Position numbers and translations under genes: made by a program | Notes under the pieces: model-generated | Told to the model about the DNA's origin: nothing | What the model saw: the letters and a program-made list of their open reading frames with translations, nothing else | Databases searched by the model: none | NCBI GenBank assembly: GCA_035560235.1 | Contig: DATMAG010000049.1 | Coordinates: 24,300 to 88,299 of the forward strand | Source: Blastocatellia bacterium | GTDB taxonomy: Bacteria > Acidobacteriota > Blastocatellia > RBC074 | Reading direction: 5' to 3' | Length of the DNA: 64,000 nucleotides | Part shown: piece by piece, positions 1-64,000 of the stretch | Position numbering within the stretch: position 1 is the stretch's first letter | Layout: each line of letters opens with the position of its first letter

Positions 1-660
1 CGGCGCGCGGTAGCCGTCAAAGACCAGATCGGCGTAGGCAAAATCGTGAATGATCAGCCAGCCGCGCTGCCGGGCCAGGTCAACGCATTCGGCAAAAAAT
101 TCGCGGTCAACACACACGGTCGTCGGATTGTGCGGGAACGACAGCACCAGCACTTTCGGCTGCTGCGAGGGCGCGTAATCCAGCTTTCTGAGTTCGCTCA
201 GAAAAACATCCGGCCCGTGATTGATCGGCAGCTTGATCAGTTCGCATCCGGCAATCGTCGCAGCAAAGGAGTGAATCGGGTAGCTCGGATCAGGCACGAT
301 CACCTTGTCGCCCGGCTCAACGAGCGCAAGCACGAGGTGTGAAAATCCTTCCTTCGCGCCGATGGTCGTGATGACTTCGGTTTCAGGATCAAGCTCGACA
401 TTGAAACGGCGCGCGTACCAGTTGGCCATTTCGAGCCTGAGATTCGGAATGCCCTTCGACATTGAATAGCGATGATTACGCGGATTGCGCGCCGCTTCGA
501 TGAGTTTGTCAACAATCGGTTCAGGCGTGGCCAGATCGGGATTGCCCATGCCCAGGTCAATGATGTCCTCGCCGCGCCGGCGCGCTTCCATCTTCAACTG
601 GTTGACGACGGCGAACACGTAAGGCGGCATTTTTTCGATCAGCGGAAAACGGTAATTCAT
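1..660 (-). CDS. class I/II pyridoxal-phosphate aminotransferase (alanine/aspartate aminotransferase-like); the start codon is in the window and the 3-prime end runs off the left edge
   Basis: My own minus-strand translation from the ATG (reverse complement of 658-660) reads MNYRFPLIEKMPPYVFAVVNQLKMEARRRGEDIIDLGMGNPDLATPEPIVDKLIEAARNPRNHRYSMSKGIPNLRLEMANWY...VLVLSFPHNPTTVCVD... It stays open for about 220 codons to the window edge, and the motifs are typical of AlaA/AspC-type enzymes. It is absent from the ORF track because it has no in-window stop. Confidence 0.75.
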   Translation of the reverse strand, partial: MNYRFPLIEKMPPYVFAVVNQLKMEARRRGEDIIDLGMGNPDLATPEPIVDKLIEAARNPRNHRYSMSKGIPNLRLEMANWYARRFNVELDPETEVITTIGAKEGFSHLVLALVEPGDKVIVPDPSYPIHSFAATIAGCELIKLPINHGPDVFLSELRKLDYAPSQQPKVLVLSFPHNPTTVCVDREFFAECVDLARQRGWLIIHDFAYADLVFDGYRAP

Positions 661-705
661 ACGATTGCAGATTGCAGATTGCCAGTTGCGGATTTAGATT
701 GTCAC
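661..705. repeat. GATTGCAG direct-repeat motif (gattgcagattgcagattgcc) immediately upstream of the aminotransferase start codon; a related copy lies at 19219-19289
   Basis: Tandem gattgcag units are read directly at 664-684. The same CAATCTGCAATCTG motif on the minus strand recurs upstream of the coaD start. Confidence 0.5.
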
Positions 706-768
706 AGCAGTCTTCAAATACTTCCTGCTGCATCTTCAAGGATTATTCTCAAAGGAGACAGACCGAAC

Positions 769-1326
769 ATGAATTCCGGCCCTGCTGCCACATCCGAGTT
801 CAATAACCCGAATCTTGAAATTCTCATTCCTGTCGACGTTTTGCAAGCCCGGATTCGGGAAATCGGGGCAGAGATTGCCCGTGATTATGCGGGTCGCAAG
901 CCTGAACTGATCTGTATTCTCAAGGGCGCGATGATGTTTATGAGCGACCTGATGCGCGCCATTGACCTGGAGCTGACGATTGATTTCATTGCTGTCTCAA
1001 GTTACGGCAAGGGGACCCGTTCGACCGGCGAGGTGAAGATCGTCAAGGATCTGGACAAGCCGCTGGAAGGCCGCGACATCATTCTCGTGGAAGACATTCT
1101 CGATACCGGACTGACGCTCAGCTATCTGGTCAACAACTTCCGTTCGCGCGGAGCAACTTCAATCAGAATCGCCACTCTGCTCAACAAACCCTCGCGTCGC
1201 AAGGTTGAGGTTGATGTTGCCTACAAAGGATTCGATATCCCGGATGAATTCGTCGTCGGCTACGGCCTCGATTACGCGGAACGATACCGCAACCTGCCCT
1301 ACATCGGAGTAGTGCGAAACCCGTGA
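769..1326 (+). CDS. hpt: hypoxanthine-guanine phosphoribosyltransferase
   Basis: It lies in the 472..1326 ORF frame. The ATG is at 769 with an AAGGAG Shine-Dalgarno sequence about 10 nt upstream. The product carries the PRTase motif DIILVEDILDTGLTLSY, and the HPRT-like sequence reads PVDVLQARIREIGAEIARDY...ILKGAMMFMSDL...VVGYGLDY. Confidence 0.85.
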   Translation: MNSGPAATSEFNNPNLEILIPVDVLQARIREIGAEIARDYAGRKPELICILKGAMMFMSDLMRAIDLELTIDFIAVSSYGKGTRSTGEVKIVKDLDKPLEGRDIILVEDILDTGLTLSYLVNNFRSRGATSIRIATLLNKPSRRKVEVDVAYKGFDIPDEFVVGYGLDYAERYRNLPYIGVVRNP

Positions 1327-1436
1327 AGAAGGAAGAGGAGACAAGGGGAAGAGGGGACTGTTATTACATTCAGGCTCTCTCGTTTTTAGATCAGAGGATG
1401 TTGTCTCCTCTTCCCCTTGTCTCACTTTCCTTCTTC
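1325..1436. terminator. long inverted repeat forming a probable bidirectional terminator between the convergent hpt and TonB-family genes
   Basis: The arm gaagaaggaagaggagacaaggggaagagg (1325-1355) is matched by its reverse complement cctcttccccttgtctcactttccttcttc (1406-1436). The arms flank a roughly 50-nt loop. Confidence 0.5.
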
Positions 1437-2718
1437 AGTTCGGTTTGGGTGATGGAGCGGACGAGGCTGGTGAGGCTGCTGGTTTTGCCTTCGATGCCTT
1501 CACATCAAAGGTGATGATGCCGCTGACCTGAACGGGTTTGCCTTCGAATGAGGCTGGTTGAAATGTCCATTTATGCGCTGCCGCGACTGCGAGGCCGCCG
1601 ATTTCTGCGCGTCCGCTGACCTGCCGGGCAAAGACCACATCGCCGCCAGGCCCGACCAGCACTTCAACCTTGACAAGCCCTGGCACCAGCTGACCGAACA
1701 TTGCGCCGCGTCCCGGCCCGACTGAAACTGCGCCGCCACTGTAAGTCACTCCTTTCGAGGCTGGGTCGTCAGGGTCACCTTTCTGGACAGGCGGGCGGTA
1801 AGGCGGGATTACTGCCACAGCCCGGCTGACCGGACGTCCGCCCTGAAGTTTCAGCAGCATCGGATCAGTCAGCAGCGAATCTTCATCCGGCGTGGTGGCA
1901 AATTCGCCAACGCGCACGGTCGGCGCGCCAAAATTGGCTGCAACCGGGCCTTTCGTCTGACTTGCCTGCTGAAAATAACCGAACGCCTGGCGCAGCGATT
2001 CCAGCGCCAGTTTGCGCTCCTCAGCGGCCTGTGATTCGTCTTCGGCAATCAGCGCGGCTTCAGTATGCAGCAGGTTTCTGACATTCAGCGCTTCAGCATA
2101 ATCGGACTTGACCTCAAGCGCGCGTTTCACCGCCTCAAGTCCCTGCGCGATGTGACCTCTGGCGCTGGCCAGATCCTTTTCCTTCAGCTTGTAAGTTACC
2201 TGCCCCTGCTTCAGTTCACCGCCCGCTGCAATCAGGTCGTGAACTTCGCGCCAGTGCGTCAGCGCGCTCCAGTAATCACAGTAGGCCCTGACCGAAAGTT
2301 TCTGTTCCGGCAGTTGCGCGCGCTGCTGAAACATCTCGCGCGCCTTCGCCTGCAGATCCAGGCGAAAAGCCGTCACCGCCGCCAGGCCGAGCGCTTCATC
2401 ATTCTGCGGTTCAAGTTTGATGGCGGCCTCAAACTTTTGCAGCGCCGGTTTGTACTTTTCAGCCCGGTAAAGTTTTTTGCCCTGATCAATCAGGTCCCGG
2501 GCAGTGAGTGTCGGTTTGTTCTGAGCGGGGGGTTGCGTGCCTGGCGAGGCAATTTTGCCGGATGGCTGCACTGTTCTGGCCGGGACTGTTTTCTTCGCTG
2601 GCGTTCCCGGCGCGGCTGAAGGTTTCTTCTCCTGTGCAGGCATGCTGGTGACAGAGAGCAGAATCAGCGACAGGCCGACGACTGAGCAGCCGACCGGAGA
2701 GTTAGATAATTTCTTCAT
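1435..2718 (-). CDS. TonB-family protein with signal peptide, Pro-rich linker, TPR repeats and a C-terminal TonB energy-transducer domain
   Basis: The N-terminus MKKLSNSPVGCSVVGLSLILLSV is hydrophobic. A proline-rich stretch and TPR-like helical repeats follow (AEKYKPALQKFEAAIKLEP...). The C-terminus ...VKVEVLVGPGGDVVFARQVSGRAEIGGLAVAAAHKWTFQPASFEGKPV... is typical of a TonB C-terminal domain. Confidence 0.65.
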   Translation of the reverse strand: MKKLSNSPVGCSVVGLSLILLSVTSMPAQEKKPSAAPGTPAKKTVPARTVQPSGKIASPGTQPPAQNKPTLTARDLIDQGKKLYRAEKYKPALQKFEAAIKLEPQNDEALGLAAVTAFRLDLQAKAREMFQQRAQLPEQKLSVRAYCDYWSALTHWREVHDLIAAGGELKQGQVTYKLKEKDLASARGHIAQGLEAVKRALEVKSDYAEALNVRNLLHTEAALIAEDESQAAEERKLALESLRQAFGYFQQASQTKGPVAANFGAPTVRVGEFATTPDEDSLLTDPMLLKLQGGRPVSRAVAVIPPYRPPVQKGDPDDPASKGVTYSGGAVSVGPGRGAMFGQLVPGLVKVEVLVGPGGDVVFARQVSGRAEIGGLAVAAAHKWTFQPASFEGKPVQVSGIITFDVKASKAKPAASPASSAPSPKPN

Positions 2719-2804
2719 ATAACCAGCCTCCCGCGATCTGGTGATGGTTGCCGAATCCAGCGTCCTGCTGAATCAGAGCCGGACGCAGTTGCCCTGATTT
2801 CAAA

Positions 2805-2839
2805 GAGGCTCACGAATCTCAGGCTGAGGCGTGAGCCTC
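2805..2839 (-). terminator. stem-loop downstream of ndk (gaggctcacg..cgtgagcctc)
   Basis: A 10-bp perfect inverted repeat with a 15-nt loop. On the minus strand it is followed by TTTGAAATC. Confidence 0.35.
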
Positions 2840-2887
2840 GCCGGTAAAGCTCGCGGCAATGCTCACACCCGATGATGGCTGATGGCT

Positions 2888-3313
2888 TCAGCAGAATTCC
2901 GTCGCGTTGAAGAAGTAGCTCAGTTCAATTCTGGCATTCTCAGGCGAGTCTGACCCGTGGACGGCATTTTCGCCGACGCTCGTGCCGAAGTCACCGCGAA
3001 TCGTCCCTTTCGGCGCTTTGGTTGAATCGGTCGGCCCCATCAGATCGCGCCACGCCTGCACCGCGTTCTCCTTTTCAAGCGCCATTACGACGACCGGCCC
3101 GCTGATCATGAATTCGACAAGTTCACCGAAGAAGGGCCGTTCACGATGCACGGCGTAAAAACCCTCAGCCACGGGTTTCGTCAGGTGCAGCATCTTCAGC
3201 GCGCGCACCTTGAACCCATTGTCAGTGATGCGCTGAATGATGTTGCCGATGTTGCCCGCGCGCACGGCATCGGGCTTGATGATTGCAAAAGTCATTGTTG
3301 GTGTTTCTGCCAT
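2888..3313 (-). CDS. ndk: nucleoside diphosphate kinase
   Basis: [73 protein letters not shown]...[20 protein letters not shown]. The sequence is diagnostic for Ndk. Confidence 0.9.
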
Positions 3314-3566
3314 AGCTCCTCAAGTAAGTAATTGATCTGATCCTTCAGAATTATCAGTGGCTTTGTCAGGTAGTGATGGATAATACCATTGATGATTACG
3401 CGATTAGAAGCGCACGGCAGAGTGGCAGACAGTCACCGTCCCGGCATTTCTTCGGTTCAGCCATCTCTGCTCAAATCCCTGTGAGAAATTTCAGAGTGTC
3501 GCATATAATTCGGGCTTCAGCAGTCAACAGCAGAACCCTTTCCCCGCTGAGACAGAGAACTGAGCA

Positions 3567-4016
3567 ATGGAAGTCAGACGGTTTGAAGCAGGTGATGCAG
3601 ACCTGGCGCTTGAAATCATCCGGACACTCAAAATCACCGACAGCGAGCTGCGCCGCCGGTTGAGCGCCGCTGAGCTGCGCCACTTTCTTTCACGCCCTGA
3701 AAACTATCTGATCTGCGCCACAGAAGACGGCGGCCCGGCAGGTTATCTCGTAGCTTACCTGCTGGATCGCGTTGACCGCGCTCAGCCCATGATGCTCCTT
3801 TATGAAATCGCCGTGGCCGAAGCGCTTCATCGCAAGGGCATCGGAACCGCAATGATCAGGCTGCTCAAAAAGTATTGCCGGGAACAGAATGTGATGAAGA
3901 TGTGGGTTCACACGAACAGATCAAATCAGGCAGCAATGCGGCTGTATCAGACAACTGGCGGGATCGCTGATCCTGCCGGTGATGAAATAACATTTCTCTA
4001 CACTGCCGAAGCCTGA
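3567..4016 (+). CDS. GNAT-family N-acetyltransferase
   Basis: The GNAT acetyl-CoA-binding core reads ...YEIAVAEALHRKGIGTAMIRLLKKYCREQNVMKMWVHTNRSNQAAMRLYQTTGG. Confidence 0.6.
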   Translation: MEVRRFEAGDADLALEIIRTLKITDSELRRRLSAAELRHFLSRPENYLICATEDGGPAGYLVAYLLDRVDRAQPMMLLYEIAVAEALHRKGIGTAMIRLLKKYCREQNVMKMWVHTNRSNQAAMRLYQTTGGIADPAGDEITFLYTAEA

Positions 4017-4079
4017 AGCAGCGCGGCAGAATCGGCCCGGCTGTTATTTCCCTCATTAGCGCCAGACGGAGAAAAAGGC

Positions 4080-6701
4080 ATGACGAGAAAGGCTGACTCT
4101 TCCAGAATGTTTGTCGTGCTGATGTTCATCAGCCTGCTGCTCAGCGCGCAGCGCGCTGCTCGTTCCGCCGGACAGGCAGCGCCGCCATCGCAGTCAGGCG
4201 TGGAATTCTTCGAGAAAAAAATTCGTCCGGTTCTCGCTGAAAGCTGCTACGGCTGCCACAGCGCGCAGGCGAAGAAACCAAAAGGCGGGCTGATGCTCGA
4301 TTCACAGGCCGCAATGCTCAGGGGCGGCGCATCAGGTCTGCCTGCCATCGTCCCCGGCGATATTGAAAAAAGCCTGCTCATCAAGGCGATTCGTTACAGC
4401 GATGCAAAGTTGCAGATGCCGCCCACAGGCAGACTGCCCGATCAGGTCATCAGGGATTTTGAGGAATGGATCAGAATGGGCGCGCCCGATCCGCGCAGGT
4501 CAGAACCTGCTGCCGCCGCTGCCTGGTCGCCTTACGATTACAACGAAGCAAAAAAATTCTGGTCATATCAGCCAGTCAAAGACTCGCCACCGCCGCAGGT
4601 CAGAAACACTGCCTGGGCCAGATCACCGATTGATCAGTTCATCCTCGCAAAGCTTGAAGAAAAAAATCTCAGGCCGGTTGGCGACGCCGACAAACGCACG
4701 CTGATTCGTCGCGCCACATTCGATCTGACCGGGCTGCCGCCGACGCCTGATGAAGTCGAAGCCTTTCTGAACGACAAATCACCGGACGCTTTTGAAAAGG
4801 TGGTTGACCGGCTGCTTGCTTCGCCTGCTTACGGCGAGAAATGGGGCCGTCACTGGCTCGATGTCGTGCGTTATGCCGACACCGCCGGAGACAATTCTGA
4901 TTACCCTGTCCCGGCGGCTTATCGCTATCGCAACTACGTCATCAAATCATTCAATCAGGACAAGCCATACGATCAGTTCATCCGCGAACAGATTGCCGGT
5001 GATCTGCTGCCCGCAAAGACTGAAGCTGAAAAATATGAAAGGATCATTGCCACGGGCTATCTGGCCGCTTCGCGCCGCTTCGGGTCGCGCAACAAGGAGA
5101 TGGATCTGACGATTGACGACACGATTGACAACCTCGGCAAAGCCTTTCTCGGCCTCAGCACCAGTTGCGCGCGTTGTCACGATCACAAGTTTGATCCGAT
5201 TCCGATGCGTGATTATTACGCCCTCTACGGCATCTTCAACAGTTCGCGCTATTCCTTCCCCGGCGCTGAAATTTATCCGCACCCGGCTGAAATGGTCGCG
5301 CTCGCATCAGGCAAAGAGGCCGAGAAGTTTTACAAGTACCAGAAGGAACTGAGCAGCCTCGATGACCGCAAGGAATTTCTGACCGCTGAAAAAGGCTTCG
5401 CCGCGCGCAATAAAAAACTGAAGGAACAACAGGCGCAGAACGCAGGCAGCGAAAACAAAGCCGCAAACGCGAACAACCAGAGCGGCAACCAGGCTGAAAC
5501 GAAAAAGCCCGAACCGCAAAAAGAACCTGCGAATGAACTGAAGCCTGCTGACTTTGATCGTGACGCCGACATCTGGGGCCGCGCCGGAAAGACCACGCGA
5601 ATGCCTGAAGAGGTTGAAGCTGAAATGAAGCAGGTCAGGGCGCGCGTTCTCGAACTGCACGCGGCTCCGGTCAAAGTTGACAAGGCTTATGCCGTGACTG
5701 AGGGTCTGCCCGCTAATGCCCGCATTCATCGCAAGGGCGAGCGCAACAACCTGGGCGATGAGGTGCAGCGCGGCTTCCTTACAATTCTCGGTGGTCAGAA
5801 AGTTCCCGCTGATTACAAAGGCAGCGGACGCGATCTGCTGGCCGGATGGATCGCTGATGCGAAAAATCCGCTGACCGCGCGCGTGATGGTCAATCGCATC
5901 TGGCAATATCATTTCGGCAAGGGCCTGGTGCAGACACCCAACGATTTCGGCACACGCGGCAAAGCGCCGACGCATCCTGAACTGCTCGATTACCTGGCCG
6001 CGCGCTTTATTGAATCAGGCTGGTCAGTCAAAAAGATGCACAAGCTGCTGATGCTTTCGCGCGTCTACCAGATGGCCAGCTCTGACGACGCGAAGAACGC
6101 TGCCATTGATGTCAGCAATGATTATTTGTGGCGCTTCAATCGCCGCCGCCTGCTTGCTGAAGAGTTCCGCGACGCGGTGCTTTTTGTCAGCGGCACGCTT
6201 GATCGCACGATGGGCGGCGAACATCCGTTTCCGCCCGAATCAACCTGGCATTTCACGCAGCACGAACAGTTTTTCGCCACTTATGAAACGAACCGCCGCA
6301 GCGTGTACATCATGCAGCAGCGGCTCAAAAAACATCCGTTCTTTGAAGTCTTCGACGGAGCCGATCAGAACTCAACGACTGACAAACGCAGCGCCAGCAC
6401 AACGCCGGTGCAGGCGCTCTACCTGATGAACAATCCGCTGATGCACGAACAGGCCGATCATTTCGCCGTGCGCGTCGGAATGGCCTTTGACACCGTGCGC
6501 GAGCGCATTGATTACGCCTTCCGCCTGGCTTACGGGCGCCCGGCCAGACCTGACGAAATCAAAGAGGCACAGGCTTATCTGCAACAGGTGCGGCAGGATT
6601 TGCAGGCCGTCAACACTCCGGCAGAACGCCTGAACCGCGCGGCGCTGGCCAGTTATTTACGTGTGGTGCTGAGCAGTAATGAGTTTCTGTATGTTGATTG
6701 A
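4080..6701 (+). CDS. PSCyt1/DUF1549/DUF1553 family protein (planctomycete cytochrome c domain protein)
   Basis: A signal peptide is followed by an N-terminal CYGCHS (CxxCH) motif. The conserved DUF1549 and DUF1553 regions follow (...WGRHWLDVVRYADTAG..., ...SCARCHDHKFDPIPMRDYY..., ...LTARVMVNRIWQYHFGKGLV...). The protein is 873 aa. Confidence 0.7.
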   Translation: MTRKADSSRMFVVLMFISLLLSAQRAARSAGQAAPPSQSGVEFFEKKIRPVLAESCYGCHSAQAKKPKGGLMLDSQAAMLRGGASGLPAIVPGDIEKSLLIKAIRYSDAKLQMPPTGRLPDQVIRDFEEWIRMGAPDPRRSEPAAAAAWSPYDYNEAKKFWSYQPVKDSPPPQVRNTAWARSPIDQFILAKLEEKNLRPVGDADKRTLIRRATFDLTGLPPTPDEVEAFLNDKSPDAFEKVVDRLLASPAYGEKWGRHWLDVVRYADTAGDNSDYPVPAAYRYRNYVIKSFNQDKPYDQFIREQIAGDLLPAKTEAEKYERIIATGYLAASRRFGSRNKEMDLTIDDTIDNLGKAFLGLSTSCARCHDHKFDPIPMRDYYALYGIFNSSRYSFPGAEIYPHPAEMVALASGKEAEKFYKYQKELSSLDDRKEFLTAEKGFAARNKKLKEQQAQNAGSENKAANANNQSGNQAETKKPEPQKEPANELKPADFDRDADIWGRAGKTTRMPEEVEAEMKQVRARVLELHAAPVKVDKAYAVTEGLPANARIHRKGERNNLGDEVQRGFLTILGGQKVPADYKGSGRDLLAGWIADAKNPLTARVMVNRIWQYHFGKGLVQTPNDFGTRGKAPTHPELLDYLAARFIESGWSVKKMHKLLMLSRVYQMASSDDAKNAAIDVSNDYLWRFNRRRLLAEEFRDAVLFVSGTLDRTMGGEHPFPPESTWHFTQHEQFFATYETNRRSVYIMQQRLKKHPFFEVFDGADQNSTTDKRSASTTPVQALYLMNNPLMHEQADHFAVRVGMAFDTVRERIDYAFRLAYGRPARPDEIKEAQAYLQQVRQDLQAVNTPAERLNRAALASYLRVVLSSNEFLYVD

Positions 6702-6707
6702 AGAATG

Positions 6708-6962
6708 GAACGCGGGTGAATCCGATGCGACTGAGCAATACAGATTCTGATCAGTCTTCATCCGTTGCATCAGTTTCATCGGCGTTCCATTTTCTGAAAA
6801 GCAATGGAACGCGGATTGAACGGATGCAACAGATAAACACAGATCAGCCCTGATCCGTCATATCAGTTTCATCCGTATTCCATTACCTTTCAGAAAATAG
6901 AACGCGGATGAAACTGATGATACAGATAAAAGACGGATCGGTGCTTATCCGTCGCATCCGTC
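6708..6962. repeat. three tandem palindromic units of about 85-90 bp (family A: AATGGAACGCG...CGCGTTCCATT)
   Basis: Each unit has terminal inverted repeats such as aatggaacgcgggtgaatccgatg ... catcagtttcatcggcgttccatt. Units start near 6712, 6803 and 6900. Related single copies lie at 37828-37912 and 54480-54605. Confidence 0.6.
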
Positions 6963-7001
6963 CAATCCGTGTTCCATTCAGCATTGATTGAGAGAGTCGC
7001 T

Positions 7002-8372
7002 ATGAAACCTGATAATCCATCCCGTCGCCAGATGCTTCGCTCGCTGTTCAGCGGTTCAATTCTGATGCCCGCTGTTTTCTCGCACCTGCTCACCGCCGAA
7101 GCGCGCGGCGAAGATAATCCGCTCGCGCCCAAAGCTCCGCACTTTCCGGCCAAGGCAAAAAGGGTGATCTTTATCTATCTGCCCGGCGGCTTCTCGCACG
7201 TTGATTCGTTCGATTACAAGCCGAAGCTGATTGATGATGCGAAAAACAATCGTCTGTACCAGGGCAAGCGCATCCTGCTGTCGCCGCTGTGGGAGTTCAA
7301 ACCGCGCGGCAAATCAGGCGCGATGATCAGCGATCTGTTTCCGCATATCGCTGAATGCGCCGACGACATCTGCCTCATCAATTCAATGCATGGCGATCAC
7401 AACGATCATTTTCAGGCGACGCTCGGCATTCACACCGGCTCGGTCACGTTCAAGCGTCCGAGCATCGGGTCGTGGGTCAGTTACGGCCTCGGCACTGAAA
7501 ATCAGAACCTGCCATCATTCGTCGTGCTTGCGCCGCAACTGCCTTACACCGGCGGACAAATCTGGGATTCAGATTTTCTGCCTGCCGTGCATCAGGGCGT
7601 GCGCGTCGTTGCGGGTGAAGAGCCTGTTCCGAATCTCAATCGCCGTTCTCCTTCGCCACAAATTCAGCAGGAAGAACTGAGCCTGCTTGAACGCTTCAAT
7701 CGGCGTCACCTGCAGACACACGCCGCCGATCCTGAGTTGTCGGCGCGCATCAAAACCTATGAAACGGCCTTCGGCATGCAGCGCGAAATGCCTGAGGTTT
7801 TAGATCTGTCGAAAGAGACTGACGCGACGCTGAAGCTGTACGGCCTCGAACGCGGGCAGACGAAAGGCTTCGGCTGGCAGTGCCTGGTCGCGCGCCGAAT
7901 GGTTGAACGCGGAGTGCGTTTCATCGAACTGATTGATGTCGGTGCCTCGAAAAACTGGGACGCGCACGGCGATATGAAGACTCACGAACCGCTCGCCCGC
8001 AACGTGGACAAAGCCACCGCCGGATTGCTGAAGGATCTGAAATCGCGTGGCCTGCTCAATGACACGCTCGTTGTCTTCACCACTGAATTTGGTCGCTCGC
8101 CCACGGCTGAAGGCGATTACGGGCGCGGCCATTTCAATACGGTCTTTTCATCGTGGCTCGCAGGCGGCGGCATCAAAAGCGGGATCGTCTACGGCAGGTC
8201 AGATGATTACGGGATGAAGGTTGCTGAGAATGAATGCCACGTGCATGACTTTCACGCGACGATTCTGCACTGCCTGGGCTTCGATCACACGCGGCTGACC
8301 TTCCGGCACGGCGGGCGCGATTTCAGGCTGACGGATGTGCACGGCAATGTGGTGAAGGCAATCCTCGCCTGA
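7002..8372 (+). CDS. DUF1501 family protein (sulfatase-like fold) with Tat signal
   Basis: A Tat motif SRRQMLRSLFSGSILMPAVF is present. Conserved DUF1501 regions include ...VIFIYLPGGFSHVDSFDYKP..., ...NSMHGDHNDHFQAT... and ...WDAHGD... The ORF starts at 6969, but I prefer the ATG at 7002. This is the usual partner of DUF1549/DUF1553 proteins. Confidence 0.7.
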   Translation: MKPDNPSRRQMLRSLFSGSILMPAVFSHLLTAEARGEDNPLAPKAPHFPAKAKRVIFIYLPGGFSHVDSFDYKPKLIDDAKNNRLYQGKRILLSPLWEFKPRGKSGAMISDLFPHIAECADDICLINSMHGDHNDHFQATLGIHTGSVTFKRPSIGSWVSYGLGTENQNLPSFVVLAPQLPYTGGQIWDSDFLPAVHQGVRVVAGEEPVPNLNRRSPSPQIQQEELSLLERFNRRHLQTHAADPELSARIKTYETAFGMQREMPEVLDLSKETDATLKLYGLERGQTKGFGWQCLVARRMVERGVRFIELIDVGASKNWDAHGDMKTHEPLARNVDKATAGLLKDLKSRGLLNDTLVVFTTEFGRSPTAEGDYGRGHFNTVFSSWLAGGGIKSGIVYGRSDDYGMKVAENECHVHDFHATILHCLGFDHTRLTFRHGGRDFRLTDVHGNVVKAILA

Positions 8373-8396
8373 GGTGTCAGAGCAACAATCAGCTTC

Positions 8397-10238
8397 TCAC
8401 TGATTTCTTTCATAAGCCTGAATGAAAAACCCTTCGGGCTTGATTGGCGTTATCGTGTCCTGTCCGAAAACTGCCTTCAGGTGATAATGCGACTCAATCC
8501 ACCGCATCAGTTCCTGATTGTAATCACTCCCGAAAGCCCGGTCGCGGAACTCTGACGTGTCAATGTTCGCCACGAGAATCAGCGGCACTTGCAGACGGCT
8601 GATGCGCTCGATTGTCTCAGCCTCTTTCGGCCCGGCGAGAAATCCGGGATGCACAATCTCCTCGCGCAGCGGATAGCGGCGTTCGGCCAGAAAGTTAATG
8701 CTCGTTCCTTCAGGCAGCACCAGCACGTAATCATTCGGCGCAGTGTGCTGGCGCGCAAAGCTGACCGCTTCAGCCAGCGGTTTGCCGATTGATGGCAGCG
8801 TCAGAAAGCTGCCGCGCTCGGCAGTTACGCGATACGTGTTGCGTTTGTGCAGCCGCAGGATTGAACCGGCTCCGACAGCGATGATGGCAACGGCAATCAT
8901 GCCTATCGCCGTTCGGCGCGCCAGGTCGCGGGCGCGCTCATTACTGAGCAGCCACGACGGCGCGGCGCGAAACAGCAGGTACAGCACAACGATGATGACG
9001 GTGGGAACAAAGAATGGCGTATAAGGCCCGCTGGTCGTCACGTTGAGCAGCACTCGCGCAATTGCGCCCAGGCTGAACGCGGTTATCACCAGCAGCGCTG
9101 ACATCAGTTGCTTTTGAACGTTGTCAGCTTTGCGCATGTGCCACCAGCGCACGGCGCTCGCAACAAATACTGCGGCAAGCAACAGCGGCGCAGCAGCGAG
9201 CGGGCTTGAATCGCCATTTGCGCCAAACAGCCTGACCATTCCAAGCCACAAGGCCAGTGCCGCAGCCAGCACTTTCCAGATGCGTGTGGCATCAACGCCT
9301 GCTTCTGCCTTTCTGCGCCCGGCCATCAGCCAGCCAGAGAGCGCGCTGATCGCGCACAGCAGCAGAAAGGTTCCCGTTGCAGCCAGAATATTGGCGAGCG
9401 AGCGCGGCCAGTCGGCAAAGCCGCCGATGTTGCGGTTGTAGTAAATAAGCTGCGGCGGAAAGTTGAAGAAGAGCGCGTAGTTGTCTTCAATCAGCGTGCG
9501 CCATCCCACGCGCTTCAGAATCAGCGCATAAGCTCCGCCGCCAAAGATGATGACCGGCACAATTGCAGCCAGCGCGGCCCGCCACTGAATCTTTCTTTCA
9601 GCAAGCGAAACAATCAGCCACGCCACAGCCAGGGCAATCGCGGCAGGCAGAAACAGATCAAGCTTGCACGCGAGGGCCAGTCCTGTTGCACTTCCCGCCA
9701 GCAGCATCCAGCGAGGCCGGTGACTGCGCAGATAACCCAGCGCAGCCCACAGCGCCAGCAGCGCAAAGACCAGCCCGTAGAGCGCCGCATAAGCGTAAGG
9801 CGAAATGTAATTCGCTGTCGCCTTGAAAGCGCACAGCACAATCACCAGGCCAGCAGCCAGCGCAGCCTCGCGTTCATTCATCAACTGCCGCGCCAGCAGG
9901 TAAATCAGCAGCGCAATTATCACCGCGCACACGCCGCCGCTCAGATGCAGCACATTCAGATGAATGCCGAACAGACGATACAGCACGGCATTGAAATAAG
10001 GCGCGAACGGGCCGTAAAGAAACTGCACATCAGCATACAACTGCTCACCGGCCAGCAGTCGCGCAGGCAGATTCATTTCGCGCCCGTGATCAATGATCGG
10101 CTGCGTCCATCGCTGCCACGTGCCGATCAGCATCACAGCAAACAGCGCAGCGAGCGCCAGCAAAGGCGGCGCATCACGACAAGTGATGAAGACAGATTGT
10201 TCACTGGTGAATGATTCGGGCGGGGCTGGCTCGCGCAT
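8397..10238 (-). CDS. polytopic membrane glycosyltransferase-like protein (GT39/ArnT/PMT-like) with a C-terminal soluble domain
   Basis: The protein is 613 aa. The N-terminal roughly 450 aa contain many hydrophobic segments arranged as in ArnT/PMT_2-type undecaprenyl- or dolichyl-phosphate-sugar transferases. The family assignment is by resemblance only. Confidence 0.45.
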   Translation of the reverse strand: MREPAPPESFTSEQSVFITCRDAPPLLALAALFAVMLIGTWQRWTQPIIDHGREMNLPARLLAGEQLYADVQFLYGPFAPYFNAVLYRLFGIHLNVLHLSGGVCAVIIALLIYLLARQLMNEREAALAAGLVIVLCAFKATANYISPYAYAALYGLVFALLALWAALGYLRSHRPRWMLLAGSATGLALACKLDLFLPAAIALAVAWLIVSLAERKIQWRAALAAIVPVIIFGGGAYALILKRVGWRTLIEDNYALFFNFPPQLIYYNRNIGGFADWPRSLANILAATGTFLLLCAISALSGWLMAGRRKAEAGVDATRIWKVLAAALALWLGMVRLFGANGDSSPLAAAPLLLAAVFVASAVRWWHMRKADNVQKQLMSALLVITAFSLGAIARVLLNVTTSGPYTPFFVPTVIIVVLYLLFRAAPSWLLSNERARDLARRTAIGMIAVAIIAVGAGSILRLHKRNTYRVTAERGSFLTLPSIGKPLAEAVSFARQHTAPNDYVLVLPEGTSINFLAERRYPLREEIVHPGFLAGPKEAETIERISRLQVPLILVANIDTSEFRDRAFGSDYNQELMRWIESHYHLKAVFGQDTITPIKPEGFFIQAYERNQ

Positions 10239-10244
10239 CGGTGA

Positions 10245-10781
10245 TTACTTTCCTGGCAGCGGCGACCGCAGTTCAGCTTTCAGCAGGCGGCCCCACTTTG
10301 CGTCGAACGGATGCACCTGGCTGACCTGCTGACCGTCGCGGTAAACCGGGCGGCCTTCGTTGGCCCACTCGAAGATTGAGCCTTCAAGATTGCTGACATT
10401 CGCGTAACCACGCGCTTTCAGCTTTTGCGCAAGAGCTGACGAACGCCAGCCGACTGAGCAGTAAACCACGATTCGGCGGGTCTGATCTGCATCACGCAGT
10501 TCTTCCAGCGCCTGCGCTTCATCTGCTGCCGGTCGCGCATTCAGCAGATGACTGACTTCATATTCCTCAGGGCTGCGCGCATCAAGCAGGATGGGACGTT
10601 CACTTTCAGGCGCTGATAACCACTGACTGAGTTGCGCAGTCGAAACCTGCGCCACGTCGGGGAACCGCTCACGCACTGTTTGTTTGATCTGCTCCATCTC
10701 TGTCTGATCGCTGCGACCAGCGCACGCGGCCAGCATCAGGGCCGCACAAACAAGAACGAATCTGCATTGGCTGATCTTCAT
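10245..10781 (-). CDS. rhodanese-domain sulfurtransferase, lipoprotein-type signal
   Basis: The rhodanese active-site region reads ...IVVYCSVGWRSSALAQKLKARGYANVSNLEGSIFEWANEGRPV. The N-terminus MKISQCRFVLVCAALMLAACAG carries a lipobox-like cysteine. The ATG is at 10781. Confidence 0.7.
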   Translation of the reverse strand: MKISQCRFVLVCAALMLAACAGRSDQTEMEQIKQTVRERFPDVAQVSTAQLSQWLSAPESERPILLDARSPEEYEVSHLLNARPAADEAQALEELRDADQTRRIVVYCSVGWRSSALAQKLKARGYANVSNLEGSIFEWANEGRPVYRDGQQVSQVHPFDAKWGRLLKAELRSPLPGK

Positions 10782-10888
10782 GATCTGATTTCTCTCCGGT
10801 GCAGCAGGAACGATGACGCAGTATAATTGCCTGGCCAGAGCCATCGCAATTTGTTCTCAATGCAGTATCACAACCAGGAGACTTTCTG

Positions 10889-12604
10889 ATGAAATCATTA
10901 CGCCAGTTCTGCCCCGTCATTTTGCTGTCCGTGCTGGCGCTCACGGCGTGTGGCCCCCAGGGCACCGAAGCGCAGAAGAAGGAGGAACAAAAGATGTCTG
11001 CGGATTCGTCACTCCAGGCAAAGATCAATCGCTTTGCGCCGACCGAAATCACCGCCGATGTGTCGCACCTGTCAGCAGGCGACCGCAAGGCGCTCGACAA
11101 AATCATCGAAGCCGCAAAGCTGCTCGACCCGCTCTTTCGCCGTCAGGTCTGGAGCGGCAACGATGCGCTTTTGAAAAAGCTCGAAGCCGACACTTCACCT
11201 GAAGGCAAAGCAAAGCTGCATTACTTTCTGATCAATGTCGGCCCCTGGTCGCGGCTCGACAAGAACGAACCGTTTATCGAAGGCGTCCCGCCCAAACCGC
11301 ACGGCGCGAATTATTACCCTGAAGACATGACCAAAGAGGAATTTGAAGCGTGGGTGAAAACGCTGCCCGAAGCTGAACAGAAACGCGCAACCGGATTTTT
11401 CTGGCTCGTTCGCCGCGATGAAAACAAGAAGCTCAAACTTGTGCCTTACAGCCAGGAATACCGCGAGTTTCTGGAACCGGCGGCGAAGCTGTTGCGCGAA
11501 GCCGCCGACCTGACAACGAATGCGACGCTCAAAAACTTTCTGACGAAACGCGCCGATGCCTTCAAATCGGATGATTATTACGCCAGCGATGTCGCGTGGA
11601 TGGAACTTGACGCGCCGATTGATGTGACCATCGGCCCGTATGAAACTTACGAGGATGAACTGTTCAGCTACAAGGCTGCTTATGAAGCTTACGTCACGCT
11701 GCGCGATGAGGCCGAATCAGAGAAGCTGAAAAAATTCAGCGGCTGGTTGCAGGAACTCGAAAACAATCTGCCCTTTGATCCGAAATACCGCAATCCGAAA
11801 CTCGGCGCGGCCTCACCGATTCGCGTGGTTGATGTGGTCTTCAATTCCGGCGAAGGCAATCGCGGCGTACAGACGGCGGCCTTCAATCTGCCGAACGATG
11901 AGCGCGTCGTGAAGGAAAAAGGCTCGAAGCGCGTGATGCTCAAAAACGTGCAGGAAGCGAAATTCAAACAGACGCTGATTCCGATTTCAAAGGTCGTGCT
12001 CGAACCGGCGCAGCAGGCCGACGTTGATTTCGATTCATTCTTCACGCACATCCTCGCGCACGAACTGATGCACGGCCTCGGCCCGCACAACATCAAAGTC
12101 GGCGGTAAGGAGACGACGGTGCGACAGCAGCTCAGGAATCTTTATTCCGCGCTTGAAGAAGCCAAGGCCGACATCACAGGCCTGTGGGCGCTGCAATACC
12201 TGATGGACAAGGGACTGGTGGACAAAAAGATGGAACGCACGATGTACACCACCTTCCTCGCCAGCATGTTTCGTTCAGTGCGCTTTGGCATCACTGAAGC
12301 GCACGGCAAAGGCGTGGCGCTGCAATTCAACTACCTGATGGACGAAGGCGCTTTCAAAATCAACGAAGCGAACGGCACGTTCAGCGTTGATCCGGCAAAG
12401 ATCAAAGACGCCGTGCGCAAGCTGACCGGCGAGATTCTGACCATTGAAGCCGAAGGCTCTTACGACAAGGCGAAAGCGCTGCTCGACAAATATGCCGTGA
12501 TCAGACCGGCGATGCAGAAGGCGCTCGACAGGCTGAAGGATGTGCCGGTGGACATTGAACCGAAATTCCCGCTGGCTCAGATTTCAGCGACTGCGACCAG
12601 GTAA
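10889..12604 (+). CDS. secreted Zn-metallopeptidase with HExxH motif, DPP III-like (M49-related) family
   Basis: The N-terminus MKSLRQFCPVILLSVLALTACG is a signal or lipobox. The motif HELMHGLGPH contains HExxH. The overall size and motif context resemble bacterial dipeptidyl-peptidase-3-family proteins. The family call is tentative. Confidence 0.5.
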   Translation: MKSLRQFCPVILLSVLALTACGPQGTEAQKKEEQKMSADSSLQAKINRFAPTEITADVSHLSAGDRKALDKIIEAAKLLDPLFRRQVWSGNDALLKKLEADTSPEGKAKLHYFLINVGPWSRLDKNEPFIEGVPPKPHGANYYPEDMTKEEFEAWVKTLPEAEQKRATGFFWLVRRDENKKLKLVPYSQEYREFLEPAAKLLREAADLTTNATLKNFLTKRADAFKSDDYYASDVAWMELDAPIDVTIGPYETYEDELFSYKAAYEAYVTLRDEAESEKLKKFSGWLQELENNLPFDPKYRNPKLGAASPIRVVDVVFNSGEGNRGVQTAAFNLPNDERVVKEKGSKRVMLKNVQEAKFKQTLIPISKVVLEPAQQADVDFDSFFTHILAHELMHGLGPHNIKVGGKETTVRQQLRNLYSALEEAKADITGLWALQYLMDKGLVDKKMERTMYTTFLASMFRSVRFGITEAHGKGVALQFNYLMDEGAFKINEANGTFSVDPAKIKDAVRKLTGEILTIEAEGSYDKAKALLDKYAVIRPAMQKALDRLKDVPVDIEPKFPLAQISATATR

Positions 12605-12736
12605 ACTCCAGTAAAGCGGGCACGAACGATATGTGGGACGGCTGCTGGTCGTGGGGCAGGCTTTGTGAGCGTAAATCCTCTCACCCCGCAACAAGGTGAT
12701 GATTCGTTGCGCCAGACAAAATTCCCGCCTGCCCCC

Positions 12737-12773
12737 GCCTGGGAGCGCGAGCGTCCCGCTCGCGCTCCCAGGC
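12737..12773. other. perfect 16-bp-stem palindrome (gcctgggagcgcgagcg tccc gctcgcgctcccaggc) in the proS 5-prime region
   Basis: Read directly from the sequence. No downstream U-tract is present. It could act as an attenuator or a protein-binding site. Confidence 0.3.
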
Positions 12774-12865
12774 TCCCTGACGATGACTCTATTGACCTGA
12801 TGGCGTTCCGGCAGGCATTATCTTCCGTCAATTTGCCTTTATTTTCTGAACAGGGAGTTAACCGG

Positions 12866-14653
12866 ATGCGCTGGTCACACTATTTCATTCCCACCTTACG
12901 CGAAGATCCCGCTGATGCCGAAGTCATCAGCCACAAACTGCTCCTGCGCGCCGGACTGATCCGGCAACTTGGCGCAGGCATCTATTCTTACCTGCCGCTC
13001 GCGCAGCGTTCGATTCTGAAAATCACACAGATCATCCGCGAAGAGATGAACGCCATCGGCGGTCAGGAATTTTATCTGCCCGCGCTGAATCCGGCGGAAG
13101 TGTGGCAGGAATCGGGCCGCTGGACGGTAATGGGCGACAATATGTTTCGCCTGAAGGATCGCAAGGGCGCTGATCTTTGCCTGGGCATGACACACGAAGA
13201 AGTCTTTACCGACATCGCGCGCAAGCATCTGCGTTCATACAAGCAACTGCCGCAGGTCTGGTATCAGATACAGACCAAGTTCCGCGATGAACCGCGCCCG
13301 AAATCGGGGCTGCTGCGTGTGCGGCAGTTCACGATGAAGGATGCTTACACCTTCGACATTGATTTCGCCGGACTCGACAAAGCGTTTGAGGATCAGCGTC
13401 GCGCCTATTGCCGCATCTACGAACGCTGCGGGCTGGATTACGTCATCGTCGAAGCCGACACCGGCGCGATGGGCGGTTCGGCCTCGAACGAGTTCATGGT
13501 TTACACCAATGCGGGCGAAGACATGGTCGCTAGTTGCGCGCAGTGCGGTTACGCCGCGAATACTGAAAAGGCAAAGTCGCGCATCCCTGCGATTGCTGAT
13601 GAAAACGCTGACGCGCCGGTTGAGAAATTCCCGACGCCGGGCGTGCGCACAATTGAGGACCTGGTAACCTTTGAAGGCGGTGCAGCGGCTGAGCGTCAGA
13701 TCAAGACGCTGGTTTACGTCGCAGTCGTCGAAGACAAAAAAGGCATTCGGAACGAAATCATCCTTGCCCTGCTGCGCGGCGATCATCCGCTCAATGAAGC
13801 GAAGCTCGCCTCGGCAGTCGGCGCAATGCTGCGCTCCGAGAAGGCCGAATTGCAGCAGTTGCGTCCGGCGCATCCCGAAGAAATCTTTGACGCCCTGGGC
13901 GCACACGCGGGCAGCCTCGGCGCAGTCGGCGTGGCGAAATACAAAATCATTGCTGACGAAGCGCTGCGTGGTCGCGCGAACATGACCACAGGCGCCAACG
14001 TTGACGATCATCACCTGCGCGGCGTCAACATTGAGCGCGACATCAAAGTGACGCAGTGGGCCGATCTGCGCACCGTAGCCGAGGGCGAAGGCTGCCCGAA
14101 CTGTGAAGGGACATTGCGCATCGGCAAGGCGCTCGAAATCGGACACATCTTCAAGCTCGGGACAAAGTACAGCGATTCGATGGGCGCGCGTGTGCTGAAT
14201 GCTGAAGGAAAGGAAGTGCCGATTGTCATGGGCAGTTACGGCATCGGCGTCGAACGCATCCTGGCTGCAGCGATTGAACTGCATTACGACGAAGCAGGCA
14301 TCATCTTCCCGGTCACGATTGCGCCGTTTCAGGTAGTCGTCACGCCGCTCAACAGCAAAGACGAAGAGTTGCGCCGCACTGCCGATGCGATTTACGAAAA
14401 GCTTCAGCACGCCGGAATCGAGGTGCTTTACGATGACCGCGACGAACGCGCCGGAGTGAAGCTCAACGACGCCGACCTGATTGGCATTCCGTACCGCATC
14501 ACGATTGGCGCAAAGAAGCTGAAGGAAGGCAGGGTTGAATTCACCGACCGCGCCACCCGCCAGGCTGAGGATGTCGCGGTTGATGAGGCAGCCGAAGTCG
14601 CCATGCAGCGGGTTCAGCACGCGCTGAGAGAACTGAACAAACCCGCACAGTGA
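12866..14653 (+). CDS. proS: proline--tRNA ligase (bacterial type with editing domain)
   Basis: [45 protein letters not shown]... plus class II motifs and a C-terminal anticodon-binding region. The ATG is at 12866, within the 12665 ORF. Confidence 0.9.
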
Positions 14654-14726
14654 AGCACGCTCTCCGGTTCAGATTCTTCAGACTGTGGCGCTGTGTTACG
14701 ATGCAGACAGGAAAAAGAGGATATTT

Positions 14727-15014
14727 ATGGAAGATAACGACGATCTGCTGAGCTTTATCGCTTCCAATATCGAAACCATTCGCGATCAGATGGCCTCAAG
14801 GAGTGATATTACACGACTGGAAGCAAAGCTTGATACCGGACAAGCCGCGCTGCGCGGCGACATCGAGCGTGTGGATCTGCGGCTCGATGGCATTGATCAC
14901 AAACTCGACAACCGGCTCGATCAGTTTGAAACTGAACTGAGCCGGTTGCGGAGTGTGGTTTATCTGCTCGCCAAAGACCGGCCCGAACTGCTGCGACTGC
15001 TCGGCCATCAATGA
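14727..15014 (+). CDS. small coiled-coil protein of unknown function
   Basis: MEDNDDLLSFIASNIETIRDQMASRSDITRLEAKLDTGQAALRGDIERVDLRLDGIDHKLDNRLDQFETELSRLRSVVYLLAKDRPELL. The ATG at 14727 is preceded by AAAAAGAGG. The protein has heptad-like periodicity and I recognise no family for it. Confidence 0.4.
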   Translation: MEDNDDLLSFIASNIETIRDQMASRSDITRLEAKLDTGQAALRGDIERVDLRLDGIDHKLDNRLDQFETELSRLRSVVYLLAKDRPELLRLLGHQ

Positions 15015-15115
15015 AAACCGCATCCATTCAGGCAGTCGCGGCCTCAGCAGCAGAGCAAATCGAACCACGCAACACCCTGTCTCCAGCTCAGCCGTTCAGC
15101 AATTCTGCACTCTCC

Positions 15116-17395
15116 TTAACTTCTCCTGCTGCGTCCGGGCGGCGCGGCGCTGACGACTGAAAAATCCACCAGATGCCGGTCAACATTGACGCGCTCCACC
15201 CGCACGCGCACGCGGTCACCGAGGCGATATGTTTTGCGGCGCTGTCGGCCCGTCAGTGTGTGCATGCGTTCGTTGAAGTCGTAGTAATCATCAGTGAGTG
15301 AAGCAACGGCGACCAGCCCTTCAATAAAGAATTCGTCAAGCTCGACAAAGAAGCCGAATTCGCGCACGTTGACGATCATGCCCTCGAATTCCTCGCCGAC
15401 GCGTTCGGCCATAAAGACGGCCTTGCGCCATTCGTCAATCTCGCGTTCGGCATCATCGGCGGCGCGTTCGCGCTGGCTTGATTCATCAGCCATCACTTCA
15501 AGCTCTGCCGCCGGAATCGGGGCTTTGATCCGGCCTTTGCCTTTTATGGTCTTCTTCTTTTTGCCCTCTTCATCGCTGTCAGCCAGGCTGGCGAACACTC
15601 TGCTTTCACCGAGTTGCGGCGACTGCTGCAGCAGGGCACGCAGAATGCGGTGTACCAGCAGGTCAGGATAGCGGCGAATCGGTGAAGTGAAGTGCGTGTA
15701 AACCGGCGCAGCCAGACCGAAATGCCCGGCGTTGAATGCCGTGTAGCGGGCGCGCTGCAATGAACGCAGCATCGCATAGGCCAGCACGCGCTCTTCAGGC
15801 CTGCCCGCAAGCTGGTGCGACAGCCGCTGATAATCGTGCGAACTGACGCCTTCAACCGGAAAGCGATAGCCATAGGCTCGCGCCAGTTCAGCGAATTCAA
15901 TCACGCGCTGCGGCTCAGGCTCTTCGTGAATGCGATAGACCGCAGGCACGCCGAGGCGTTCCAGATGCCCCGCGACGGTTTCATTCGCCAGCAGCATGAA
16001 CTCTTCGATGATGCGGTGCGCGATGTTGCGTTCGGCCTTCAGCACTCCGGCGATGCGGCCTTCATCGTCGAACTCAAAGATTGATTCCGGCAGGTTGAAA
16101 TCAATCGCGCCGCGCCGCTCACGCATGCGAATCAGAATGCGCGCAAGTTCTTCCATCGTGCGAAAGAGTTCAAGCAGATCAGCGTAACGCATCGAAAGCG
16201 CCGGGGCTTCGTGCCGGAGCAGCGCGTTGACATGGGTATAAGTCATGCGTTCGTTGCTGCGAATCACCGTTTCGCGCAGTTCATAGCTGACCACTTTGCC
16301 GTGCTGATCAACTTCCATCAGCGCCGACATTGCCAGGCGATCGACTTTCGGATTGAGCGAACAGATGCCGTTCGACAGTTTTTCAGGCAGCATCGGAATG
16401 GCGCGTTCGGGAAAGTAGACCGACGTGCCGCGCAACCGCGCTTCAGTGTCGAGCGCCGTTCCCTCGCGCACGTAATAACTGACATCAGCAATGTGAACGC
16501 CGAGATGAAAGTTGCCGTTGTCGAGTTTTTTCAGGCTGATGGCATCATCGAAATCACGCGCGGTTTCGCCATCAATCGTGACGATAGGAACGTCACGCAG
16601 ATCAAGCCGTCCGGCGCGCTGTTCGGCGGTAACTTCAGGCGAAATGTTTTCAGCTTCGGCCAGCACTTCAGGCGGGAAGATGTGCGGCAGGTCGTGTTTG
16701 TGGATGACGATTTCAATATCAATGCCCTGCTCTGCTGACGATGCGCCGAGGTATTGCACCACGCGCCCTGCCGGATCAGTTCCGGCCACCGGGTAGCGCG
16801 TGACTTCGATGACGACGATTGAACCTTCGCTCAGTTCAGCAGCGTCAACTTTATCGCTGAACTCTTCGACATCAATTTCATACGGAAACTTTTCATCCAG
16901 CGATTCGACAAAACCGTGATGACGAAAGGTCGTCTGCCAGCGGCCCACAATCCGCAGCGTGCCGCGTTTGAGCAGCAGTTCAACCTTTCCTTCGCGGTCA
17001 GCGCCGCGATGATGCCTGAACAGACTGATCACGACGCGGTCACCATCAAAGGTGCCTGCGGCTTCTTCGGGCGCAATGCGAATGCGGCCCCGCGCCGCTT
17101 CAGCTTTGTCATCAGGAATGAAGCTGATCATCTTGCGTCGCCGCTGCCTGATCGTGCCGATCAGTGCGCGATTTGAATCGGCCCAGCGAAAGTCATTGCC
17201 GTATCGCCGCAGCAGTCCCGCGCCCTGCAGACGATTCAGAACCCAGGTCAGTTGCTTCTGCTGCGCGCGGTTGAGGTCAAGGTATTCAGCGAGTTCCTTT
17301 GCTGACATTCCATCAGGAAATTCGCGCAACGCCGCAATGACTGCGTCCGGCTCGAACGTCGCTTCAGCTTCCTTTCGTTTGTATTTCTTCTTCAT
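15116..17395 (-). CDS. rnr: ribonuclease R (RNB family 3-prime to 5-prime exoribonuclease with C-terminal S1 domain)
   Basis: The protein has an N-terminal winged-helix and cold-shock region, an RNB catalytic core (...LDLRDVPIVTIDGETARDFDDAISL...HIADVSYYV...) and a C-terminal S1 domain (...EGMIVNVREFGFFVELDEFFIEGLV...) ending in a basic tail. The start is at MKKKYK. Confidence 0.85.
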   Translation of the reverse strand: MKKKYKRKEAEATFEPDAVIAALREFPDGMSAKELAEYLDLNRAQQKQLTWVLNRLQGAGLLRRYGNDFRWADSNRALIGTIRQRRRKMISFIPDDKAEAARGRIRIAPEEAAGTFDGDRVVISLFRHHRGADREGKVELLLKRGTLRIVGRWQTTFRHHGFVESLDEKFPYEIDVEEFSDKVDAAELSEGSIVVIEVTRYPVAGTDPAGRVVQYLGASSAEQGIDIEIVIHKHDLPHIFPPEVLAEAENISPEVTAEQRAGRLDLRDVPIVTIDGETARDFDDAISLKKLDNGNFHLGVHIADVSYYVREGTALDTEARLRGTSVYFPERAIPMLPEKLSNGICSLNPKVDRLAMSALMEVDQHGKVVSYELRETVIRSNERMTYTHVNALLRHEAPALSMRYADLLELFRTMEELARILIRMRERRGAIDFNLPESIFEFDDEGRIAGVLKAERNIAHRIIEEFMLLANETVAGHLERLGVPAVYRIHEEPEPQRVIEFAELARAYGYRFPVEGVSSHDYQRLSHQLAGRPEERVLAYAMLRSLQRARYTAFNAGHFGLAAPVYTHFTSPIRRYPDLLVHRILRALLQQSPQLGESRVFASLADSDEEGKKKKTIKGKGRIKAPIPAAELEVMADESSQRERAADDAEREIDEWRKAVFMAERVGEEFEGMIVNVREFGFFVELDEFFIEGLVAVASLTDDYYDFNERMHTLTGRQRRKTYRLGDRVRVRVERVNVDRHLVDFSVVSAAPPGRSRRS

Positions 17396-17479
17396 CGTGT
17401 GACCCGGTAATAAACACAAAGGACACGCCGGATGATTCCGCGTGTCCCTGTTGTAAAGATATTCGCCAGGCCGTCTGCC

Positions 17480-18688
17480 TTATCTGGCGCGTTCCTGCTG
17501 CATTTGACTGATGCGCGCAACAGCCTGCTGAATCGCGGCGAGTGAGTTGGCATAAGACAGTCTCAGATAACCTTCAATGCCGAATGCAGCGCCCGCACTC
17601 AGCGCAACGCCGTAATCGCGCAGCAGTGTCTGCTGAAGCTGTGACGATGATTCAAAGCCGCAGTCCTGCATCAACTGCTTCACGTTCGGGAAAACATAAA
17701 ACGCGCCTTCAGGCATTTCGCACTTGACGCCCGGAATCTGATTGAGCGCAGGCACCAGCCATTCGGCGCGGCGCTGATATTCAGCGAGCATCGCAGCCAC
17801 AGACTGCTGCGATTCAGTCAGCGCAGCGATGGCGGCCTTCTGCGCGATTGAGTTTGCGCCCGAAGTTGACTGCGTCGAAATCTTCAGCACTTCGGCAATC
17901 CATTCCGGCGGCCCAAGCGTGAAGCCAAGCCGCCAGCCGGTCATCGCATAAGTTTTGGAAAACGATCCGGCAATCAGCACGCGCTGTCGCAGTTCGGCGG
18001 GCAATGAAGCGGCTGACTGCGGCTTTCGCGGAGGGTAGACGAAATGCATATAGCATTCATCTGAAATCACCCACAGCCCGCGCTCGACTGCCGCTTCGAT
18101 AATCTTTCTGAATTCATCCTGAGCAATCACGCGGCCCGTCGGATTTGACGGCGAATTGATGATGAGCAGCCTTGATTGCGGCGTGATGGCCGATTTCACC
18201 AGATCAGCGGTCAGGTGAAAATCGGTTGCTTCGGTGTCAATCGAAACCACGCGACCTTCGGCAAAATGAACGATTTCAGGAAACGAAACCCAGCACGGGC
18301 GTTCGAGCAGCACTTCGTCGCCAGGATTGATGAGCGCCATCACGGCATTGAAGATTCCCTGCTTGCCGCCGCTCACGACGCAGCAGTTCGCTACTTCGTA
18401 ATCAGAACCGAAATCGTGATTGATGCATTCGATGATGGCCCGGCGCAACGGCAGCGTGCCGCTTGTCGCGGTGTATTTGGTGAAGTTCTCATCGAGCGCG
18501 CGTTTCGCCGCGTCCTTGATGTTTTCAGGCGTCGGGAAATCAGGCTCGCCTGCGCCCAGGTCAATGATTTCGATGCCCTGCGCGCGCAATCGTTCGGCTT
18601 CGGCAACAATGGCGGCGAGCGCCGAGGCTCTGGTGTGCTGTGCGCGACGTGAAGGCTGAAAAGGTATCTGAGTCATTGGATGGATCAA
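17480..18688 (-). CDS. class I/II pyridoxal-phosphate aminotransferase (aspartate aminotransferase-like)
   Basis: Includes the segments ...[12 protein letters not shown]... and ...[15 protein letters not shown]..., the second with the Lys of the SxSK motif. The protein is 402 aa. Confidence 0.8.
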
Positions 18689-18702
18689 TGGGTGAAGGGT
18701 GG

Positions 18703-19191
18703 TTATGGCCGACCGAGTTTGGCGCGCATGCGTTCGATGACCAGTTCCGGTACCAGCCCGTCAACAGAGCCGCCGAGGATGAAGACTTCCTTGATCAGTC
18801 GCGAACTGACGTATGAATAATCCTCGTGCGACATCATAAAGACAGTCTCGACCGCCGGATTGAGTCGCCGATTCATCAGCGCCATCTGCAATTCATATTC
18901 GTAATCCGAAATGGCGCGAATGCCGCGCACCACGGCGTGCGCCTGTTGTCTGGCGGCGTAATCAACCAGCAGCCCGTCAAAGGTATCAACCCGCACCCTG
19001 GGGAAGCGCGCGTTGAGCACCTCGTTGAGCATGGCAATGCGTTCATCGAGCGTGAACATCGGGTTCTTGCCGGGATTGATCAGCAAAGCGACTATGACTT
19101 CGTCAAACAGGTTACAGGCACGTTCAATGATGTCGAGGTGACCGTTTGTCACCGGATCGAAAGTGCCAGGATAAATTGCGCGGCGTGTCAC
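18703..19191 (-). CDS. coaD: phosphopantetheine adenylyltransferase
   Basis: The CoaD signature [22 protein letters not shown]... is present. The ORF extends to 19272, but I place the start at the GTG at 19191 (V-T-R-R-A-I-Y-P-G) by analogy to canonical CoaD N-termini. The start assignment is uncertain. Confidence 0.8.
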
Positions 19192-19218
19192 AGGACCGAC
19201 TCTCCTTATTATTGAACT

Positions 19219-19289
19219 TGAGATTACAGATTGCAGATTGTGATTGAGCCGGGCTGCAATCTGCAATCTCAAATCTGCAATTACGCAAT
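19219..19289. repeat. GATTGCAG-type palindromic element (agattgcagattg ... caatctgcaatct) between the rsmD stop and the coaD start
   Basis: An inverted repeat with 13-nt arms is read directly. It shares the motif seen at 661-705. Confidence 0.5.
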
Positions 19290-19844
19290 TCCTCGTTCCA
19301 TGCTGAAAAAGGTCAGCGTCGTATCGCCCTGCACGATCTCGCGCCAGGGGCGCAGATGATCGTAATTCGGCGCGAGCGGGCTTTTGGTGCGGTGTTCGAC
19401 GATCACCATTCCGGCTTCGGCAATGAGCTTCGATCTGGCCAGCGTCCAGAGCACCTGCCCGTAGAGTTCTGAATCATAGGGCGGATCGAAGTAAAAAATA
19501 TCGAACTGGATCAGGTGCGAGGCGAAGTATTTGAGCGTGGACAGAACATCGCGATTGATGACCTTGAAATGCTCCTCGATTTTGCAGTGCCTCAGATTGT
19601 CATTGATGACTGCTGCCGCGCGCTGCGAGGATTCGACAAAGGTGACGTGCGCCGCGCCGCGCGAGAGTGCCTCGATGCCGACAGCGCCTGACCCGGCGCA
19701 CAGATCAACGAACTTCGAGCCTTCAATCGTGCCGCGCAGCACATTGAAAAGAGTCTCGCGCAACCGGTCGGAAGTCGGGCGCACGCTCAACCCTTCGACG
19801 GTCTTCAGTCTTCTCCCCTTGTACAATCCGCTGATAACTCGCAT
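19281..19844 (-). CDS. rsmD: 16S rRNA (guanine966-N2)-methyltransferase
   Basis: [13 protein letters not shown]...[14 protein letters not shown]...[27 protein letters not shown]...[10 protein letters not shown]. This is the RsmD family, and the gene is in the typical rsmD-coaD pairing. Confidence 0.8.
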
Positions 19845-19850
19845 AGGAAC

Positions 19851-19940
19851 AGTGGTCAGTGGTCAGTGGTCAGTGACTGGTGGCTGACGGTCAGCAGAAG
19901 GACCAGTGTCCTCCGATCACCAGCCACTGACCACTGACTG
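19851..19940. repeat. GGTCAGTG-repeat hairpin (family C) at the convergent rsmD/galE junction
   Basis: cagtggtcagtggtcagtggtcagtgactggtg ... caccagccactgaccactgactg form a long imperfect inverted repeat. A related element lies at 39525-39612. Confidence 0.5.
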
Positions 19941-20924
19941 CTACTCTTCATATCCATTCGGGTGCGCCAGATGCCAGCGCCAGGCAGATTCGATGATGTG
20001 ATCGAGTTCGCTGTGACGGGGTTGCCAGCCGAGATCGAGCATCGCCCGGTCAGCGCTGGCAATCAGAATCGGCGGGTCGCCGGGACGGCGCGGCGCGCGT
20101 TCAGTCGGAATCCAACGGCCCGTCACCTGACGCGCCATTTCAACCACTTCGCTGACTGAATAGCCGCTGCCGTAACCCAGATTGTAAATGCAACTGCTTT
20201 TATCGAGCGCGCGCAGCGCCAGCACGTGCGCTTCGGTCAGGTCAGTGACGTGAATGTAATCGCGGATGCAGGTGCCGTCCGGCGTCGGGTAATCCTCGCC
20301 AAAAATCTTCACGCTCTCCGCTTTGCCCATCGCCACACGCAGCACGAGCGGAATCAGATGTGTTTCAGGATCGTGATCCTCGCCGCATCGTTCGGTTGCT
20401 CCGGCAGCATTGAAGTAACGCAGGCTGGCATAACGCAACTGATACGCTTCGTCGTACCAGCGGAGCGCGCGTTCAAAAGCCAGCTTCGATTCGCCGTAAG
20501 GATTGGTCGGCCTCTGCGGCGCGTCTTCGGTAATCGGCATCTGCTCGACCGCGCCATACGTCGCGCAGGTCGAAGAGAAGACGATCTTTTTCACCCTGGC
20601 TTCGACCATCGCGCCAAGCAGCGAAAGACCGCCGACCAGATTGTTGGTGTAATACTTGTGCGGATTCGTGACCGATTCACCGACCAGCGCATTGGCGGCC
20701 ATGTGAATGACGGCTTCGATCTGATGTTCTTCAAATGCGCGAATCAGTTTCGGCTGATCGTGCAGATCGCCTTCGATAAAGACCGCCTCAGGATCAACCG
20801 CCTGGCGATGCCCCTGCGAGAGATTGTCATACACGATGGCGCGATGCCCGTGCGCAATCAGGCGCTCGACCATCACGCTGCCAATGTATCCGGCTCCTCC
20901 GGTAACCAGAACGTTCATGCTCAA
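19941..20924 (-). CDS. galE: UDP-glucose 4-epimerase
   Basis: [14 protein letters not shown]... plus the YxxxK region ...RYFNAAGA... The protein is 327 aa with an SDR-extended fold. Confidence 0.85.
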
Positions 20925-21097
20925 GACTCCTCTGAATCAGGCTGCTGCCGGGATCTGTTACTGCCTGAGGCCCGGCCAGTGCGGTGCGGTAGTATCGCAG
21001 AATTCAATCAGCAGCGAAACCGTTCGGAGCTGACGAGCGGAAAAGGCCGGAGTGAGTGAAGATGAAGGCAGAGGGAAGGAAGATGCAGTGCGGGCAG

Positions 21098-21125
21098 AGG
21101 CAATGAAAAAGGGGATGGCGGCCCA
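21098..21125 (-). terminator. rho-independent terminator of the histone H1-like gene
   Basis: The minus strand reads GGGGATGG-GCCGCC-ATCCCC followed by TTTTTC, a GC stem plus U-tract, about 35 nt downstream of the stop. Confidence 0.65.
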
Positions 21126-21159
21126 TCCCCTCAGCGATCATGAATGATCAGATCGAAGT

Positions 21160-21288
21160 TATTTCTTCTTTGCGGTCGTCTTCTTCGCCGTCGTCTTTGC
21201 TTTGGCCGGAGCCTTCTTGGTTGCGGTGGACTTGCTTGCAGTCTTCGTCGCAGCCTTCTTCGTCGTGGTCTTCTTTGCCGTTGGCATA
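21160..21288 (-). CDS. small lysine/alanine/threonine-rich histone H1-like DNA-binding protein (42 aa)
   Basis: My own translation is MPTAKKTTTKKAATKTASKSTATKKAPAKAKTTAKKTTAKKK. An AAGGAG Shine-Dalgarno sequence lies 8 nt upstream of the ATG, an AT-rich promoter region lies upstream, and a clean terminator lies downstream. It is absent from the ORF track because it is under 60 aa. The Arg-rich track ORFs at 21131..21313 and 21144..21332 are off-frame shadows of this gene. Confidence 0.55.
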
Positions 21289-21596
21289 ACTGTCGTCTCC
21301 TTTTAAAAAACACCCCGACTACAAGATATTGACCTCAGATTGTCCTTGTAGCCAGGGAGCAGTTACATACATTGGGTGGTTATATAGTTCTTCCTGACAC
21401 TGTGTGTCAACATTTTTTTCTGATCACGCTGAAGCGAGGCAGTGAACAGAATAACTTCATGCGAACACCTCTCTGAAGCAATGAATGGCAAGTGGCAGCG
21501 AAGGGGCTGAAAACTTTTGTGGCGGGGCGAGAATGACAGAGGCGAGCCTTGTCACAGGCTCGCCTCTGTCGTGTGGTTTATTTCAATCAGACCGAA

Positions 21597-22436
21597 TTAC
21601 TGTTTGGGTTTGTCAGGCCTGCATCTCGGATCAGTCGGCGGACACTGACCATCATACAGCACGCCGGTGCAGACAGTCCGGCCTTCAATCTCAAACGGGA
21701 TGCCGCCTTTGGGACAGCGCGGATCTGTCGGGGTCTTTGCAGTTGAAGGCAGGCCGACCCCAAACAGGGGCAGGCCGGGAATGATCATCTGATTCGGAGT
21801 CGGAATCCCGGCAATGATGACGCTCTTGTCGTAGGTTTCAATGCCGTAATAGAAGCGGATCAGATGATCCTTGCTGCGGCTGACAACGCCGACGAACGGG
21901 CCGAATTCGCTGCTGCCGAGCGCCGGCTCCGAATCCTTCTTTGCATCTTTGCTGCTGCTGTCAAGCGAAAGATCGGTGGCTGGCATTGCCAGTGCCTGAC
22001 CGAGAATGCCTGGCGGCGGCTGCTTCATCGTGTTGACCCAGGCGAGCGCCAGTTCCTTCAGCACCGGATCGCCCATTCGCACCAGTCGCCAGTCGCCCTT
22101 GAGGGTCATCGGATCCTTCAGCGCCGACGGGCGCAGGTAACGCTTCGAGGCGGCAACCGGATCGAGTTCGGTCAGTTGTTCCAGGCTCGTCGGATACTGA
22201 TTGTTGTGTTCTCTGGCAAAGCGCGCAATCGCGTTGGCGATCTGTTCGCCGCGATAGAACATCTCTTCCTCGCGCTCGCGCTGCATGTCGTGCCTGAGCG
22301 ACGGGAGCGCCGCAGCAATGAAGATCAGCGAGATCGTCATCCCGGCAAGCAGCGCGACCATCGCGTAACCTGCTTCGTGACGACGTGAGGAACGCGGCGA
22401 GTGAAGTGAAGTCGCTCTGCGGATCGTGTTGCTCAT
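21597..22436 (-). CDS. pseudopilin-like protein (GspG/PulG-like fold) with atypical N-terminal segment
   Basis: The N-terminus ...HEAGYAMVALLAGMTISLIFIAAALPSL is a hydrophobic helix. It is followed by ...EEEMFYRGEQIANAIARFAREHNNQYPTSLEQLTE..., which resembles the GspG/PulG helix-loop region (compare E. coli GspG ...YRLDNGRYPTTEQGLQALV). It lacks the canonical G-F-T-L-I-E prepilin motif, having Ala at position +5. Confidence 0.45.
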   Translation of the reverse strand: MSNTIRRATSLHSPRSSRRHEAGYAMVALLAGMTISLIFIAAALPSLRHDMQREREEEMFYRGEQIANAIARFAREHNNQYPTSLEQLTELDPVAASKRYLRPSALKDPMTLKGDWRLVRMGDPVLKELALAWVNTMKQPPPGILGQALAMPATDLSLDSSSKDAKKDSEPALGSSEFGPFVGVVSRSKDHLIRFYYGIETYDKSVIIAGIPTPNQMIIPGLPLFGVGLPSTAKTPTDPRCPKGGIPFEIEGRTVCTGVLYDGQCPPTDPRCRPDKPKQ

Positions 22437-22475
22437 CGTGACTGCCTTTCTGCGCTTCAGCGCAATCAGAACCCA

Positions 22476-23312
22476 TCAACTGCCTTCGCCGCTGAACGGC
22501 ACGCGATGGCGGATTTTGATGTTGGTGTCTTCGATTTCAATCTCCTGCGGAGTAATGCTGATTAGCTTCCAGTGACCAGGCTGATTGTTTCGTCTGTCCA
22601 GAATGGCATCCTTGCGCACGTAAATCAGATCTTCTTCGAGATCGAACTTGACCACAGCGGTCGTCACTCCGTCCTTGACGATCATGCCGAGATACTTGTA
22701 AGGCGGCGCGGGTGGCGGGGTGACGTTGAGGTTGAAGACGTTCGAAAAGAGCTTCGGGTCGTTTGCGCCGCGCACTTCAACCGGCAGCGAACCCGGATTG
22801 GCAATGCTCGCGGCAGGCACAGTTACCTTGAGCTGCGAATCGCTGACGAAGGTTGTCTTGAGCTGCCGCCCGGCAATGAAGACGACCGCATCAGACGGGA
22901 ACTTCGCGCCGAAGAGCGTCATCGTGAAATCGCCGGTGCGACCGATGACTCCGGCAGGATTCAGCCCTGAGAGCGTGATCGGCGGCGGGATCGGCGGCGG
23001 TGTTGGCGGCGGCGGTGTTGGTGTCGGCGGCGGCGGATAGACGAAGATGTTGCGCCCTGCGCCCGGCTCCTGCGCGCGGCTGGTCATCGCCGCAAGCTCG
23101 AGCGGCTTGTCAATCACCGGCAGTTCGTTCTTGTTCGGCGTCGGGGTCGGCGCCGGATTCTTTGACTTGCCCGCCGTCTGCCCGCTCTGCGATTTGTTCG
23201 GAGTTGAAGGCGTATCTTCCTCAGAGAAGAAGTTGTAATAAAGCACTCCGCCGAGCGCGGCGAGCAGCGCAACCATCAGGATCAGTTTCTTGTTGTCCTG
23301 CGTTAAGTTCAT
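22476..23312 (-). CDS. membrane-anchored proline-rich protein with an IPT/TIG-like domain (possible PilP/GspC-like component)
   Basis: MNLTQDNKKLILMVALLAALGGVLYY is an N-terminal anchor. It is followed by a PPPPTPTPPPPTPPPIPPP linker and a beta-rich domain (ITLSGLNPAGVIGRTGDFTMTLFGAKFPSDAVVFIAGRQLKTTFVSDSQLKVTVPAASIANPGSLPVEVR). The position after the PilO-like gene suggests a PilP-like role. Confidence 0.4.
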   Translation of the reverse strand: MNLTQDNKKLILMVALLAALGGVLYYNFFSEEDTPSTPNKSQSGQTAGKSKNPAPTPTPNKNELPVIDKPLELAAMTSRAQEPGAGRNIFVYPPPPTPTPPPPTPPPIPPPITLSGLNPAGVIGRTGDFTMTLFGAKFPSDAVVFIAGRQLKTTFVSDSQLKVTVPAASIANPGSLPVEVRGANDPKLFSNVFNLNVTPPPAPPYKYLGMIVKDGVTTAVVKFDLEEDLIYVRKDAILDRRNNQPGHWKLISITPQEIEIEDTNIKIRHRVPFSGEGS

Positions 23313-23360
23313 GACTACCTGCTTTCGTCAGTTCCAGCGCCTGCGCGAGCCCGCAGATGC

Positions 23361-24197
23361 TTACTTCTTTCCCATGGCCTGAGTCGGACCTGTTCCGGCC
23401 ACGGGCGAGGGCACAGCAGTGGCCGGATAGATAAACGCCCGCAGGCCTTCAGGCTTTCGGAAATATGCATCGAGTTCAATCTTGAGCGCGATGTTCTGCG
23501 TCCCCGGATCAGGGATGTTGCCGATGGCGCTCGGCACGATGCGCCCCTTGATCTGCCGCGTCTTCTCATCCACGCCCTGAAACGCGACCGCGCTGATGAT
23601 CAGGAACTGTTTGCTGCGTTCGAGGTCGTAGATGAATTTGCGCAGATTGCGATAATCGCCTTCGACCGCCGTATCAATGCCGAGCGAGGGATAAACGCTC
23701 AGGTCGCGGCTCAGTTTCAGCGGCGCAGGCGCAGAGCTGCTGCCGGGTTCGGCATCGGGCGACAGAGTGGGCGTGGCCTCAGCCAGTTCCGAACCCTTCG
23801 GCTGATAGGTAAAACCCGGCGTCATCAGGCTGTGCGCTCTGGCCAGCTGATTGATCTCCGTGATCATCTGCGTGTGACCCGTCACGCGATCCTTCAGCAT
23901 TTCTTCAAAATCGGTCAGGCTCTCCAGAATATTCTCCTTGTGTTCGCGCTGTCGCCTGAGCGCATCGGCCTGCCGGGCCTGTTCGGCGATCTTCGTTTCA
24001 GCCGTTTTCAGCCGGGCCTTCAGATCGGCGATCTCGGAATATCTGGGCTGAATCTTCGTCAGATAAAAGAACGCGACGAACGAAGCAAAAAGGATGGCGG
24101 CGACGAGAAAGACGCTTTCAACCAGTGTCAGACGCAGGCCGCTGAAAAAGCCGCGCACGCTGTCGAGCAGATCAGAGGTATTGAATCGAGCAGCCAT
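23361..24197 (-). CDS. PilO/GspM-like inner-membrane pilus or secretion assembly protein
   Basis: A short cytoplasmic N-terminus is followed by a single TM helix (LVESVFLVAAILFASFVAFFYL) and a periplasmic coiled-coil (IADLKARLKTAETKIAEQARQADALRRQ). Its start overlaps the stop of the upstream PilN-like gene. Confidence 0.5.
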   Translation of the reverse strand: MAARFNTSDLLDSVRGFFSGLRLTLVESVFLVAAILFASFVAFFYLTKIQPRYSEIADLKARLKTAETKIAEQARQADALRRQREHKENILESLTDFEEMLKDRVTGHTQMITEINQLARAHSLMTPGFTYQPKGSELAEATPTLSPDAEPGSSSAPAPLKLSRDLSVYPSLGIDTAVEGDYRNLRKFIYDLERSKQFLIISAVAFQGVDEKTRQIKGRIVPSAIGNIPDPGTQNIALKIELDAYFRKPEGLRAFIYPATAVPSPVAGTGPTQAMGKK

Positions 24198-24853
24198 TAC
24201 TTCTGTCCTCCCTTCGCCACCTGATTGCCAGGCACCGCCTGACTGACGCGGCGCGGAACCGGCGGGTAGTAAGTGACCGCCAGTTCAAACTCGACCTCTT
24301 CAGTTCCCTCAAGGATGTTCTCCTTGCGCGCAACCACATAAAACTGGCCGGACTGATTGAAGGTGTCCATCATCTTCACGACCTCGGTGTAATTCCTCCC
24401 GGTAACTTCAAAGGTCAGTGAGACGGCCTTCGGCGCATCATCGTTGCTGACGGTGACGGCGCTGCCGCTGCCGACATTCTGCTTCTCCTCGATCTTGCTG
24501 AGCGCGATCTTGCGCACGCGCACGGTGGGTGGAATCAGCCGTTCGATTTCATTGAACAGTTGTGACCACGAGAACGCCTTGCGCTGAATCAGATCCCTGG
24601 CGGCGAGCATTGAGAGCGTCTGTTCCGGCGTCAGCACCGGCACGACGCCGCCGTTCGTTTCCAGCTTTTTTACTTCTTCCTGCTTCTTCCTGACTTCGGG
24701 TTCAAGGCGGGCAATTTCGCGGTCGAGGTCGTTGATCGTTTCAAGCGTTCTGAAGCCGACCAGCGACGAGACTGCGAAGATGAGCAGAATCGCCAGCCAG
24801 AAGAGCCGTCGGTTCCGAAACGGTCTGCTGGAAAGATTAACTAAAGGTTTCAT
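24197..24853 (-). CDS. PilN/GspL-like inner-membrane pilus or secretion assembly protein
   Basis: The N-terminus MKPLVNLSSRPFRNRRLFWLAILLIFAVSSL has a PilN-type NL..P.R motif and a TM helix. A coiled-coil region follows (DLDREIARLEPEVRKKQEEVKKLE). Confidence 0.5.
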   Translation of the reverse strand: MKPLVNLSSRPFRNRRLFWLAILLIFAVSSLVGFRTLETINDLDREIARLEPEVRKKQEEVKKLETNGGVVPVLTPEQTLSMLAARDLIQRKAFSWSQLFNEIERLIPPTVRVRKIALSKIEEKQNVGSGSAVTVSNDDAPKAVSLTFEVTGRNYTEVVKMMDTFNQSGQFYVVARKENILEGTEEVEFELAVTYYPPVPRRVSQAVPGNQVAKGGQK

Positions 24854-25145
24854 GATTGCTTGTCTGTGGTCTCTGTTTATTTGTTCAGCGGGGCGGCGGG
24901 TTTCAGACTATAACACAAAGACCAGTCAGGCCAATAGCTGATTATGGCTGCCTCCAACACCAGCAAAGATCAGTCGGGACAACCAATTGGCACGGGAGAA
25001 GGGCTGCAGACGAGAGATAAAAAGGAGGTGATTCAGCCCCGCCCCCGCGCGACTGATCACCTCACACAAACTACACACAGCCGTTCTCACGCCGTATCTG
25101 AAAAAAGGTTCCCGAAGTTTTTCATTTTGTTCCATCGCCGGACGA

Positions 25146-27005
25146 TTGCGATCAGCGCTGGTGACAGGGCATACTGCGGACCAGACCTTCACGAAAACCA
25201 GATGCGCGCCTGGCGACAGCCGGACAGGAGATCGCTTGCGAAACTCAGTGACCACAAAATACCTCAGCATCACGCGCGGACTTTCGGGCGCGCGCTGGCA
25301 GCTTGCGGTCTGCGATGAGCTGCTGCTGCAGCGGCTGCGTCGGGAAACCAGAGAGCATCCGCTGCTGCTGCGCTGCCTGATCAATCGCGGAATCACGGAA
25401 CCGGCTGAAATCGCGCACTTCCTCTCGCCCGATTTCAGCACGCATCTGCACGATCCGGCGCTGCTGCGCGATATGCCTGTTGCGGTCGAACGGCTGCACC
25501 GCGCCGTACGCGAAGGCGAGCGCGTGCTGGTCGTCACGGATTTCGACGTTGACGGGACGACTTCGAGCGTGATTCTCTCAAACGTGCTGCGCCTGATCGG
25601 GGGCGACAATCTGATTACCTGCTACGTGCCGGATCGCTTCACCGAAGGTTACGGCCTCTCAAAGCAGATCATCGAAAAGGCCGCCGCCGAGAACTTCCGC
25701 GTGATCTTAACTGCCGACATCGGCATCAAGTCGCACGCCGAGGCGCGGCTGGCGCGACAGCTCGGGATTGATCTGATTATCTGCGACCATCACCTGCCTG
25801 ATGGCGAGGATGTTCCGGCCGACGCTTACGCGGTGCTCTGTCCCAAAGGCTCGTCGGGCACTGATTATCCGAACAAACATCTGGCAGCCTGCGGCGTATC
25901 GTTGAAACTGGCTGATGCGCTGCTCGATGGTCACGCGAAACGGACGGCAATTCTGGCTTCGCTGGCGAAGCTGACGGCCATCGGGACAATTGCCGATCTG
26001 GTTGATCTGTCAGCGAGCGAGAACCGCGCAATCGTCAGGCACGGGCTGCGCGCGCTCAACGAACGCAGCAGCAATCCCGGTCTGCGCGCGCTGCTCGAGG
26101 TAGCCGGAATCGGGCGCCCGCTGACCGCTTACGACATCAGTTTCAAGATCGGCCCGCGCATCAACGCCGCCGGGCGCATCGCGCACGCCAGCACAGTCCT
26201 CGACCTCTTTTCGGCCCGCACCGACGCCGAAGCCCTGGCCCTCGCGCGACAGCTTGATGAACTCAATGCCGAGCGGCAGCAGATTCAGCACGCGCTGATG
26301 GAGAAACTTTTCGCGACAGTCAGACAGCAGACTCCGCTTGACCGGGTGCTGGTCTTTGCCGGATCGGAGCAGGAAGGCTTTCATCGCGGCGTGGTCGGCA
26401 TCGCCTGTTCCAGGCTGGTCGAAAACACTGGCCGCCCGACGCTCGTCTGCTCGATTGACGAGAAAGGCATTGCGCACGGCAGCGCGCGTTCGGTTCACGG
26501 CTTTCATCTCGTCGAAGCGTTGCAGAGCGTCTCCACGCTGCTGATCAAATTCGGCGGCCATCCGATGGCCGCAGGCTTCACGATTGCGGCTGACAGGATC
26601 GAAGAGTTCCGCTCCCGGCTGAATCAGTACGCTGAGGAGTTCCTGACCGAAGACAATCTTGCCCGCGCGTATGAGGCTGATGCTGAGATCCACTTTAACG
26701 AAATATCGGCTGAGACGATTCGCACCCTGGCCCGCCTGGAACCACACGGAATGGGCAATCCTGCGCCGCTCTTTCTGCTGCGCGATGTCGGGCTTCAGAA
26801 AACGGAGCGGCTGAAGGAAAAGCACCTCAAGCTTTTCGTCGGCGATAATGCGCGCCGGATTGAAGCCGTCTGGTGGAATGCCGCGCAGCATTGCCAGGCA
26901 CTGAACGGCGCGCCGCGAATCAGCCTGCTCGGCAGTCCCGAGATCAATTTCTGGAACGGTCGCGGAAAGCTGCAGTTCAAGGTCAAAGACGTGGCGGTGG
27001 GCTGA
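25146..27005 (+). CDS. recJ: single-stranded-DNA-specific exonuclease RecJ (DHH/DHHA1)
   Basis: ...[18 protein letters not shown]...[13 protein letters not shown]...[32 protein letters not shown]... plus the DHHA1 segment ...[11 protein letters not shown]... The annotated start is the TTG at 25146. The true start may be downstream, for example the GTG at 25248. Confidence 0.85.
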
Positions 27006-27042
27006 GCGTAGTCTGCCGTCACTTGCTCTTATCAGTCAGGCG

Positions 27043-27090
27043 TGAAAACAAAAGAGGCAGGTGATCCGCGGATCACCTGCCTCTGGTTTT
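27043..27090. terminator. bidirectional rho-independent terminator between the convergent recJ and OmpA-like genes
   Basis: The run AAAACAAA precedes the hairpin agaggcaggtgatc-cgcg-gatcacctgcctct, which is followed by GGTTTTA. That is an A-tract, a 14-bp stem and a U-tract. Confidence 0.65.
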
Positions 27091-27110
27091 ATCACAGGCT
27101 GCTTCAGATG

Positions 27111-29444
27111 TTATTCGTCATCGTCGCTGCCTGCGGCGCGTTTGCCACGGCGTGTGCGCCTGCGAACCGGAGCCTTCTTCTCAGGTTCGACCGGGCCAAC
27201 CGTCGCGGGTTCTCCGCCAGCCGGAGCCGGAGCGCCAGCCTGGCAGATCGCCAGCTTGATGTGGCTCGTCTCGGTTGTGACGCCACCGGCACGCACGACG
27301 ATCCGGTTCGGATCAATCTGAATGCCGACGGAGCCGTCAGCCAGACGGTCGCGCACGTTCCTGGCCCGTTGCAGATCGAGACCATCTTTCTCCTTCTCTG
27401 AACGATAGCCATCAACGTAGAGCGTCGCCTGCGGATCGGCCTGCATCTGACGCGCCACATCCTGCAGAATCGACTTGCAGGCGTTGTCCACGCGCGCGCT
27501 GTTCTTCTTGAACATCGGACACGGCGTCAGACTTGAGCAGGTCGGCGGCGGCGGCGGCGCCTGATTGGTCGTCACCGTAGCCGAGCCGGTCGCGCTGCAT
27601 TCGCCAGCGGCGTCGCGGGCCGTGACCGTGACCGTGATGGTAGTGTTGTAACCCACACCGGTCGTATCAAGCCGCGCATTCGTGCCGCTGCCCGTGATCT
27701 GACCAGCCGAAGCCGTCCACGAGTAGGTCACGTTGCCGTAATTCTCGCCACCCGTTACACCCGGCGTTGAGAAGTTGACCGCCTGGCCGGGATCAACGCG
27801 GCTCGTGGCCGGAGTCACATCGAGACTGCTGTTGAAGCAGACCTTGAGCGGCGGGCAGTCTTCGACCGTGATCGTCTTTGTGTCGAAGGCCACGCAGCCG
27901 CAGCCGTCATCAACCTGCGCCGTCACCGTGTAGGTGCCGGGCGCGAGTCCGGTCGTATCGAAGGTCACATTCGCGCCTTCGCCGACAATCCTGCCGCCGG
28001 TCGTTGACCAGGTGTAGAGCAGCGTGTCGCCATCCGGATCGGAAGCATTGGCCCGCAGTGCCACCTTGTCACCCACGCAGACAGTGCTCGCCGAAGCCCG
28101 CCTGACCTTGTCTGAGCCGGGCGTCACAGCGCCGACTTCAAGCGTGATGGTCGGCGGATTGTTCGGCACAATCGGTTCCTCGCGCTTGTTGACGTGACCG
28201 ACTGAGATTCCGAAGATGAAGCCATCCGGACTGTGGACCTTGTCGAAGTTCTTCATCCAGTTGAGGTGACGCTGATAAGCGGCATTGATCGAGAACCAGC
28301 GCGTCGGAAAGATCTTTGCGCCAGCAACGAGGTCAACCGGATTGTTTCTGAGCAGCGTCGGCGTGCGTGAACCGACGTAGTAGGTTCCGCTGAGTTCAGC
28401 GATGAACTGCAGATACTGGCTGAGCGGGAAATCAAACCCGATGCCGCTGCGCACTTCATTTGGCAGATCGAGCGCGCGCTCGCTGCGGCCAAAGCCCTGA
28501 ATGACGCCGGTGCCGCCGGCGAGCGGGCCAAGCCGCATATCCTCTGCGCGGGGATCACCCTTCTTGATGAACCCGATGTTCCCGCTCAGATTGATGTGCT
28601 TGTGCAGTCGGCCATCAATGGCGGCGATCACGCCGTAATCAAAGGCTCCGGTGCCGCGCCCGCGCTCAAGCCCGGTGTTGAGTTCACGGGTGGTCGGGAT
28701 TTTAAGCAGCGGGATCAGCGCAAAGCCGAAAGGATTGTTCGGGCCGGTGAAACGAACCTTGCCGCCCAGCCAGACATCGCCGACGCCGGTTCCGGTGAAG
28801 CGTGAAAGGAACGGCACCTCCGGCGAATAGTTCGGCACCACATTCGGCGGCAGCGCAGGCAGGATGCCGCCCACCGGAGCGCCAAGTCCCGGATAAACTG
28901 CGGTATCGTTGCCGCTCGGTCGGGCCGCGAAAGGCCCGTACTGCGGAAGCCCCGTCACCGTGCAGGGACCGAAGAAACCGCCATTGCCACAGGGATCAGT
29001 CACTGTGTTGACCACCTGCCCCGCGCCGGTGCCGGCGGGAATGATGACCGTGCGGCCACCGGTCAGCGTTTTGGTCCGCACGTCAGGCAGATAAAATCCG
29101 CTGAGCAGCGCGGGCAGGCCGGCGGTAGTGATACGCTGTGCCTCGAAGTTAACGAAGAACTCGAAATGATCGCTGAATCCGACCTGAAAGTTAACGGGGT
29201 AGACCTGTCGTCTCAGGTCACCCGGATCACGATGAAAATGGTTGGCAAAGAAACCGAAATTGAACTCGCCCCTCCTCAGGGTCTGTGCATCGTAGACCGT
29301 GAAGAGACCAGTCCCGCCATTGACGGTGGGGGCCTGGTTACGGGGATCTTCAGTGGAGCGAGGTGTCTGAGCCTGAACCACAGTGCCGCCAAGCAGCAGC
29401 AGCACAACCAGCAGTCCAGCCATTCTTCTCGCGGAACTCATCAT
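27111..29444 (-). CDS. OmpA-family outer-membrane protein with N-terminal beta-barrel-like region, three PKD/Ig-like repeats and a C-terminal OmpA-type peptidoglycan-binding domain
   Basis: The signal peptide is [27 protein letters not shown], with the ATG at 29444 and a GGAGGAG Shine-Dalgarno sequence. The central region holds repeated modules such as ...[50 protein letters not shown]... The C-terminus ...[49 protein letters not shown]... is OmpA-like. Confidence 0.55.
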
Positions 29445-30097
29445 GTTTCTCCTCCTGGAAGTGGGTGAATCGTTAAAGCCAAGCAAGTTAATCAATCAAG
29501 TTAATCTGATGATGCCTGTACCTGCCGCGGACAAGCCTTACCGCATACAGCTTCTTATTGGGGGACTGTAAATAGTTGTCAATGATGACACTTTGATTTG
29601 ATTCGGCCAAAATCTATACGATAGGGTGTCTGGTGTCAATGTTAATCTCAACACACGTTTTGAGCGGCGGCTGAACACTTTCAGTGCAGTAATCGCACTT
29701 TCGCGCGGCCTGATGTGCGGATCAGTGAACCTGATCTTTTCCCCCTTCAGCCACTCTGAATCTGAGAGTCATTGCACCACCGATTTCAAAATTAATCGCA
29801 AAGGTGTCAATCCACGCAGCCCGGGGGGCCGGGCTGATTATCTGCACCGGGACTGTAAATTTCCGGCGCTTCAGGTAAGATTCCCGCGCACTGCCATCTG
29901 CGCTCATCGCGGCTTGAACACGCGGCTCAGGAACTCTGCCCATGTGGCGAATCGCTTCATTGTTCAGCGCCTCGCGCCTGCGCGGCTGCCGCAGGGAACA
30001 GAATTTTTCTGCGCGGACTGCTTTCATCCTGCCACGCCCGGCTGCAAAATACCGGTGCGCCTCCGGTCGCAAACATCGCAACATTCACACAACGCTT

Positions 30098-31336
30098 ATG
30101 AGACAGACTCTGCCCGGCACACTGAGACTCGCGTTTTCCCTTACCCTGCTTATGTCAACAGTCAACGCCCAGACGCCACCAGGTTTTGCGCAGGCTTACA
30201 GCGGCTTCAGGACTTTTTATAACCAGAAGCTGCGTCAGCACGGCATTGTCGGCAGCAGTTTTATGCTGATTCACGACAATCAGGTGATTGCCAGAGAGTT
30301 TTACGGCAGCGCGAACCTCGAAAAAAATCAGCCCGTTGACGAAGACACGATCTATCACTGGGCTTCGATTACCAAGACCTTCACCGGCATTGCGATTATG
30401 CAACTGCGTGATCGCGGGCTGCTCAAGCTCGATGATCCGATTATCAAATATGTACCGGAACTGAAGGAGGTTCACAATCCCTTCGGCCCGATGGAGCAGA
30501 TCACGATTCGTCATCTGCTGTCGCACAGCGCCGGGTTTCGTGACGCGACGTGGCCCTGGGGCGGCGACAGGGACTGGCATCCGCACGAACCGCAGCACTG
30601 GTCGCAACTCGTGGCAATGATGCCCTACACCGAAATTCTTTTTCAGCCGGGCACGAAATTCAGCTATTCAAATCCGGGCATCATCTTTCTGGGCCGCGTG
30701 ATTGAAACGCTGACGCGGGATGATTACGAAGTCTACATTGACAAGAACATCTTCAAGCCGCTCGAAATGTACCGCAGCTATTTCGACGCGACACCGTATC
30801 ACCTGCTCAGGCACCGCTCGCACAGTTACTGGCTCGAAGACGGCAAGCTGCGCCCGGCGCGCTTCGATGTGGACACCGGCATCACCGTTTCAAATGGCGG
30901 TCTGAACTCACCGCTGACGGATATGGTCAAATATCTCAACTTCCTGATGGGTTCACGCAACGCGCGGCAGCAGGCGATTTATGAAGGCGTGCTGAAACGC
31001 TCCTCGCTTGAGGAGATGTGGCAGCCGCAGGTCAGCATCGAACCGGCGGCAAAGGATGGAGAAAACCGCCGCGACGCAATGGGCCTGACTTATTTTATCG
31101 AAGACAACTTCGGGCAGCATTTCATCGGCCACAGCGGCGGACAGAACGGCTTCATCTCGCACTTTTATCTGCGCCCCGACGCGCGCACGGCTTACCTCGT
31201 CGCCTTCAATACGCACGCGATTCCGAAGGAGAAGGAACCCGACACCGGCCAGAACACGCGCGTGCTGGATCGTGAGATCAAGGACTATCTTTTCAAAAAC
31301 ATCTTCACATTGCTGGCCAAATCAAAGGCAGAATGA
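30098..31336 (+). CDS. serine hydrolase of the beta-lactamase / penicillin-binding-protein-like family (class C-like)
   Basis: The signal peptide is MRQTLPGTLRLAFSLTLLMSTVNA. The SxxK motif is in ...IYHWASITKTFTGIAIMQLRDRGLL..., and the YxN-like region is in ...HLLSHSAGF... Confidence 0.75.
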   Translation: MRQTLPGTLRLAFSLTLLMSTVNAQTPPGFAQAYSGFRTFYNQKLRQHGIVGSSFMLIHDNQVIAREFYGSANLEKNQPVDEDTIYHWASITKTFTGIAIMQLRDRGLLKLDDPIIKYVPELKEVHNPFGPMEQITIRHLLSHSAGFRDATWPWGGDRDWHPHEPQHWSQLVAMMPYTEILFQPGTKFSYSNPGIIFLGRVIETLTRDDYEVYIDKNIFKPLEMYRSYFDATPYHLLRHRSHSYWLEDGKLRPARFDVDTGITVSNGGLNSPLTDMVKYLNFLMGSRNARQQAIYEGVLKRSSLEEMWQPQVSIEPAAKDGENRRDAMGLTYFIEDNFGQHFIGHSGGQNGFISHFYLRPDARTAYLVAFNTHAIPKEKEPDTGQNTRVLDREIKDYLFKNIFTLLAKSKAE

Positions 31337-31442
31337 AGTATTCACCATCAACCCGGCATCGCGGAGCGTCTGGAGTGCTGCGGCCTGGCGCAGCTTTGCA
31401 GAATCAAAGTGCAGACAATGTAATGAATCAGGTTTCTCTGAG

Positions 31443-31527
31443 AGACGGTGTTCGGAGTCCCAGCTTTAGCTGGCTGGCTCTCGATTCAGACCCGACCAGC
31501 TAAAGCTGGGACTCCGAACACCGTCTC
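31443..31527. repeat. family B palindromic element (GACGGTGTTCGGAGTCCCAGCTTTAGCTGG loop CCAGCTAAAGCTGGGACTCCGAACACCGTC)
   Basis: A perfect inverted repeat of about 32 bp with a roughly 22-nt loop. Further copies lie at 47264-47343 and 57386-57470. Confidence 0.65.
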
Positions 31528-31732
31528 TTCAGAAAGGAGATTTCAATCACTATCCCGCTCTGGCCTGCTACAATTCAGTCTCTGCAGGCAGCGGTATCGA
31601 ATGAATACCAAAGCTGCGCCAGGCCGCAGCACTCCAGACGCTCCGCGATTTCAGGACGTGCAGCATCAAACAACCAACATCCCGCGCGCCGGGCGGCATC
31701 AGGTGCGCGGCCTGATCCTTCAGAAAATACCC

Positions 31733-32584
31733 ATGCTCAAATCAAATGATCGTCGTGACTTTATGAAACTCAGCGCCGGAGCCGCCGTTTCAGCGATGCT
31801 TCCGGCAATGCTCAACGCCGCGCCCAGATGGAAAAACATTCCCATTGCCACGCAGGCGTGGTGCGTGCGCAAGCAGATGGCCGGAGACATTCCGGGCACG
31901 CTCGCCGCCGTTGCCGCGCTGGGTTATCAGGGCATCGAACTTGAAAATGCCTTTGGCAAATCGGGGACGGAATGGCGCGGCTGGCTGGATGCGAACAAAC
32001 TGCGGGCCTGCGGGTTTCATCATTCGTGGCAGGAACTGCAGGGCGACCGGCTCAGACAGTCCATCGAATTCAATCAGGCGATTGGCAACAAAAACCTGAT
32101 CATTCGCTCGCTGCCGCGCGAGGTTTACACTTCAAAAGACCTGCTGCTGAAAACCGCCGAAGCGGTCAATAAAATTTCAGACAGTCTGAAACCGCATGGA
32201 ATGCGCGTCGGCTATCACAACCACACGCTCGACTTCAATAAAATTGACGGCGAATACTGGTGGAACCTTTTTGCCGATCAGACGCATAAAAACGTCATCC
32301 TGCAATTCGACACCGGCAATGCTTCTGAAATGTCCGGCGTCACGGTCACCGACTTTCTGAAGCGCAACAAGGGCCGCACCGTTTCAATGCACGTCAAGCC
32401 GTTCTCGCATCAGAAGCCGGACGCCTTTCTCGGTGATGACGAACTGGACTGGAAGCAGATTATGACAATCTGCGAAACGACCGGCGGCATCGAGTGGTAC
32501 ATCATCGAATACGAGCGCGAGGCCGTCCCGCCGCTCGAAGCGCTGAAGGCCAATCTCGAAAGATTTCGCCGGATGCGGGCTTGA
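31733..32584 (+). CDS. xylose-isomerase-like TIM-barrel sugar phosphate isomerase/epimerase, Tat-exported
   Basis: The Tat motif is MLKSNDRRDFMKLSAGAAVSAMLPAMLNAAP. The AP-endonuclease-2/xylose-isomerase-like barrel includes ...LGYQGIELENAFG... and ...HGMRVGYHNHTLDF... The upstream part of the 31448 ORF comes from the family B repeat and is not coding. Confidence 0.7.
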   Translation: MLKSNDRRDFMKLSAGAAVSAMLPAMLNAAPRWKNIPIATQAWCVRKQMAGDIPGTLAAVAALGYQGIELENAFGKSGTEWRGWLDANKLRACGFHHSWQELQGDRLRQSIEFNQAIGNKNLIIRSLPREVYTSKDLLLKTAEAVNKISDSLKPHGMRVGYHNHTLDFNKIDGEYWWNLFADQTHKNVILQFDTGNASEMSGVTVTDFLKRNKGRTVSMHVKPFSHQKPDAFLGDDELDWKQIMTICETTGGIEWYIIEYEREAVPPLEALKANLERFRRMRA

Positions 32585-32674
32585 TGACTTTGAGACAGAG
32601 GAATAAGCCACGAAGCAACACGAAGGTTCAGCTCAGCATCCTTCGTGTTCTTCGCGGCCTTCTGAAGGAAACTT

Positions 32675-33139
32675 ATGAGCGACGTGACAGCAAAACTGAT
32701 CTGGAACGGCAGGCTGAAATTTACCGGCATCAATCAGGCCGGGCAGGAGACGGCGATTGATGGCGACAGGCAGACGGGCGCAACACCGATGGATCTGCTG
32801 CTCGAAGCCATTGGCGCGTGTTCAGCCATTGATGTGGTGGTGATTCTGGAAAAGCAGCGCACCCCTGCGGCGAGAGCTGAAATCAGCCTTGCGGCTGATC
32901 GTCATTCGCCGGAACCGCGTTATTACACTGACCTGCAGCTGCGCTTCGATCTCTGGGGCGATGAACTGAAACCGGAAAAGGTCGAACGGGCCATCAGCCT
33001 CTCGCTTGAGAAATATTGCAGCGTCTTTCATTCGCTGCGAAGGGATCTGCGGGTTCGGCCTGAATTCAGAATTCACGCGGCGAGTGCGGATGCGGCGGGT
33101 GATTATCAGCCGGTGAAATTTGAGATGGCAGGCATCTGA
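32675..33139 (+). CDS. OsmC/Ohr-family peroxiredoxin-like protein
   Basis: ...GATPMDLLLEAIGACSAIDVVVILEKQR... and ...LEKYCSVFHSL carry the conserved Cys pair of the OsmC family. Confidence 0.8.
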   Translation: MSDVTAKLIWNGRLKFTGINQAGQETAIDGDRQTGATPMDLLLEAIGACSAIDVVVILEKQRTPAARAEISLAADRHSPEPRYYTDLQLRFDLWGDELKPEKVERAISLSLEKYCSVFHSLRRDLRVRPEFRIHAASADAAGDYQPVKFEMAGI

Positions 33140-33140
33140 T

Positions 33141-33599
33141 TCAGCCTCTGCGCGGCAGATCATCAGTATCGAGCCAGATGGTGACCGGACCGGAGTTGTG
33201 TATTTCAACCAGCATATCCGCGCCGAACTCGCCGGTCGCCACTGTGAAGCCCATCGCGCGCAGCCGTGCGCAGAACTTTTCATACAGCGGAACTGCAGTC
33301 TCAGGCCGCGCCGCTTCGGTAAAAGCGGGACGACGGCCCTTGCGGGCATCGGCATAGAGCGTGAACTGCGAAATCACCAGCAGTTCGGCTTCGACATCGA
33401 GCGCCGATAAATTGAACCTGCTGTCAGCATCGGCAAAGATGCGCAGGTTCGCAATCTTCTGCGCCAGCAGTTCGACTTCGGCTTCAGTATCATTCACCCC
33501 GACGCCGAGCAGGATCACCAGTCCCGCGCCGATTTCACCGCTCGTGCGGCCTTCGATTGTGACTTTTCCCTGCGTCACCCTTTGCAGCACTGCGCGCAT
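33141..33599 (-). CDS. dtd: D-aminoacyl-tRNA deacylase
   Basis: [19 protein letters not shown]...[30 protein letters not shown]... and the diagnostic motif ...[21 protein letters not shown]... Confidence 0.85.
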
Positions 33600-33679
33600 T
33601 GATTGAACTCCACAGCCTCTTGTTCTCCGGCTCCTTCGCGCCTTCGTTCTTCAACGTTGCCGCAGCCTGAGCCAGGGGA

Positions 33680-35407
<1,728 letters not shown>

Positions 35408-35521
35408 TTGTCTGTGTTCTCTCCTGTCTGAGCCTTCAATCAGCGAAGTTCCGTGTTAAGCGCGAATTATATCCCGAGTCCGAGCAACAGCGCGAGGATC
35501 AGTTGCGGCTTTCTTCGCGCA

Positions 35522-36874
35522 TCAGGCTTTCGGATATTCCCACGACCCGCGATATCTGCGGCTCAGATGCCTGTTGGCTTCAGCGTCACCGATGACTGTT
35601 TCCCTGGCGCCGTCCCATTCAATGCTGCGGCCCAGTTTGTAAGAGAGCATGCCAAGCAGGCTGACGTTCGTTGAGTAATGAATCTGTTCGATGTCGCTGA
35701 CGGGTTTGCGCCGGTTTCTGATCGCGTCAAGAAAGTCGGCCCACAGCTCTTTGATGTTCTGGTCATCAGGTTTGTGCAGTTGCGCGTCCTGATGAATGAT
35801 CTGACCTTTCGGATCGGTCGGATAAAACGTCCAGCCGTCGAGCCAGCCCATATGAAACGTGCCGTTCGTGCCGTAAAAGTAACATCCGACCGGCTGGCGC
35901 GGATCGCTCTTTTCGGCGTTGTTGGCGGCGAACTGCCGATGCTCCCAGCTCACCGTGAACTGCTCGAACTCAAAGACCGCGACCTGATGATCGGGCGCGT
36001 CGGTGGTCTGCGCTTCCTTTGTATTGACTGCAGGCCCCTTGATCGGGCGGCCTCCGGTCGAAAAGATTTTGCGCGGATACTTCTCACCCGTGATCCACAG
36101 AATCTGATCAATCCAGTGAATGCCCCAGTCGCCAAGCGTGCCGTTGGCATAATCCAGAAAGTTGCGGAAGCCTTTCGGGTGAATCTTTTTGTTGAATGGC
36201 CGCAGCGGCGCAGGCCCGCACCACATCTCCCAGTCCAGACCTTTCGGCGGCTCGGTGTTTTTCTCAGGCTGCTCCGGCCCGCCGCCGTAATGCACAAAAG
36301 CGCGCACCATTCCGATTTTGCCTAGTTTGCCTGACTGAATGAATTCGCGGCCCGAAAGGTTGTGCGGTGAAATGCGGCGATGCGTTCCGACCTGCACGAC
36401 CTTGCCGGTTGCGCGCGCCGCGTTGACCATCGCGCGGCCTTCCTTCACGGTGTGACCGATGGGCTTTTCAACGTAAACGTGCGCGCCCGCATTGACCGCC
36501 GCAATCATCATCAGCGAATGCCAGTGATCGGGCGTGCCGACGATGACGATTTCAGGTTTCTCTTTCTGCAACAGCTCGCGGTAATCGCGGTAAAGCTTCG
36601 GCTGGTCGCCCGACAGTTTCTGCACTTCAGCAACAGCGGGGTTCAACTGATTCTCGTCCACGTCGCACATCGCCACGACCTTTGACTGACCGGCGGCCAT
36701 CGCTTCGCGCAGGATGTTCATGCCCCACCAGCCTGTGCCAATCAGCGCCGTGCGATATTTCGTCGGCTGTGCGTTGAGAATCGGAATGCCGTAATCCAGC
36801 CCGGCAGCGAGTGATGAGACGGCAGTGGTTTTGATGAAGTTTCGACGATTCACGGCTGGCCTCCTTCTTGTCAT
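35522..36874 (-). CDS. Gfo/Idh/MocA-family NAD(P)-dependent oxidoreductase, Tat-exported
   Basis: The Tat signal is MTRRRPAVNRRNFIKTTAVSSLAAG. The Rossmann region reads ...TALIGTGWWGMNIL...VVAMCDVDENQL... and the family core reads ...KPEIVIVGTPDHWH.... Confidence 0.8.
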   Translation of the reverse strand: MTRRRPAVNRRNFIKTTAVSSLAAGLDYGIPILNAQPTKYRTALIGTGWWGMNILREAMAAGQSKVVAMCDVDENQLNPAVAEVQKLSGDQPKLYRDYRELLQKEKPEIVIVGTPDHWHSLMMIAAVNAGAHVYVEKPIGHTVKEGRAMVNAARATGKVVQVGTHRRISPHNLSGREFIQSGKLGKIGMVRAFVHYGGGPEQPEKNTEPPKGLDWEMWCGPAPLRPFNKKIHPKGFRNFLDYANGTLGDWGIHWIDQILWITGEKYPRKIFSTGGRPIKGPAVNTKEAQTTDAPDHQVAVFEFEQFTVSWEHRQFAANNAEKSDPRQPVGCYFYGTNGTFHMGWLDGWTFYPTDPKGQIIHQDAQLHKPDDQNIKELWADFLDAIRNRRKPVSDIEQIHYSTNVSLLGMLSYKLGRSIEWDGARETVIGDAEANRHLSRRYRGSWEYPKA

Positions 36875-36998
36875 AAGAAATGGACAGAATTGACAGGATG
36901 AGCAGGATAAATCGTCAGATCAGACTTCTGCTCTGCTCAGATTCTGTCGCTCCTGTAAATCCTGTCCGAATGTTTTCTGCGTTGATTCTGACTACTGG

Positions 36999-37808
36999 TT
37001 ACATCGGGAACATCTCACTGAGTTCACCCGGCGCAGGCTGACGCCCGTACTGGCACAGTTCAAAGGCTTCGGCGTATCTGATTGCCCGGCCCTGTTCTTC
37101 GCCGTAACGCGCCACGAGCAGCGCGCGGTATTTGTCGGCAATTTCAACGTCGCGATCTCTGAGCCAGTCGTGAATGAACTGTCGGCGCGCTTCATCGCCT
37201 TCAGGCACGCCGGGCAGATAACGACCGAGCCACGAATCACGATCAGCAAACTGCGACGGCATCGAGCAGATGCACTCAGACTTTTTCGCTGACACGTCAT
37301 CAATCCCGACCACGATGGCCGGATCGAAGGGATACGGCTTCTGAAACTGATCGGAGTAATAAAGAATGACCGGATTGCGCGGACACGGCGGCGTGTGCGT
37401 TTCAAAAAACGGCGCAGCCACCAGCACCGCCGCGTCTTCGACCAGCACGCCCGTGTAGCGATGATCGGGGTGATAATCACAAGGCCGCGGACACAGCACA
37501 ATATCGGCCTGCCAGGCGCGAATGAGCCGCGCAATCGTCCGGCGGTTTTCGAGCGTCGGCAGCAGTTCGCCATCGTGAATGTCAAGCACTTCGGTTTCGA
37601 TGCCCAGGATTTCAGCGCACCGCTCGACTTCAGCCCTGCGCCTGAGCGCGAGCGGCCCGCCTGCCATCGCAAAATGTCCGACATCGCCGTTGGTCGTGGC
37701 GACAAACTTGACCTTGTGTCCGGCAGCGGCCCACTTCGCCGCGACTCCGGCAGCCTTGAGTTCACAGTCATCAGGATGCGCGCCAAAAGCAATGATCTTT
37801 AGTTTCAC
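36999..37808 (-). CDS. PIG-L/LmbE-family N-acetylglucosaminyl deacetylase
   Basis: MKLKIIAFGAHPDDCELKAAGVAAKWAAAGHKVKFVATTNGDVGH... contains the PIG-L signature AHPDDxE and the His triad. The protein is 269 aa. Confidence 0.75.
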   Translation of the reverse strand: MKLKIIAFGAHPDDCELKAAGVAAKWAAAGHKVKFVATTNGDVGHFAMAGGPLALRRRAEVERCAEILGIETEVLDIHDGELLPTLENRRTIARLIRAWQADIVLCPRPCDYHPDHRYTGVLVEDAAVLVAAPFFETHTPPCPRNPVILYYSDQFQKPYPFDPAIVVGIDDVSAKKSECICSMPSQFADRDSWLGRYLPGVPEGDEARRQFIHDWLRDRDVEIADKYRALLVARYGEEQGRAIRYAEAFELCQYGRQPAPGELSEMFPM

Positions 37809-37827
37809 AGGTTCAGTGATAAGCGGT

Positions 37828-37912
37828 CGAATGGAACTCGGATGAAACGGATGTGACAGATCATCACAGATTATCCGTTTGAATCTGCGGCATCCGTCTC
37901 ATCCGTGTTCAA
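37828..37912. repeat. family A palindromic element (aatggaactcggatgaaacggatg ... catccgtctcatccgtgttcaat), single copy
   Basis: Shares its termini and internal ggatgaaac / catccg motifs with the 6708-6962 array. Confidence 0.55.
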
Positions 37913-37925
37913 TCTTCTGATTCGA

Positions 37926-39515
37926 TTACAGATTGTCTTTTGTCAGCACATTATCCACCAGCCGCCAGATGCCTCTGGTGTTTTCGTTGCGCAATTCAAC
38001 GGGCAACGCTTCCGGCGGGAAGTTCTGATACGACACCGGACGCGCGAAGCGTTTGATGGCATACGTGCCGACCGAAGTCGAACGCGCATCGGTCGTCGCC
38101 GGATACGGGCCGCCGTGCGTCATTGCGGGACAGACTTCAACGCCGGTCGGAAAGCCGTTGAAAACGAGCCGCCCGGCTTTGGTTTCGAGAATTGAAACCA
38201 GCCCGGCGTACTGCTGCAAATCTTCGGGCGTGGCGTGAATCGTTGCAGTCAGTGAACCGTGCAGGCTGCGGGCGATTTCTTCAAGCTGCTCGCGCGTGCC
38301 GCAACTGACGACGAGCGTTGACGGGCCGAAGACTTCTTCACTGAGTTGCGGACTGGCCAGAAACGTGGCGGCATCGGTCGCAAAGACTGTGGCCTGCGAT
38401 TGTGTCTTTGCAGGTTCGGGCGCAGTTTGTGCGCGCTGTGTCGCTACGCCTGAAGTTTCAGCAAAGCGGCTGACGCCTGATTCATAACTTTGCAGAATGC
38501 CCGGATGCAGCATCGTGGTCGGCGGCACTGCGGCAAACAGATTGTTGAGCCTGCCGATCAGTTGATCCATTCCGGCATCGGCCATTCCAAAGACCAGGCC
38601 GGGACAGGTGCAGAACTGACCTGCGCCGAGCGTGACTGAATTTTTCAGCCCTTCGGCAAAGGCTTCGCCACGCGACTGCAACGCGCCAGGCAGCACGAAG
38701 ACAGGATTGACGCTGCCCATTTCAGCGTAAACCGGAATCGGTTCAGGCCGCGCCGCCGCCGCATCGAACAAAGCCCGCCCGCCGCGCAGCGAACCGGTAA
38801 AGCCGACCGCCCTGATGGCCGGATGTTTGACGAGCGTCTGCCCGACTTCGACGCTGCCGCCGTGAACCATTGAAAAAACGCCTTCGGGCATGCCGGTTTC
38901 ATTCGCCGCTTTAATGACAGCGCGGGCGACCATTTCAGAAGTGCCGGGATGCGCGGGATGCGCCTTGACAACGACCGGGCATCCGGCAGCGAGCGCCGAA
39001 GCGGTGTCGCCGCCCGCGACTGAATAGGCAAAGGGAAAATTGCTCGCGCCAAAGACCGCGACCGGGCCAAGCGCAATCAGCATGCGCCGCAGATCGGGTT
39101 TCGGCAGCGGCTGACGATCAGCAATGGCGCGGTCAATCGTCGCTTCGACCCACGAACCTTCGCGGATTTCCGCCGCAAACAGACGCAACTGATTCATCGT
39201 GCGCCCGCGTTCGCCAGTCAGCCGGTCATAAGGCAGGCCGGTTTCAGCCTGGGCGCGATGAATCAGTTCATCGCCCTGCGCGAGCAGTTCATCCGCGATA
39301 GATTCAAGAAACGCGGCGCGCTCGTCGCTGCTCAGGCGACGGTAAGCATCGAACGCCTGAGCGGCGAGTTCGCAGGCGCGATTGATTTCGTCAGTCGTCG
39401 CTTCGTGAAAGACGGGGTCAAGTGACCGGCCAGCCGCCGGATCAAAAGCCTGAAAGGTTTGAGAACCTGATGATGAAGTTGAATTGCCGATGATCTGTTT
39501 GCCGTGTAGTTCCAT
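37926..39515 (-). CDS. NAD(P)-dependent aldehyde dehydrogenase, alpha-ketoglutarate-semialdehyde dehydrogenase-like
   Basis: The ALDH superfamily core reads ...GFTGSLRGGRALF..., ...PIPVYAEMGSVNPVFVL... and ...VTLGAGQFCTCPG... with a catalytic Cys context. The N-terminal region resembles KGSADH / 2,5-dioxovalerate dehydrogenases. Confidence 0.75.
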   Translation of the reverse strand: MELHGKQIIGNSTSSSGSQTFQAFDPAAGRSLDPVFHEATTDEINRACELAAQAFDAYRRLSSDERAAFLESIADELLAQGDELIHRAQAETGLPYDRLTGERGRTMNQLRLFAAEIREGSWVEATIDRAIADRQPLPKPDLRRMLIALGPVAVFGASNFPFAYSVAGGDTASALAAGCPVVVKAHPAHPGTSEMVARAVIKAANETGMPEGVFSMVHGGSVEVGQTLVKHPAIRAVGFTGSLRGGRALFDAAAARPEPIPVYAEMGSVNPVFVLPGALQSRGEAFAEGLKNSVTLGAGQFCTCPGLVFGMADAGMDQLIGRLNNLFAAVPPTTMLHPGILQSYESGVSRFAETSGVATQRAQTAPEPAKTQSQATVFATDAATFLASPQLSEEVFGPSTLVVSCGTREQLEEIARSLHGSLTATIHATPEDLQQYAGLVSILETKAGRLVFNGFPTGVEVCPAMTHGGPYPATTDARSTSVGTYAIKRFARPVSYQNFPPEALPVELRNENTRGIWRLVDNVLTKDNL

Positions 39516-39524
39516 AGTGATTGT

Positions 39525-39612
39525 CAGTTGTCCGTGGTCAGTTGTCAGTTGTTATCTGTGATGATGAAAAGTCTGAAAACAAATTACAACCGACCACCGA
39601 CAACTGACAACA
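39525..39612. repeat. family C hairpin (gtcagttgtccgtggtcagttgtcagttg ... caaccgaccaccgacaactgacaac) between the ALDH and inositol oxygenase genes
   Basis: A long inverted repeat is read directly. Confidence 0.5.
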
Positions 39613-39613
39613 A

Positions 39614-40459
39614 CTACCAGGCAATCTTTGGCGGGAAAAATTCAGCCACCAGTTCCTGATAGAACGGCCTCAATTCCTCAACATTCGGCTGCACAACTGA
39701 CTTGGTGTACAAGTCGTAAGGATTGAAGGCGCGTACCCATTTGAGCATTTCCCTGTCCTGTTCGTTCATCAGGTGCGTGTATTCGTTCTCGCGGTGAACC
39801 ACGTAAGCCGAATGATAGCGAATCATCCACAACGCTTCCTGCGGCAGATAATTTCTGACGACGTGATAAAGATATTCATCGTGGCCCCAGGTGAAATGCA
39901 CTTGATCAAGACCGCAGCCCGGTTCGTAAATCCCGCAGGGCGTGCTGAGCAGTGGATTCCGGCTGTCGGGATTGTCAGCAAAAAATTCTGAATAAACGAT
40001 CCTGTCTGAAAACGCGCAGCCGACCGGGTTGGTGTCACCGACCACGGCCCACTGCGGCTCGCCAAAGAGGCACAGCACCTTGCCGAGATCGTGAATCAGC
40101 CCGGTGAGAATGAACCAGCGCGGGTGTCCGTCGCGGCGAATGGCTTCGGCGGTCTGCAGCGCGTGCACGATCTGCGGCAGCGCCAGATCAGGGTCGCTGT
40201 CATCAACGACCTGATCGAGTTGTTCCATCGCCTCCCAGACGCTCATCTCAGCTTTTCGGAGCGGCGTGTACTCGGCTTTTTTTGCCAGCACGAAATCGAG
40301 CGTCTGCTGTGTGTGATGCTGTCGGTAAAGTTCACGGACACAGGCGCGGGCTTCGGCGGCGTAATCGCGGAACTGAGCTGGCTGTTTATCTTCATCAATG
40401 AGTGAGTGGGGAATGGGCGGGGCAACGGCAAACAAATCAGAACTGAGCGGATGTGACAT
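39614..40459 (-). CDS. myo-inositol oxygenase (MIOX, HD-domain di-iron oxygenase family)
   Basis: ...[29 protein letters not shown]..., ...[13 protein letters not shown]... and ...[43 protein letters not shown]...FFPPKIAW. The sequence is collinear with eukaryotic MIOX, including the C-terminal KIxW. I place the start at MSHPLSS (40459), within the longer 40654 ORF. Confidence 0.8.
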
Positions 40460-40599
40460 TAACCTGCATTGCTCCTTTGTGCGTGATCTCGGTTGAAAGT
40501 TCCGGCCTGACCGAATCAGCTGCTGGTCAAACCAGGCGGCGCGGCCATCATAATGCCGCCTTCTCAAAAAGTGAACAGTCGTCTGAAGAGCTGAGTCTG

Positions 40600-40688
40600 G
40601 CTGGAGCGCAGGCAGGCTGCCTGCCAGACTTCGATCAGGGGCTTCTTCCCGCAAGCCATGCAGGCAGGCTGCCTGCGCTCCAGCCAGA
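40600..40688. promoter_or_regulatory. 29-bp inverted repeat (ctggctggagcgcaggcaggctgcctgcc ... ggcaggcaggctgcctgcgctccagccag) in the divergent region between the inositol oxygenase and TonB-dependent receptor genes
   Basis: Read directly. The arms are separated by about 30 nt, and each arm is itself near-palindromic. Confidence 0.3.
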
Positions 40689-41025
40689 CAATGAAGTGCC
40701 CCTGGGCCGGATCTTGTTCATCCGGCCTGGTCGTGGTACTGTGCTGCCATCTTAAATACGGTAAGGTCATAACAAAGCACCAGCATTATCTTTCAGGAGA
40801 ATCAGCAGAGTCGTCATTCGAACTTTTCTGTTTTACACGCAGTTCCCCGACAGGGCCTGCTCTGCGCTGTAGCAGTTCACAGGATGAAAGGTAACGGCAG
40901 ACTTTTCCCCTGCCTTCAGTTCAGACTGTGAGCAGATAACCGCTCTTCAGTGCAGCCAGGACGCCGGTTTCGCTACCACAATCAACACTCATTCACCCCC
41001 TTCTCATTCAGGAAAGGAGTTACCC

Positions 41026-44000
41026 ATGTTGCGTCCACGTTACCCCCTCGCAGTTCTGGTCATCATCACGCTGCTGGCCTCGGCTGCCCTGTCACAAACC
41101 TTTCGTGGTGGCATCTCCGGCAGCATTACCGATCCGTCCGGCGCAGCTGTCCCCGGCGCATCCGTACAGCTTGTGCATGAAGGCACGGGGCTGACCCGCA
41201 ATCAGGAAACCACCAGCTCCGGCGATTTCACCTTTGCCGATCTGCCGCCCGGCTTCTACACGATCACCATTACCAAGGCCGGGTTCCAGACCCGGAAGAT
41301 GGAGAAGGTTGAAGTCGCCGTCGGCAAGGTCACCAGTCTGCCGGTCACGCTCGCCGTCGGACAAACGAGCGAAACCATCGAGGTGCAGGCTGCAGCCGCC
41401 ACGCTTGAAACTTCCAATTCCACGCTCAATGCTGTCGTCAATCAGCGCGCGGTGCAGGAGATTCCGCTCAACGGGCGCGACTTTCGCACGCTGCTTTACC
41501 TGACGCCGGGCTATAACCAGAGCGGTTCGATGAATGGCAATCGCGGCAATCAGAACAACTGGCAGATTGACGGCACCGACAACAATGATTTCTGGCACAA
41601 CGGCGAAGCCGTCAACCAGGGCAGCATTTCAGGCATCGCGGGCGTGCTGCTGCCGATTGAAGCGATTGATCAGTTCAATCAGCAGTCAGCCGGCGGCGGC
41701 GATTTCGGGCGCAATCCTGGTTCGCAGGTCAACGTCGCCCTGAAATCAGGCACGAACGAATTTCACGGCTCGGCCTACTACTTCAATCGCAACGAAGCCT
41801 TCGCGCTGCAATCGCCGTTCGTTCCGGTCGGAACTCCCGACAAGCTGCGCAACGAACAGGGCGGTTTTTCGCTCGGCGGCCCGATCATCAAAAACCGCCT
41901 CTTCTTTTTCCTCACCTATGAAAAGCAGAACTATGTGATTGCTGACCCGGTGCGCGGAACTGTCCCGTCCAACGCCTGGATTGATGTGGCCAAAGGCATC
42001 CTGCAAAAGTACAACGTGCCGGTGAATCCGGTCATGCTGGCCACTTTTCAGAATCTGTGGCCGTCACGCGGGGCTTCAGCTCCGGCAACAAAACTGAACT
42101 TCAATTCCGGCGATGATGACACCGGCCACAGCAACAACGGTGTCATCAAGCTCGATTACAACCTCAATTCAAAGCATACGCTCTCGGCGCGCGCGTTTCT
42201 CGGAACAGGTGAAGCGGCGCAGTTTGCCGGATCAGTTTACAAGGAATATTACCAGGTGGTGCCGAGTCGTCAGCATAACTTTGCCGTGATCTGGAACTCG
42301 ACCTGGACGCCGCGTCTTGTCAACCAGTTGCTGGCCGGAGTGAACTACTTCAACCAGACCTTTGACGATGCGGTTCACGCCGCCAATCCGGTTTCGTGGG
42401 GACTCAACACCGGCGTCACCAACCCGTCGAATTTCGGCGCGCCAACAATCAGCATCACCGGCTTCGACAACGGCATCGTCGGCGCGACTCCGCGTCTCGG
42501 ACGAATTGATGTGACCGGCCATCTGACCGACAACCTCTCGTACAACTTCGGCAGCCACGCGCTGAAACTCGGCGGTGAATTCCGGCGGGCGAAGCTCGAT
42601 GTGTTCTACTACCGCGAAGCGCGCGGGTCTTTCAGCTTCGACGGCAACCAGGGACCGTGGGCCAATGATCCGACGCTTGATCCGAAAGTTGATCCGCTCG
42701 GCGTTCAGAAAAAGGCCATCGCCGATTTTGTGGCGGGCATCATCGCCGCTGGCAGCGCCTCAATCGCCGTCGGTGATCCGCAGCGCGATTACTTCGTGAA
42801 TTCAGTTGATGGCTGGGCGCAGGACAACTGGCAGTACACGCCGCGTCTGAATATCAACTACGGCTTCCGCTACACCTACAACGGAAGGCTGCACGCGACG
42901 GGCAGCAAACCGATTGCGATCTTCAATCCGAAGTCATCAACCGGCCTCTCCATCGTAGGCAAGGACATTGAATCGCTCTATCCGGCTGACTACAACAACA
43001 TCGCGCCGCGTCTCGGTTTTGCCTATTCGCCAACGCGTGGCGGGAAGATGGTGATTCGCGGTCATTACGGCGTCTATTACGACATCGTCAATGGCAACCT
43101 GTTCATTGACAACCGCGCCGGCAGCGATTCCGGTCGCGGTGTCTCGCGCCAGCCGACCGGCCCGGCCCCGGTCTTCAGCGCCAGCAATCCCGGCACGGGA
43201 CCCAATGGCTCCGGCCCCTACACGATTCAGCAGGGAGTGCCCATCTTCGGTGGCGCGACGCCGCAGCCGCCGTTCGCAGTCTACACAGTGAATCAGAACC
43301 TGCGCTCGCCCTACGTGCAGAATTTCGGCGTGGATGTGCAGTATCAGGTGGCGAGAAACACGCTGCTGACGGTCGGTTATGTCGGCAACCAGGCGCGCAA
43401 GCTGGTGTACACGCACAACATCAATCAGATCAGGCCGAGCGTTGATCCGGCTGCCTCCTCGCGTCGCCCGTTCTTCACGCAGTTCCCGCAATTCCGCGGG
43501 ATCACTGAGATCGAGACGGCAGCCAATTCGAGCTACAACGCGCTTCAGCTTTCGCTGCGCACCTCAAGCTGGCGCAACCTCAGCGCCCAGTTCTCCTACA
43601 CGCTCGGACACGCGGAGGATGAAGTTTCAGCGCCGCGCAACGCCCGACCGACCGACAATTACAACCGCCGGTTCGACCGGGGCAATGCGGCCTTTGATTA
43701 CCGGCACGTCTTTTCAGGTTACGTGCTTTATGACGTGCCGCAGCTCGGCCACGCGCTGCCGCTGCTGACCAGAGGCTGGCAGCTCAACGCGTTCATCACG
43801 GCAGATTCCGGCACGCCGTTCACGGTCTTTGCCACCGGCGACTTCAGCCACACGCGCAACGGCGCTGACCGGGCGAATCAGACCGGCGATCCGTTCAGCG
43901 GAATCACGCAGCCGGCGACAGTCAATGGCCGCTACGTCAATGGCATTCGCTATTTCAACGGCTCGGCCTTTGTCAATCCGGCCCCCGGGACTTACGGGAC

Positions 44001-44259
44001 AACCAAAAGAAACCAGTACTACGGGCCGGGGTTCGCTTCAGTTGACCTTTCAGTCTTCAAGAACTTCAGGTTCAGGGAGCGATACACCCTGCAGTTCCGC
44101 TCGGAGATCTTCAATATCTTCAACCGGCTGAATATGGGCAATCCTGACGGATCAGTCGGCGGCGGGCTGATCGGCGGCACGCGTCACGGCGGCGATGCGC
44201 CTGGCATCGGTTACGGCGAACCGCGCAACATTCAGTTCGTCGTGAAATTCCTCTGGTAA
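41026..44259 (+). CDS. TonB-dependent receptor-like outer-membrane protein with N-terminal carboxypeptidase-regulatory-like domain
   Basis: The signal peptide is followed by ...TFRGGISGSITDPSGAAVPGASVQLVHEGTGLTRNQETTSSGDFTFADLPPGFYTITITKAGFQ... (a CarbopepD_reg-like domain). A plug-like region follows (...LNGRDFRTLLYLTPG...) and a long beta-barrel ends in an aromatic C-terminus. The protein is 1077 aa. Confidence 0.75.
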   Translation: MLRPRYPLAVLVIITLLASAALSQTFRGGISGSITDPSGAAVPGASVQLVHEGTGLTRNQETTSSGDFTFADLPPGFYTITITKAGFQTRKMEKVEVAVGKVTSLPVTLAVGQTSETIEVQAAAATLETSNSTLNAVVNQRAVQEIPLNGRDFRTLLYLTPGYNQSGSMNGNRGNQNNWQIDGTDNNDFWHNGEAVNQGSISGIAGVLLPIEAIDQFNQQSAGGGDFGRNPGSQVNVALKSGTNEFHGSAYYFNRNEAFALQSPFVPVGTPDKLRNEQGGFSLGGPIIKNRLFFFLTYEKQNYVIADPVRGTVPSNAWIDVAKGILQKYNVPVNPVMLATFQNLWPSRGASAPATKLNFNSGDDDTGHSNNGVIKLDYNLNSKHTLSARAFLGTGEAAQFAGSVYKEYYQVVPSRQHNFAVIWNSTWTPRLVNQLLAGVNYFNQTFDDAVHAANPVSWGLNTGVTNPSNFGAPTISITGFDNGIVGATPRLGRIDVTGHLTDNLSYNFGSHALKLGGEFRRAKLDVFYYREARGSFSFDGNQGPWANDPTLDPKVDPLGVQKKAIADFVAGIIAAGSASIAVGDPQRDYFVNSVDGWAQDNWQYTPRLNINYGFRYTYNGRLHATGSKPIAIFNPKSSTGLSIVGKDIESLYPADYNNIAPRLGFAYSPTRGGKMVIRGHYGVYYDIVNGNLFIDNRAGSDSGRGVSRQPTGPAPVFSASNPGTGPNGSGPYTIQQGVPIFGGATPQPPFAVYTVNQNLRSPYVQNFGVDVQYQVARNTLLTVGYVGNQARKLVYTHNINQIRPSVDPAASSRRPFFTQFPQFRGITEIETAANSSYNALQLSLRTSSWRNLSAQFSYTLGHAEDEVSAPRNARPTDNYNRRFDRGNAAFDYRHVFSGYVLYDVPQLGHALPLLTRGWQLNAFITADSGTPFTVFATGDFSHTRNGADRANQTGDPFSGITQPATVNGRYVNGIRYFNGSAFVNPAPGTYGTTKRNQYYGPGFASVDLSVFKNFRFRERYTLQFRSEIFNIFNRLNMGNPDGSVGGGLIGGTRHGGDAPGIGYGEPRNIQFVVKFLW

Positions 44260-44263
44260 AAAA

Positions 44264-44341
44264 ACAGACAGGATTCACAGGATCAGCTGCCGCGACAACA
44301 TTGTCCCGGCGCTGATTCTGTCAGTCCCGTGAATCCTGTCT
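44264..44341. terminator. hairpin (acagacaggattcacagg ... cccgtgaatcctgtct) at the convergent junction of the TonB-dependent receptor and patatin genes
   Basis: A 16-bp inverted repeat is preceded by AAAAA. The right arm overlaps the last codons of the patatin gene. Confidence 0.45.
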
Positions 44342-45142
44342 TACTGCTGAAAACATCTCCTCAGTTCTGCGCCTGCCTGAATCAATCAGTTCCTGCAAAT
44401 CGCGCTGCCGATAAATCACCGTGCCTTTGCCGAGCGTGTCCGGCGTAAGCATCACGACCGGTATCTGAGGATGCTGCTGTCGCAGCTTTTCGACTCTGGC
44501 CGCGTTTTCAGCGCGCGCTTTCAGGTGACTGGAAACATCAACCACCAGCACCTGCTGCGGCGCAAAGGGCAGCGCAAATAATTTGTCAGCCGGTAAACAA
44601 TTCACCACGCCACCATCCACCAGCCGCAGCACACGGCCCGCCATTTCACACCGCCGCGACGGAAAAAAACCGGGAATCGCTGCCGACCCGCGCGCTGCAT
44701 CTTCAAGCGGAAAGTCAGAGCCGGGATAGTGAAAGAAAATCTCTTCGCGCCGGTTGAGGTCGTAACAGACCACGCCGAGTCGCTCGACGCCGTGATGCAG
44801 CGTGCGCCCTGAAGCTTCAGACAAAAGCTGAATGTATTCAGGAATAATTCCGGCGCGATGAATGAAACGCCGCCTGATCGTTTCAGGCGCGCGCCGCAGC
44901 CACGCCCACGCCAGCAGGTGCCGCGAAGTCATATCCAGTCCGAGCCGCCGCAGGTCAGCTACGCTCAGCCCGACCGCCGCATAAAACGAGCCGATGATCG
45001 CGCCAGCGCTCGTGCCGACGATTTCAGAAATGCGAAAGCCGCGCTCACTGAGCGCCTCCAGCACGCCGACGTGAGCGAACCCGCGCACGCCTCCCGCGCC
45101 GAGCACCAGACTGAGCGGTTTGTCACTGCTGAGTTGAAGCAA
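44321..45142 (-). CDS. patatin-like phospholipase
   Basis: The oxyanion motif is in LVLGAGGVRGFAHVGVLEAL and the nucleophile elbow GTSAG is in EIVGTSAGAIIG. A DGG/DGA catalytic Asp region follows (LVDGGVVN). Confidence 0.8.
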   Translation of the reverse strand: MLQLSSDKPLSLVLGAGGVRGFAHVGVLEALSERGFRISEIVGTSAGAIIGSFYAAVGLSVADLRRLGLDMTSRHLLAWAWLRRAPETIRRRFIHRAGIIPEYIQLLSEASGRTLHHGVERLGVVCYDLNRREEIFFHYPGSDFPLEDAARGSAAIPGFFPSRRCEMAGRVLRLVDGGVVNCLPADKLFALPFAPQQVLVVDVSSHLKARAENAARVEKLRQQHPQIPVVMLTPDTLGKGTVIYRQRDLQELIDSGRRRTEEMFSAVRQDSRD

Positions 45143-45177
45143 GATGATTGCGGCAGGTGAGGTCAGAGAAAAGACGG

Positions 45178-45813
45178 CTAAATATTCGGCTCCCAGATTT
45201 CACTCAGTTCGAGCGTAAAGCCCGGCAGTTCCGGGTCACCTGAAATCTGTTGTGCGTTCTCGACGACTTCGACTTCAGCGCCGGGGCGATAAACATAGAC
45301 GCGCCTGTTTTCGGGATCAATCAGCCAGCCAAGCTGCGCGCCGCTCGCAATGTATTCCTGCATCTTTGCCTGCAAATCGTTCAGATCATCCGTCGGTGAA
45401 AGCAGTTCGATCACGAAGTCAGGGCACAGCGGCAGAAACTTTCGCTTCTGTTCCTGCGTCAGTTGCGCCAGCCGTTCGCGCCTGACCCACGCGGCATCAG
45501 GCGAACGATCCGCCCCGCCCGGCAACCTGAACCCGGTCGAAGAATCGGTCGAAACGCCTGCCTTGTTATCTTTCGACCAGTTGCGAAGCTGTGCCGTAAT
45601 CTCAGCGTTACGATTGCCTGTTTCCCATCCGGTTGGTGGCATAACGATGATGTCTCCTTCAGCCGTGCGTTCGAAGCGCAGATCGCGGTTGAGCTGGCAG
45701 AGTTCAAAGAACTGCTCGTCGCTCATCTCAATCACCGGGCGCAGCCGAATGGTCAGCGGCGTTTCGCGCACTGCAATTCTGCGTTCAGGCGGATCAATGA
45801 CAGCATGACTCAT
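45178..45813 (-). CDS. Uma2-family (DUF820) restriction-endonuclease-fold protein
   Basis: ...MSDEQFFELCQLNRDLRFERTAEGDIIVMPPTG... and ...PDFVIELLSPTDD... These are the PD-(D/E)xK-like motifs typical of Uma2. Confidence 0.75.
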   Translation of the reverse strand: MSHAVIDPPERRIAVRETPLTIRLRPVIEMSDEQFFELCQLNRDLRFERTAEGDIIVMPPTGWETGNRNAEITAQLRNWSKDNKAGVSTDSSTGFRLPGGADRSPDAAWVRRERLAQLTQEQKRKFLPLCPDFVIELLSPTDDLNDLQAKMQEYIASGAQLGWLIDPENRRVYVYRPGAEVEVVENAQQISGDPELPGFTLELSEIWEPNI

Positions 45814-45848
45814 AAGACTTCCTCCTTTGCGGCCCGGTTATTCTAACA

Positions 45849-47237
45849 CTATCGCAGATAGCCCAGGTATTCAGGACTGCCTTCAACCAGCGCCGTCACA
45901 AGCTCGCGGGCAGGCTCCCATTCACCAACGAGCGGATAGGCAAGCAGCGCCTGGCGCGCCAGGGCAGCTGATTTTTCAATGGCAGCGCGAATCGTCAGGC
46001 GTTCGTATTCCTTCACCGCCTGCACCAGCCCGCGCACCTTTGCGGGCAGTTCACCGACCGCCAGGGCCTGCGGGCCGTGACGATCAACCAGGCACGGCAC
46101 TTCGACAACATCATCAGCTTCAAGCTCAGTGATCGCGCCGCGATTGCTCACGTTCAGCACGATACGCGCAGGCTGATCGCTCACGAGCGCCTTCATCACA
46201 TCGAGCGCGATGCGATGATAACCGGTCGCGGCGGCAAACGGGTCTTCGGTCTGCTCGCTGTCTTCGTGCAAAGCTGAACCGGCTTCGGCTTCGAGTTTGA
46301 GATATGAACCCGAACGGCGGCGCAGGTAGTTGCGATAAATCGTCAGCGCTTCAGCGTGACGTTCAGCATTGACCGCTTCACGAAGCAGATCAAAAAGACT
46401 GGCATTCAGGCTTTCAATCTCCTCGCCGCGACTCGCTCCGGCTGCGCGCTGATTGGCGAGGGCGCGCTGCTGACAGTAATAAAAAAACAGATACTCGCTC
46501 GGAATCATTCCGAGGCCGCGAATCATTTCAGGGTCGAACAGTTCAGCGTGATAAAGACTGCGCAGCGCCGCATCATCATTGAGCAGCCGTTCAGTCTCAT
46601 CACGCCCGCGCACGAGCACGCGCCGCACCCAGCCAAGATGATTCAGGCCGAAGTAATCACAGCGCACATCCGCGAGCGGTTCAGACAACGCTGCGGCAAT
46701 ACGCAGAAACATTTCGCTCGGCGTGTCGCAGATGCCGATGCTGCGCAGCCGCGTGTGCTGCGCCATCGCCTGCGCCACGAGTCCCGCCGGATTCGTGAAG
46801 CTGATAAACCACGCCTCGGGCGCGTGCTGTTCAATCACGCGGGCGTGCGCAAGCGCAACCGGAATCGTCCGCAACGCCTTTGCCAGTCCGCCGAGTCCGG
46901 TAGTCTCCTGCCCGGCAATGCCGTGTTCGATGGCAAGGCGTTCATCGCGCGCACGCGCCGCAATGCCGCCGACGCGAATGCTGTGCAGAATGAACTGCGC
47001 GCCCGCTGTGGCGTCCTTGATTCTTTCAGGCGTGCTGATGATAAATTCAGCGCGCTGCTGTCTGATGACTTCCCTGCCGAGCGCAGCCATCAGCGCGACC
47101 CGCTCGCGGTCAATGTCATACAGCGCCAGTTCACGAATGCCGAGCGTCGCCGCCGCCTGCGCCAGCCCGTGAATCAGCAGCGGCGTGCGCACACCGCCAC
47201 CGCCGATGAGAGTTACTTTGCAGTTGTCATTCATCAC
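45849..47237 (-). CDS. glycoside hydrolase family 4 (NAD+/Mn2+-dependent alpha-glucosidase / 6-phospho-glucosidase family)
   Basis: [25 protein letters not shown]... is the Rossmann region. ...[15 protein letters not shown]... and ...GICDTP... are GH4-like. Confidence 0.7.
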
Positions 47238-47263
47238 TCAATAAAGGGAGCAATCAGCAGCCG

Positions 47264-47343
47264 GTGTCTGGAGTTCCGGCTTTAGCTGGTCGGTCTGAAT
47301 TTACAGCATCGCCAGCTAAAGCCGGAACTCCAGACACCGGCTC
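47264..47343. repeat. family B palindromic element (ccggtgtctggagttccggctttagctgg ... ccagctaaagccggaactccagacaccgg)
   Basis: A variant of the 31443-31527 element. It creates the spurious N-terminus of track ORF 47264..47707. Confidence 0.6.
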
Positions 47344-47370
47344 GCTGAAAGACGAGTTTCAATCAGCGCC

Positions 47371-48675
47371 TCAACTCAGCTTCATTTCATCGAGTCTGAG
47401 CAGCGTGTGCAGCAGCACGTTTGCGCCGCTGGTGATGTCTTCCGGTTTTGAAAATTCGCGTGGTGAATGGCTGATGCCGCCGACGCTGGGCACAAAGATC
47501 ATGCCGACCGGGCCGAGGCGGGCGACTTCCTGCGCGTCGTGGCCTGCGCCGCTGGGCATCGGCTTTGTCGTCAGGCCAAGCTGCCGGGCCGATTCAGCAA
47601 TCACGCGGCGAATGCGTTCATCGGTCGGCGCAGGCGCGGTGTCGTTGGTCTGCCTGAAATCGAATTTTGTCCCGGTGGCCTGTTCGATCTGTTTCACTTC
47701 GGCCTGAATCTTCGCAAACAGCATTCTGATTTTCGCGGCGTCGAGGTCGCGCAGTTCAAGGCTCGTCACGACTTTGCCTGGAATGACATTGTAGGCGCCC
47801 GGCTGCGCCTGAATCTTTCCAACCGTGCCGACCTGCCGACCCGGCATCGAAGTCACAGTGCGATTGACGGCTTCAATGAATTTCGCAGCAGCGAGCAATG
47901 CGTCGCGGCGCTGATTCATCGGCGTAGTCCCGGCGTGATTGGCGAAGCCTTCAATCGTCACGTCCCACCAGTTGATGCCGACAATGCCTTCGACCACGCC
48001 GATGTTGATTTTCTCTGCTTCGAGAATGCCGCCCTGTTCGATGTGCAGTTCAAGGTAAGCCGCAATGTCGCCGCGTTTGCGCACCGCGCCTGCGAGTTTG
48101 TCGGGATCGCCGCCGATGAACCTGATGCCGTCACGAATCGTTTTGCGACTGTTCGTAACCAGGTTCAGCTCCCTTTCAGTCAGCCCGGCGCTGATCGCAT
48201 GACTGCCGATGGTTCCGCCTTCCTCGTTCTGAAAGATGATGACTTCGAGCGGGTGACGCAGCGCGACGTTGTTTTCAGCGAGCGTCTGCGCAACTTCAAT
48301 CGCGCCCATCGAACCGACATCACCATCGTAATTGCCGCCTTCAGGCACCGAATCAATGTGCGAGCCGATGAGGAGCAGCGCAAGCGACGAATCGCGGCCC
48401 GCGCGACGACCGACGATGTTGCCTGCCGCATCAATGCTCACTTCAAGCTTCGCGGCGCGCATCAGGTTCATCGCATATTCGCGGCCTTTCAGGTCAGCAT
48501 CGCTGTAAGCCAGGCGACTGACGCCGCCCTGCGGGTTCCGGCCAAATTGCGACAGTTCTTTCAGGTGTTCATTGAACCGTTCGCCATTGACGCGCAGTTT
48601 CGGAAGCGATTGCGGCAGACCAGCGACAATGGCCGCAGACAAAAGGTGCAGATTGAATTCACGACGATTCATCAT
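47371..48675 (-). CDS. M20-family Zn-dependent amidohydrolase (allantoate amidohydrolase / N-carbamoyl-L-amino-acid hydrolase family), Tat-exported
   Basis: The Tat signal is MMNRREFNLHLLSAAIVAGLP. The metal-binding regions read ...LLIGSHIDSVPEGGNYDGDVG..., ...ELHIEQGG... and ...GAGHDAQ... Confidence 0.75.
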   Translation of the reverse strand: MMNRREFNLHLLSAAIVAGLPQSLPKLRVNGERFNEHLKELSQFGRNPQGGVSRLAYSDADLKGREYAMNLMRAAKLEVSIDAAGNIVGRRAGRDSSLALLLIGSHIDSVPEGGNYDGDVGSMGAIEVAQTLAENNVALRHPLEVIIFQNEEGGTIGSHAISAGLTERELNLVTNSRKTIRDGIRFIGGDPDKLAGAVRKRGDIAAYLELHIEQGGILEAEKINIGVVEGIVGINWWDVTIEGFANHAGTTPMNQRRDALLAAAKFIEAVNRTVTSMPGRQVGTVGKIQAQPGAYNVIPGKVVTSLELRDLDAAKIRMLFAKIQAEVKQIEQATGTKFDFRQTNDTAPAPTDERIRRVIAESARQLGLTTKPMPSGAGHDAQEVARLGPVGMIFVPSVGGISHSPREFSKPEDITSGANVLLHTLLRLDEMKLS

Positions 48676-48678
48676 TCC

Positions 48679-49602
48679 TCAGAGGTTCAACTCTTCCCGT
48701 GTCGGGAAGGGTGCGATGCCACCAAAGCCGCGCGTTGACAGCGCGCCGCAGATGTTACCAAGGCGCAGGCATTCATCCGGCATTCGATCATTCAGCCAGC
48801 CATAAATGAATCCGGCATCGAAACAATCGCCTGCGCCCGTTGTGTCCACCGGCTCAACGCTGACCGGCGGGCAAAAAATGATTTCACCGTTTGACAATAA
48901 TGCCGAACCGTTTGCGCCGAGTTTGAGCGCCACTGCGCGCAGACCCGCGTCAGCAAAGGCGCGCAGCATCTTTTCAGGTTCAGATTGTCCGGTCATCAGT
49001 TCGGCTTCGCGCTCGTTCGGCAGAAAGAGATCAACCCCGCGCAGCGCGTGCAGAGTTCGCGCACTGCTGAGCCAGTCAGGATGCCAGCCCACATCGAGCG
49101 AAACGGTGCAGCCCGCGTCGTGCAGCGTCGCGGCAATTTCAGCCAGCAGTTCAGACGCAACCCGAAAAGACAGGTGAACGTGCCGCGCCCTGTTCAGTTC
49201 ATTTCGCGCTGCGGCATCAGCGGCCAGCAGTTCAGGCAGCGCCTGATTCGATCCGGCATAAGTGAAAAACGCTCGGTCTTCAGCCGTCGAAACGCTCACG
49301 GTCAGCCCGGCACAATCGCCATCCGGGCGATGAATCAGTTCATCATCAACACCGCAGGCCTTCAGTCGTTCAACCAGCCAGTCACCATCGCGCCCGATCA
49401 CTGCCAGCAGCGCGACACGCACACCGAGTTTCGCCAGTCCGCAGGCTGTGATCGCCGCGCCGCCACCGGCTTCGCGGTGCAGCATCGTTGCAAACGATTC
49501 CTCGCCCGGCTGCGGCCAGCGCGGAAAACCGCTCATCACCAGATCGGTGAACACATCGCCTGCGGTAATGACATCCCAGTGCCGCTGAAACTTTCCGTTC
49601 AT
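48679..49602 (-). CDS. PfkB-family carbohydrate kinase (ribokinase-like)
   Basis: ...VITAGDVFTDLVM... is the substrate lid and ...DTTGAGDCFDAGFIYG... is the PfkB signature 2. Its start overlaps the permease stop (ATGA at 49599-49602). Confidence 0.8.
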   Translation of the reverse strand: MNGKFQRHWDVITAGDVFTDLVMSGFPRWPQPGEESFATMLHREAGGGAAITACGLAKLGVRVALLAVIGRDGDWLVERLKACGVDDELIHRPDGDCAGLTVSVSTAEDRAFFTYAGSNQALPELLAADAAARNELNRARHVHLSFRVASELLAEIAATLHDAGCTVSLDVGWHPDWLSSARTLHALRGVDLFLPNEREAELMTGQSEPEKMLRAFADAGLRAVALKLGANGSALLSNGEIIFCPPVSVEPVDTTGAGDCFDAGFIYGWLNDRMPDECLRLGNICGALSTRGFGGIAPFPTREELNL

Positions 49603-50993
49603 TCCGTTATTTCTGTTTGTTCCGTCATCGCTCTTTTTTCAAACGGCCATTCACCTTTGAAATAAGCCTGCCACAGATAAGCCGCGATGCCCGCGACCAT
49701 CAGGCCGAGGCCGAGCGCGAACAGGCGCCAGCCGTTCGTGCTCAGAATATAGATCCATCCGGCCATTGCAACGATGCTCGGCAGCGGATAGAGCCACATT
49801 CTGAATGGCAGGTGAATGTCAGGCCGGGTGCGGCGAATCAGCACGACGGCGGCGGCCTGCGCCATATCGCGGGCAATCGTCTGAATCACGATCAGTGCGG
49901 CGATCAGCGTCGGCAGGTCGAACCAGCAGCACAGCGCCGAAGTCACGCCAATGAAGATCAGCGAAAAGGTCGGAAAGTTTTCAGTCGGATGCAGGCGCGC
50001 AAACGGCCTGAAAAATCGCCCGTCTGCCGCCGCCGCATACGGCACGCGCGAATAACCGAGCATCACGGCAAACAGTGACGCCGCCGTCGTCCACAGAATC
50101 AGCAGCGTCATCACCGTTGCGGCTTTCGATCCGTACAGACGCTGAATGAAATCGGCCACGATGGCTCGATTGGCCAGCGTGCCTTCGGTAATCATTTCGC
50201 GCCAGGGCACAACGCCGATGATCGTCACGGTCATAACCATATAGATCACCGCCACCGCCGCAATCGAAATCAGCACCGTGCGCGGAATCGTCCAGCCGGG
50301 ATTTCTGACTTCGCCGCCGAAAAAGCAGACGTTGTTGTAACCGCCGTAATCGTAAATCGCGTTGAGAGTCGCCGTGCCGAGTCCGGCAAAGAATCCGAGC
50401 GAGAGATTGAAGGCTCCGGGCGAAAAATCAAAAGCGAGGCGCGGCTGAAAGTTCGTGACTCCGGCAAACAGCACCCACGCAACTGTGAGCAGCACGACGC
50501 CCCACATCACTACTGAAAGCCTGCCGATTGATCTGATGTCACGATAGAGCAGTGCCGTCACGACCAGGCACAAGGCCGCTGCGAGCAGTTTGCCCTGCGC
50601 CGGAGTCATTGCCGCCCACAGATATTTCGTGTAGTTGCTGAAACCGACTGCGCCGCCCGCAATCGAAAGCGGCGCAGTGCAGACGGTCTGCCAGATAAAG
50701 AGAAAGCTCATCAGTCGGCCCATTCGCTGCGGCCCGTAAGCCTGTTGCAGGTAATGATACGAACCGCCCGAACCCGGCATTGCCGCGCCGAGTTCAGCCC
50801 ACACCAGCCCGTCACAGACGGCAATGACTGCGCCCAGCACCCAGCCGATCATTGCCTGCGGCCCGCCCATTGCGCCGATGATGATCGGAATCGTGATGAA
50901 CGGCCCGATGCCGATCATCTCCAGCATATTCGCGGCAGTGGACTCAATCAGCCCCATGCCGCGAACCAGATGACCTTCTTCTTTCTGGCGCAT
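49599..50993 (-). CDS. APC-superfamily amino acid / polyamine permease
   Basis: About 12 predicted TM helices. The N-terminus reads ...IESTAANMLEMIGIGPFITIPIIIGAMGGPQAM... with a G-rich unwound-helix motif typical of the APC fold. The start is uncertain (M at 50993 or 50957). Confidence 0.7.
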   Translation of the reverse strand: MRQKEEGHLVRGMGLIESTAANMLEMIGIGPFITIPIIIGAMGGPQAMIGWVLGAVIAVCDGLVWAELGAAMPGSGGSYHYLQQAYGPQRMGRLMSFLFIWQTVCTAPLSIAGGAVGFSNYTKYLWAAMTPAQGKLLAAALCLVVTALLYRDIRSIGRLSVVMWGVVLLTVAWVLFAGVTNFQPRLAFDFSPGAFNLSLGFFAGLGTATLNAIYDYGGYNNVCFFGGEVRNPGWTIPRTVLISIAAVAVIYMVMTVTIIGVVPWREMITEGTLANRAIVADFIQRLYGSKAATVMTLLILWTTAASLFAVMLGYSRVPYAAAADGRFFRPFARLHPTENFPTFSLIFIGVTSALCCWFDLPTLIAALIVIQTIARDMAQAAAVVLIRRTRPDIHLPFRMWLYPLPSIVAMAGWIYILSTNGWRLFALGLGLMVAGIAAYLWQAYFKGEWPFEKRAMTEQTEITE

Positions 50994-51004
50994 ACAAAAG
51001 TTTA

Positions 51005-51078
51005 TCCACGAGGCACACAAAGATTCACAAAGCAGAATCCGGCTGATCTTCGTGAATCTTCGTGTGCCTTCGTGGATG
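51005..51078. terminator. family D hairpin (atccacgaggcacacaaagattcac ... gtgaatcttcgtgtgccttcgtggat) between the permease start region and the 3-prime end of the TonB-dependent receptor gene
   Basis: A roughly 25-bp imperfect inverted repeat is read directly. It shares CACGAAGG/CCTTCGTG arms with 60026-60173. Confidence 0.45.
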
Positions 51079-51085
51079 AAGGGGA

Positions 51086-54000
51086 TTAGAACAACAGACG
51101 CAAAGCGAACTGCACTTCGCGTTCGCCTGCATTGTTGATGGTTGACGTGACCGCGCCGAAACTGCCCTGACTGAAATTGCCGTTCGGCTGATTGAATTTC
51201 GGCGTGTTGGTCAGATTGTAGAACTCCGTGCGAAACTCAACCCGGATGCCTTCACGAATCTGAAAGTTCTTGAAGAGCGAGAAGTCATAGTTGAAAAAGC
51301 CCGGCCCGCGCAAACTGTTGCGCCCCGCTGTGCCGTAACGCGGCGTCGCGCCTGCCGGAATCGGATTGGCAAAGGCCGTCACGTCGAACCACGTTGTCCC
51401 CGGCCCGACGTTGCCCGAAATCGCGGGATTGCGCAACTGATCAGGCCGCTGATTGTTGCCCGGCCCGCCATTCAGGGCTGCGTTGCTCATCGTTACGCCG
51501 AACGGGCGACCGCTGTAAGCAGCGAGGATGCCGTTGACCTGCCAGCCGCCCAGAATGTTTGCAGCCATTCCCTTGCTCAGCCACCGCCTGCCCGGCCCGA
51601 ACGGCAGTTCGAGCGTGTGATGAATCGTCAGCGTGTGCGTGCGGTCAAAATCGGACGGGCCATAGTTGAGATTCAGAAAGATCGGATTGAACAGCCCGCC
51701 GTTGTTGCTCGTGTAATCGGTCGAACGCGACCACGTATAAGATGTGCCAAACGAAATGCCGCGCGAGAGTCGCTTTTCAAGCTGCACCTGCAGCGAGTTG
51801 TAATACGACTCAACGCCGTAAGCGCGCAGCGTCGTCTGCGCCGTGCGTCCGAACTTCTGATTGAGCGGAATGCCCGCCGTGCCCGTGCCGGGCAGCGATG
51901 CGTCAAGCCGTTTGTTGAAGGGCTGATTGTCGCCTTTGTTGCCGACATAACTGACTTCGAGGCTCAGCCCCTGCATCAGTTCGCGCTGCACGGTCAGGTT
52001 GTAACTCATCACCTGCGGCAGATTGTTCTTGAACGGCACGGCAAACAGCGACAGGTTCGGCGCGGGGTTGATGATGCCGCTTGAGGGAATGGCAATCGGC
52101 GTGAAGGCGGGAATGCTGGTGAAGTTGCCTTCCGGTTTGAAATCGCCCGTGACGCCAATCTGCTGATCGGCAATCACCGGGAAGCTGGTTGACAGCGTGC
52201 CGCCCGTGAAGCCGAAGCGCGCCGTGAAATAACTGATGCCGAAGCCGCCGCGAATGACGGTCTTGTCCTTCCAGCGATACGACAGGCCGATGCGCGGCGC
52301 GAAGTTGTTCCAGTCGGTTTCGACTCCGGCTGACAACCCGACCTGGCCAACGCCCGCGACGAGCAGGTTGTTGGTTTCAGGGTCATAGTTGCCCTGCCCC
52401 GCCGGCAGCCGCGAAGTGATCGGCGTATAAATTTCATATCGCAACCCAAGGTTTACCGTCAGGCGCGGCGTGACCTGCCACGTGTCCTGCCCGAAGAAAA
52501 ACAGGTGCGTCGTGCGATTGGTCGGCGTCGTGCTGAAGATGGCGCGGCCAACGCGATCAGGCGCGCCAAGCAGGAACGAAGCAAACGAATTGGCGAGGCT
52601 CGTCTGCGACGAAACGCACGCGCCGCTCGCATTCGGCGTGCAAAGCGCCGTCACTGTCGGACGAAATTCAAAACGCCCGCGCGGGCCGAAACTGCTGATG
52701 CCCTGAATCTGCAGACGATCCATCCGCAGGCGGCGAATGTCAGCGCCCCACTTCAAGGTATGGCTGCCCGCCACCTTCGTCCAGTTGTTGATCCAGTTGA
52801 AAATATTGTCGGCATTGATTGTCGGCATATTGAACGACTGCCCGAAGGTCGAGAAGTTTTCAATATCAATCACCGCGAGGCCCTTGTGCGCCGGGTCGTT
52901 TTCATTCGAGCCGCTGATGCCGACCTGCTGCGACAAATCCTTGTCAAAGCCCGGTCCGCGCGCATCCAGGAAGTACCGCGTAAAGCCGAAGCGCGCTTCA
53001 GTCGTCAGCGTGGGACTGAAAGCGTGCGTGCCGTTGAGCGTCACGACCTGATTGCGGCCCTTGCCATTGGCCAGCGAATTGAAATCACCAATGGCCGTCG
53101 GCCCGCCGATGTCACCGAAGATCGCCGGGTCAGCCATCGTGGACTGAAAGTAGTTGTACTTGACGAAGAAGTTCGTCTTGTCGCTGAACTGGTGATCCAC
53201 GCGCACGTCGAACGCCTGCGTGTCGAGTTTGAAGGGAATCGCCGGAGGCAGATAGTTGTTGGTCGTGCCCGGCAGGTTCGGCAGCGGCAGCAGCTTGAGA
53301 ATGTTCTGCGCGACAGGGCTGATGCGCGGCGTCGGAATCTGATTACCCTGAAACGCCGTGCGTCCGCTGCCATTGGCGGCGCCGGTGTTCGGGTCATAGA
53401 TCGTTGTTGTGCCGGTGAAGTTGCCCTCGCGCCACGCCTGAATCGGCACGGTGGCAATCTGCGGCGTGCGTCCGATGCGCTGATTCTGGCCCTGATAATC
53501 GCCGAAGAAGAACGTCCGGTTTTTGATGATCGGCCCGCCGAACGTGCCGCCGTACTGATTCTTGATCGCATTCGGCACGGTCAGTTTGCCCTGCGCGTTG
53601 CGCACGATGTTGAAAAAGTTGCGCGCCTTGAAGGCGCTGTTGTTGTGAAATTCAAAGAGGCTGCCGTGAAACTGATTTGAGCCGGGCCGCGTCGTCACGT
53701 TGACGACCGCGCCGACTGCGCGCCCGAATTCAGCGTCATAATTTGAAGTCGAAACGCTGAACTGCTGAATCGCTTCGGCGGGCGGAATCTGCACGACGAG
53801 GCCGAGCAGCGGCTCATTGTTGTCCACGCCGTCAATCTGAAAGTTGTTGGCCGAATTGTTCTGCCCGTTGACCTGCAAAAACTGCGTGCCCTGCGGATTG
53901 TCAAAAATGCCGACCGAAGCATTTGACGGCACCACGCCGGGAATGAGTGTAATCAGCGACTGAAAGTTGCGCCCGTTGATCGGCAGTTCGGCAATGCGTT

Positions 54001-54424
54001 TCTGCTCGAACGACTGCGAGACATCGGCGCTTTCAGTCTGCAGCAGCGGCGCTTCAGAAGTGACTTCCGCCGTCTCCGTAATGTTGCCGACCGTGAGCGC
54101 GGCATTCACGCGCAGCGTCGAGCCGGTGCTGAGCTGAATGTTTTCCTGCAGGTGTTTTTTGAAGCCCTGCTTTTCGACTTCGATCTTGTAAGTGCCGGGC
54201 GGCAGGTAAGGCATGACATAACCGCCGTCAGCATTGGTTTCGACATTGCGCGAAATGCCGGTGCTGATTTCCGTAATCGTCACCTTCGCCCCGGCCACTG
54301 CCGCGCCGCTCGAATCGGTCACCGTGCCGACAATCGAGCCGGACACGGCCTGCGCCAGCGTCAGCGATGAACTAAAGACGAGCACCAGCAGGGCCGTCAG
54401 AATGAGCCGCAAACTGCTTTTCAT
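51086..54424 (-). CDS. TonB-dependent receptor-like outer-membrane protein with N-terminal carboxypeptidase-regulatory-like domain
   Basis: MKSSLRLILTALLVLVFSSSLTLAQAVSGSIVGTVTDSSGAAVAGAKVTITEISTGISRNVETNADGGYVMPYLPPGTYKIEVEKQGFK... The protein is 1112 aa and paralogous to the 41026 gene. Confidence 0.75.
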   Translation of the reverse strand: MKSSLRLILTALLVLVFSSSLTLAQAVSGSIVGTVTDSSGAAVAGAKVTITEISTGISRNVETNADGGYVMPYLPPGTYKIEVEKQGFKKHLQENIQLSTGSTLRVNAALTVGNITETAEVTSEAPLLQTESADVSQSFEQKRIAELPINGRNFQSLITLIPGVVPSNASVGIFDNPQGTQFLQVNGQNNSANNFQIDGVDNNEPLLGLVVQIPPAEAIQQFSVSTSNYDAEFGRAVGAVVNVTTRPGSNQFHGSLFEFHNNSAFKARNFFNIVRNAQGKLTVPNAIKNQYGGTFGGPIIKNRTFFFGDYQGQNQRIGRTPQIATVPIQAWREGNFTGTTTIYDPNTGAANGSGRTAFQGNQIPTPRISPVAQNILKLLPLPNLPGTTNNYLPPAIPFKLDTQAFDVRVDHQFSDKTNFFVKYNYFQSTMADPAIFGDIGGPTAIGDFNSLANGKGRNQVVTLNGTHAFSPTLTTEARFGFTRYFLDARGPGFDKDLSQQVGISGSNENDPAHKGLAVIDIENFSTFGQSFNMPTINADNIFNWINNWTKVAGSHTLKWGADIRRLRMDRLQIQGISSFGPRGRFEFRPTVTALCTPNASGACVSSQTSLANSFASFLLGAPDRVGRAIFSTTPTNRTTHLFFFGQDTWQVTPRLTVNLGLRYEIYTPITSRLPAGQGNYDPETNNLLVAGVGQVGLSAGVETDWNNFAPRIGLSYRWKDKTVIRGGFGISYFTARFGFTGGTLSTSFPVIADQQIGVTGDFKPEGNFTSIPAFTPIAIPSSGIINPAPNLSLFAVPFKNNLPQVMSYNLTVQRELMQGLSLEVSYVGNKGDNQPFNKRLDASLPGTGTAGIPLNQKFGRTAQTTLRAYGVESYYNSLQVQLEKRLSRGISFGTSYTWSRSTDYTSNNGGLFNPIFLNLNYGPSDFDRTHTLTIHHTLELPFGPGRRWLSKGMAANILGGWQVNGILAAYSGRPFGVTMSNAALNGGPGNNQRPDQLRNPAISGNVGPGTTWFDVTAFANPIPAGATPRYGTAGRNSLRGPGFFNYDFSLFKNFQIREGIRVEFRTEFYNLTNTPKFNQPNGNFSQGSFGAVTSTINNAGEREVQFALRLLF

Positions 54425-54479
54425 ACAAGTCTCCTTCCGTGTTTTGAGGGGTGTGATCTGTGTTATTGAGTGCAGTGTT

Positions 54480-54605
54480 CCGCTCCGTGAAAGGAACGCA
54501 GCGATGTCAGTCAGTTCATCCCGGCAAGGACAGGTCAGGAATGGAACGCAGATGAAGCAGAGACAACGGATCGAAACAGACCCGCGATGACCCGCGTTCC
54601 ATTCT
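54480..54605. repeat. family A palindromic element (aatggaacgcagatgaagcag ... gacccgcgttccatt) plus a partial upstream copy
   Basis: Its termini match the 6708-6962 units. A partial copy (ggaacgcagcgatg) lies at 54490-54503. Confidence 0.5.
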
Positions 54606-54613
54606 CTGCGCTG

Positions 54614-57292
54614 CTATTTTGGCTGCTTCTTCAGACTGATGATGTTGGCGAATAAACGATAGCCGCCCGGCACGCCCGCTGGCAGTTGCCGGTAAAAGGC
54701 ATAAGCCGCATAGGTGAATGTGCCTTTGCCATATGGCGCAAAGAGCAGGCCGCCGCGCTGCGGTTTCTGTTCGCGGTCATGGCATTCAAGCAATGGCTTG
54801 TAACGCTCGTCCCACGTCGTCATCCACTTCGAGCCGCGCTCTTCAACCCAGCCGTCAAAGTCAGCCGCCGTGATTTTGTTCGGCCAGTTGAAGATCGGAT
54901 TTGATGGTTCAAGAATCGTGACCTTTGCCTCCTCTTCAGAAACCTCTTCGGCGCGCGGCGTCAGTTTGTACGGGTACGGGCCGTAAGGCGCGGCGTCGAA
55001 TTCCTGCGTCTGGTACTGGTAAATCAGATTGCCGCCGCGTTCGGCGTAATCGAGCAGGCGACGGCTGTAAGCCTTCAGATCATCGCGCACGGCTGTCGCG
55101 CGAATGCCGACGATGATGGCGTCGTACTGATCCAGACTGCCGCTCGCCAGGGCGTTTTCATCAAGCATCGTGACTTTGACGCCGATCTGTTCGAGAGCTT
55201 TCGGCACTTCATCACCGACGCCCATGACGTAACCGACCGTCAGATTCGGCGCGACTTTGACATCAATGCCGCGAATGCTCATCGTCGCCGGGCGATACAA
55301 ATGGCGCGGCTCGTTATCGCGGTGCGCGATCACCTGATAACCTTCGGTGTATTCGCGCCCGGCGTATTCGGCAACGGCCTGCACCTTGTATTCTTCATTC
55401 GCCACAACGCGCGGAATCGCCACCCTGAAAGTGAAGTTGCTGACTTCGCCTTCGTGTGTGAAGTTGAAGGTGTGTTCGGCAGGCGTCGCCTTCCAGCCCT
55501 GCGGCAGCCGCAGTTTCACTTTGCCTGTGGCATTGCCTTTGACGTTGCTGGCGACGCTGACGCTGGCGGTGTAAGACGATGCAGAACCGACAGGAATCGC
55601 ACCGACACGCGGCGAAAGCTGAACGCTGATGGCCGGAGCCACGGTCAGCAGCCGTCGCTGTTCGCCCCAGGGCCGATCAATAAAAACAGTCTGCGCCGGT
55701 TGCGTCAGCGTGAAACTGACGCCGTCAACTTTGTAACTGAACGCGCCAGTCACGTCAGGCGGAGCGAAGGGCAAACTGAGATATTCCGGTTTGTTGATCT
55801 GATAGATGTGGTCGCGCAGTTCGTTTTCGCGTGACCAGTAAGGCCGCGTGTATTCGGCATCCGACGGCACGGTCAGTTCAAACTGGCGGCGGGCGCGTTC
55901 GTTGTATCCGAGCGGTTTGACTTCATCGCGCTTTGTGCCGACGCTCCAGCCTTTCGGCGTGCGCAGCGCGAGGTCAGCGGGTTCGACTCTGACCTGGCTG
56001 CGATTGACGACAGTTGCCGTCAGCGTGAACTGCTGACCTGGAATGGCGACATTGAATGTTTCGCGGGGCTGAAAGAACTGCTGACTACCTTCGGCTGCGC
56101 CGCCCGAAGGATCAACGAGAACTTCCATCACGAGGCCCAGAGCCTTGTTCATCGCATCGTTGAATTCGCGCTCCTTGTTGCCGAGCAGGAACAGCAGATG
56201 GTCTTTGTTCGCGGCTTCAATCTGCGAGCCGCGCACTTTTTCAATCAGCGAACGCGTGGTCTTCAGTCCGGCGGCGAGTTCGGGCGCGACCGTCCAGGGC
56301 CTGAGCGCGTCGAATTTTTTCAGCGCCGCTTCGACGCTGCTGCTGATGGCACTGAGTTCAGCCGTGATGTCGGTTGAACCGGAAAGTTTTGCAAGTCCGA
56401 TGATCGTTGTGTCAATGCCGTCAAAGATGCTCTTTTCGCTCTCGGCTTTCGGCAGCGTGCTTTCGACAAGCTGCCACGATGACCTGGCTGAACCGGGCGG
56501 CACGCGCAGACCGCCTGCGCCCTGCGAGCGTTGATGGCTCAGTCCGTCACGCGCGATTTCACGATACGATTTGCCGGTGAGCGGATCGTATTCACCCACA
56601 TCAACTCTGACAGTTGCGGGTTCATTGTCGCGCACGCTGAGGTAATGCTTTTTGACCTGCCACGGGCGCAGCCCTTCCCTGATCTGTTCGGGAAACATCT
56701 GCGGATCGGCGGCGGCCTTGAAGACTTCGTAACTCATCAGCCCGGCGGTCTGATGATTGCCGTGACCGTCACGCGGCTTGCCGTGAAAGCGGGCGATGAT
56801 GATGTCAGGCCGGTACATTCGCACGGCGCGCACGACATCGCGCAGCACCACGTCTTTGCCCCAGTGTTCGAGCGTTTCATCCATCCGCTTGGAAAAACCG
56901 AAATCGGTTACGCGGGTGAACATCTGATCCACGCCGTAATAACGCCCGGCGGCAAGCAGTTCTTCAGTCCGCACCAGACCGAGCGCGTCATAAAGTTCAG
57001 GCCCGACCAGATTGGCTCCGCCTTCGCCACGATTGAGCGTGAGCAGGCCGGTGCGCACGCCTTCGCGGCGCGTGAGCCACGTGAGCATCGCGCCGTCTTC
57101 ATCATCCGGGTGCGCCGTCGTGTGCAGCACCGTCACCGTCGAACGCAGCCGCAGCAGCGCCCGCCACGCGGCAGCCGCGCCCTTGTTTTCGGCTACGTCC
57201 TGCACCTGAGCGCGAATCGTCACCGAATTATTCACCACGCCCGCCAGCAGCAGACACCCGGCGAGCGACAGGGCTGTGAGCTTCCTTGTCAT
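54614..57292 (-). CDS. large secreted PIG-L-family deacetylase with C-terminal glutamine-amidotransferase-class-1-like (ThuA-like) domain
   Basis: The signal peptide is followed by ...VLHTTAHPDDEDGAM...TLNRGEGGAN... (PIG-L). A central beta-rich region follows. The C-terminus reads ...DAIIVGIRATAVRDDLKAYSRRLLDYAERGGNLIYQYQ... The protein is 892 aa. Confidence 0.55.
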   Translation of the reverse strand: MTRKLTALSLAGCLLLAGVVNNSVTIRAQVQDVAENKGAAAAWRALLRLRSTVTVLHTTAHPDDEDGAMLTWLTRREGVRTGLLTLNRGEGGANLVGPELYDALGLVRTEELLAAGRYYGVDQMFTRVTDFGFSKRMDETLEHWGKDVVLRDVVRAVRMYRPDIIIARFHGKPRDGHGNHQTAGLMSYEVFKAAADPQMFPEQIREGLRPWQVKKHYLSVRDNEPATVRVDVGEYDPLTGKSYREIARDGLSHQRSQGAGGLRVPPGSARSSWQLVESTLPKAESEKSIFDGIDTTIIGLAKLSGSTDITAELSAISSSVEAALKKFDALRPWTVAPELAAGLKTTRSLIEKVRGSQIEAANKDHLLFLLGNKEREFNDAMNKALGLVMEVLVDPSGGAAEGSQQFFQPRETFNVAIPGQQFTLTATVVNRSQVRVEPADLALRTPKGWSVGTKRDEVKPLGYNERARRQFELTVPSDAEYTRPYWSRENELRDHIYQINKPEYLSLPFAPPDVTGAFSYKVDGVSFTLTQPAQTVFIDRPWGEQRRLLTVAPAISVQLSPRVGAIPVGSASSYTASVSVASNVKGNATGKVKLRLPQGWKATPAEHTFNFTHEGEVSNFTFRVAIPRVVANEEYKVQAVAEYAGREYTEGYQVIAHRDNEPRHLYRPATMSIRGIDVKVAPNLTVGYVMGVGDEVPKALEQIGVKVTMLDENALASGSLDQYDAIIVGIRATAVRDDLKAYSRRLLDYAERGGNLIYQYQTQEFDAAPYGPYPYKLTPRAEEVSEEEAKVTILEPSNPIFNWPNKITAADFDGWVEERGSKWMTTWDERYKPLLECHDREQKPQRGGLLFAPYGKGTFTYAAYAFYRQLPAGVPGGYRLFANIISLKKQPK

Positions 57293-57385
57293 CGTCTCCT
57301 CCAGTTGATGATGTTTCTGAAAAAAATTGCCGCGTTAAATCAAAGCAGCCGGAATCGGGACACCGCCTGCACTCTCATTTCTGGC

Positions 57386-57470
57386 GAGACGGTGTTCGGA
57401 GTTCCAGCTTCAGCTGGCTGGTCTGAGTTCACAATTCAGCCAGCTGAAGCTGGAACTCCGAACACCGTCC
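57386..57470. repeat. family B palindromic element (gacggtgttcggagttccagcttcagctgg ... ccagctgaagctggaactccgaacaccgtc)
   Basis: Third copy of the family. It lies in the roughly 480-bp leader between the PIG-L gene and the Nramp gene. Confidence 0.6.
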
Positions 57471-57769
57471 TGCAGCGTGACCTGATTCACTCAATGTCTC
57501 GATCCTGTGTGCCCTGATTTAATGAAAAGAATACCCGAACACTGCTGTGATAATGATGCCGCTACTTTAGGGCGCTCGCGGAGAGTCGTCAATGCCTGTG
57601 CCGGGGCGCGTCATTTTCCGTTGTTGAATCAGAGGCCGTGCGAGTTTGAGGACGATGATTTATGATGCCCGGGCTTTGAGTTCCATCTGACGCGGTTTCA
57701 AATCAATGATTCAATGCAGCAGCAAACGAACACGGCCATCAGGCCGCTGTTCATTTTCCAACACATCCG

Positions 57770-59128
57770 GTGAAGACACACGACCCATACCAGCTCAGTC
57801 CCGAAGACATTTCTGAGCCGCCGCCATCGTTCTTTGGCGCGTTGCGGCGCATCGGCCCCGGCGTCGTGCTGGCTGCGGCCATCGTCGGTTCAGGAGAACT
57901 GATTGCCACGACGACCCTCGGCGCGCAGGTTGGTTATGCCGCGCTCTGGATCATTCTGCTCAGTTGCATCGTCAAGCCGGTCATTCAGTCAGAACTTGGT
58001 CGGTACACGATTGCGAGCGGCGAAACGGGGCTGGCCGGACTCAACGGGGTGCCGGGGCCGCGCTGGCGCGTCAACTGGATCGTCTGGGGCTGGGCGCTGA
58101 TGACGCTGATGACGCTGACGCAGATTGGCGCAATGTACAGCGGCGTGGCGCAGACGATGAACCTGATCGTGCCTTCGGTGCCGGTCAAAGCGTGGGCGCT
58201 GATCTTTGTCGCGCTGACGCTCGCACTGCTGCTGGGCGGCGGTTATGAACGCATCGAACGGCTGGCAGTGGTCAAGGTCGGGCTGTTCACGATGCTGACG
58301 GTGATGGCCGCGCTGCTGCTGGCGCGCAGGCCGCAATACTTTTCGCTCAGAGAAGTCTGGCACGGACTCAGTTTCAATTTGCCCGGCGAAGGCATTTCGA
58401 CGGCGCTCGCGGTCTTTGGCATTACGGGCGTCGGCGCGGCGGAGTTGTTTATGTATCCGTACTGGTGCGTCGAAAAAGGCTATGCGCGATTCACCGGCAA
58501 GCGCGAAGCGACCGATGAATGGCGGAGCCGCGCGCGCGGCTGGGTGCGGGTGATGCAGGTGGACATTGGCGCTTCGATGGTGATTTACACGGTTGCGACG
58601 GTGGCGTTTTACCTCCTCGGCGCGGGCGTGCTGCACGGCATGGGACTTGTACCGGAAGGCACGGCGATGATTCGCACGCTCTCGAATATTTACACGCAGA
58701 CCTTTGGCGAATGGGCCGTGTGGCTCTTTTATGCGGGCGCGATTGTGACGCTGTACGGGACAATCTTTGCGGCGACGGCAGCGAATGCGCGGGTCTTTGC
58801 CGATCTGTTCAGGCTGATGGGAATTTTTGCAGCGCACGATTACGCGCGCCGCTCGTGGTTTCGCAATCTCTTTATCATCATTCTCAACGTCACACCGATG
58901 CTGCTGGTCTTTCGCAACATTTCGCCGGTTAGCCTGGTCAGAGCGGGCGGCATTGCTCAGGCAATCATGCTGCCGGTGCTTGGCTTCGGCGCCATTTACC
59001 TGCGCCATCGCCGCCTGCCGCAGGAGATTGCGCCATCACGCCGGACGACGATTTCACTCTGGATCGCTTCGCTGATTATGCTTGGGCTGATGAGTTATTA
59101 TGCGCTGCTGCTGTTGCGGCAGATGTAA
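57770..59128 (+). CDS. Nramp-related divalent metal cation transporter (variant lacking the canonical DPGN motif)
   Basis: About 11 TM helices. The N-terminus reads ...GPGVVLAAAIVGSGELIATTTLGAQVGYAALWIILL... The segment ...FGITGVGAAELFMYPYWCVEKGYA... aligns with the Nramp TM6 MPH region (here YPYW). Confidence 0.55.
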   Translation: MKTHDPYQLSPEDISEPPPSFFGALRRIGPGVVLAAAIVGSGELIATTTLGAQVGYAALWIILLSCIVKPVIQSELGRYTIASGETGLAGLNGVPGPRWRVNWIVWGWALMTLMTLTQIGAMYSGVAQTMNLIVPSVPVKAWALIFVALTLALLLGGGYERIERLAVVKVGLFTMLTVMAALLLARRPQYFSLREVWHGLSFNLPGEGISTALAVFGITGVGAAELFMYPYWCVEKGYARFTGKREATDEWRSRARGWVRVMQVDIGASMVIYTVATVAFYLLGAGVLHGMGLVPEGTAMIRTLSNIYTQTFGEWAVWLFYAGAIVTLYGTIFAATAANARVFADLFRLMGIFAAHDYARRSWFRNLFIIILNVTPMLLVFRNISPVSLVRAGGIAQAIMLPVLGFGAIYLRHRRLPQEIAPSRRTTISLWIASLIMLGLMSYYALLLLRQM

Positions 59129-59233
59129 GCTGCAATACTTCACGGTGCTGAGATCCAACTATCAATTACATTCAGGAGTAATCATCACGAGATGAGCAAC
59201 GAACGAAGACGACCACTTGACGAAGAGTTCAAA

Positions 59234-60007
59234 ATGCCTTCGATGCGGCTCGATGGCCGCGCCGCCATTGTCACGGGCGGCAGTCGCGGGCTGGGACTGG
59301 CGATGGCTCTGACGCTGGCTGAAGCGGGCGCGGACGTGGCCATCATTGCGCGCACCGAAAGCGAACTGGCCAGGGCCGCCGAACTGATCAGGCAGCGCGG
59401 CGTCAGGGCGCTGCCGCTCGCCTGCGACATCAGCGACACGGCCCGGCTCTGCGAACTGATCAATCACGCGGCTGACGAGTTCGGCAGGCTCGATATTCTC
59501 GTCAACGCCGCAGCGATCAACATTCGCCAGCCGTTCGAGAATTTCACTGAAGCCGACTGGGACCGGCTGATTTCGATCAACCTCAAGGCATCTTTCTTCG
59601 CGGCGCAGGAAGCGGTGAAACATATGCGTCGTCAGGGCAGGGGCAAGATCATCAACGTCTCTTCGATTGCGGCCAACATCGTCGTGCCGAACGTGTCAGC
59701 TTATGCCATCAGCAAGGGCGGCCTCAGGCAGATGACCGCGGCGCTCGCGGTCGAACTGGCCAGAGACAACATCTGCGTCAACGCCATCGGGCCGGGCCGC
59801 TTCTGGACGCAGATGACCGACAGCATTTTTTCTGACCCGCAGCTTTACGAAAGCGCCGTCCACGTCATTCCGATGGGCCGCCCCGGACTGCCCTCGGAAA
59901 TGGCCGGAGCCACGCTGCTGCTCGCGTCAGACGCAGGCGATTACATCACCGGGCAAACGATCTATATTGATGGCGGCTGGCTGGTCAGCGTGCCCGTGAA
60001 GGCCTGA
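59234..60007 (+). CDS. short-chain dehydrogenase/reductase (SDR) family oxidoreductase
   Basis: The motifs are AAIVTGGSRGLGLAMA (TGxxxGxG), NAAA, and the catalytic YAISK (YxxxK). The ATG at 59234 lies within the longer 59192 ORF. Confidence 0.85.
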   Translation: MPSMRLDGRAAIVTGGSRGLGLAMALTLAEAGADVAIIARTESELARAAELIRQRGVRALPLACDISDTARLCELINHAADEFGRLDILVNAAAINIRQPFENFTEADWDRLISINLKASFFAAQEAVKHMRRQGRGKIINVSSIAANIVVPNVSAYAISKGGLRQMTAALAVELARDNICVNAIGPGRFWTQMTDSIFSDPQLYESAVHVIPMGRPGLPSEMAGATLLLASDAGDYITGQTIYIDGGWLVSVPVKA

Positions 60008-60025
60008 AGAGTGGCAAATCCTTTT

Positions 60026-60173
60026 CACCACGAAGGGCGCGAAGATGACGAAGAAAAACAGGGAGAAGAAGAAATAATGGGGGAGAGGCAGTCCGGATTT
60101 TCCCTGTTCTCCTGGTTTCCTGTCTCCTCTTCCTTACTTCGTGATCTTCGCGCCCTTCGTGGTGCAACTCTTT
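60026..60173. terminator. family D nested hairpin (caccacgaagggcgcgaagatgacgaag ... cttcgtgatcttcgcgcccttcgtggtg) between the convergent SDR and amidase genes
   Basis: The outer inverted repeat has 28-bp arms. Inner repeats (cagggagaa/ttctcctgg, ggagaggcag/ctgtctcctc) lie in the loop. Confidence 0.5.
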
Positions 60174-60183
60174 ATCGGCAACC

Positions 60184-61695
60184 TCAAATCTGCGGTCTGC
60201 GACCGGCCCAGGGCTGTGCTTTTTCAAGCTGTGCGGCGAGGCGGAAGAGGGTGGCTTCATCACCGAAGCGGGATGAAAACATCACGCCGACCGGCAGGCC
60301 GTCGGGCGTCCAGTGCAATGGCACCGACATTGACGGCTGGCCGGTCATATTCTGAAGCGCAGTGTACGGACTGAACTCCGTCACCTCTTTTCCGTAAGAT
60401 TCAAGGCTTTCCGGCGAGAGGCTCAGCACGCCGAGCGGCACGGGAGGTTTGGCGAGCGTCGGGCTGAGGATCACATCGTACTTCTGCATAAACCTGGCGA
60501 CGGTCAGGCCGACCTGATGAATGGTAGCGATGGCTCTCGAATAAGCGATGCTGCTCACGGCACGGCCCTGCTGCAGCGTGGCCCACGTTACCGGCTCGAC
60601 ATCATTTTCGGTCACGGGACGGCCCAGCGTCTGCGCGGCATCATCGAGGACGCGGGCAATCGAAACCTGAAGGATGGTCAGAAACGCTGTGCGCGCCAGA
60701 GTGTTATCAACCGGCACCGCTGTCTCTTCGACCTTGTGGCCCAGACTCTCGCACAGCTTTGCGGCTTCGAGCGCGGCCTTTCGGCACTCGGGATTGAGCG
60801 GAGTGCCGCCGGGCGTGGCGATGGCAAGCGCGATGCGCAGGCTGCCCGGATCAGCGCCGACCTCCTTCAGAAAGGGGCGCGCGGGCGGTGGCGAAAAGAA
60901 TGGCGAGCCGGGTTCGGCTCCAAGAGTAGCGTCGAGCAGCGCGGCGCTGTCGCGTACTGAAATCGTGACGGCGTGATGATGTGAACAGCCGTTCCAGCCT
61001 TCGAACTGCGACGGCCCCATCGGCACGCGGCCCCGCGTCGGTTTGAAACCGAAGAGTCCGCAGCACGAAGCCGGAATGCGAATCGAACCTCCGCCATCGC
61101 TCGCGTGTCCCATCGGCAGCACGCGACAGGCCACCAGCGCGGCTGACCCGCCGGATGAACCACCGGCGGTTCTTTCCGGATTCCACGGATTGTGCGTCCT
61201 GCCGTACAGCACCGATTCGGTGGTCGGCGTCAGGCCGAGTTCGGGCGAAGCTGATTTGCCGAAGATCACCAGCCCGGCCTGTTTGTAGCGGGCCACGAGC
61301 GTGCTGTCACTGGCGGCCACGCTGTTCTGCCAGACGCGGCTGCCGGCTGAAGTGACGGTTCCGGCCAGGTACTGACCGAGATCCTTCAGGACAAACGGCA
61401 CTCCGCGAAACGGCCCCGCGCCGAGACCGTCTTTGAGCTGCGCTTCGGCCCTGTCGAAGAACTGATGCGAGAGCGCATTGATTTTCGGATTGACGGCAGC
61501 GACCCGCTCTCTGACAGCAGCGAGCAGTTCTGCCGGTGTGATCTGTTTTTTCCGGATCAGTTCAGCCAGCCCGAGTCCGTCATATTTGTCGTATTCGGCG
61601 GCCAGTCCCGAAAGCGCAACGGGCGCGGTACCGGATGTCACCAGAGCGCCGGCCCCGGCCAGCGTGCTGCGTTTGATCATGTCGCGGCGGCTCAT
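60184..61695 (-). CDS. amidase-signature family amidase, Tat-exported
   Basis: The Tat motif is [22 protein letters not shown]. The AS signature reads ...[12 protein letters not shown]..., with the Ser-cisSer-Lys triad context. Confidence 0.85.
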
Positions 61696-62078
61696 CAATG
61701 TATTCCGTCCTTTCTTCATCGAAACCGTTTCGAGGTTGCAGGAGCAGTCAGGAAGTAATGCGAGTTGCTCCCGGCGTTGCTTCAGTTGAGGAACTGCACG
61801 TCAGTCTGCATCAGGAGAACGAAGGTTGCTGTTGCGAGGCGCTGATTTTATGAGACCGCAGCCCGCGCCGCCAGTCTGCGCCCGATGAATCGAAGAAAAA
61901 GCAGCGCAGAGATCACCAGCGGTAAATAATCACTCCGGGGTGCAACCTGATGACTTCGGGGTAGCATCAGTATCGCGGCTGCCGGACGGCAGTTATCCCC
62001 CCATAAAACCGAATGATCGCTGAGCCGGGCAGGGCTGCTTGCGTCACCGTAACGGCGCGATTAAGATTTCGGGTGCGT

Positions 62079-62336
62079 ATGCCACGCCGGATTAAAGTCG
62101 AGATCGTTGGACGAAATGATTACTGGCTGAATGCTGTGTTCGTCGAATGGGAACACGAGTTCCCGGAGCGACGGCTGGAAAGGGTCGAAGGCAATCTGTA
62201 CCTGATCGAGGAGGTGTGGCTGGAGGATTTGCAGCGCATCGCCGGTCAGGTTTTTGCCAGAGTATTGCGCTCGCCCGATGACCCTGGCCGCCGTCGTCTG
62301 TTCCGCTCGCTGCTGCCCGGTGGCCGTCGTCAGTGA
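62079..62336 (+). CDS. hypothetical small protein (85 aa)
   Basis: MPRRIKVEIVGRNDYWLNAVFVEWEHEFPERRLERVEGNLYLIEEVWLEDLQRIAG... is an ORF with no recognisable family. Its coding status is uncertain. Confidence 0.3.
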   Translation: MPRRIKVEIVGRNDYWLNAVFVEWEHEFPERRLERVEGNLYLIEEVWLEDLQRIAGQVFARVLRSPDDPGRRRLFRSLLPGGRRQ

Positions 62337-62387
62337 ATCTTTCACGAATCATCACCTTATCAATCATTACCTGGAGGCGTATTCAAG

Positions 62388-63227
62388 ATGAAGAAGAATC
62401 AGATCAGAATTGCAGTGCTGATGTGCGGGCTTGGCGTCATGCTCGGCACGGCGCTGCCCGCAGCTTCATATCCGCCGTATGTGCGACAGGCTGCGAAATT
62501 CGGCGCAAAGGACTGTCTGTTCTGTCACACCAAGGCCGAAGGCGGCGAAGGCTGGAACGATGTTGGCAAGTGGCTGATGGATGAACGCGACCGGCGCAAA
62601 GCCGATTCCATTGATGTCAACTGGCTGGCCGATTACAAACCGGGCAGTGCTGCCAGTGCAGGCAGGAGCGAAGCGGGCAAGTCTGCCGCCGCGCTGACAG
62701 CGGATGAGCGGGCAAAGGCCGTCAAACTGCTTCAGGACGCGCTCGATGAAACGCTCAGGGCGGTCGAGAATCTGACCGACGCGCAGTGGAATTACAAACC
62801 GGCTCCCGACAAATGGTCGGTCGGCCAGGTCAGCGAACACATTCTGAAAGCCGAAGGGCTGCTTTTCGGCGTCGTCGAAAAGACGCTGACCTCTCCGGTC
62901 AATCCTGACTGGGCGCAAACCGAAGGCAAGACTGAAATGCTGGAAAAGGCAGTGCTCAACCGCGAACAGAAGTTTCAGGCGCCTGAACCGCTGCAGCCGT
63001 CGGGCAATCTGACGCGCGCTGAATTCATCAGCCAGTTCAAGGAGGCTCGCGCCCGAACCATCAAATACGCCGAAGAGACGAGCCAGCCGCTCAAGGAACA
63101 CACGGCAGATCATCCGGCGCTCAAGACGCTCAACGGCTATCAGTGGCTGCTGCTGATTCCGCTGCACAACATGCGGCACAACCTCCAGATCAATGAGGTG
63201 AAGATGAGCGCCGGGTTCCCGAAATAG
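62388..63227 (+). CDS. secreted DinB_2-family (DinB/YfiT-like) protein with an N-terminal CxxCH heme-binding-type motif
   Basis: The signal peptide MKKNQIRIAVLMCGLGVMLGTALPAAS is followed by ...KDCLFCHTKAEGG... (CxxCH). The DinB_2 His motifs follow (...WSVGQVSEHIL... and ...PLHNMRHNLQI...). Confidence 0.6.
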   Translation: MKKNQIRIAVLMCGLGVMLGTALPAASYPPYVRQAAKFGAKDCLFCHTKAEGGEGWNDVGKWLMDERDRRKADSIDVNWLADYKPGSAASAGRSEAGKSAAALTADERAKAVKLLQDALDETLRAVENLTDAQWNYKPAPDKWSVGQVSEHILKAEGLLFGVVEKTLTSPVNPDWAQTEGKTEMLEKAVLNREQKFQAPEPLQPSGNLTRAEFISQFKEARARTIKYAEETSQPLKEHTADHPALKTLNGYQWLLLIPLHNMRHNLQINEVKMSAGFPK

Positions 63228-63430
63228 GCGCAGGATTGCAGGGCAGTGCTGGCAGCCCGCAAACAGAGCTTTGCAGGCTGCCAGCTTGACTTTTGCGCCT
63301 GGGAGGGAATAATTGCGGCGGGTCAGCTTTGAGACCGCCAGCAGCAGAGCACCTGAATTCCAGCCGCCGGTCACCAGTCTCTGAAGCCTTCACCGATCAG
63401 GCGGCAACAATCTGAAAGGTTCTGAAAGTC

Positions 63431-64000
63431 ATGTCGGACGAAAAGGATGTGAAAAGCGATCTCAGCCGCCGTCAGGCTCTGAAAAACATCGCGTTCGGTG
63501 TCGGCGTGGGCGCCAGTCTGCCGATCCTCGGTCAGAGCGCGCTCGCCCGCGATGACGACGAACACGCGCACAAACACGGCAGCCCGGCCAGGACTGCCCA
63601 GGGCAAAACCGCGCCGAAATTTTTCAATCCCGCTCAGATGGCGCTGATCGCGACGATCTCCGAACATATTATCCCGACCGATGACCATTCGCCCGGCGCG
63701 ATTGCGGCTGAAGTCCCGGCCTTCATTGATCTGATGATCAGCGAATCATCGGCTGAGACGAAGAAGCTGTGGACTGACGGACTCGCGGCGATGGACAAGC
63801 TGAGTCAGCAGAAATATCAGAAGGATTACAACAGCGCCGCGAAGGATCAGCAGATCGCCATCCTGACCGAAATCAGCAAAAACGAAATGAAGCCCGCGAC
63901 ACTCGAAGAGAAATTCTTCCGGGCGATCAAGAACCTGACGATTGACGGTTATTACACTTCAGAGATCGGCATCAAACAGGAGCTGCAGTACAAGGGCAAC
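63431..64000 (+). CDS. gluconate 2-dehydrogenase subunit 3-family protein (Tat-exported small subunit of a GMC-type dehydrogenase); the 5-prime end is in the window and the 3-prime end runs off the right edge
   Basis: My own translation is MSDEKDVKSDLSRRQALKNIAFGVGVGASLPILGQSALARDDDEH...PKFFNPAQMALIATISEHIIPTDDHSPGAIAAEVPAFIDLMIS... It has a Tat signal plus the conserved core of this family and stays open to the window end. Confidence 0.6.
   Translation, partial: MSDEKDVKSDLSRRQALKNIAFGVGVGASLPILGQSALARDDDEHAHKHGSPARTAQGKTAPKFFNPAQMALIATISEHIIPTDDHSPGAIAAEVPAFIDLMISESSAETKKLWTDGLAAMDKLSQQKYQKDYNSAAKDQQIAILTEISKNEMKPATLEEKFFRAIKNLTIDGYYTSEIGIKQELQYKGN

Follow-up and report, generated by a model that had tools for sequence, protein, structure and literature searches.

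The palindrome triplet at the PSD1-DUF1501 junction

Within the window (the whole stretch of DNA analysed, 64 kb in length), a gene encoding a PSCyt1/PSCyt2 (DUF1549)/PSD1 (DUF1553) protein is followed on the same strand by a DUF1501 gene, and three palindromic units lie head to tail between the two (6704-6978; Table 1). The units measure approximately 85 bp each, or 95 bp when the outer flanks are included, and start with AATRGAACGCGG and end with CSGYRTTCCATT. This confirms both the tandem triplet that an initial annotation had placed at this position and the identity of the genes on either side. Analysis with TRF yields a period of 94, and a repeat search identifies 3 copies at a spacing of 93-99 nt, with an arm complementarity of 76-86% inside each unit (arms AATRGAACNCGGAT... 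/ ...ATCCGNGTTCYATT). The mutual identity of the units is 64-76% when compared without gaps and approximately 78% when gaps are allowed. As anticipated, each unit is predicted to fold into one long hairpin at the RNA level, with energies of -24 to -39 kcal/mol and z-scores of -3.2 to -5.9 relative to shuffled sequences. No tRNA or tmRNA was found in the 64-kb window.

Table 1 Features of the PSD1-DUF1501 junction and further copies of the palindrome family in the window.
Feature	Position	Strand	Description	Support
PSCyt1/PSCyt2 (DUF1549)/PSD1 (DUF1553) gene	4080-6701	+	Upstream gene, 873 aa; stop codon TGA at 6699-6701	Pfam E 3.6e-90, 5.2e-84, 5.5e-17
Direct repeat, left copy	6694-6701	+	TTGATTGA, 8 nt; includes the PSD1 stop codon	
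Unit 1	6704-6791		CGGAT-type palindrome without an ORF; arms composed of AATGGAAC and about four ACNGAT sub-sites	nhmmer E 3.7e-22; RNA fold -38.9 kcal/mol, z -5.9
Spacer 1	6792-6802		TTCTGAAAAGC	
Unit 2	6803-6884		ORF-less palindrome	nhmmer E 2e-21; RNA fold -24.3 (+), -31.3 (-) kcal/mol
Spacer 2	6885-6895		ACCTTTCAGAA	
Unit 3	6896-6978		ORF-less palindrome	nhmmer E 4.7e-21; RNA fold
Direct repeat, right copy	6984-6991	+	TTGATTGA, 8 nt; followed by GAGAGAG (RBS-like) and the DUF1501 ATG	
DUF1501 gene	7002-8372	+	Downstream gene, 456 aa	Pfam E 5.6e-136
Single full copy	37830-37914		Between two minus-strand genes, 11 nt past the upstream stop	nhmmer E 9e-23
Shortened degenerate copy	54540-54603		64 nt; between two minus-strand genes, 10 nt past the upstream stop	nhmmer E 1e-4

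The two spacers are 11 nt each, and spacer 2 agrees with the reverse complement of spacer 1 at 9/11 positions. This is explained by the flank consensus of 60 copies described below, according to which the array 'spacers' are two abutting outer flanks; spacer 1 can be read as TTCTG, the outer flank of unit 1, followed by the outer flank of unit 2. A CRISPR array combines near-identical repeats with unique spacers of approximately 30 nt, whereas the units seen here are 64-76% identical and the spacers are considerably shorter, in line with the earlier rejection of a CRISPR assignment.

A dispersed palindrome family with members in more than ten phyla

A profile of four units was run over the 64-kb window using nhmmer. 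The triplet units were recovered at E ~1e-21, and a total of five copies at three sites was found, with nothing else significant in the 64 kb. Both additional sites had been noted in the initial annotation. The full copy at the first of these is orthologous to positions 1993-2077 of a locus (L094) from the Blastocatellia MAG STL-ACI6, and the surrounding region of the window (35526-43079) is approximately 92% identical to STL-ACI6 contig JAXLQP010000001.1, identifying the source of the window as a related acidobacterium of the Blastocatellia. The copy at the second site is degenerate, with both ends intact (AATGGAACGC...GCGTTCCATT); the range originally given for it (54480-54605) proved too wide, with a candidate extra fragment at ~54490 not significant in the nhmmer analysis of the window. 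All three sites are located between same-strand genes, 2-11 nt after the upstream stop codon, and the description of the copies as always intergenic thus holds across the window.

An alignment of 60 full copies, drawn from the window and from other genomes, reveals an arm consensus consisting of AATRGAAC followed by four ACNGAT sub-sites at spacings of 9, 9 and ~10 nt. The palindrome centre is often GATC, and the positions between the sub-sites vary freely. Flanking sequences (CAGR before the opening AAT, YCTG after the closing ATT) lengthen the palindrome by ~4-5 nt, yielding a real unit of ~95 nt. We scanned 596 Gb of sequence, containing one genome per species, for the 24-nt arm motif AATGGAACNCGGATKRRACNGATG. 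The motif was found at no fewer than 98 loci in more than 10 phyla, compared with ~0.5 matches calculated to occur by chance, and about a third of these loci belong to STL-ACI6. Among the matches listed are Flavobacterium isolates and Geomonas sp. Red32, as well as MAG contigs of 0.28-4.3 Mb assigned to Planctomycetota, Armatimonadetes, Chloroflexia, Spirosomataceae, Hydrogenedentes and Cloacimonadota. Further assignments, to Ignavibacteria, Heliobacteriaceae, Saprospiraceae, a CPR bacterium and Methanosarcinaceae (7.7 kb), concern shorter MAG contigs that are possibly mis-binned. Full palindromes recur in many of the 98 or more loci, as do doublets and triplets, and the STL-ACI6 loci contain dozens of palindrome copies. 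Isolated half-sites were also seen among the arm-motif loci.

For those sites with ORFs on both sides (n = 48), 33 have same-strand neighbours, 8 convergent and 5 divergent. At same-strand sites the element begins a median of ~10 nt past the upstream stop codon. Approximately 40% of the Blastocatellia sites are doublets or triplets, far above the level expected for random insertion. With many copies beyond the window and a clear consensus shared between them, the family is dispersed, palindromic, intergenic and MITE/REP-like, as had been proposed from the window itself; the initial annotation missed both its distribution across phyla and its link to the GxxExxY cassettes described below. A search of the open literature for the arm sequences as text returned unrelated primers only.

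Units of one array share a mean identity of 0.779 and units of different sites one of 0.774, and the family is star-like and old. Recent tandem duplication can be rejected as the origin of the triplet, as neighbours in an array resemble each other no more closely than copies taken from separate sites. The arrays are therefore either old or built by repeated insertion beside an existing copy. The 8-nt repeat that brackets the triplet is the longest flank repeat among 44 sites, with repeats of 8 nt or more occurring in 0.4% of mismatched flank pairs used as control, and may correspond to a target-site duplication. Removal of the triplet block together with one repeat copy leaves a TGA-GAGAGAGTCGCT-ATG junction, resembling the empty junctions of relatives. 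Across the family, flank repeats with at least 7/8 matches are present at 6/43 sites, compared with 5% in controls (permutation p ~0.03), at variable offsets; this modest excess is suggestive of target duplication, but not conclusive.

DNA sites or RNA structure

The initial annotation had suggested a role for the folded RNA between the two cistrons, be it as attenuator, as processing site or as determinant of mRNA stability. We looked for RNA-level selection in the form of covariation, G:U bias and drift, using ORF-less copies that may be relics and hence say little on active cassettes; across the 60 copies of this kind, 82.8% of cells are paired compared with 81.5 ± 0.4% after within-column shuffling. 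The similarity of both values demonstrates that the palindromy is almost wholly a result of the two arms following a single consensus. At variable positions, ~40% of the copies are unpaired, and double changes show a small excess, with 116 observed against 94 ± 8 expected. For the copies located between same-strand genes, sense-strand mismatches are equally divided between G:T (85) and A:C (85). The full single copy at 37830 differs from its STL-ACI6 orthologue at 10/85 positions while its flanks are ~92% identical, and thus drifts at about the rate of the flanks, roughly neutrally. No terminator-like site was detected on the + strand between 6400 and 7300. The suggested Rfam look-up yielded no match at gathering score across the whole window, and an E-value search of 6650-7050 returned only sub-threshold miRNA-hairpin noise.

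The hairpins are thus devoid of signatures of RNA-level selection, and the combination of pairing at shuffle level, unbiased G:U, roughly neutral drift and the lack of a terminator or an Rfam match argues against a selected RNA element. Judged by their pattern of conservation, the arms appear to behave like putative protein-binding sites that are now drifting, rather than as a selected helix. It is plausible that RNase III cleaves such long stems in polycistronic RNA as an incidental side effect. A dedicated regulatory role for the PSD1/DUF1501 operon is unlikely, and the triplet should not be taken as a regulatory device of this operon.

Turnover at the PSD1-DUF1501 junction

A comparison of 80 metagenomic DUF1501 relatives reveals that the PSD1-DUF1501 gap measures ~10-40 nt in most, corresponding to an empty junction and in agreement with the notion of a normally tightly coupled gene pair. 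Sister lineages with an empty junction include L099, L100, L102, L103 and L107 (L numbers denote individual loci). The contents of the junction differ between the closest relatives. In STL-ACI6, the nearest relative (DUF1501 98% identical), an MNT (NTP_transf_2) and HEPN gene pair is found at the junction, with no hairpin present. In L193 (90% identical), a gene encoding a GxxExxY protein directly follows the PSD1 stop and is itself followed by one degenerate hairpin, while the junction is rearranged in L191/L192 (92% identical). GxxExxY cassettes are also located at the junction in L105/L114 and in L184. In a neighbour-joining tree of DUF1501, the occupied junctions fall in three separate clades (the window clade, L105/L114 and L184) with empty sisters, indicating at least three independent occupations. 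Together with the differing contents in the closest relatives, the tree establishes the PSD1-DUF1501 junction as a fast-turnover landing site, as opposed to a conserved regulatory spacer. Other repeats were observed at this position: the L101 junction contains palindrome arms with ACGGAA at a 9-nt period, and different repeats are present in L104 and L112.

A GxxExxY nuclease gene is located between the arms

The L105/L114 junction contains two arms split by an ORF, and arms with an ORF between them also occur in unrelated gene contexts (L047, L079). The ORF matches TIGR04256 (E 1e-38 for L105/L114; 4e-41 for L047) as well as PF13366, and belongs to the GxxExxY family, which corresponds to Pfam PDDEXK_3 (PF13366) and has the PD-(D/E)XK nuclease fold. 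When GxxExxY homologues were picked arbitrarily, arms or whole hairpins were found directly at the ORF ends in 4/4 cases. Indeed, a gene for a ~130-aa GxxExxY protein is flanked by arms or whole hairpins in every subfamily-A locus examined, and the arms are common to palindromes and cassettes. The gene contexts are diverse: the L181 cassette (Flavobacteriales) is located between a CN_hydrolase gene and a Fer4_20/Pyr_redox_2 gene, the L184 cassette is found inside another PSCyt/PSD1-DUF1501 pair, and the L187 cassette lies downstream of gyrB, adjoining a convergent mfd (TRCF) gene. In L179, a Blastocatellia MAG, a whole hairpin is present on each side of the ORF. The left and right arm of one cassette share variant ends where these occur (AGCAAC in L184; GACCAC in L079 and L179). 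The nhmmer profile of the window units matches both ORF flanks in L179-L183, L187-L189, L105 and L114. In L184-L186 it matches a single flank, and in L193 the hairpin on the downstream side; no match was obtained in loci of other GxxExxY subfamilies or in gene-less loci.

The family is very large, with 7,993 of the best 8,000 candidates scoring below E 1e-10, and a second search again produced at least 8,000 candidates, nearly all of them below E 1e-10. A sequence search identified no solved structure for a GxxExxY protein, and comparison with PHROGs and PADLOC provided no significant phage or defence-system match. A phage origin can be rejected on the same grounds, as only 2 GxxExxY loci were found in 2.9 million viral contigs. 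No GxxExxY gene is present in the 64-kb window or in ~34 palindrome-rich STL-ACI6 loci (up to 8 kb each), leaving a source enzyme in the host genome hypothetical.

A conventional parent element was sought among the 98 loci listed as the same ends placed 0.25-5 kb apart around a transposase; only the L047 GxxExxY cassette proved real, with two further candidates (L024, L088) containing unrelated genes. Other cargo was likewise rejected, as the ORFs beside unpaired half-sites resemble regular genes of the host (MsrA-like, ArsC-like, flavin-reductase-like) or spurious ORFs. A survey of PD-(D/E)XK proteins lists PDDEXK_3 as a family of unknown function, with multiple transfers between divisions and a patchy distribution that fits horizontal transfer (PMC3424549). 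In the open literature searched for GxxExxY, PF13366, TIGR04256 and Acidobacteria MITEs, we found passing mentions, with the arms and their association with GxxExxY undescribed.

A second GxxExxY subfamily with different arms

The distant GxxExxY protein of L195 led to a second subfamily (B), of which three more members were examined, from Desulfovibrio (Nitratidesulfovibrio) vulgaris, Methyloprofundus and a 6.9-Mb contig. These genes are located between pglX-type and pglZ genes in a BREX-like operon, or inside type I restriction-modification operons, and their stop and start codons overlap those of the neighbouring genes. The subfamily B arms (AACCGCGAAARGCGC...) differ from those of subfamily A; as in subfamily A, they are periodic and inverted. 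The arms (AACCGCGAAARGCGCTAAAG... and its inverse) have a 9-nt period and are located within the first and last codons of the ORF. The arm type thus co-varies with the GxxExxY protein subfamily. Yet other flanking repeat motifs were observed in L004 and L049.

Origin of the triplet

We consider it probable, albeit with some reservation, that the units of the triplet derive from a selfish cassette associated with a nuclease, either as relics that lack the ORF or as non-autonomous copies, with the palindrome arms corresponding to the cassette ends. A complete cassette would comprise a left arm (AATRGAAC plus about four ACNGAT sub-sites), the ~130-aa GxxExxY gene and a right arm that is the inverted left arm, and would settle just past stop codons between co-transcribed genes. 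The 85-bp palindromes would then be either the collapsed form, with the left arm joined to the right, or non-autonomous copies. The GxxExxY nuclease may recognise the sub-repeat arrays and move or maintain the element; as judged from sequence comparison, both the movement of the cassette and this role of the nuclease are inferred. Arrays could arise by insertion beside existing copies or by old duplication. The triplet in this operon would represent a tolerated relic, with incidental events such as RNase III cutting as its sole likely effect. The direct 118-nt tandem units of Flavobacterium L025, which contain one arm only and no palindrome, are unexplained by this simple cassette model.

A close rival to the cassette reading reverses the order of events, with the GxxExxY ORF invading pre-existing palindromes. 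The palindromes would be primary, and a free-standing GxxExxY gene would cut them and be copied in or beside them by repair via arm homology, leaving the triplet as three uninvaded targets. The occurrence of ORFs beside whole hairpins (L179, L193) as well as between split arms could be accounted for in this way, as could the location of cassettes between same-orientation genes, which is typical of free-standing homing-endonuclease genes, and the fact that palindromes far outnumber ORF-bearing copies in the Blastocatellia loci. Homing endonucleases with the PD-(D/E)XK fold and a comparable size exist, for example I-Ssp6803I. However, homing does not account for the spread of the palindromes themselves, which reach hundreds of sites and cross phyla, the cassette at the L105/L114 junction has empty sister sites without any palindrome, and the location of the subfamily B arms inside coding sequence suggests ORF and arms form one unit. 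On balance, we regard homing into existing palindromes as unlikely. Less likely still is maintenance of the palindromes as a REP/BIME-like DNA array, in which a conserved protein of the host, be it nucleoid-associated, gyrase-like or a regulator, is bound by the ACNGAT sites for the purpose of chromosome organisation and GxxExxY is a passenger. Conserved sub-sites separated by freely varying positions, a constraint that is equal on both strands and the wide distribution are all compatible with such an array, but no candidate host protein is common to all phyla involved, individual sites turn over quickly and the change of arm type with GxxExxY subfamily points to the cassette's own protein.

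Comparable in its low probability is a selected RNA element, whereby hairpins in the PSD1-DUF1501 transcript serve as an attenuator, mRNA-stability element or processing site that tunes the protein ratio. The predicted stems are strong, stems of ~40 bp are plausible RNase III substrates, and 3' stabilisers and REP-like elements typically lie directly past stop codons, as the units do. Against this stand the near-shuffled level of pairing, the balance of sense-strand G:U and A:C, the lack of a U-tract terminator on the + strand, the restriction of Rfam hits to miRNA-like hairpin noise and the roughly neutral drift of the orthologous copy; moreover, most of the orthologous junctions are empty, and a different insert is present in the closest relative. 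We attach very little probability to the remaining alternative, an attC cluster of ORF-less integron cassettes without an integrase. Several features are reminiscent of integrons, namely palindromic sites of 60-140 nt that are imperfect and have AAC...GTT close to their ends, the grouping of such sites into arrays in which small ORFs may be present or absent, and the nearby toxin-antitoxin-like MNT-HEPN pairs. The attC R''/R' core consensus is RYYYAAC/GTTRRRY with a non-conserved interior. The TGGAAC/GTTCCA ends (ATGGAAC, GTTCCAT) do not fit these core sites, and, unlike attC, the interior is conserved and built of sub-repeats; strand-specific features are lacking, and the copies are scattered over operon junctions genome-wide as opposed to forming one array.

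A broader proposal, which we offer as a serious possibility that falls short of probable, is that the GxxExxY cassettes and ORF-less palindromes constitute an undescribed, phylum-crossing class of mobile element. The ~130-aa PD-(D/E)XK nuclease would be its sole protein, recognising 9-nt periodic sub-sites through subfamily-specific codes (CGGAT, GCGAAAA and others) and driving insertion past stop codons in operons, including those of BREX and type I restriction-modification systems. If true, this would explain the role of a very large family of 'hypothetical proteins' and account for many puzzling intergenic palindromes in Acidobacteriota, Bacteroidota, Planctomycetota, Chloroflexota and others. 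A very large family without assigned function (TIGR04256, PF13366) gains a defined DNA partner, namely inverted arrays of 9-nt periodic sub-sites that are also abundant as gene-less palindromes, and this makes for a directly testable system. Annotators can now recognise a cross-phylum class of intergenic palindromes, and PSD1-DUF1501 and similar operon junctions are flagged as landing pads for selfish cassettes.

Comparison with known systems

The palindromes share a number of features with the REP/REPIN-RAYT system: they are short, extragenic and present in many copies, mostly just past gene ends; they frequently abut in clusters, with the doublets and triplets seen here comparable to BIMEs; and an enzyme gene is flanked by inverted copies of a repeat whose type co-varies with the enzyme subfamily. 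In contrast to RAYT (TnpA_REP), the flanked gene encodes a TIGR04256/PF13366 PD-(D/E)XK protein as opposed to an HUH/Y1 transposase. By definition, REPs are 20-40 nt long and one of their ends carries a GTAG or CGTC tag (PMC3733652), whereas the units described here are ~85-95 bp, consist of 9-nt periodic sub-sites with AATRGAAC ends and do not contain such a tag. REP families are furthermore lineage-specific, while the same arm sequence is found here across many phyla.

Bacterial MITEs (Correia/NEMIS, ERIC, Nezha) are likewise non-coding, shorter than 100-150 bp, intergenic and dispersed, with terminal inverted repeats and with longer relatives that have the same ends and carry a gene. The parent in this case encodes GxxExxY rather than a recognised transposase, and the signal of target-site duplication is weak at best. 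In a census covering 1.4 million bacterial MITEs, no bacterial cluster extended over more than one phylum, at a threshold of 95% identity that is much stricter than the cross-phylum comparison used here (PMC11602168). Free-standing homing-endonuclease genes are similar in that a small nuclease ORF is located between same-orientation genes, often with overlapping stop and start codons, and in their patchy distribution that fits horizontal transfer (PMC3424549). However, homing genes neither require inverted-repeat arms nor leave ORF-less palindromes behind, and the insertion sites observed here are many and unrelated. A further parallel exists with the ORF-containing intervening sequences of 23S rRNA. 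In these Leptospira-type sequences, a small ORF (PF05635) is located within inverted repeats with the potential to form a long stem that is an RNase III substrate. The cassettes described here differ in that they encode a member of another protein family and are located in mRNA operons as opposed to rRNA.

Inserts at the palindrome sites of related genomes

The related Blastocatellia MAG STL-ACI6 carries MNT (NTP_transf_2) and HEPN gene pairs at two sites, whereas the window is devoid of them at both. One pair takes the place of the palindrome triplet at the PSD1-DUF1501 junction, while the other lies 34 nt away from the orthologue of the palindrome at window 37830. Palindromes and small selfish modules seem to use common landing sites. 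In further relatives, the PSD1-DUF1501 junction holds different palindromic or repetitive inserts (L101, L104 and L112); the L101 arms share the design of the triplet arms, but with a different sub-site. A possible additional arm fragment (AAAGGAACGCAGCGATG..., window 54490-54539) adjoins the degenerate palindrome copy at 54540-54603, and was not significant by nhmmer.

The window contains a second palindromic family with near-perfect stems (-81 and -94 kcal/mol for the two copies). Where these copies differ, both arms carry matching changes. STL-ACI6 shares this family, with ~80-84% identity at L055 and L039.

Arms and repeats associated with nuclease genes

The genes of subfamily B, the second GxxExxY group, are located within defence operons, with pglX-type/pglZ or type I restriction-modification genes on either side, and they overlap their neighbours at the stop and start codons (ATGA). 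The inverted arms of these genes are translated, yielding an N-terminal ..LTAKSAKGAKE.. and a C-terminal ..NFRDFSAFRG.. peptide (L196, L198 and L199). The DUF1016/YhcG fold is likewise PD-(D/E)XK, and because the DUF1016/YhcG gene in L198 begins with a periodic repeat similar to those of the arms (translated as MNHEKHEKKK), the use of such arms may extend to further small nuclease ORFs.

Direct arrangements were also observed. A distant GxxExxY gene (L004) is preceded by five copies of another repeat type and followed by one, all in direct rather than inverted orientation. In L025, a single arm occurs seven times in direct tandem units of 109-119 nt, with the inverted partner absent; this array is unexplained by the model in which palindromes are gene-less copies of inverted arms flanking a GxxExxY gene.

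Features in the window and in loci from other genomes
Feature	Locus	Position	Remarks
MNT + HEPN pair	L190	3319-3979	STL-ACI6; orthologous to window ~6702-6983
MNT + HEPN pair	L094	2111-2842	STL-ACI6; orthologous to window ~37940
Junction insert	L101	~1325-1520	arms of ACGGAA, 9-nt period
Junction insert	L104	~1640-1835	GGGTCAGTACCGCGAGCGGTAGCG palindrome
Junction insert	L112	~480-610	CACCAATCACCAG repeats
Second palindromic family, GAGACGGTGTTCGGAGTYCCAGCTTYAGCTGGCTGG...CCAGCTRAAGCTGGRACTCCGAACACCGTC	window	57354-57519 and 31425-31538	unrelated to triplet family
Subfamily-B GxxExxY gene	L196	1501-1968	Desulfovibrio/Nitratidesulfovibrio vulgaris
Subfamily-B GxxExxY gene	L198	527-997	
Subfamily-B GxxExxY gene	L199	1501-1965	
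Periodic repeat AACCACGAAAAACACGAAAAG, start of DUF1016/YhcG gene	L198	994-1060	gene adjoins subfamily-B GxxExxY
~47-nt repeat AAAAAGAAAAAACTTTGCGCCTTAGCGTCTTTGTGGCAAAAAATTAT around distant GxxExxY gene	L004	900-1230 and 1640-1680	Flavobacteriaceae MAG
Single arm AATGGAACGCGGATGAAACGGATG..., direct tandem units	L025	4070-4840	Flavobacterium chungnamense

Follow-up and report, generated by a model that had tools for sequence, protein, structure and literature searches.

What does a 42-codon, lysine-rich open reading frame (ORF) lying between a pilus-type gene cluster and galE encode in a member of the Acidobacteriota, and is it a gene at all? Soils are rich in Acidobacteriota, which rank among their most abundant bacteria, and we found no literature on the chromatin or small proteome of this phylum. 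The stretch of DNA analysed here, referred to as the window, comprises 64,000 nucleotides from a Blastocatellia bacterium. An initial annotation had pointed to a minus-strand ORF of 42 codons rich in Lys, Ala and Thr and had called its product histone H1-like. The ORF is present at 21159..21287 (-), and its translation agrees exactly. Judged from its sequence, it is a real gene, so far unannotated, with its own putative promoter, Shine-Dalgarno (SD) sequence and terminator. The elements of this putative transcription unit, hereafter the cassette, are as follows.

21413..21419, minus strand: A7 tract, UP-element-like, immediately 5' of the -35 hexamer
21405..21410, minus strand: putative -35 hexamer TTGACA
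21381..21386, minus strand: putative -10 hexamer TATATA, with an 18-nt spacer to the -35 hexamer
21317..21353, minus strand: predicted 5'-UTR stem-loop, GGCTACAAGG / TCTTGTAGTC, from the RNAalifold consensus of 14 cassettes
21297..21302, minus strand: SD sequence AAGGAG, 9 nt before the ATG
21159..21287, minus strand: coding sequence of 42 aa, MPTAKKTTTKKAATKTASKSTATKKAPAKAKTTAKKTTAKKK, from the ORF translation; ATG start at 21287, stop TAA at 21161-21159
21106..21130, minus strand: predicted intrinsic terminator, GGGGATGG-GCCG-CCATCCCC plus T5; stem-loop at 21130-21111, T5 at 21110-21106

In the upstream region, the A-tract and the TTGACA-18-TATATA arrangement form a putative near-consensus promoter, which a simple consensus scanner skips because the -10 hexamer ends in A. 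The -35 hexamer is invariant in the seven group-1 cassettes and in all 15 distinct cassettes, and the A-rich run is also found in the group-1 and metagenome cassettes. The -10 hexamer is nearly invariant across the 15 cassettes, reading TATATA, TATAAA or TTATAC, and TATATA or TATAAA with a spacer of 17-18 nt occurs in nearly all of them. Meanwhile, an SD sequence of the form (A)AGGAG or AGGAG is found in all cassettes with unchanged spacing. In the window this spacing is 9 nt (21302-21297 versus 21287), not the 8 nt first reported. The AT-rich region that had been placed at 21300-21470 is borne out by a GC content of 0.43-0.45 over approximately 21250-21474, versus 0.578 for the entire window.

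At the other end, the GC-rich hairpin and U-tract of the initial annotation were recovered as an 8-bp, GC-rich stem with the loop GCCG, followed by T5. The terminator stem is identical in five relatives (L002, L003, L005, L006 and L015) and differs by a single G-U change in L004; the loop is mostly GNRA among the galE-linked relatives. Taken together, 21106-21419 (-) reads as a self-contained monocistronic transcription unit, which is conserved as a whole cassette. From the A-tract/TTGACA/TATATA promoter, transcription would proceed through a leader of about 90 nt containing a stem-loop, then a strong SD sequence and the 42-codon ORF, and would stop at the terminator. Both the unit and the gene that it carries are probably strongly expressed.

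The 42-aa product contains 15 Lys, 12 Thr, 10 Ala, 2 Pro and 2 Ser (36% Lys, 29% Thr, 24% Ala), and has no Asp, Glu, Arg or aromatic residue. It includes a KKAPAK motif and carries a net charge of approximately +14.5, with a pI of 11.1 and a mass of 4.4 kDa. Its lysine fraction is an extreme outlier among the 302 ATG-initiated ORFs of 25-90 aa in the window, where the runner-up reaches 15%; the mean over the 28 long window ORFs taken as genes is 4.1%. Lysine is encoded by AAG and AAA at 13:2 in this ORF, versus 52:48 in the long ORFs. This codon bias, along with the strength of the promoter and the SD sequence, hints that the peptide is abundant. AlphaFold gives no secondary structure for the protein (pTM 0.18), and the product is predicted to be a micro-protein that is purely cationic and intrinsically disordered. 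The same 42-aa ORF is already a gene call on a 6.8-kb public contig of identical sequence. In an exact look-up of ten family sequences, including the window protein, none was present in a collection of 15 billion protein sequences.

Conservation of the reading frame in related genomes had been proposed as a check on the gene. By the relatives of the neighbouring GalE, the window belongs to the class Blastocatellia; the best match, at 91% identity, lies in a Blastocatellia MAG. We searched for small Lys-rich ORFs in 80 galE loci (about 640 kb, confined to the loci themselves). The cassette adjoins galE in six of the 80 relatives, all of them Blastocatellia MAGs (L002, L003, L004, L005, L006 and L015), with the orthologue directly 5' of galE and on its strand. 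A seventh Lys-rich small ORF upstream of galE, in L009, looks different. The six orthologues are 32, 42, 42, 51, 69 and 32 aa long; each begins with M-[P/A]-[T/E]-A-K-K and ends with K-K-K-stop, and all cassettes examined keep both the start and the stop codon. Across the family, lysine accounts for 30-44% of residues, acidic, aromatic and Arg residues are absent, and the spacers are small (A/T/P/G/S). A KKAPAK-like core is retained inside group 1. Between the conserved ends the sequence drifts freely, from A/T-rich to G/S-rich.

Comparing the window ORF with that of L002, the nearest relative, revealed that 14 of the 16 nucleotide differences fall at codon position 3. Synonymous and non-synonymous changes number 13 and 2 for this pair (dN/dS 0.033), and 12 and 5 for the window ORF and that of L003 (dN/dS 0.094); the frame is thus kept in relatives at a dN/dS of 0.03-0.09. 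The two closest relatives, L002 and L003, give 0.22 between themselves. This pattern of substitution indicates that the lysine frame is under purifying selection, and we consider it very probable that the frame is translated. What selection appears to keep is the charge density and both ends of the peptide, not its exact sequence or length.

Two further frames overlap the lysine frame, and the initial annotation had rightly described both as shadow ORFs.

21131..21313, minus strand: Arg-rich ORF of 60 aa, from the ORF list
21144..21332, plus strand: ORF in another frame, from the ORF list

That the true gene is one of these, either the Arg-rich ORF or the antisense hydrophobic frame, is hardly credible. 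Both are open in the window, but open alternative frames are expected in T-poor, purine-rich sequence. The antisense frame also shows mostly 'synonymous' changes (11:3), because its third codon positions are shared with the lysine frame. On the other hand, the Arg-rich frame has a stop near its start in L002, the alternative sense frames hold stops in L005, and stops also arise in other frames in L002, L003 and L005. In the antisense orientation there is no conserved start codon, SD sequence, promoter or T-tract. We rejected both frames as the gene on account of the stops in relatives and the lack of conserved start signals.

The substitution pattern also bears on whether the RNA, rather than the peptide, is the functional product. 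In an alignment of the seven group-1 cassettes, the mean pairwise identity is 0.27 just 5' of the A-tract, 0.75 from the A-tract to the -10 hexamer, 0.63 from the -10 hexamer to the start of the hairpin, 0.69 in the leader hairpin, 0.57 in the coding sequence (gaps counted as mismatches), 0.86 in the terminator and 0.37 just 3' of the T-tract. Identity rises at the promoter and drops after the terminator, at the bounds of the transcription unit. Promoter, leader hairpin and terminator, at 0.69-0.86, are therefore more alike than the ORF, and the terminator stem is nearly invariant even in divergent relatives. The transcript fold has a z-score of -2.76. These observations would suit a small regulatory RNA or a cis element, with the ORF incidental or a by-product. 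We regard this reading as highly improbable, since codon position 3 takes 14 of the 16 substitutions at a dN/dS of 0.03, and no cassette departs from the ATG, the optimally spaced SD sequence or the KKK-stop, with all length changes in-frame. It is also without an Rfam match. The unusual conservation of leader and terminator nevertheless hints at a role of the RNA beyond carrying the ORF.

In the leader, the predicted stem has 10 bp, in which 21353-21344 pairs with 21326-21317 around a loop of 17 nt. RNAalifold on 14 distinct cassettes finds compensatory double changes in four of the ten pairs. The paired cells amount to 92%, versus 31-54% when the partner columns are slid, and the covariation score is 0.289, versus 0.03-0.10 for the slid controls. 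The same stem-loop appears in the single-sequence MFE fold, and a covariance model of the leader matches cassettes only, in 786 kb. Scanning the whole window against Rfam 15 gave no match at the gathering threshold; in E-value mode, the only match was a chance miRNA hit at 21533-21572 (E = 0.81).

Meanwhile, we notice a second helix, in which the presumed first nucleotides of the transcript pair with the 5' arm of the main stem. Because both helices use this arm, they would be mutually exclusive. The second helix is 82% paired, versus 19-63% in controls, and one of its pairs changes from AU to GC, in six versus six sequences. The 14 leader sequences form only three groups, so these counts represent few independent events, and we take the competing helix as a possible lead. 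We further considered whether the cassette may be a self-regulating 'polycation homeostat', in which a leader RNA switch, built on the two exclusive helices, senses the free peptide or a physiological cation signal and thereby tunes, in soil Acidobacteriota, the supply of a polycation that coats the nucleoid or RNA. The same proposal includes that H1-tail-like micro-proteins of 27-69 aa have been overlooked by gene callers and databases. We hold this as a speculative and unlikely reading. Its peptide-sensing autoregulation can be likened to that of ribosomal proteins.

The genes on either side of the cassette are as follows.

19941-20924: galE, downstream neighbour of the small gene
21597-24853, minus strand: PilO-like/TIG-domain pilus-type cluster, immediately upstream, followed by recJ

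Further downstream of galE are a 16S-methyltransferase-like gene, coaD, an aminotransferase gene and the gene for RNase R. The synteny of the pilus gene and galE is widespread, being found in 45 loci, and in most of them the two genes nearly abut. Among these loci, the cassette is confined to a sub-clade in which at least 650 nt separate the two genes.

We scanned soil metagenomes once with a pattern of terminator plus K-K-K-stop. The cassettes obtained, which make up groups 2 and 3, are like those of group 1 in promoter, leader, SD sequence and terminator, and enclose Lys/Ala/Gly/Ser-rich ORFs of 27-31 aa. One type reads MAKAAAKKPAAKKPAAKPAKKAAKGGAKKK (30-31 aa) and another M[AP]TAKKGGGGKKKGGAKKSAKKSSSKKK (27-28 aa). 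In one context the cassette adjoins asnB, an HprK-like gene and a gene with a PHP domain; in a second, its neighbours encode a methyltransferase and a cupin. The next gene is convergent with the cassette in L084 and L099. Scanning viral contigs with the same pattern gave a single, unrelated locus, which duplicates L094. One sequence, L090, holds two inverted copies of the cassette, and we rejected it as a paralogue pair. Both of its ORFs are riddled with frameshifts, which points to an error-prone or chimeric read as the most likely source.

Since the cassette occurs in unrelated neighbourhoods, it is a free-standing unit, neither a leader of galE nor a part of the pilus system. The initial annotation had set the gene directly downstream of a pilus- or secretion-like cluster. 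The cluster is where it was said to be; its proximity is incidental, because elsewhere the cassette sits in other surroundings. A functional link to the pilus genes was rejected, as most of the 45 syntenic loci have no cassette and the cassette occurs elsewhere.

The same contexts speak to a possible role in attenuation. A short ORF dominated by one amino acid and followed by a terminator, approximately 235 nt 5' of the co-directional galE, resembles a Lys-codon-rich leader peptide that attenuates transcription of galE. We give this reading next to no credence and rejected it on context: the downstream genes differ between cassette loci, and in the convergent loci L084 and L099 there is nothing downstream to regulate by attenuation. 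Furthermore, galE has its own conserved promoter-like motif, TCTGCGATACT, 3' of the terminator, which is present also in loci where the small gene is absent. The terminator is very stable, with no anti-terminator alternative apparent, and galE has no link to lysine.

We then consider what the peptide is. Pfam contains no match to the window protein at E <= 10. At the same threshold, neither linker histone H1/H5 (PF00538) nor Hc1 (HctA, PF07432) has a match in the window protein or among 13 family members. The Hc2 profile PF07382 picks up three of the 13 members, with a best E of 0.075, which is below significance. In NCBIfam, the Hc2 model NF038052 gives the window protein 8.3 bits (E = 2.4), far short of its cut-off of 135, and its best E across the members is 0.22. 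The Burkholderia-type H1-like DNA-binding model NF038053 (best E = 0.84, one of 13 members) and the Rv3852 family model NF050153 (best E = 0.35, three of 13 members) leave the window protein unmatched. A search against histone H1-like and Hc1 families had been suggested for this ORF, and it thus yields no significant profile match.

Broader searches gave a similar picture. An exhaustive phmmer search of the window protein against 1.84 billion representatives found no match, a word-indexed single-sequence search gave nothing meaningful, and the PDB holds no match. A search with the 13-member profile yielded just two matches: P0002, which is a family member called from a wrong start, and an unrelated one with E = 6. 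The short length and low complexity of the product explain why the homology searches are empty. In composition, on the other hand, the protein has the features of H1 C-terminal-tail-like polycations, namely the Lys fraction, the spacers, nearly no acidic or aromatic residues and predicted disorder, which define a functional class and not a homology family. The claim that the product is histone H1-like therefore stands for its H1-tail-like composition (36% Lys, KKAPAK), and no homology to any named H1-like family could be demonstrated. In other words, 'histone H1-like' is true by composition and presumed mode of action only, and does not denote family membership.

We propose, with a probability of roughly 0.55, that the gene encodes an abundant monocistronic polycationic micro-protein that attaches by charge to a polyanion of the cell, with chromosomal DNA as the most likely one. 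Charge density and both ends are kept while sequence and length are free, and so the cationic, disordered peptide would most likely bind its partner electrostatically and independently of sequence. By analogy with the H1 C-terminal tail, Hc2 and the Coxiella proteins ScvA and Hq1, the leading candidate partner is chromosomal DNA, which the peptide may neutralise and compact. Proteins of the same composition class bind other polyanions, so DNA is the leading guess only; to go by these analogues, the partner is not readable from composition alone.

An RNA- or ribosome-binding polycation, serving as a translation modulator or as an RNA chaperone in the manner of the PhaF KPAA tail, is possible but doubtful. 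Such a peptide may also regulate itself via the leader stem-loop. The disordered Lys/Pro/Ala tail of PhaF binds specific mRNAs upstream of the SD sequence and activates their translation (PMC12818456). In the relatives of the 42-aa ORF we find one to three KPAA motifs (three in L004, one in L005, one or two in group 2), whereas the window protein contains none. The covarying leader stem-loop lies approximately 15-55 nt upstream of the SD sequence, possibly with a competing helix, and the cassette promoter resembles a strong housekeeping one, both of which are consistent with this alternative. The free drift between the conserved ends, however, argues against a specific pocket on RNA or the ribosome, and there is no match to a ribosomal protein family or a PDB chain.

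Association with polyphosphate granules or other polyanionic condensates is suggested by AlgP of Pseudomonas, and we consider it quite improbable here. AlgP has a similar Lys/Ala/Pro composition and helps to space polyphosphate granules evenly in Pseudomonas aeruginosa (PMC9239181); the 42-aa peptide is likewise purely cationic. AlgP, however, is a far bigger protein with nearly thirty KPAA repeats (PMC12818456), and no ppk/ppx or granule gene lies nearby in any context seen.

If the peptide binds DNA, it would be among the smallest free-standing mimics of a histone H1 tail in bacteria and a minimal model of electrostatic nucleoid compaction. In any case, a conserved and probably highly expressed micro-protein gene appears to have been systematically overlooked, and its leader, being conserved, would be a further candidate for a cis-regulatory RNA. 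Searching for the conserved cassette as a whole, with its promoter, leader hairpin and terminator, may offer a route to such genes where protein searches fail.

Among known systems, the composition matches that of the C-terminal domain of eukaryotic linker histone H1 and of the H1-tail-like extensions of bacterial HU proteins, mycobacterial HupB/MDP1 and Streptomyces HupS, which have about 35-40% Lys, Ala/Pro/Thr/Ser spacers, a KKAPAK-type motif and disorder. Electrostatic charge neutralisation of nucleic acid is presumed for these tails, and likewise for the 42-aa peptide. In H1, HupB and HupS, the tail extends from a folded DNA-binding domain, a winged helix or an HU fold, whereas here a tail-like peptide is the whole protein.

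In size, the counterpart is ScvA, which at about 30 aa falls in the same class as the present family (27-69 aa). ScvA is rich in Arg and Gln; the window protein is instead rich in Lys, Ala and Thr. ScvA and Hq1 of Coxiella burnetii are small basic DNA-binding proteins (PMC4766238), and they provide an earlier example of tiny, strongly basic peptides in bacteria that attach to DNA when the nucleoid condenses. ScvA is developmentally regulated and belongs to the small-cell variant of an intracellular pathogen.

AlgP and the C-terminal domain of PhaF, both from Pseudomonas, are disordered polycations rich in Lys/Pro/Ala, and the present family falls in the same functional class. They contain 9-30 tandem KPAA repeats within much larger proteins; in the window protein there are none, and Thr replaces Pro/Ala.

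Chlamydial Hc2 (HctB) is a stand-alone, low-complexity Lys/Ala-rich protein without a globular domain, and the window protein is of the same build. Hc2 is a DNA-binding protein, and its length differs between strains or lineages as lysine-rich units are added or lost (PMC2848022). The orthologues here come in forms of 32, 42, 51 and 69 aa with conserved ends, and no regular pentamer unit is discernible in them. Hc2 measures 165-237 aa, is built of pentamer repeats and contains Arg, whereas the window protein has 42 aa, no regular repeat and no Arg; phylum and lifestyle differ as well. Hc2 is the sole family with even a faint profile signal to the family described here, at scores so far under threshold that they give no evidence of common descent. 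Set beside these systems, the 42-aa gene is a very small form of the bacterial H1-tail-like, Lys-rich proteins, a kind that is already known.

In the leader of the small Lys/Ala/Thr-rich gene, the 5' arm of the main stem-loop has a second potential partner at the very start of the presumed transcript, giving two helices that exclude each other.

21340-21375, minus strand: alternative 5'-terminal hairpin (columns 11-17/31-37 of the cassette leader alignment, A2)
21317-21353, minus strand: main leader stem-loop (A2 columns 30-39/58-67)

Covariation of the 5'-terminal helix was assessed in the same alignment, where it is paired in 82% of cases vs 19-63% for the controls, and one of its pairs exchanges AU for GC, with six sequences on either side. 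The 5'-terminal hairpin could serve as an RNA switch, or could be a 5' hairpin that stabilizes the mRNA.

At the other end of the cassette, the same terminator recurs in the Blastocatellia galE loci L002-L006 and L015 and in the soil-metagenome loci L083-L100, the latter having been retrieved by a pattern that includes it.

21106-21130, minus strand: terminator stem GGGGAUGG/CCAUCCCC, with a loop that is mostly GNRA

The relatives derived from galE were retrieved independently of the terminator sequence, and in these the stem is nearly invariant, although their GalE proteins are just 74-91% identical. We notice that such conservation is far above that usual for terminators.

Where automatic gene calls catch members of the family, the start is placed too far upstream, which further conceals these small proteins in protein databases. 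The called protein of L085 and L092 (P0002, 68 aa) carries a spurious N-terminus of 40 residues, and the calls in L002 and L003 begin with 'MLVMPTAKK'. A single 4-kb metagenome contig, L090, holds two inverted copies of the cassette, at 761-861 (minus strand) and 3183-3280 (plus strand). Many small indels disrupt the ORFs of both copies, a pattern suggestive of a chimeric or error-prone long read, not of real paralogues.

In another MAG, a different Lys/Ala-rich ORF occupies the position of the small gene, between a pilus-cluster gene and galE.

L009 3135-3317, plus strand: 60-aa ORF MAAKKAAKKAVKK...KKAK with its own Shine-Dalgarno sequence and terminator

Its sequence differs from that of the small gene, and the shared cassette promoter, leader and terminator are absent around it. 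This ORF could be an analogue by position, or else an orthologue of the small gene that has diverged strongly.

Two further elements are found on the pilus-cluster side of the small gene.

21597-24853, minus strand: four-gene cluster (279, 278, 278 and 218 aa)
21533-21572: perfect 17-bp hairpin, between the stop of the last cluster gene (21597) and the small-gene promoter

Synteny between the cluster and galE is seen in 45 Blastocatellia loci, across which the cluster proteins are poorly conserved (30-66% identity). Their Pfam signals (PilO, TIG and DivIC-like) are all weak, and the last gene encodes a pseudopilin-like N-terminus. The cluster may represent an uncharacterised pilus or secretion module, of which the hairpin is probably the operon terminator. 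The sole Rfam match of the hairpin, a miRNA (E = 0.81), was put down to chance.

Upstream of galE itself lies a conserved promoter-like motif.

~20991-21001, minus strand: TCTGCGATACT

The motif resembles an extended -10 element, TGnGATACT. Of the 77 Blastocatellia loci, 17 have it in the 200 nt that precede galE, and some of these are without the small gene.

Follow-up and report, generated by a model that had tools for sequence, protein, structure and literature searches.

Within the window, i.e., the whole 64-kb stretch of DNA analyzed here, the ORF listing of the locus revealed exactly four co-directional minus-strand genes (g1-g4), encoding a PilN-like bitopic inner-membrane protein of 218 aa (g1; 24197-24853), a PilO/GspM-like bitopic inner-membrane protein of 278 aa (g2; 23361-24197), a TM-anchored connector of the PilP/GspC type, also of 278 aa and without a lipobox Cys (g3; 22476-23312), and a Glu5-less, Tyr1 pseudopilin-like protein of 279 aa (g4; 21597-22436). 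The first two genes overlap by 1 nt, and gaps of 48 and 39 nt separate g2 from g3 and g3 from g4, respectively. The recJ gene (25146-27005, plus strand), recognized by its DHH, DHHA1, and RecJ_OB domains, is transcribed divergently from g1 across an intergenic region of approximately 300-350 bp, in agreement with the layout described in the earlier note on this DNA. As all four proteins have many homologs, g1-g4 are real genes.

A sigma70-like promoter match (24907-24934, minus strand; TTGGCC-16-TATAGT with a TG extension), which is a consensus match only, precedes the g1 start by about 54 nt, and inspection by eye of the region upstream of g1 gave no convincing sigma54 -24/-12 motif. A GC-rich hairpin of 17 bp (21533-21572), located 25 nt past the g4 stop and not accompanied by an evident T-run on the minus strand, likely marks the end of the operon. 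No RNA genes emerged from tRNA and Rfam scans of the window. When its large ORFs were compared with Pfam, no PilM, secretin, T2SSE, or T2SSF turned up, as had been claimed for pilM, secretin, ATPase, and platform genes, and no other pilus or secretion genes besides g1-g4 were found in these 64 kb, where the galE-to-RNase R block was covered solely via annotation precomputed for L001, a syntenic locus.

PilN-, PilO- and PilP-like proteins

The four proteins escape Pfam/NCBIfam thresholds, their annotation reads "hypothetical", "IPT/TIG domain-containing", or "PulG", and surveys based on standard models will therefore under-call pilus and secretion machinery in Acidobacteriota.

A short cytoplasmic segment (MKPLVNLSSRPFRNRR) opens the g1 protein; a TM helix spans residues ~17-37 and is followed by a coiled coil and by a periplasmic domain of the alpha/beta type. 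The window protein scored 14.1 bits (E = 0.05) against Pfam PilN (PF05137; cutoff 22.8) and reached an E-value of 0.03 against PilN_bio_d, both below threshold, and a PF05137 match was present in six of 32 family members (E ≤ 0.01). Among PDB sequences, the family profile (A3) matched PilN of Thermus best (4bhq; E = 4.7e-5), in line with the PilN-like assignment proposed earlier. Proteins of the PilN family carry an INLLP-type PilM-binding motif in their short cytoplasmic N-terminus. In g1, Asn6 and Leu7 do not vary in any lineage, Pro11 and Arg16 hardly vary, and this cytoplasmic motif is also kept in lineages in which the four genes stand alone (see below). Moreover, the g1 homolog is placed directly after PilM, or adjoins it, in at least 17 related loci. 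Judging from these features, g1 appears to be PilN-like.

The g2 protein is PilO/GspM-like. The window protein fell just under the Pfam cutoff for PilO (PF04350; 21.2 bits, cutoff 22) and matched NCBIfam GspM with an E-value of 3e-7, and the family profile (A4) found Myxococcus PilO (3jc8_O; E = 1.1e-11), in line with the PilO-like label given in the earlier note. All 33 analyzed members of the g2 family match T2SSM_b (PF10741), and 16 of the 33 match PilO.

The N-terminus of g3 (MNLTQDNKKLILMVALLAALGGVLYYNFF) contains no Cys and thus no PilP-type lipobox, and AF2 predicted a TM helix at residues 5-29. It is followed by a conserved GRNIF motif (aa 86-90), within which Arg87, Asn88, and Phe90 are shared by all of 106 close homologs and Phe90 is invariant in all lineages, and by a poly-proline spacer, defined from sequence (22980-23036, minus strand; aa 93-111, PPPPTPTPPPPTPPPIPPP); the PPPPTPTPPPP string reported previously is present in the protein. 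The subsequent IPT/TIG domain (22719-22979, minus strand; aa 112-198) is a lineage-specific insertion, and it is genuine, since its PF01833 match exceeds the curated threshold and its fold is Ig-like. The last domain is a beta-sandwich of the HR/PilP type (22494-22700, minus strand; aa 205-273), whose predicted role is binding of the secretin N0 domain. The GspC layout, i.e., TM-HR-PDZ/coiled coil, is not observed, as g3 ends five residues past HR and its TIG domain precedes HR. The g3 family profile found no PilP or GspC among PDB sequences, and the relationship of g3 to PilP/GspC is visible at the fold level only.

A pilin-like protein lacking Glu5

The g4 protein contains a class III-like site, E21-x-G23-Y24, with the putative cleavage point between Gly23 and Tyr24, an alpha1 helix (residues 22-76) with a hydrophobic alpha1N part of about 20 residues and Pro45 at position +22, a small alpha/beta head, and a C-terminal tail with four Cys residues (nt 21600-21725, minus strand; aa ~238-279); the string EEEMFYRGEQIANAIARFAREHNNQYPTSLEQL, quoted in the earlier note, was found as well. 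In the profile alignment, PDB pilins place their own residue 1 at Tyr24. The fold is that of a pilin, with the long alpha1 packed against a beta-sheet; the best fold match is GspG, and a Foldseek search of g4 against the PDB gave no significant match. Neither Pfam nor NCBIfam gave a match to the window protein, N_methyl (PF07963) and T2SSG included, and PF07963 is precomputed for just two of the 120 g4 homologs listed. A phmmer search retrieved 536 cluster representatives at E ≤ 1e-10, and all those whose source was traced belong to Acidobacteriota.

The missing Glu at position +5, where the window protein has Ala28, had been noticed before as a peculiarity of this sequence and turned out to be a family-wide feature: Glu5 occurs in none of the 71 g4 orthologs and in none of 127 further representatives, and it is present in 32 of 39 canonical pilins encoded in the same loci. 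It should be stressed that the automated gene call of the identical protein (P0001) is only 254 aa long and starts at Met26 of g4, by which the conserved E21-x-G23-Y24 site, and with it the diagnostic N-terminus, is cut off; the longer ORF is favored because the residues upstream of Met26 are conserved. Taken as a whole, g4 is a non-canonical, Glu5-less pseudopilin of the GspG type, as its pseudopilin-like description had suggested.

Pilins without Glu5 are known to cap tip complexes (PMC10191384), and g4 resembles the cap pilins of the GspK/PilK/PilX type, which are expected to come first in the filament (PMC10191384), in having a pilin N-terminus devoid of Glu5 and in being bigger than the major subunit. 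It differs from them in showing no T2SSK-type Pfam match and a fold nearest to GspG, for which reason a GspK homolog was rejected, as well as in being encoded with PilNOP and not with the minor pilins H/I/J, and in its Tyr1 and conserved Glu at -3. The protein is proposed to be a derived paralog of the GspG-like pseudopilin of the system, in which the peptidase-type Gly-1 site and Pro22 are kept. As Glu5 is lacking, it should not be able to add beneath another subunit through the usual salt bridge between Glu5 and the N-terminus, and its most likely task would be to come first in the filament, as a cap or priming subunit that is loaded onto the PilNOP platform.

The main alternative, which is less likely, is a non-polymerizing anchor inside that platform, i.e., an unprocessed, membrane-anchored pilin-fold protein acting as a stoichiometric fifth part of the PilM-N-O-P alignment complex, e.g., as a docking site or gate for pilins. 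The archaellin-like, non-polymerizing proteins ArlF and ArlG provide an analog. The g4 gene always directly follows the PilP-like gene, often with a 4-nt overlap, and is not grouped with pilin genes, and its product never has Glu5. Furthermore, the Glu at -3 of the putative leader (conserved in 56 of 71 orthologs, with Gln in 11) and Tyr instead of Phe at +1 imply that selection acts on the segment that cleavage would remove; such conservation of Glu -3 is unexpected for a merely cleaved peptide and favors the static anchor. However, Gly-1 (Gly23; conserved in at least 90% of the sequences) and Pro22 (65 of 71 orthologs) stand in register with those of true pilins, the simplest reading of which is processing by a peptidase and packing of the pilin type, and pilins without Glu5 are known as cap subunits. 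No prepilin peptidase gene was present in any locus retrieved, and a second g4 paralog (L017, from the same MAG as L001) has no machinery genes around it.

In a further, less likely reading, g4 would represent an unrecognized class of Tyr1, Glu5-less pilin-fold proteins that are obligate stoichiometric members of the PilN-PilO-PilP assembly and not filament subunits, forming a fifth component that templates or gates pilin entry, and the Blastocatellia connector would also have captured a TIG domain, producing a secretin-proximal ring like the GspP belt of Deinococcus.

Gene order across Acidobacteriota

The comparison of synteny in related Acidobacteria, recommended in the earlier note, showed that, among 79 Acidobacteriota loci, about 70 have the genes in the order N-O-P-g4. 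For the genome scan the narrower alignment A2 was used, because A1 was too divergent. In three other lineages, the module is contiguous with PilM, a GspE/PilB ATPase, GspF/PilC, secretin, and canonical pilins. The gene order is T2SSF-T2SSE-PilM-N-O-pilin-pilin-P-Secretin-x-SLT-g4 in L004 and N-O-P-g4-T2SSF-T2SSE(MshEN)-Secretin-2 N_methyl pilins-PilM in loci of the L046 type, while Acidoferrales loci comprise a sigma54 activator, three pilins, a LolA-like protein, T2SSF, T2SSE, and PilM, followed by N-O-P-g4, with a PilT-like ATPase near. The 322-aa gene was recognized as PilM from PF11104 and from source names, and the 120 matches listed in the PilM profile search were of the Acidoferrum type. 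This recurrent order, contiguous with machine genes in other lineages, indicates that the module is a sub-operon detached from the rest of a type IV filament machine.

It was therefore considered probable that g1-g4 constitute one operon and encode the alignment subcomplex (assembly platform) that spans the periplasm in a type IV filament machine of the T4aP/T2SS class, characteristic of Acidobacteriota, the rest of which is encoded elsewhere. Among the three options originally proposed for this locus, the T4P/T2SS-class subassembly was upheld, and the degenerate operon and the distinct envelope structure were not: the module is a widely conserved Acidobacteriota operon.

An independent envelope-spanning structure that works without a T4F ATPase, platform, or secretin could account for the 49 of 79 loci in which N-O-P-g4 occurs alone, the ±10 kb around it being free of ATPase, PilM, and secretin genes, as well as for their absence from the 64-kb window. 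Such a structure is very unlikely, however, given the orthologous modules inside complete clusters in three other lineages. Stand-alone and linked lineages, moreover, conserve the cytoplasmic N-terminal g1 motif and the g3 HR domain to the same extent, which suggests that their partners were retained. In addition, T4P genes are commonly scattered, and the locus L085 exhibits the converse split, i.e., a complementary half-cluster T2SSF-ATPase-secretin-pilins-PilM without N-O-P-g4; this locus comes from the metagenome scan (six loci in all) and is not tied to any genome with a stand-alone module.

A decaying pilMNOPQ remnant, suggested by the missing pilM and pilQ and by the low Pfam scores of the window proteins, is hardly credible, as none of the four closely packed ORFs is disrupted, AF2 gave confident models, about 70 species-level genomes carry homologs of 30-80% identity in which length, motifs, and order are preserved, and the recJ-flanked arrangement persists between genomes with a g3 identity of only 45%.

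The recJ adjacency itself is limited to a single clade (the window, L001, L005, and L087), outside of which the module comes after secA or an FHA-GGDEF gene, and it was consequently rejected as a hint at DNA uptake. The recJ|N-O-P-g4|galE arrangement of the window is also present in CP065005.1, a closed MAG of this lineage (GCA_016700195.1).

Proposed assembly and known systems

In the proposed detached subcomplex, g1 and g2 would bind each other via coiled coils and alpha/beta domains, and the conserved cytoplasmic N-terminus of g1 (x-N-L-S/A-x-x-P-F-R-N-R-R) would recruit an actin-like PilM encoded elsewhere. The g3 protein would be the equivalent of PilP/GspC, anchored by its TM helix, with the GRNIF segment and the rigid poly-proline spacer spanning the periplasm and the C-terminal HR domain docking on the N0 domain of the secretin, in keeping with PilP, which bridges PilQ and PilMNO (PMC10191384). 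In Blastocatellia-type lineages, the inserted IPT/TIG domain probably adds a ring beside the secretin; in D. radiodurans, a TIG-domain protein forms a belt around the secretin (PMC10828601). For this lineage, other loci are presumed to encode the ATPase, platform protein, PilM, secretin, and canonical pilins.

Gene content is compatible with a pilus as well as with a secretion system. The GspG-type pseudopilin and the GspC-like, TM-anchored connector point to T2SS, whereas the separate PilM and PilN, together with the PilT-like ATPase and T4a-type pilins of the Acidoferrales loci, point to T4aP. As in the T4aP PilM-PilN-PilO-PilP systems of P. aeruginosa, M. xanthus, and N. meningitidis, separate PilN-like and PilO-like bitopic proteins precede a PilP-type beta connector, and relatives show the PilM-N-O-P order. 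Unlike in T4aP, the connector is TM-anchored with an IPT/TIG insert and is not a lipoprotein, the gene following "P" encodes a Glu5-less pilin-like protein instead of a secretin, and in this lineage pilM and pilQ are detached. The likeness to the GspC-GspL-GspM and GspG proteins of T2SS lies also in T2SSM_b, which all g2 members match, but there is no GspL fusion, g3 has no PDZ/coiled coil after HR, no GspH/I/J/K set was seen here, and g4 lacks Glu5.

Filament initiation in type IV machines and the communication between PilMNOP and pilins are open questions, for which a phylum-wide system that hard-wires a Glu5-less pilin paralog to pilNOP genes and builds an Ig-like TIG domain into its PilP/GspC connector provides natural, testable variants. 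For the TIG domain, a parallel exists in the secretin complex of Deinococcus radiodurans (PDB 8CO1), in which the IPT/TIG lipoprotein DR_1364 ("GspP") forms a belt. DR_1364 is a separate outer-membrane lipoprotein of 155 aa, whereas here TIG is fused into an inner-membrane-anchored PilP/GspC homolog; no sequence-level homology between DR_1364 and g3 was detected in the search of the g3 family profile against the PDB. Finally, the pilMNOWQ operon of Thermus thermophilus similarly combines PilN and PilO homologs with a subsequent lineage-specific membrane protein, but in Thermus the secretin follows within the operon.

The four-gene locus and its surroundings

The ORF listing placed the four co-directional minus-strand genes exactly where the earlier note had them: g1, PilN-like (24197-24853, 218 aa); g2, PilO/GspM-like (23361-24197, 278 aa), overlapping g1 by 1 nt; g3, a PilP/GspC-type connector (22476-23312, 278 aa); and g4, pilin-like (21597-22436, 279 aa). 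Between g2 and g3 there are 48 nt and between g3 and g4 39 nt, a consensus match to a sigma70-like promoter lies about 54 nt ahead of g1, and a 17-bp GC-rich hairpin is located 3' of g4. The divergent upstream gene, about 300-350 bp from g1, is indeed recJ, with DHH, DHHA1 and RecJ_OB domains, while g4 is followed by a 42-aa Lys/Thr/Ala-rich ORF, galE, rsmD, coaD, an aminotransferase gene and the gene of RNase R. When the remaining large ORFs of the 64 kb were scanned against Pfam, neither PilM nor a secretin, a T2SSE ATPase or a T2SSF platform was found among them, as was previously claimed.

The 42-aa ORF (MPTAKKTTTKKAATKTASKSTATKKAPAKAKTTAKKTTAKKK; 21159-21287, minus strand), situated between g4 and galE, is equipped with a good GGAG ribosome-binding site and a separate hairpin plus T-run (21109-21132), and its product resembles a basic protein of the histone-H1-like or low-complexity sort; at the equivalent site of the related locus L001 there is an 80-aa gene without a Pfam match. 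Beyond recJ, in the window (27111-29495, minus strand) and also beside recJ in L001, a 794-aa PKD and OmpA domain protein is encoded. A Planctomycete-type pair, PSCyt1/PSCyt2/PSD1 (DUF1549/DUF1553, cytochrome-like) followed by DUF1501 (4080-6701 and 6969-8372, plus strand), occurs near the module in locus L005 as well. Two very large CarboxypepD_reg and OMP_b-brl_4 outer-membrane barrels of 1077 and 1112 aa (41026-44259, plus strand; 51086-54424, minus strand) are surrounded by sugar and inositol catabolism genes (MIOX, GH4, PfkB, aldehyde dehydrogenase), and similar barrel genes flank several related loci.

The inner-membrane pair and the connector

Taken alone, g1 reached E 0.05 against Pfam PilN, just below the curated threshold, and g2 scored 21.2 bits against PilO (cutoff 22) and E 3e-7 against NCBIfam GspM. 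Family profiles built from syntenic orthologues gave a clearer picture, matching the Thermus PilN structure sequence (g1, E 4.7e-5) and Myxococcus PilO (g2, E 1.1e-11); T2SSM_b was matched by 33/33 g2 orthologues and PilO by 16/33. In every lineage the short cytoplasmic N-terminus of the g1 family, MKPLVNLSSRPFRNRR, retains Asn-Leu without exception and Pro and Arg almost without exception; as a putative PilM-binding segment, it resembles the INLLP-type peptide by which PilN binds PilM.

The g3 protein is identical to HWQ33173.1 of NCBI, from a Blastocatellia MAG. Its confident AF2 model (pLDDT 84.7) begins with a TM helix (5-29) and continues through a disordered region, in which a GRNIF motif is conserved, and the PPPPTPTPPPPTPPPIPPP spacer to an IPT/TIG domain (112-198) and finally a beta domain at the C-terminus (205-273), which agrees with the earlier description of a TM-anchored, proline-linked, IPT/TIG-bearing protein; TM segments were assigned here from sequence and AF2 helices only. 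By this layout, g3 is a PilP/GspC homologue. It is anchored like GspC (a TM helix, no lipobox), but has neither its PDZ domain nor its coiled-coil tail. In the family alignment the TIG domain stands out as an insertion, which Blastocatellia-type and Chloracidobacterium orthologues have and those of Acidoferrales and of locus L004 lack.

Gene order in related genomes and the nature of the module

A scan of species-representative genomes yielded 73 loci, nearly all with Acidobacteriota in their titles, and additional look-ups brought the set annotated by iterated HMMs to 79. The Firmicutes names on some GTDB-representative binchicken co-assembly MAGs (L006, L012, L014, L018, L033, L034, L037 and others, titled 'uncultured Heliobacteriaceae / Heliomicrobium / Clostridia'), which carry the Acidobacteriota-type module, are probably mislabels.

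The synteny comparison that had been proposed revealed that about 70 of the 79 loci have the genes in the order g1-g2-g3-g4 (N-O-P-g4), all on a single strand. The module stands alone in 49 of the 79, including the window, L001 (g4 70% identical), Chloracidobacterium UBA7656 and the closed 6.3-Mb MAG CP065005.1, where recJ / N-O-P-g4 / galE are arranged as in the window with a g3 only 45% identical. Elsewhere it is part of full clusters: N-O-P-g4-T2SSF-T2SSE(MshEN)-Secretin-two N_methyl pilins-PilM in the group of L037, L046, L048 and L053; sigma54 activator, three T4a-type pilins, LolA-like, T2SSF, T2SSE, PilM, N-O-P-g4 in Acidoferrales, where a PilT-like ATPase and an SLT gene are close by; and T2SSF-T2SSE-PilM-N-O-pilin-pilin-P-Secretin-x-SLT-g4 in L004, where the g3 orthologue directly precedes the secretin, the classic pilP position. 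PF11104 and source names identify the 322-aa gene as PilM. Locus L085 holds the complementary half (T2SSF-ATPase-secretin-pilins-PilM), N-O-P-g4 not being nearby.

The module is thus the alignment (assembly-platform) subcomplex of a type IV filament machine, which in the Blastocatellia-type lineage has become a separate transcription unit. Among the three readings of the earlier note, the T4P/T2SS-class subassembly therefore stands. A distinct, independent structure is unlikely, because orthologous genes are embedded in full clusters elsewhere and the putative partner-binding regions are conserved, and a decaying operon is ruled out by the intact ORFs and by motifs and gene order conserved across deep divergence.

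From what is established for PilMNOP and GspCLM (review PMC10191384), the PilN/PilO pair (g1/g2) would be seated in the inner membrane, with PilM held by the N-terminus of g1, and the HR domain of g3 would contact the secretin N0 domain; the poly-proline spacer and TIG domain would make this connector longer and stiffer, and the latter may form an extra ring. Gene content points both ways and does not decide between a pilus and a secretion system: the GspG-type pseudopilin and GspC-like connector speak for a T2SS, and the separate PilM and PilN, together with PilT and T4a pilins in relatives, for T4aP. The kind of system is already known; what is new is the detachment of pilNOP from pilM and pilQ, the TM-anchored PilP/GspC hybrid with an inserted TIG domain, and a phylum-wide, unannotated family of Tyr1, Glu5-less pseudopilins tied to pilNOP.

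Two further observations concern these loci. In the Pyrinomonadaceae-type loci L003 (14500-16497) and L086 (14538-16486) alike, the stand-alone module is followed after about 4 kb by the gene of a 393-aa, PilT-sized T2SSE-family ATPase and then that of a Zn-ribbon protein. The module-linked secretin of L046 (13763-16195; HR10-type lineage) has an architecture unusual for a secretin, with N-terminal TPR repeats and STN before Secretin_N/Secretin and a weak cohesin-like C-terminal region.

The pseudopilin g4 and its possible role

No match to g4 was found in Pfam or NCBIfam. Among the homologues scored, 174 had E <= 0.001, and phmmer against 1.84 billion representatives gave 536 at E <= 1e-10. 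Its GspG-like character was substantiated by a profile-profile match (probability 98.9 %, E 1.9e-17, 104 columns) to the canonical 148-aa pseudopilin that adjoins the secretin in related clusters and has a G|FTLLE... N-terminus and a GspG-like C-terminus. The AF2 model (pLDDT 80) has an alpha1 helix of 55 residues followed by a small alpha/beta head, and Tyr24 aligned with the mature Phe1 of PDB pilin sequences.

Counting from the putative cleavage site G23|Y24, the 71 orthologues that adjoin a PilP-like gene and have a recognisable site carry Tyr at +1 (68), Ala (34), Gly (22) or another residue (15) at +5, Pro at +22 (65) and Glu at -3 (56), whereas the 39 other pilin genes of the same loci have Phe at +1 (31), Glu at +5 (32) and Pro at +22 (35; -3 not scored), which sets the two apart. 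The missing Glu at +5, already remarked upon, is a family trait, with Glu5 in 0/71 orthologues and 0/127 further representatives. One automated gene prediction for an identical protein (P0001, 254 aa) has Met26 as its start (22361 instead of 22436) and so drops the conserved pilin-type site E21-x-G23-Y24; conservation among homologues supports the longer ORF.

Unable to form the Glu5-to-N-terminus salt bridge, g4 cannot be inserted below another subunit. Assembly starts with tip complexes, which are capped by a Glu5-less pilin (review PMC10191384), and this parallel tentatively favours g4 as a priming or cap subunit on the platform. A static pilin-fold anchor is only slightly less probable, on account of the Glu conserved at position -3 and of the strict linkage of the g4 gene to pilP.

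Half of the g4 orthologues, the window protein among them, end in a C-terminal 4-Cys tail. The genome carrying the L001 module (MAG STL-ACI6) also contains a second, orphan g4 paralogue (L017, contig JAXLQP010000002.1, 9956-10819; 43% identity, G|YSLLA, QREKEEEMFWR), which has no pilus genes within 10 kb and is neighboured by rlmN, PQQ beta-propeller genes and an enoyl-CoA hydratase gene.

Follow-up and report, generated by a model that had tools for sequence, protein, structure and literature searches.

Intergenic hairpins in a Blastocatellia bacterium as probable REPINs of an acidobacterial REP-RAYT system

To our knowledge, work on REPIN-RAYT systems has been confined almost entirely to Proteobacteria and Cyanobacteria. 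A REPIN is a small mobile repeat without coding capacity, made of two inverted REP units and disseminated by a dedicated tyrosine transposase (RAYT). REPINs, or BIMEs, and their RAYT (TnpA-REP) have been described in Pseudomonas fluorescens SBW25 and E. coli (PMC3116915, PMC3337134, PMC6006769), and the REPtron arrangement has been described for RAYTs (PMC6006769, PMC3733652). The TnpA-Y1 subclass 2.8 of Quentin et al. [quoted passage not shown] For Acidobacteria, Di Nocera et al. (2013) described TIRtrons with their TIRYT genes, in which long TIRs are unrelated to the tagged REPs, in the acidobacteriial genera Terriglobus, Koribacter, Acidobacterium, and Granulicella (PMC3733652). The same study described CGTC-tagged REPs, which have stems of 8–9 bp with A/T first pairs, a CCA tail, and no associated transposase (PMC3733652). 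In other Acidobacteria, earlier surveys described no more than tyrosine transposases flanked by TIRs and enzymes of class 3, and the literature searched contains no description of REPs in Blastocatellia.

The window analyzed here, that is, the whole stretch of 64,000 nucleotides from a Blastocatellia bacterium (contig DATMAG010000049.1; G+C, 57.8%), carries three copies of a hairpin-forming element, family B. These three elements are likely to be REPINs, inverted REP doublets of a REP-RAYT system in Blastocatellia/Pyrinomonadaceae-type Acidobacteriota. The REP-like element had been one candidate role in the original prediction, and it is the one favored here, since the arms proved to be REP units, with covarying stems, of the family that flanks RAYT genes.

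Family B shares with the described REPINs and BIMEs the inverted doublet of short palindromic units folding into a hairpin, the extragenic and multi-copy distribution, the concordance of the arms, the lack of a target-site duplication, and a cognate HUH/Y1 gene that has these units on its flanks, as a REPtron, at what may be a single chromosomal locus, here in a related acidobacterium. In contrast, the foot is GGAG, in the place where canonical REPs have GT[AG]G, and sister families carry GTAG (L030/L053) or TGAG (L190/L191). The small hairpin has only 5 bp and a 4-nt loop and follows a long conserved 5′ tail, so that the doublet has a nearly perfect stem of more than 30 bp. A lineage-specific extended form of 185 nt and the host phylum, Acidobacteriota, also differ from the described systems. 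By most of the defining features, family B is a REPIN, the departures being the GGAG foot and the RAYT, which was seen in a related organism.

The resemblance to TIRtrons lies in acidobacterial tyrosine-transposase genes with inverted repeats on both sides, repeats that also make up dimer families of moderate abundance, whereas the short foot-plus-hairpin units in direct arrays found here set the two apart, judging from the published description of TIRtrons. In family B, the outer end of the long stem reads ...CACCGTC and so carries a CGTC, like the CGTC-tagged REPs. Membership in that class was ruled out by stem length, composition, and tail, and because the CGTC-REP features fit nowhere in family B, the terminal CGTC is taken to be coincidental.

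An arm-pattern search of the window allowing up to three mismatches returned six arm matches arranged as three inverted pairs, whereas 100 dinucleotide-preserving shuffles returned none (Table 1). All three hairpin copies of the original prediction were thus found, and its near-perfect stems of about 30 bp are borne out by arms of 31–41 nt that are 93–100% complementary. Copy 2 starts at 47259 rather than at the predicted 47264. The predicted length of about 85 bp fits the central hairpins, but the conserved element is longer, about 175–187 nt in copies 1 and 3, and the loop, given as 20–25 nt, gives way to spacers of 16–22 nt when extra pairs are counted. The RNA hairpins of the three copies were predicted at −76 to −87 kcal/mol (z, −12.7 to −16.9, on either strand), and copy 3 folded as ssDNA at −59.6 kcal/mol (z, −10).

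Table 1. Coordinates of the family-B copies in the window, of their neighboring genes, and of a MITE-like element nested in family-B copies of other contigs
Feature	Coordinates	Strand	Details
Copy 1, extended REPIN	31405..31579	− relative to family profile	nhmmer profile positions 2–180, 134 bits
Copy 1, outer-left flank	31576–31527		
Copy 1, central hairpin	31441..31528		arms 31441–31481 / 31488–31528, 41 nt, 93% complementary (inverted-repeat finder)
Copy 1, REP unit cores	31454–31473, 31496–31515	+, −	GGAGTCCCAGCTTTAGCTGG
Beta-lactamase-family gene (neighbor of copy 1)	29942–31336	+	
Xylose-isomerase-like TIM-barrel gene (neighbor of copy 1)	31733 (probable start)	+	
Copy 2, outer flanks weak	47254..47384		nhmmer 82.8/78.5 bits on the two strands
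Copy 2, central hairpin	47259..47342		arms 47259–47289 / 47312–47342, 31 nt, 100% complementary (inverted-repeat finder)
Copy 2, REP unit cores	47270–47289, 47312–47331	+, −	GGAGTTCCGGCTTTAGCTGG
GH4 gene (neighbor of copy 2)	45849–47234	−	
M20 peptidase gene (neighbor of copy 2)	47371–48675	−	
Copy 3, full-length extended REPIN	57337..57523	+	~187 nt; nhmmer profile positions 2–187, 177.6 bits; termini TTAAATCA...TGATTTAA
Copy 3, outer flanks	57337–57387, 57473–57523		
Copy 3, central hairpin	57387..57470		arms 57388–57420 / 57437–57469, 33 nt, 100% complementary (inverted-repeat finder)
Copy 3, REP unit cores	57398–57417, 57440–57459	+, −	GGAGTTCCAGCTTCAGCTGG
PIG-L/NPCBM gene (neighbor of copy 3)	54614–57292	−	divergent from the Nramp gene
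Nramp gene (neighbor of copy 3)	57770–59128	+	divergent from the PIG-L/NPCBM gene
MITE-like element in L007	3560–3750		
MITE-like element in L013	4325–4495		
MITE-like element in L025	2925–3075		
MITE-like element in L027	7800–7960		
MITE-like element in L037	6465–6640		

The differences between the copies are compensated across the stem, as had been proposed. CTTTAGC/GCTAAAG in one copy stands against CTTCAGC/GCTGAAG in another, and GGAGTT/AACTCC against GGAGTC/GACTCC. In copy 2, TTC/GAA is replaced by TCT/AGA and CCAG/CTGG by CCGG/CCGG; this TCT/CCGG variant has a G.T or A.C pair in its small inner stem.

The genes flanking the three copies match their earlier description. The stop codon of the M20 gene overlaps the flank of copy 2, at profile positions 21–23, and the start of the GH4 gene lies about 25 nt from the hairpin. 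The spurious peptide that the element had been said to create, VFGVPALAG...PAKAGTPNTVS, was found in ORF 31448–32584. This longest ORF begins within the hairpin of copy 1; the true xylose-isomerase-like protein probably starts at 31733, where MLKSNDRRDFMKLSAGAA resembles a twin-arginine signal.

One arm of the element constitutes a REP unit, which consists of a 5′ tail, (GAC)GGTGTTY, the foot GGAG, one or two bases (T-N), and a 5-bp stem closed by a TTYA loop (CCAGC-TTTA-GCTGG). As ssDNA, the unit folds at −4.1 to −5.6 kcal/mol. Five variants of the stem were seen in the metagenome loci, namely CCAGC/GCTGG, which is that of the window family, CCGGC/GCCGG, CCGCC/GGCGG, CCGAC/GTCGG, and CCAAC/GTTGG. 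Covariation was counted at the two stem pairs that the search pattern leaves free, where the variants are AG/CT, GG/CC, GC/GC, GA/TC, and AA/TT. In 217 distinct units from genomes and metagenomes, 419 of the 434 free stem pairs were Watson-Crick, compared to 232 ± 9.6 in shuffles (maximum, 264).

All complete copies are plus-then-minus inverted pairs, which amount to 45–48 doublets in total. The only unpaired arms were those cut by a contig end and one extra arm beside a pair in L026. The two units face each other with their feet outward, across a spacer of 15–29 nt that varies in both length and sequence, so that a single strand of DNA or RNA can fold into a hairpin of more than 30 bp. Between the two arms of family B, 260 of 270 free positions were matched (shuffles, 218 ± 4), and non-consensus bases were shared by the two arms in 33 cases and confined to one of them in 10. 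Both the unit stems and the arms of the doublet therefore covary, in agreement with the proposed selection on pairing. Four mismatched copies, inspected by eye for an asymmetry of G.U versus A.C that would point to selection at the RNA level and too few to count, gave a mixed picture.

In doublets that combine two different stems, the small hairpins are kept whereas the long-range pairing is broken. Such doublets were seen in metagenome loci (L095, L098, L114, L133, L159, and L169), and the same behavior was observed in genome loci (L002, L015, L052, and L057). The survival of the small hairpins when the long-range pairing is broken indicates that the conserved module is the unit, a footed stem-loop of REP type, and that two such units in inverted orientation make up the 85-bp element.

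In the lineage of the window, the repeat has grown to about 185–190 nt, as defined by the profile, through imperfectly palindromic outer flanks, CTGAATC...GATTCAG. These flanks are absent from the metagenome loci. No outer flanks were seen without the central doublet; since they always accompany it, a separate element was ruled out. The RAYT genes examined have no counterpart of the outer flanks beside them, which counts against the REPIN reading.

Over kilobases, the window is about 91% identical to contigs of the Blastocatellia MAG STL-ACI6 (JAXLQP01; L013) and about 90% identical to a MAG labeled Heliobacteriaceae (L034). On this evidence, the latter would be a close relative of the window organism despite its label. 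Its assembly, CAYWDW01 (L034, L035, L039, L042, and L051), carries the family-B REPIN. With about 90% DNA identity to the window and an acidobacterial REPIN, the taxonomic label looks wrong or the bin contaminated.

The genome scan covered one genome per species with a one-arm pattern that placed no constraint on the second arm or on six positions of the arm. Of the 59 loci returned, at least 37, by the exact one-arm pattern, are in STL-ACI6. The others come from further Blastocatellia and Acidobacteriota MAGs and from the MAG labeled Heliobacteriaceae; one match in a Polyangiales MAG (L040), which lacks a partner arm, was dismissed as a chance match. A relaxed pattern gave at least 120 loci in metagenomes. 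A pattern search across genomes, which had been suggested as a check, thus shows that the family extends well beyond the three loci of the window. Many short-read contigs end within or beside a REP arm (L016, L018, L030, L034, L039, L041, L046, and L183–L187), and Logan contigs begin 67 nt upstream of the RAYT gene, indicating that the repeats break assemblies.

Neither the 64-kb window nor the 59 loci of the genome scan contain a RAYT gene detectable by tblastn with an E. coli RAYT query of approximate sequence. In the loci of the metagenome scan, tblastn and inspection of ORFs revealed 200-aa HUH/Y1 ORFs beside the units in L069, L116, L149, and L167. In L167, three direct units, GTTTGGAGTTCCAGCTTTAGCTGG, stand upstream of the ORF (1989–2570) with a period of 28 nt, one inverted unit follows the ORF, and these flanking units are exactly the arm core of the window family. 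The layout recurs, in a conserved neighborhood, in the NCBI assemblies GCA_022841865.1 and GCA_001464665.1 (L180–L182). A REPtron, with three direct units and one inverted GGAGTTCCAGCTTTAGCTGG unit around a Y1 ORF, is thus present in a related acidobacterium, which shares the REPIN with the window and otherwise shows about 60% amino-acid identity to it in one shared gene. The ORFs in L069, L116, and L149 are also flanked by units, in this case sister units of the same superfamily.

The 200-aa protein matched Pfam Y1_Tnp at 24.2 bits (cutoff, 23) and the NCBIfam model of the REP-associated tyrosine transposase (REP_Tyr_transpos) with an E value of 3.7e-18 over profile positions 8–146 of 146. 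At 65.8 bits, the latter match falls short of the equivalog cutoff (80), and the IS200 match scored 17 bits. A profile of 23 homologues had the E. coli TnpA-REP (4ER8) as its only significant PDB match (E, 2.8e-6), with the HUH and Y motifs aligned. Residues N86, H87, and H89 (NHYH/NHFH) and N146, Y147, and N151 (NYVxxN) are invariant in the homologues. By its HUH and Y motifs and these matches, the protein is of RAYT type, closer to TnpA-REP than to IS200 TnpA.

The acidobacterial proteins carry PNHYH, VWH, and NYVLHNPVHHGY, as well as HSPPH in the N-terminal region. Their length of 200 aa, NHYH, WH, Y---NP, and the HSPPH N-terminus are like those of TnpA-Y1 subclass 2.8, which they resemble by motifs and length, whereas the foot of their REPs is GGAG and not GT[AG]G. 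Public genomes and metagenomes contain 571 homologues at E values below 1e-10. Among the 120 homologues listed, nearly all have 185–231 aa, and the named sources are Pyrinomonadaceae or Acidobacteria. Homologues P0033, P0007, and P0067 are flanked by arrays of sister units, which reach seven direct units on the upstream side and six inverted ones on the downstream side. The neighborhood of RAYT P0001 is constant in all the long contigs returned, in the order sigma-70/anti-sigma ... RAYT ... DCD, peptidase S58.

The gene contexts of the 42 classifiable copies are tandem in 28 cases, convergent in 11, and divergent in 3, so that 39 of the 42 have one or more genes ending toward them; this placement, which avoids divergent promoter regions, is typical of REPs. 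The copies with a clear polarity showed no bias of orientation relative to transcription (5 in the same direction versus 7 in the opposite). The original prediction had placed the copies in 5′ leaders, a description that fails for the family as a whole, given that only the three divergent copies have no gene upstream of them and that neither orientation is preferred. The boundaries of the 12 full-length copies were free of direct repeats reaching 4 nt, and thus no target-site duplication was found; the boundary repeats average 1.08 nt, compared to 1.37 nt in controls.

Orthologous loci were compared for window copies 2 and 3. Copy 3 is absent from the orthologous intergenic site of L034 (about 90% identical), where 46 nt replace 230 nt, and a comparison with related genomes therefore does reveal an empty site, as the prediction had envisaged. 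Conversely, the site downstream of the PIG-L gene is occupied by a family-B REPIN in L034 and by a different palindrome in the window. Copy 2 is present at the orthologous locus of L013, with a second element nested in it; the arms differ from those of the window at four positions, each of which is changed on both arms. These differences would have arisen either in place, by compensatory evolution, or when another copy took over the site. Copy 1 and the copy in L008 are near-identical, with one compensated pair of difference; orthology was ruled out, since the match extends over only about 200 nt and the flanking genes differ.

Of the approximately 35 genes that reach into an extended element, eight end at the terminal TGA of that element, at profile positions 1–3 or 183–185 (e.g., L006 375, L023 2486, L043 3365, L048 7342, L019 2275, L022 7832, L045 3704, and L058 3465). 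Within the first 36 nt of the extended consensus, each of the three frames contains a TGA. The stops may reflect a target preference, insertions tolerated at the ends of genes, or chance. In L180/L181/L182 (5680–5755; GCA_022841865.1 and GCA_001464665.1), a REPIN lies in frame within a peptidase S58 (DmpA-like) gene, to which it adds about 25 residues (VRSSSFSWPDSKTEITPAKAGTPNTA) compared to the STL-ACI6 homologue in L025.

Other mobile elements and repeats were observed in and around family B. A palindromic, MITE-like element of about 170 nt was found at the same position in five independent family-B copies (Table 1). Its core, CCCCGTAGTAACGAATTyATTCGTT...AACGAATrAATTCGTTACTACGGGG, is placed within the AGCTTTAGCT core of one REP unit, and the identical position in five copies suggests that the REP hairpin is a specific insertion target for this element, which is absent from the 64-kb window. 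Another palindromic family, AATGGAACGC...GCGTTCCATT, occurs in the window at 54535–54605, the intergenic site where L034 carries its family-B REPIN, and in a cluster at 6704–6930, which is 73–77% similar to L017 509–793. Further intergenic inverted repeats with arms of 20–42 nt lie in the window at 1324–1437, 19218–19276, 19850–19938, 39515–39626, 40595–40689, 51011–51069, and 60023–60167. Short tandem motifs, GTCAGTG and CAGATTG among them, make up several of these repeats, none of which is related in sequence to family B.

The hairpins might instead be host RNA or transcription signals, such as bidirectional terminators, attenuators, mRNA stabilizers, or RNase III sites, selected for the hairpin and repeated only secondarily. 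The RNA hairpins are very stable on both strands, the copies lie in transcribed intergenic regions and mostly downstream of genes, the compensated changes preserve pairing, and the REPs of E. coli stabilize upstream mRNA. However, the stems are not followed by a U-tract, either in the plus-strand sequences (CTTCAGAAAGG, CTCGCTGAAAG, and CTGCAGCGTG) or on the minus strand, which has no T-run, and the terminator-like sites near copy 3 fall elsewhere than at the stem, so that a classical intrinsic terminator is unlikely. Rfam gave no match at the gathering score in the whole window, and at a relaxed E value the matches of copy 3 were confined to miRNA-precursor models from eukaryotes, generic to hairpins and in every case below gathering. 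In addition, the spacer varies in length and sequence, both orientations are equally used, a copy can be present or absent next to the same genes at orthologous loci, and one copy lies in frame within a gene of a relative. Since a host signal would also leave unexplained why the unit flanks RAYT genes, we consider this explanation improbable, although the hairpin may have side-effects on RNA. Still less probable is a binding site on double-stranded DNA for a dimeric regulator or a nucleoid protein, to which we assign hardly any likelihood. The copies are intergenic, and the arm core, CCAGCTTTAGCTGG, is itself palindromic, as such a site would be; but the stem bases covary freely through five variants, which fits hairpin pairing better than base-specific protein contacts, the inner palindrome is broken in copy 2 while the long-range pairing persists there, and dozens of copies adjoin unrelated genes.

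A conventional MITE, that is, a deletion derivative of an IS with a DDE transposase, whose arms are terminal inverted repeats and which is mobilized in trans with a target-site duplication, would have a similar architecture and would account for the presence/absence variation among related genomes. At one locus of STL-ACI6 (L003, 1329–2690), the arms do flank an IS256-family IS encoding a 417-aa Mutator-type transposase. This IS lies in the spacer of a family-B REPIN, of which both outer flanks are kept, and inside the arms it is bounded by 26-bp inverted repeats of its own (GGTGTCAGAAnnTTTGTGTAAACGGA), indicating that it is an insertion into the REPIN spacer and ruling it out as the parent element. 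Moreover, the target-site duplication expected of a MITE was not found, a single unit with its own covarying small hairpin is conserved, which is unexpected for a TIR, and the identical unit flanks HUH/Y1 genes in direct arrays. A MITE origin is therefore very unlikely.

For the favored REP-RAYT system, a mechanism can be proposed by analogy with the E. coli TnpA-REP and with IS200/IS605. The RAYT, a HUH/Y1 tyrosine transposase encoded in single copy between units of this type, would recognize the foot and the small hairpin on ssDNA, and would cut and rejoin the DNA, spreading doublets to new intergenic sites without a target-site duplication. Selection would then leave the surviving doublets mainly downstream of genes. 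Once transcribed, a hairpin of about −80 kcal/mol could stabilize the upstream mRNA, offer a site for processing, or tune expression across the M20-GH4 junction.

A broader reading, which we put forward only tentatively and which may well prove too strong, is that of an undescribed, phylum-wide REP-RAYT lineage of soil Acidobacteriota. It would have HYH-type RAYTs of 200 aa, a GGAG/TGAG foot replacing GT[AG]G and hence a shifted guide recognition, a fast turnover of REPINs between genomes that are about 90% identical, and perhaps co-option by the host, in the form of TGA stops donated to upstream genes, in-frame tolerance, and landing pads for mobile elements.

Overall, Blastocatellia-type Acidobacteriota appear to have a clean and abundant REPIN-RAYT system, with hundreds of related units and 571 RAYT homologues. 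The element type is a known one, now found in a little-studied soil phylum, and general concepts are unchanged. For annotation, the hairpins make spurious ORFs, shift predicted start codons, as in ORF 31448–32584, and break short-read assemblies. The hairpin between the M20 and GH4 genes may affect the expression of that operon, and the variant GGAG foot, together with the naturally covarying stems, provides a test set for how RAYTs read the guide tetranucleotide.
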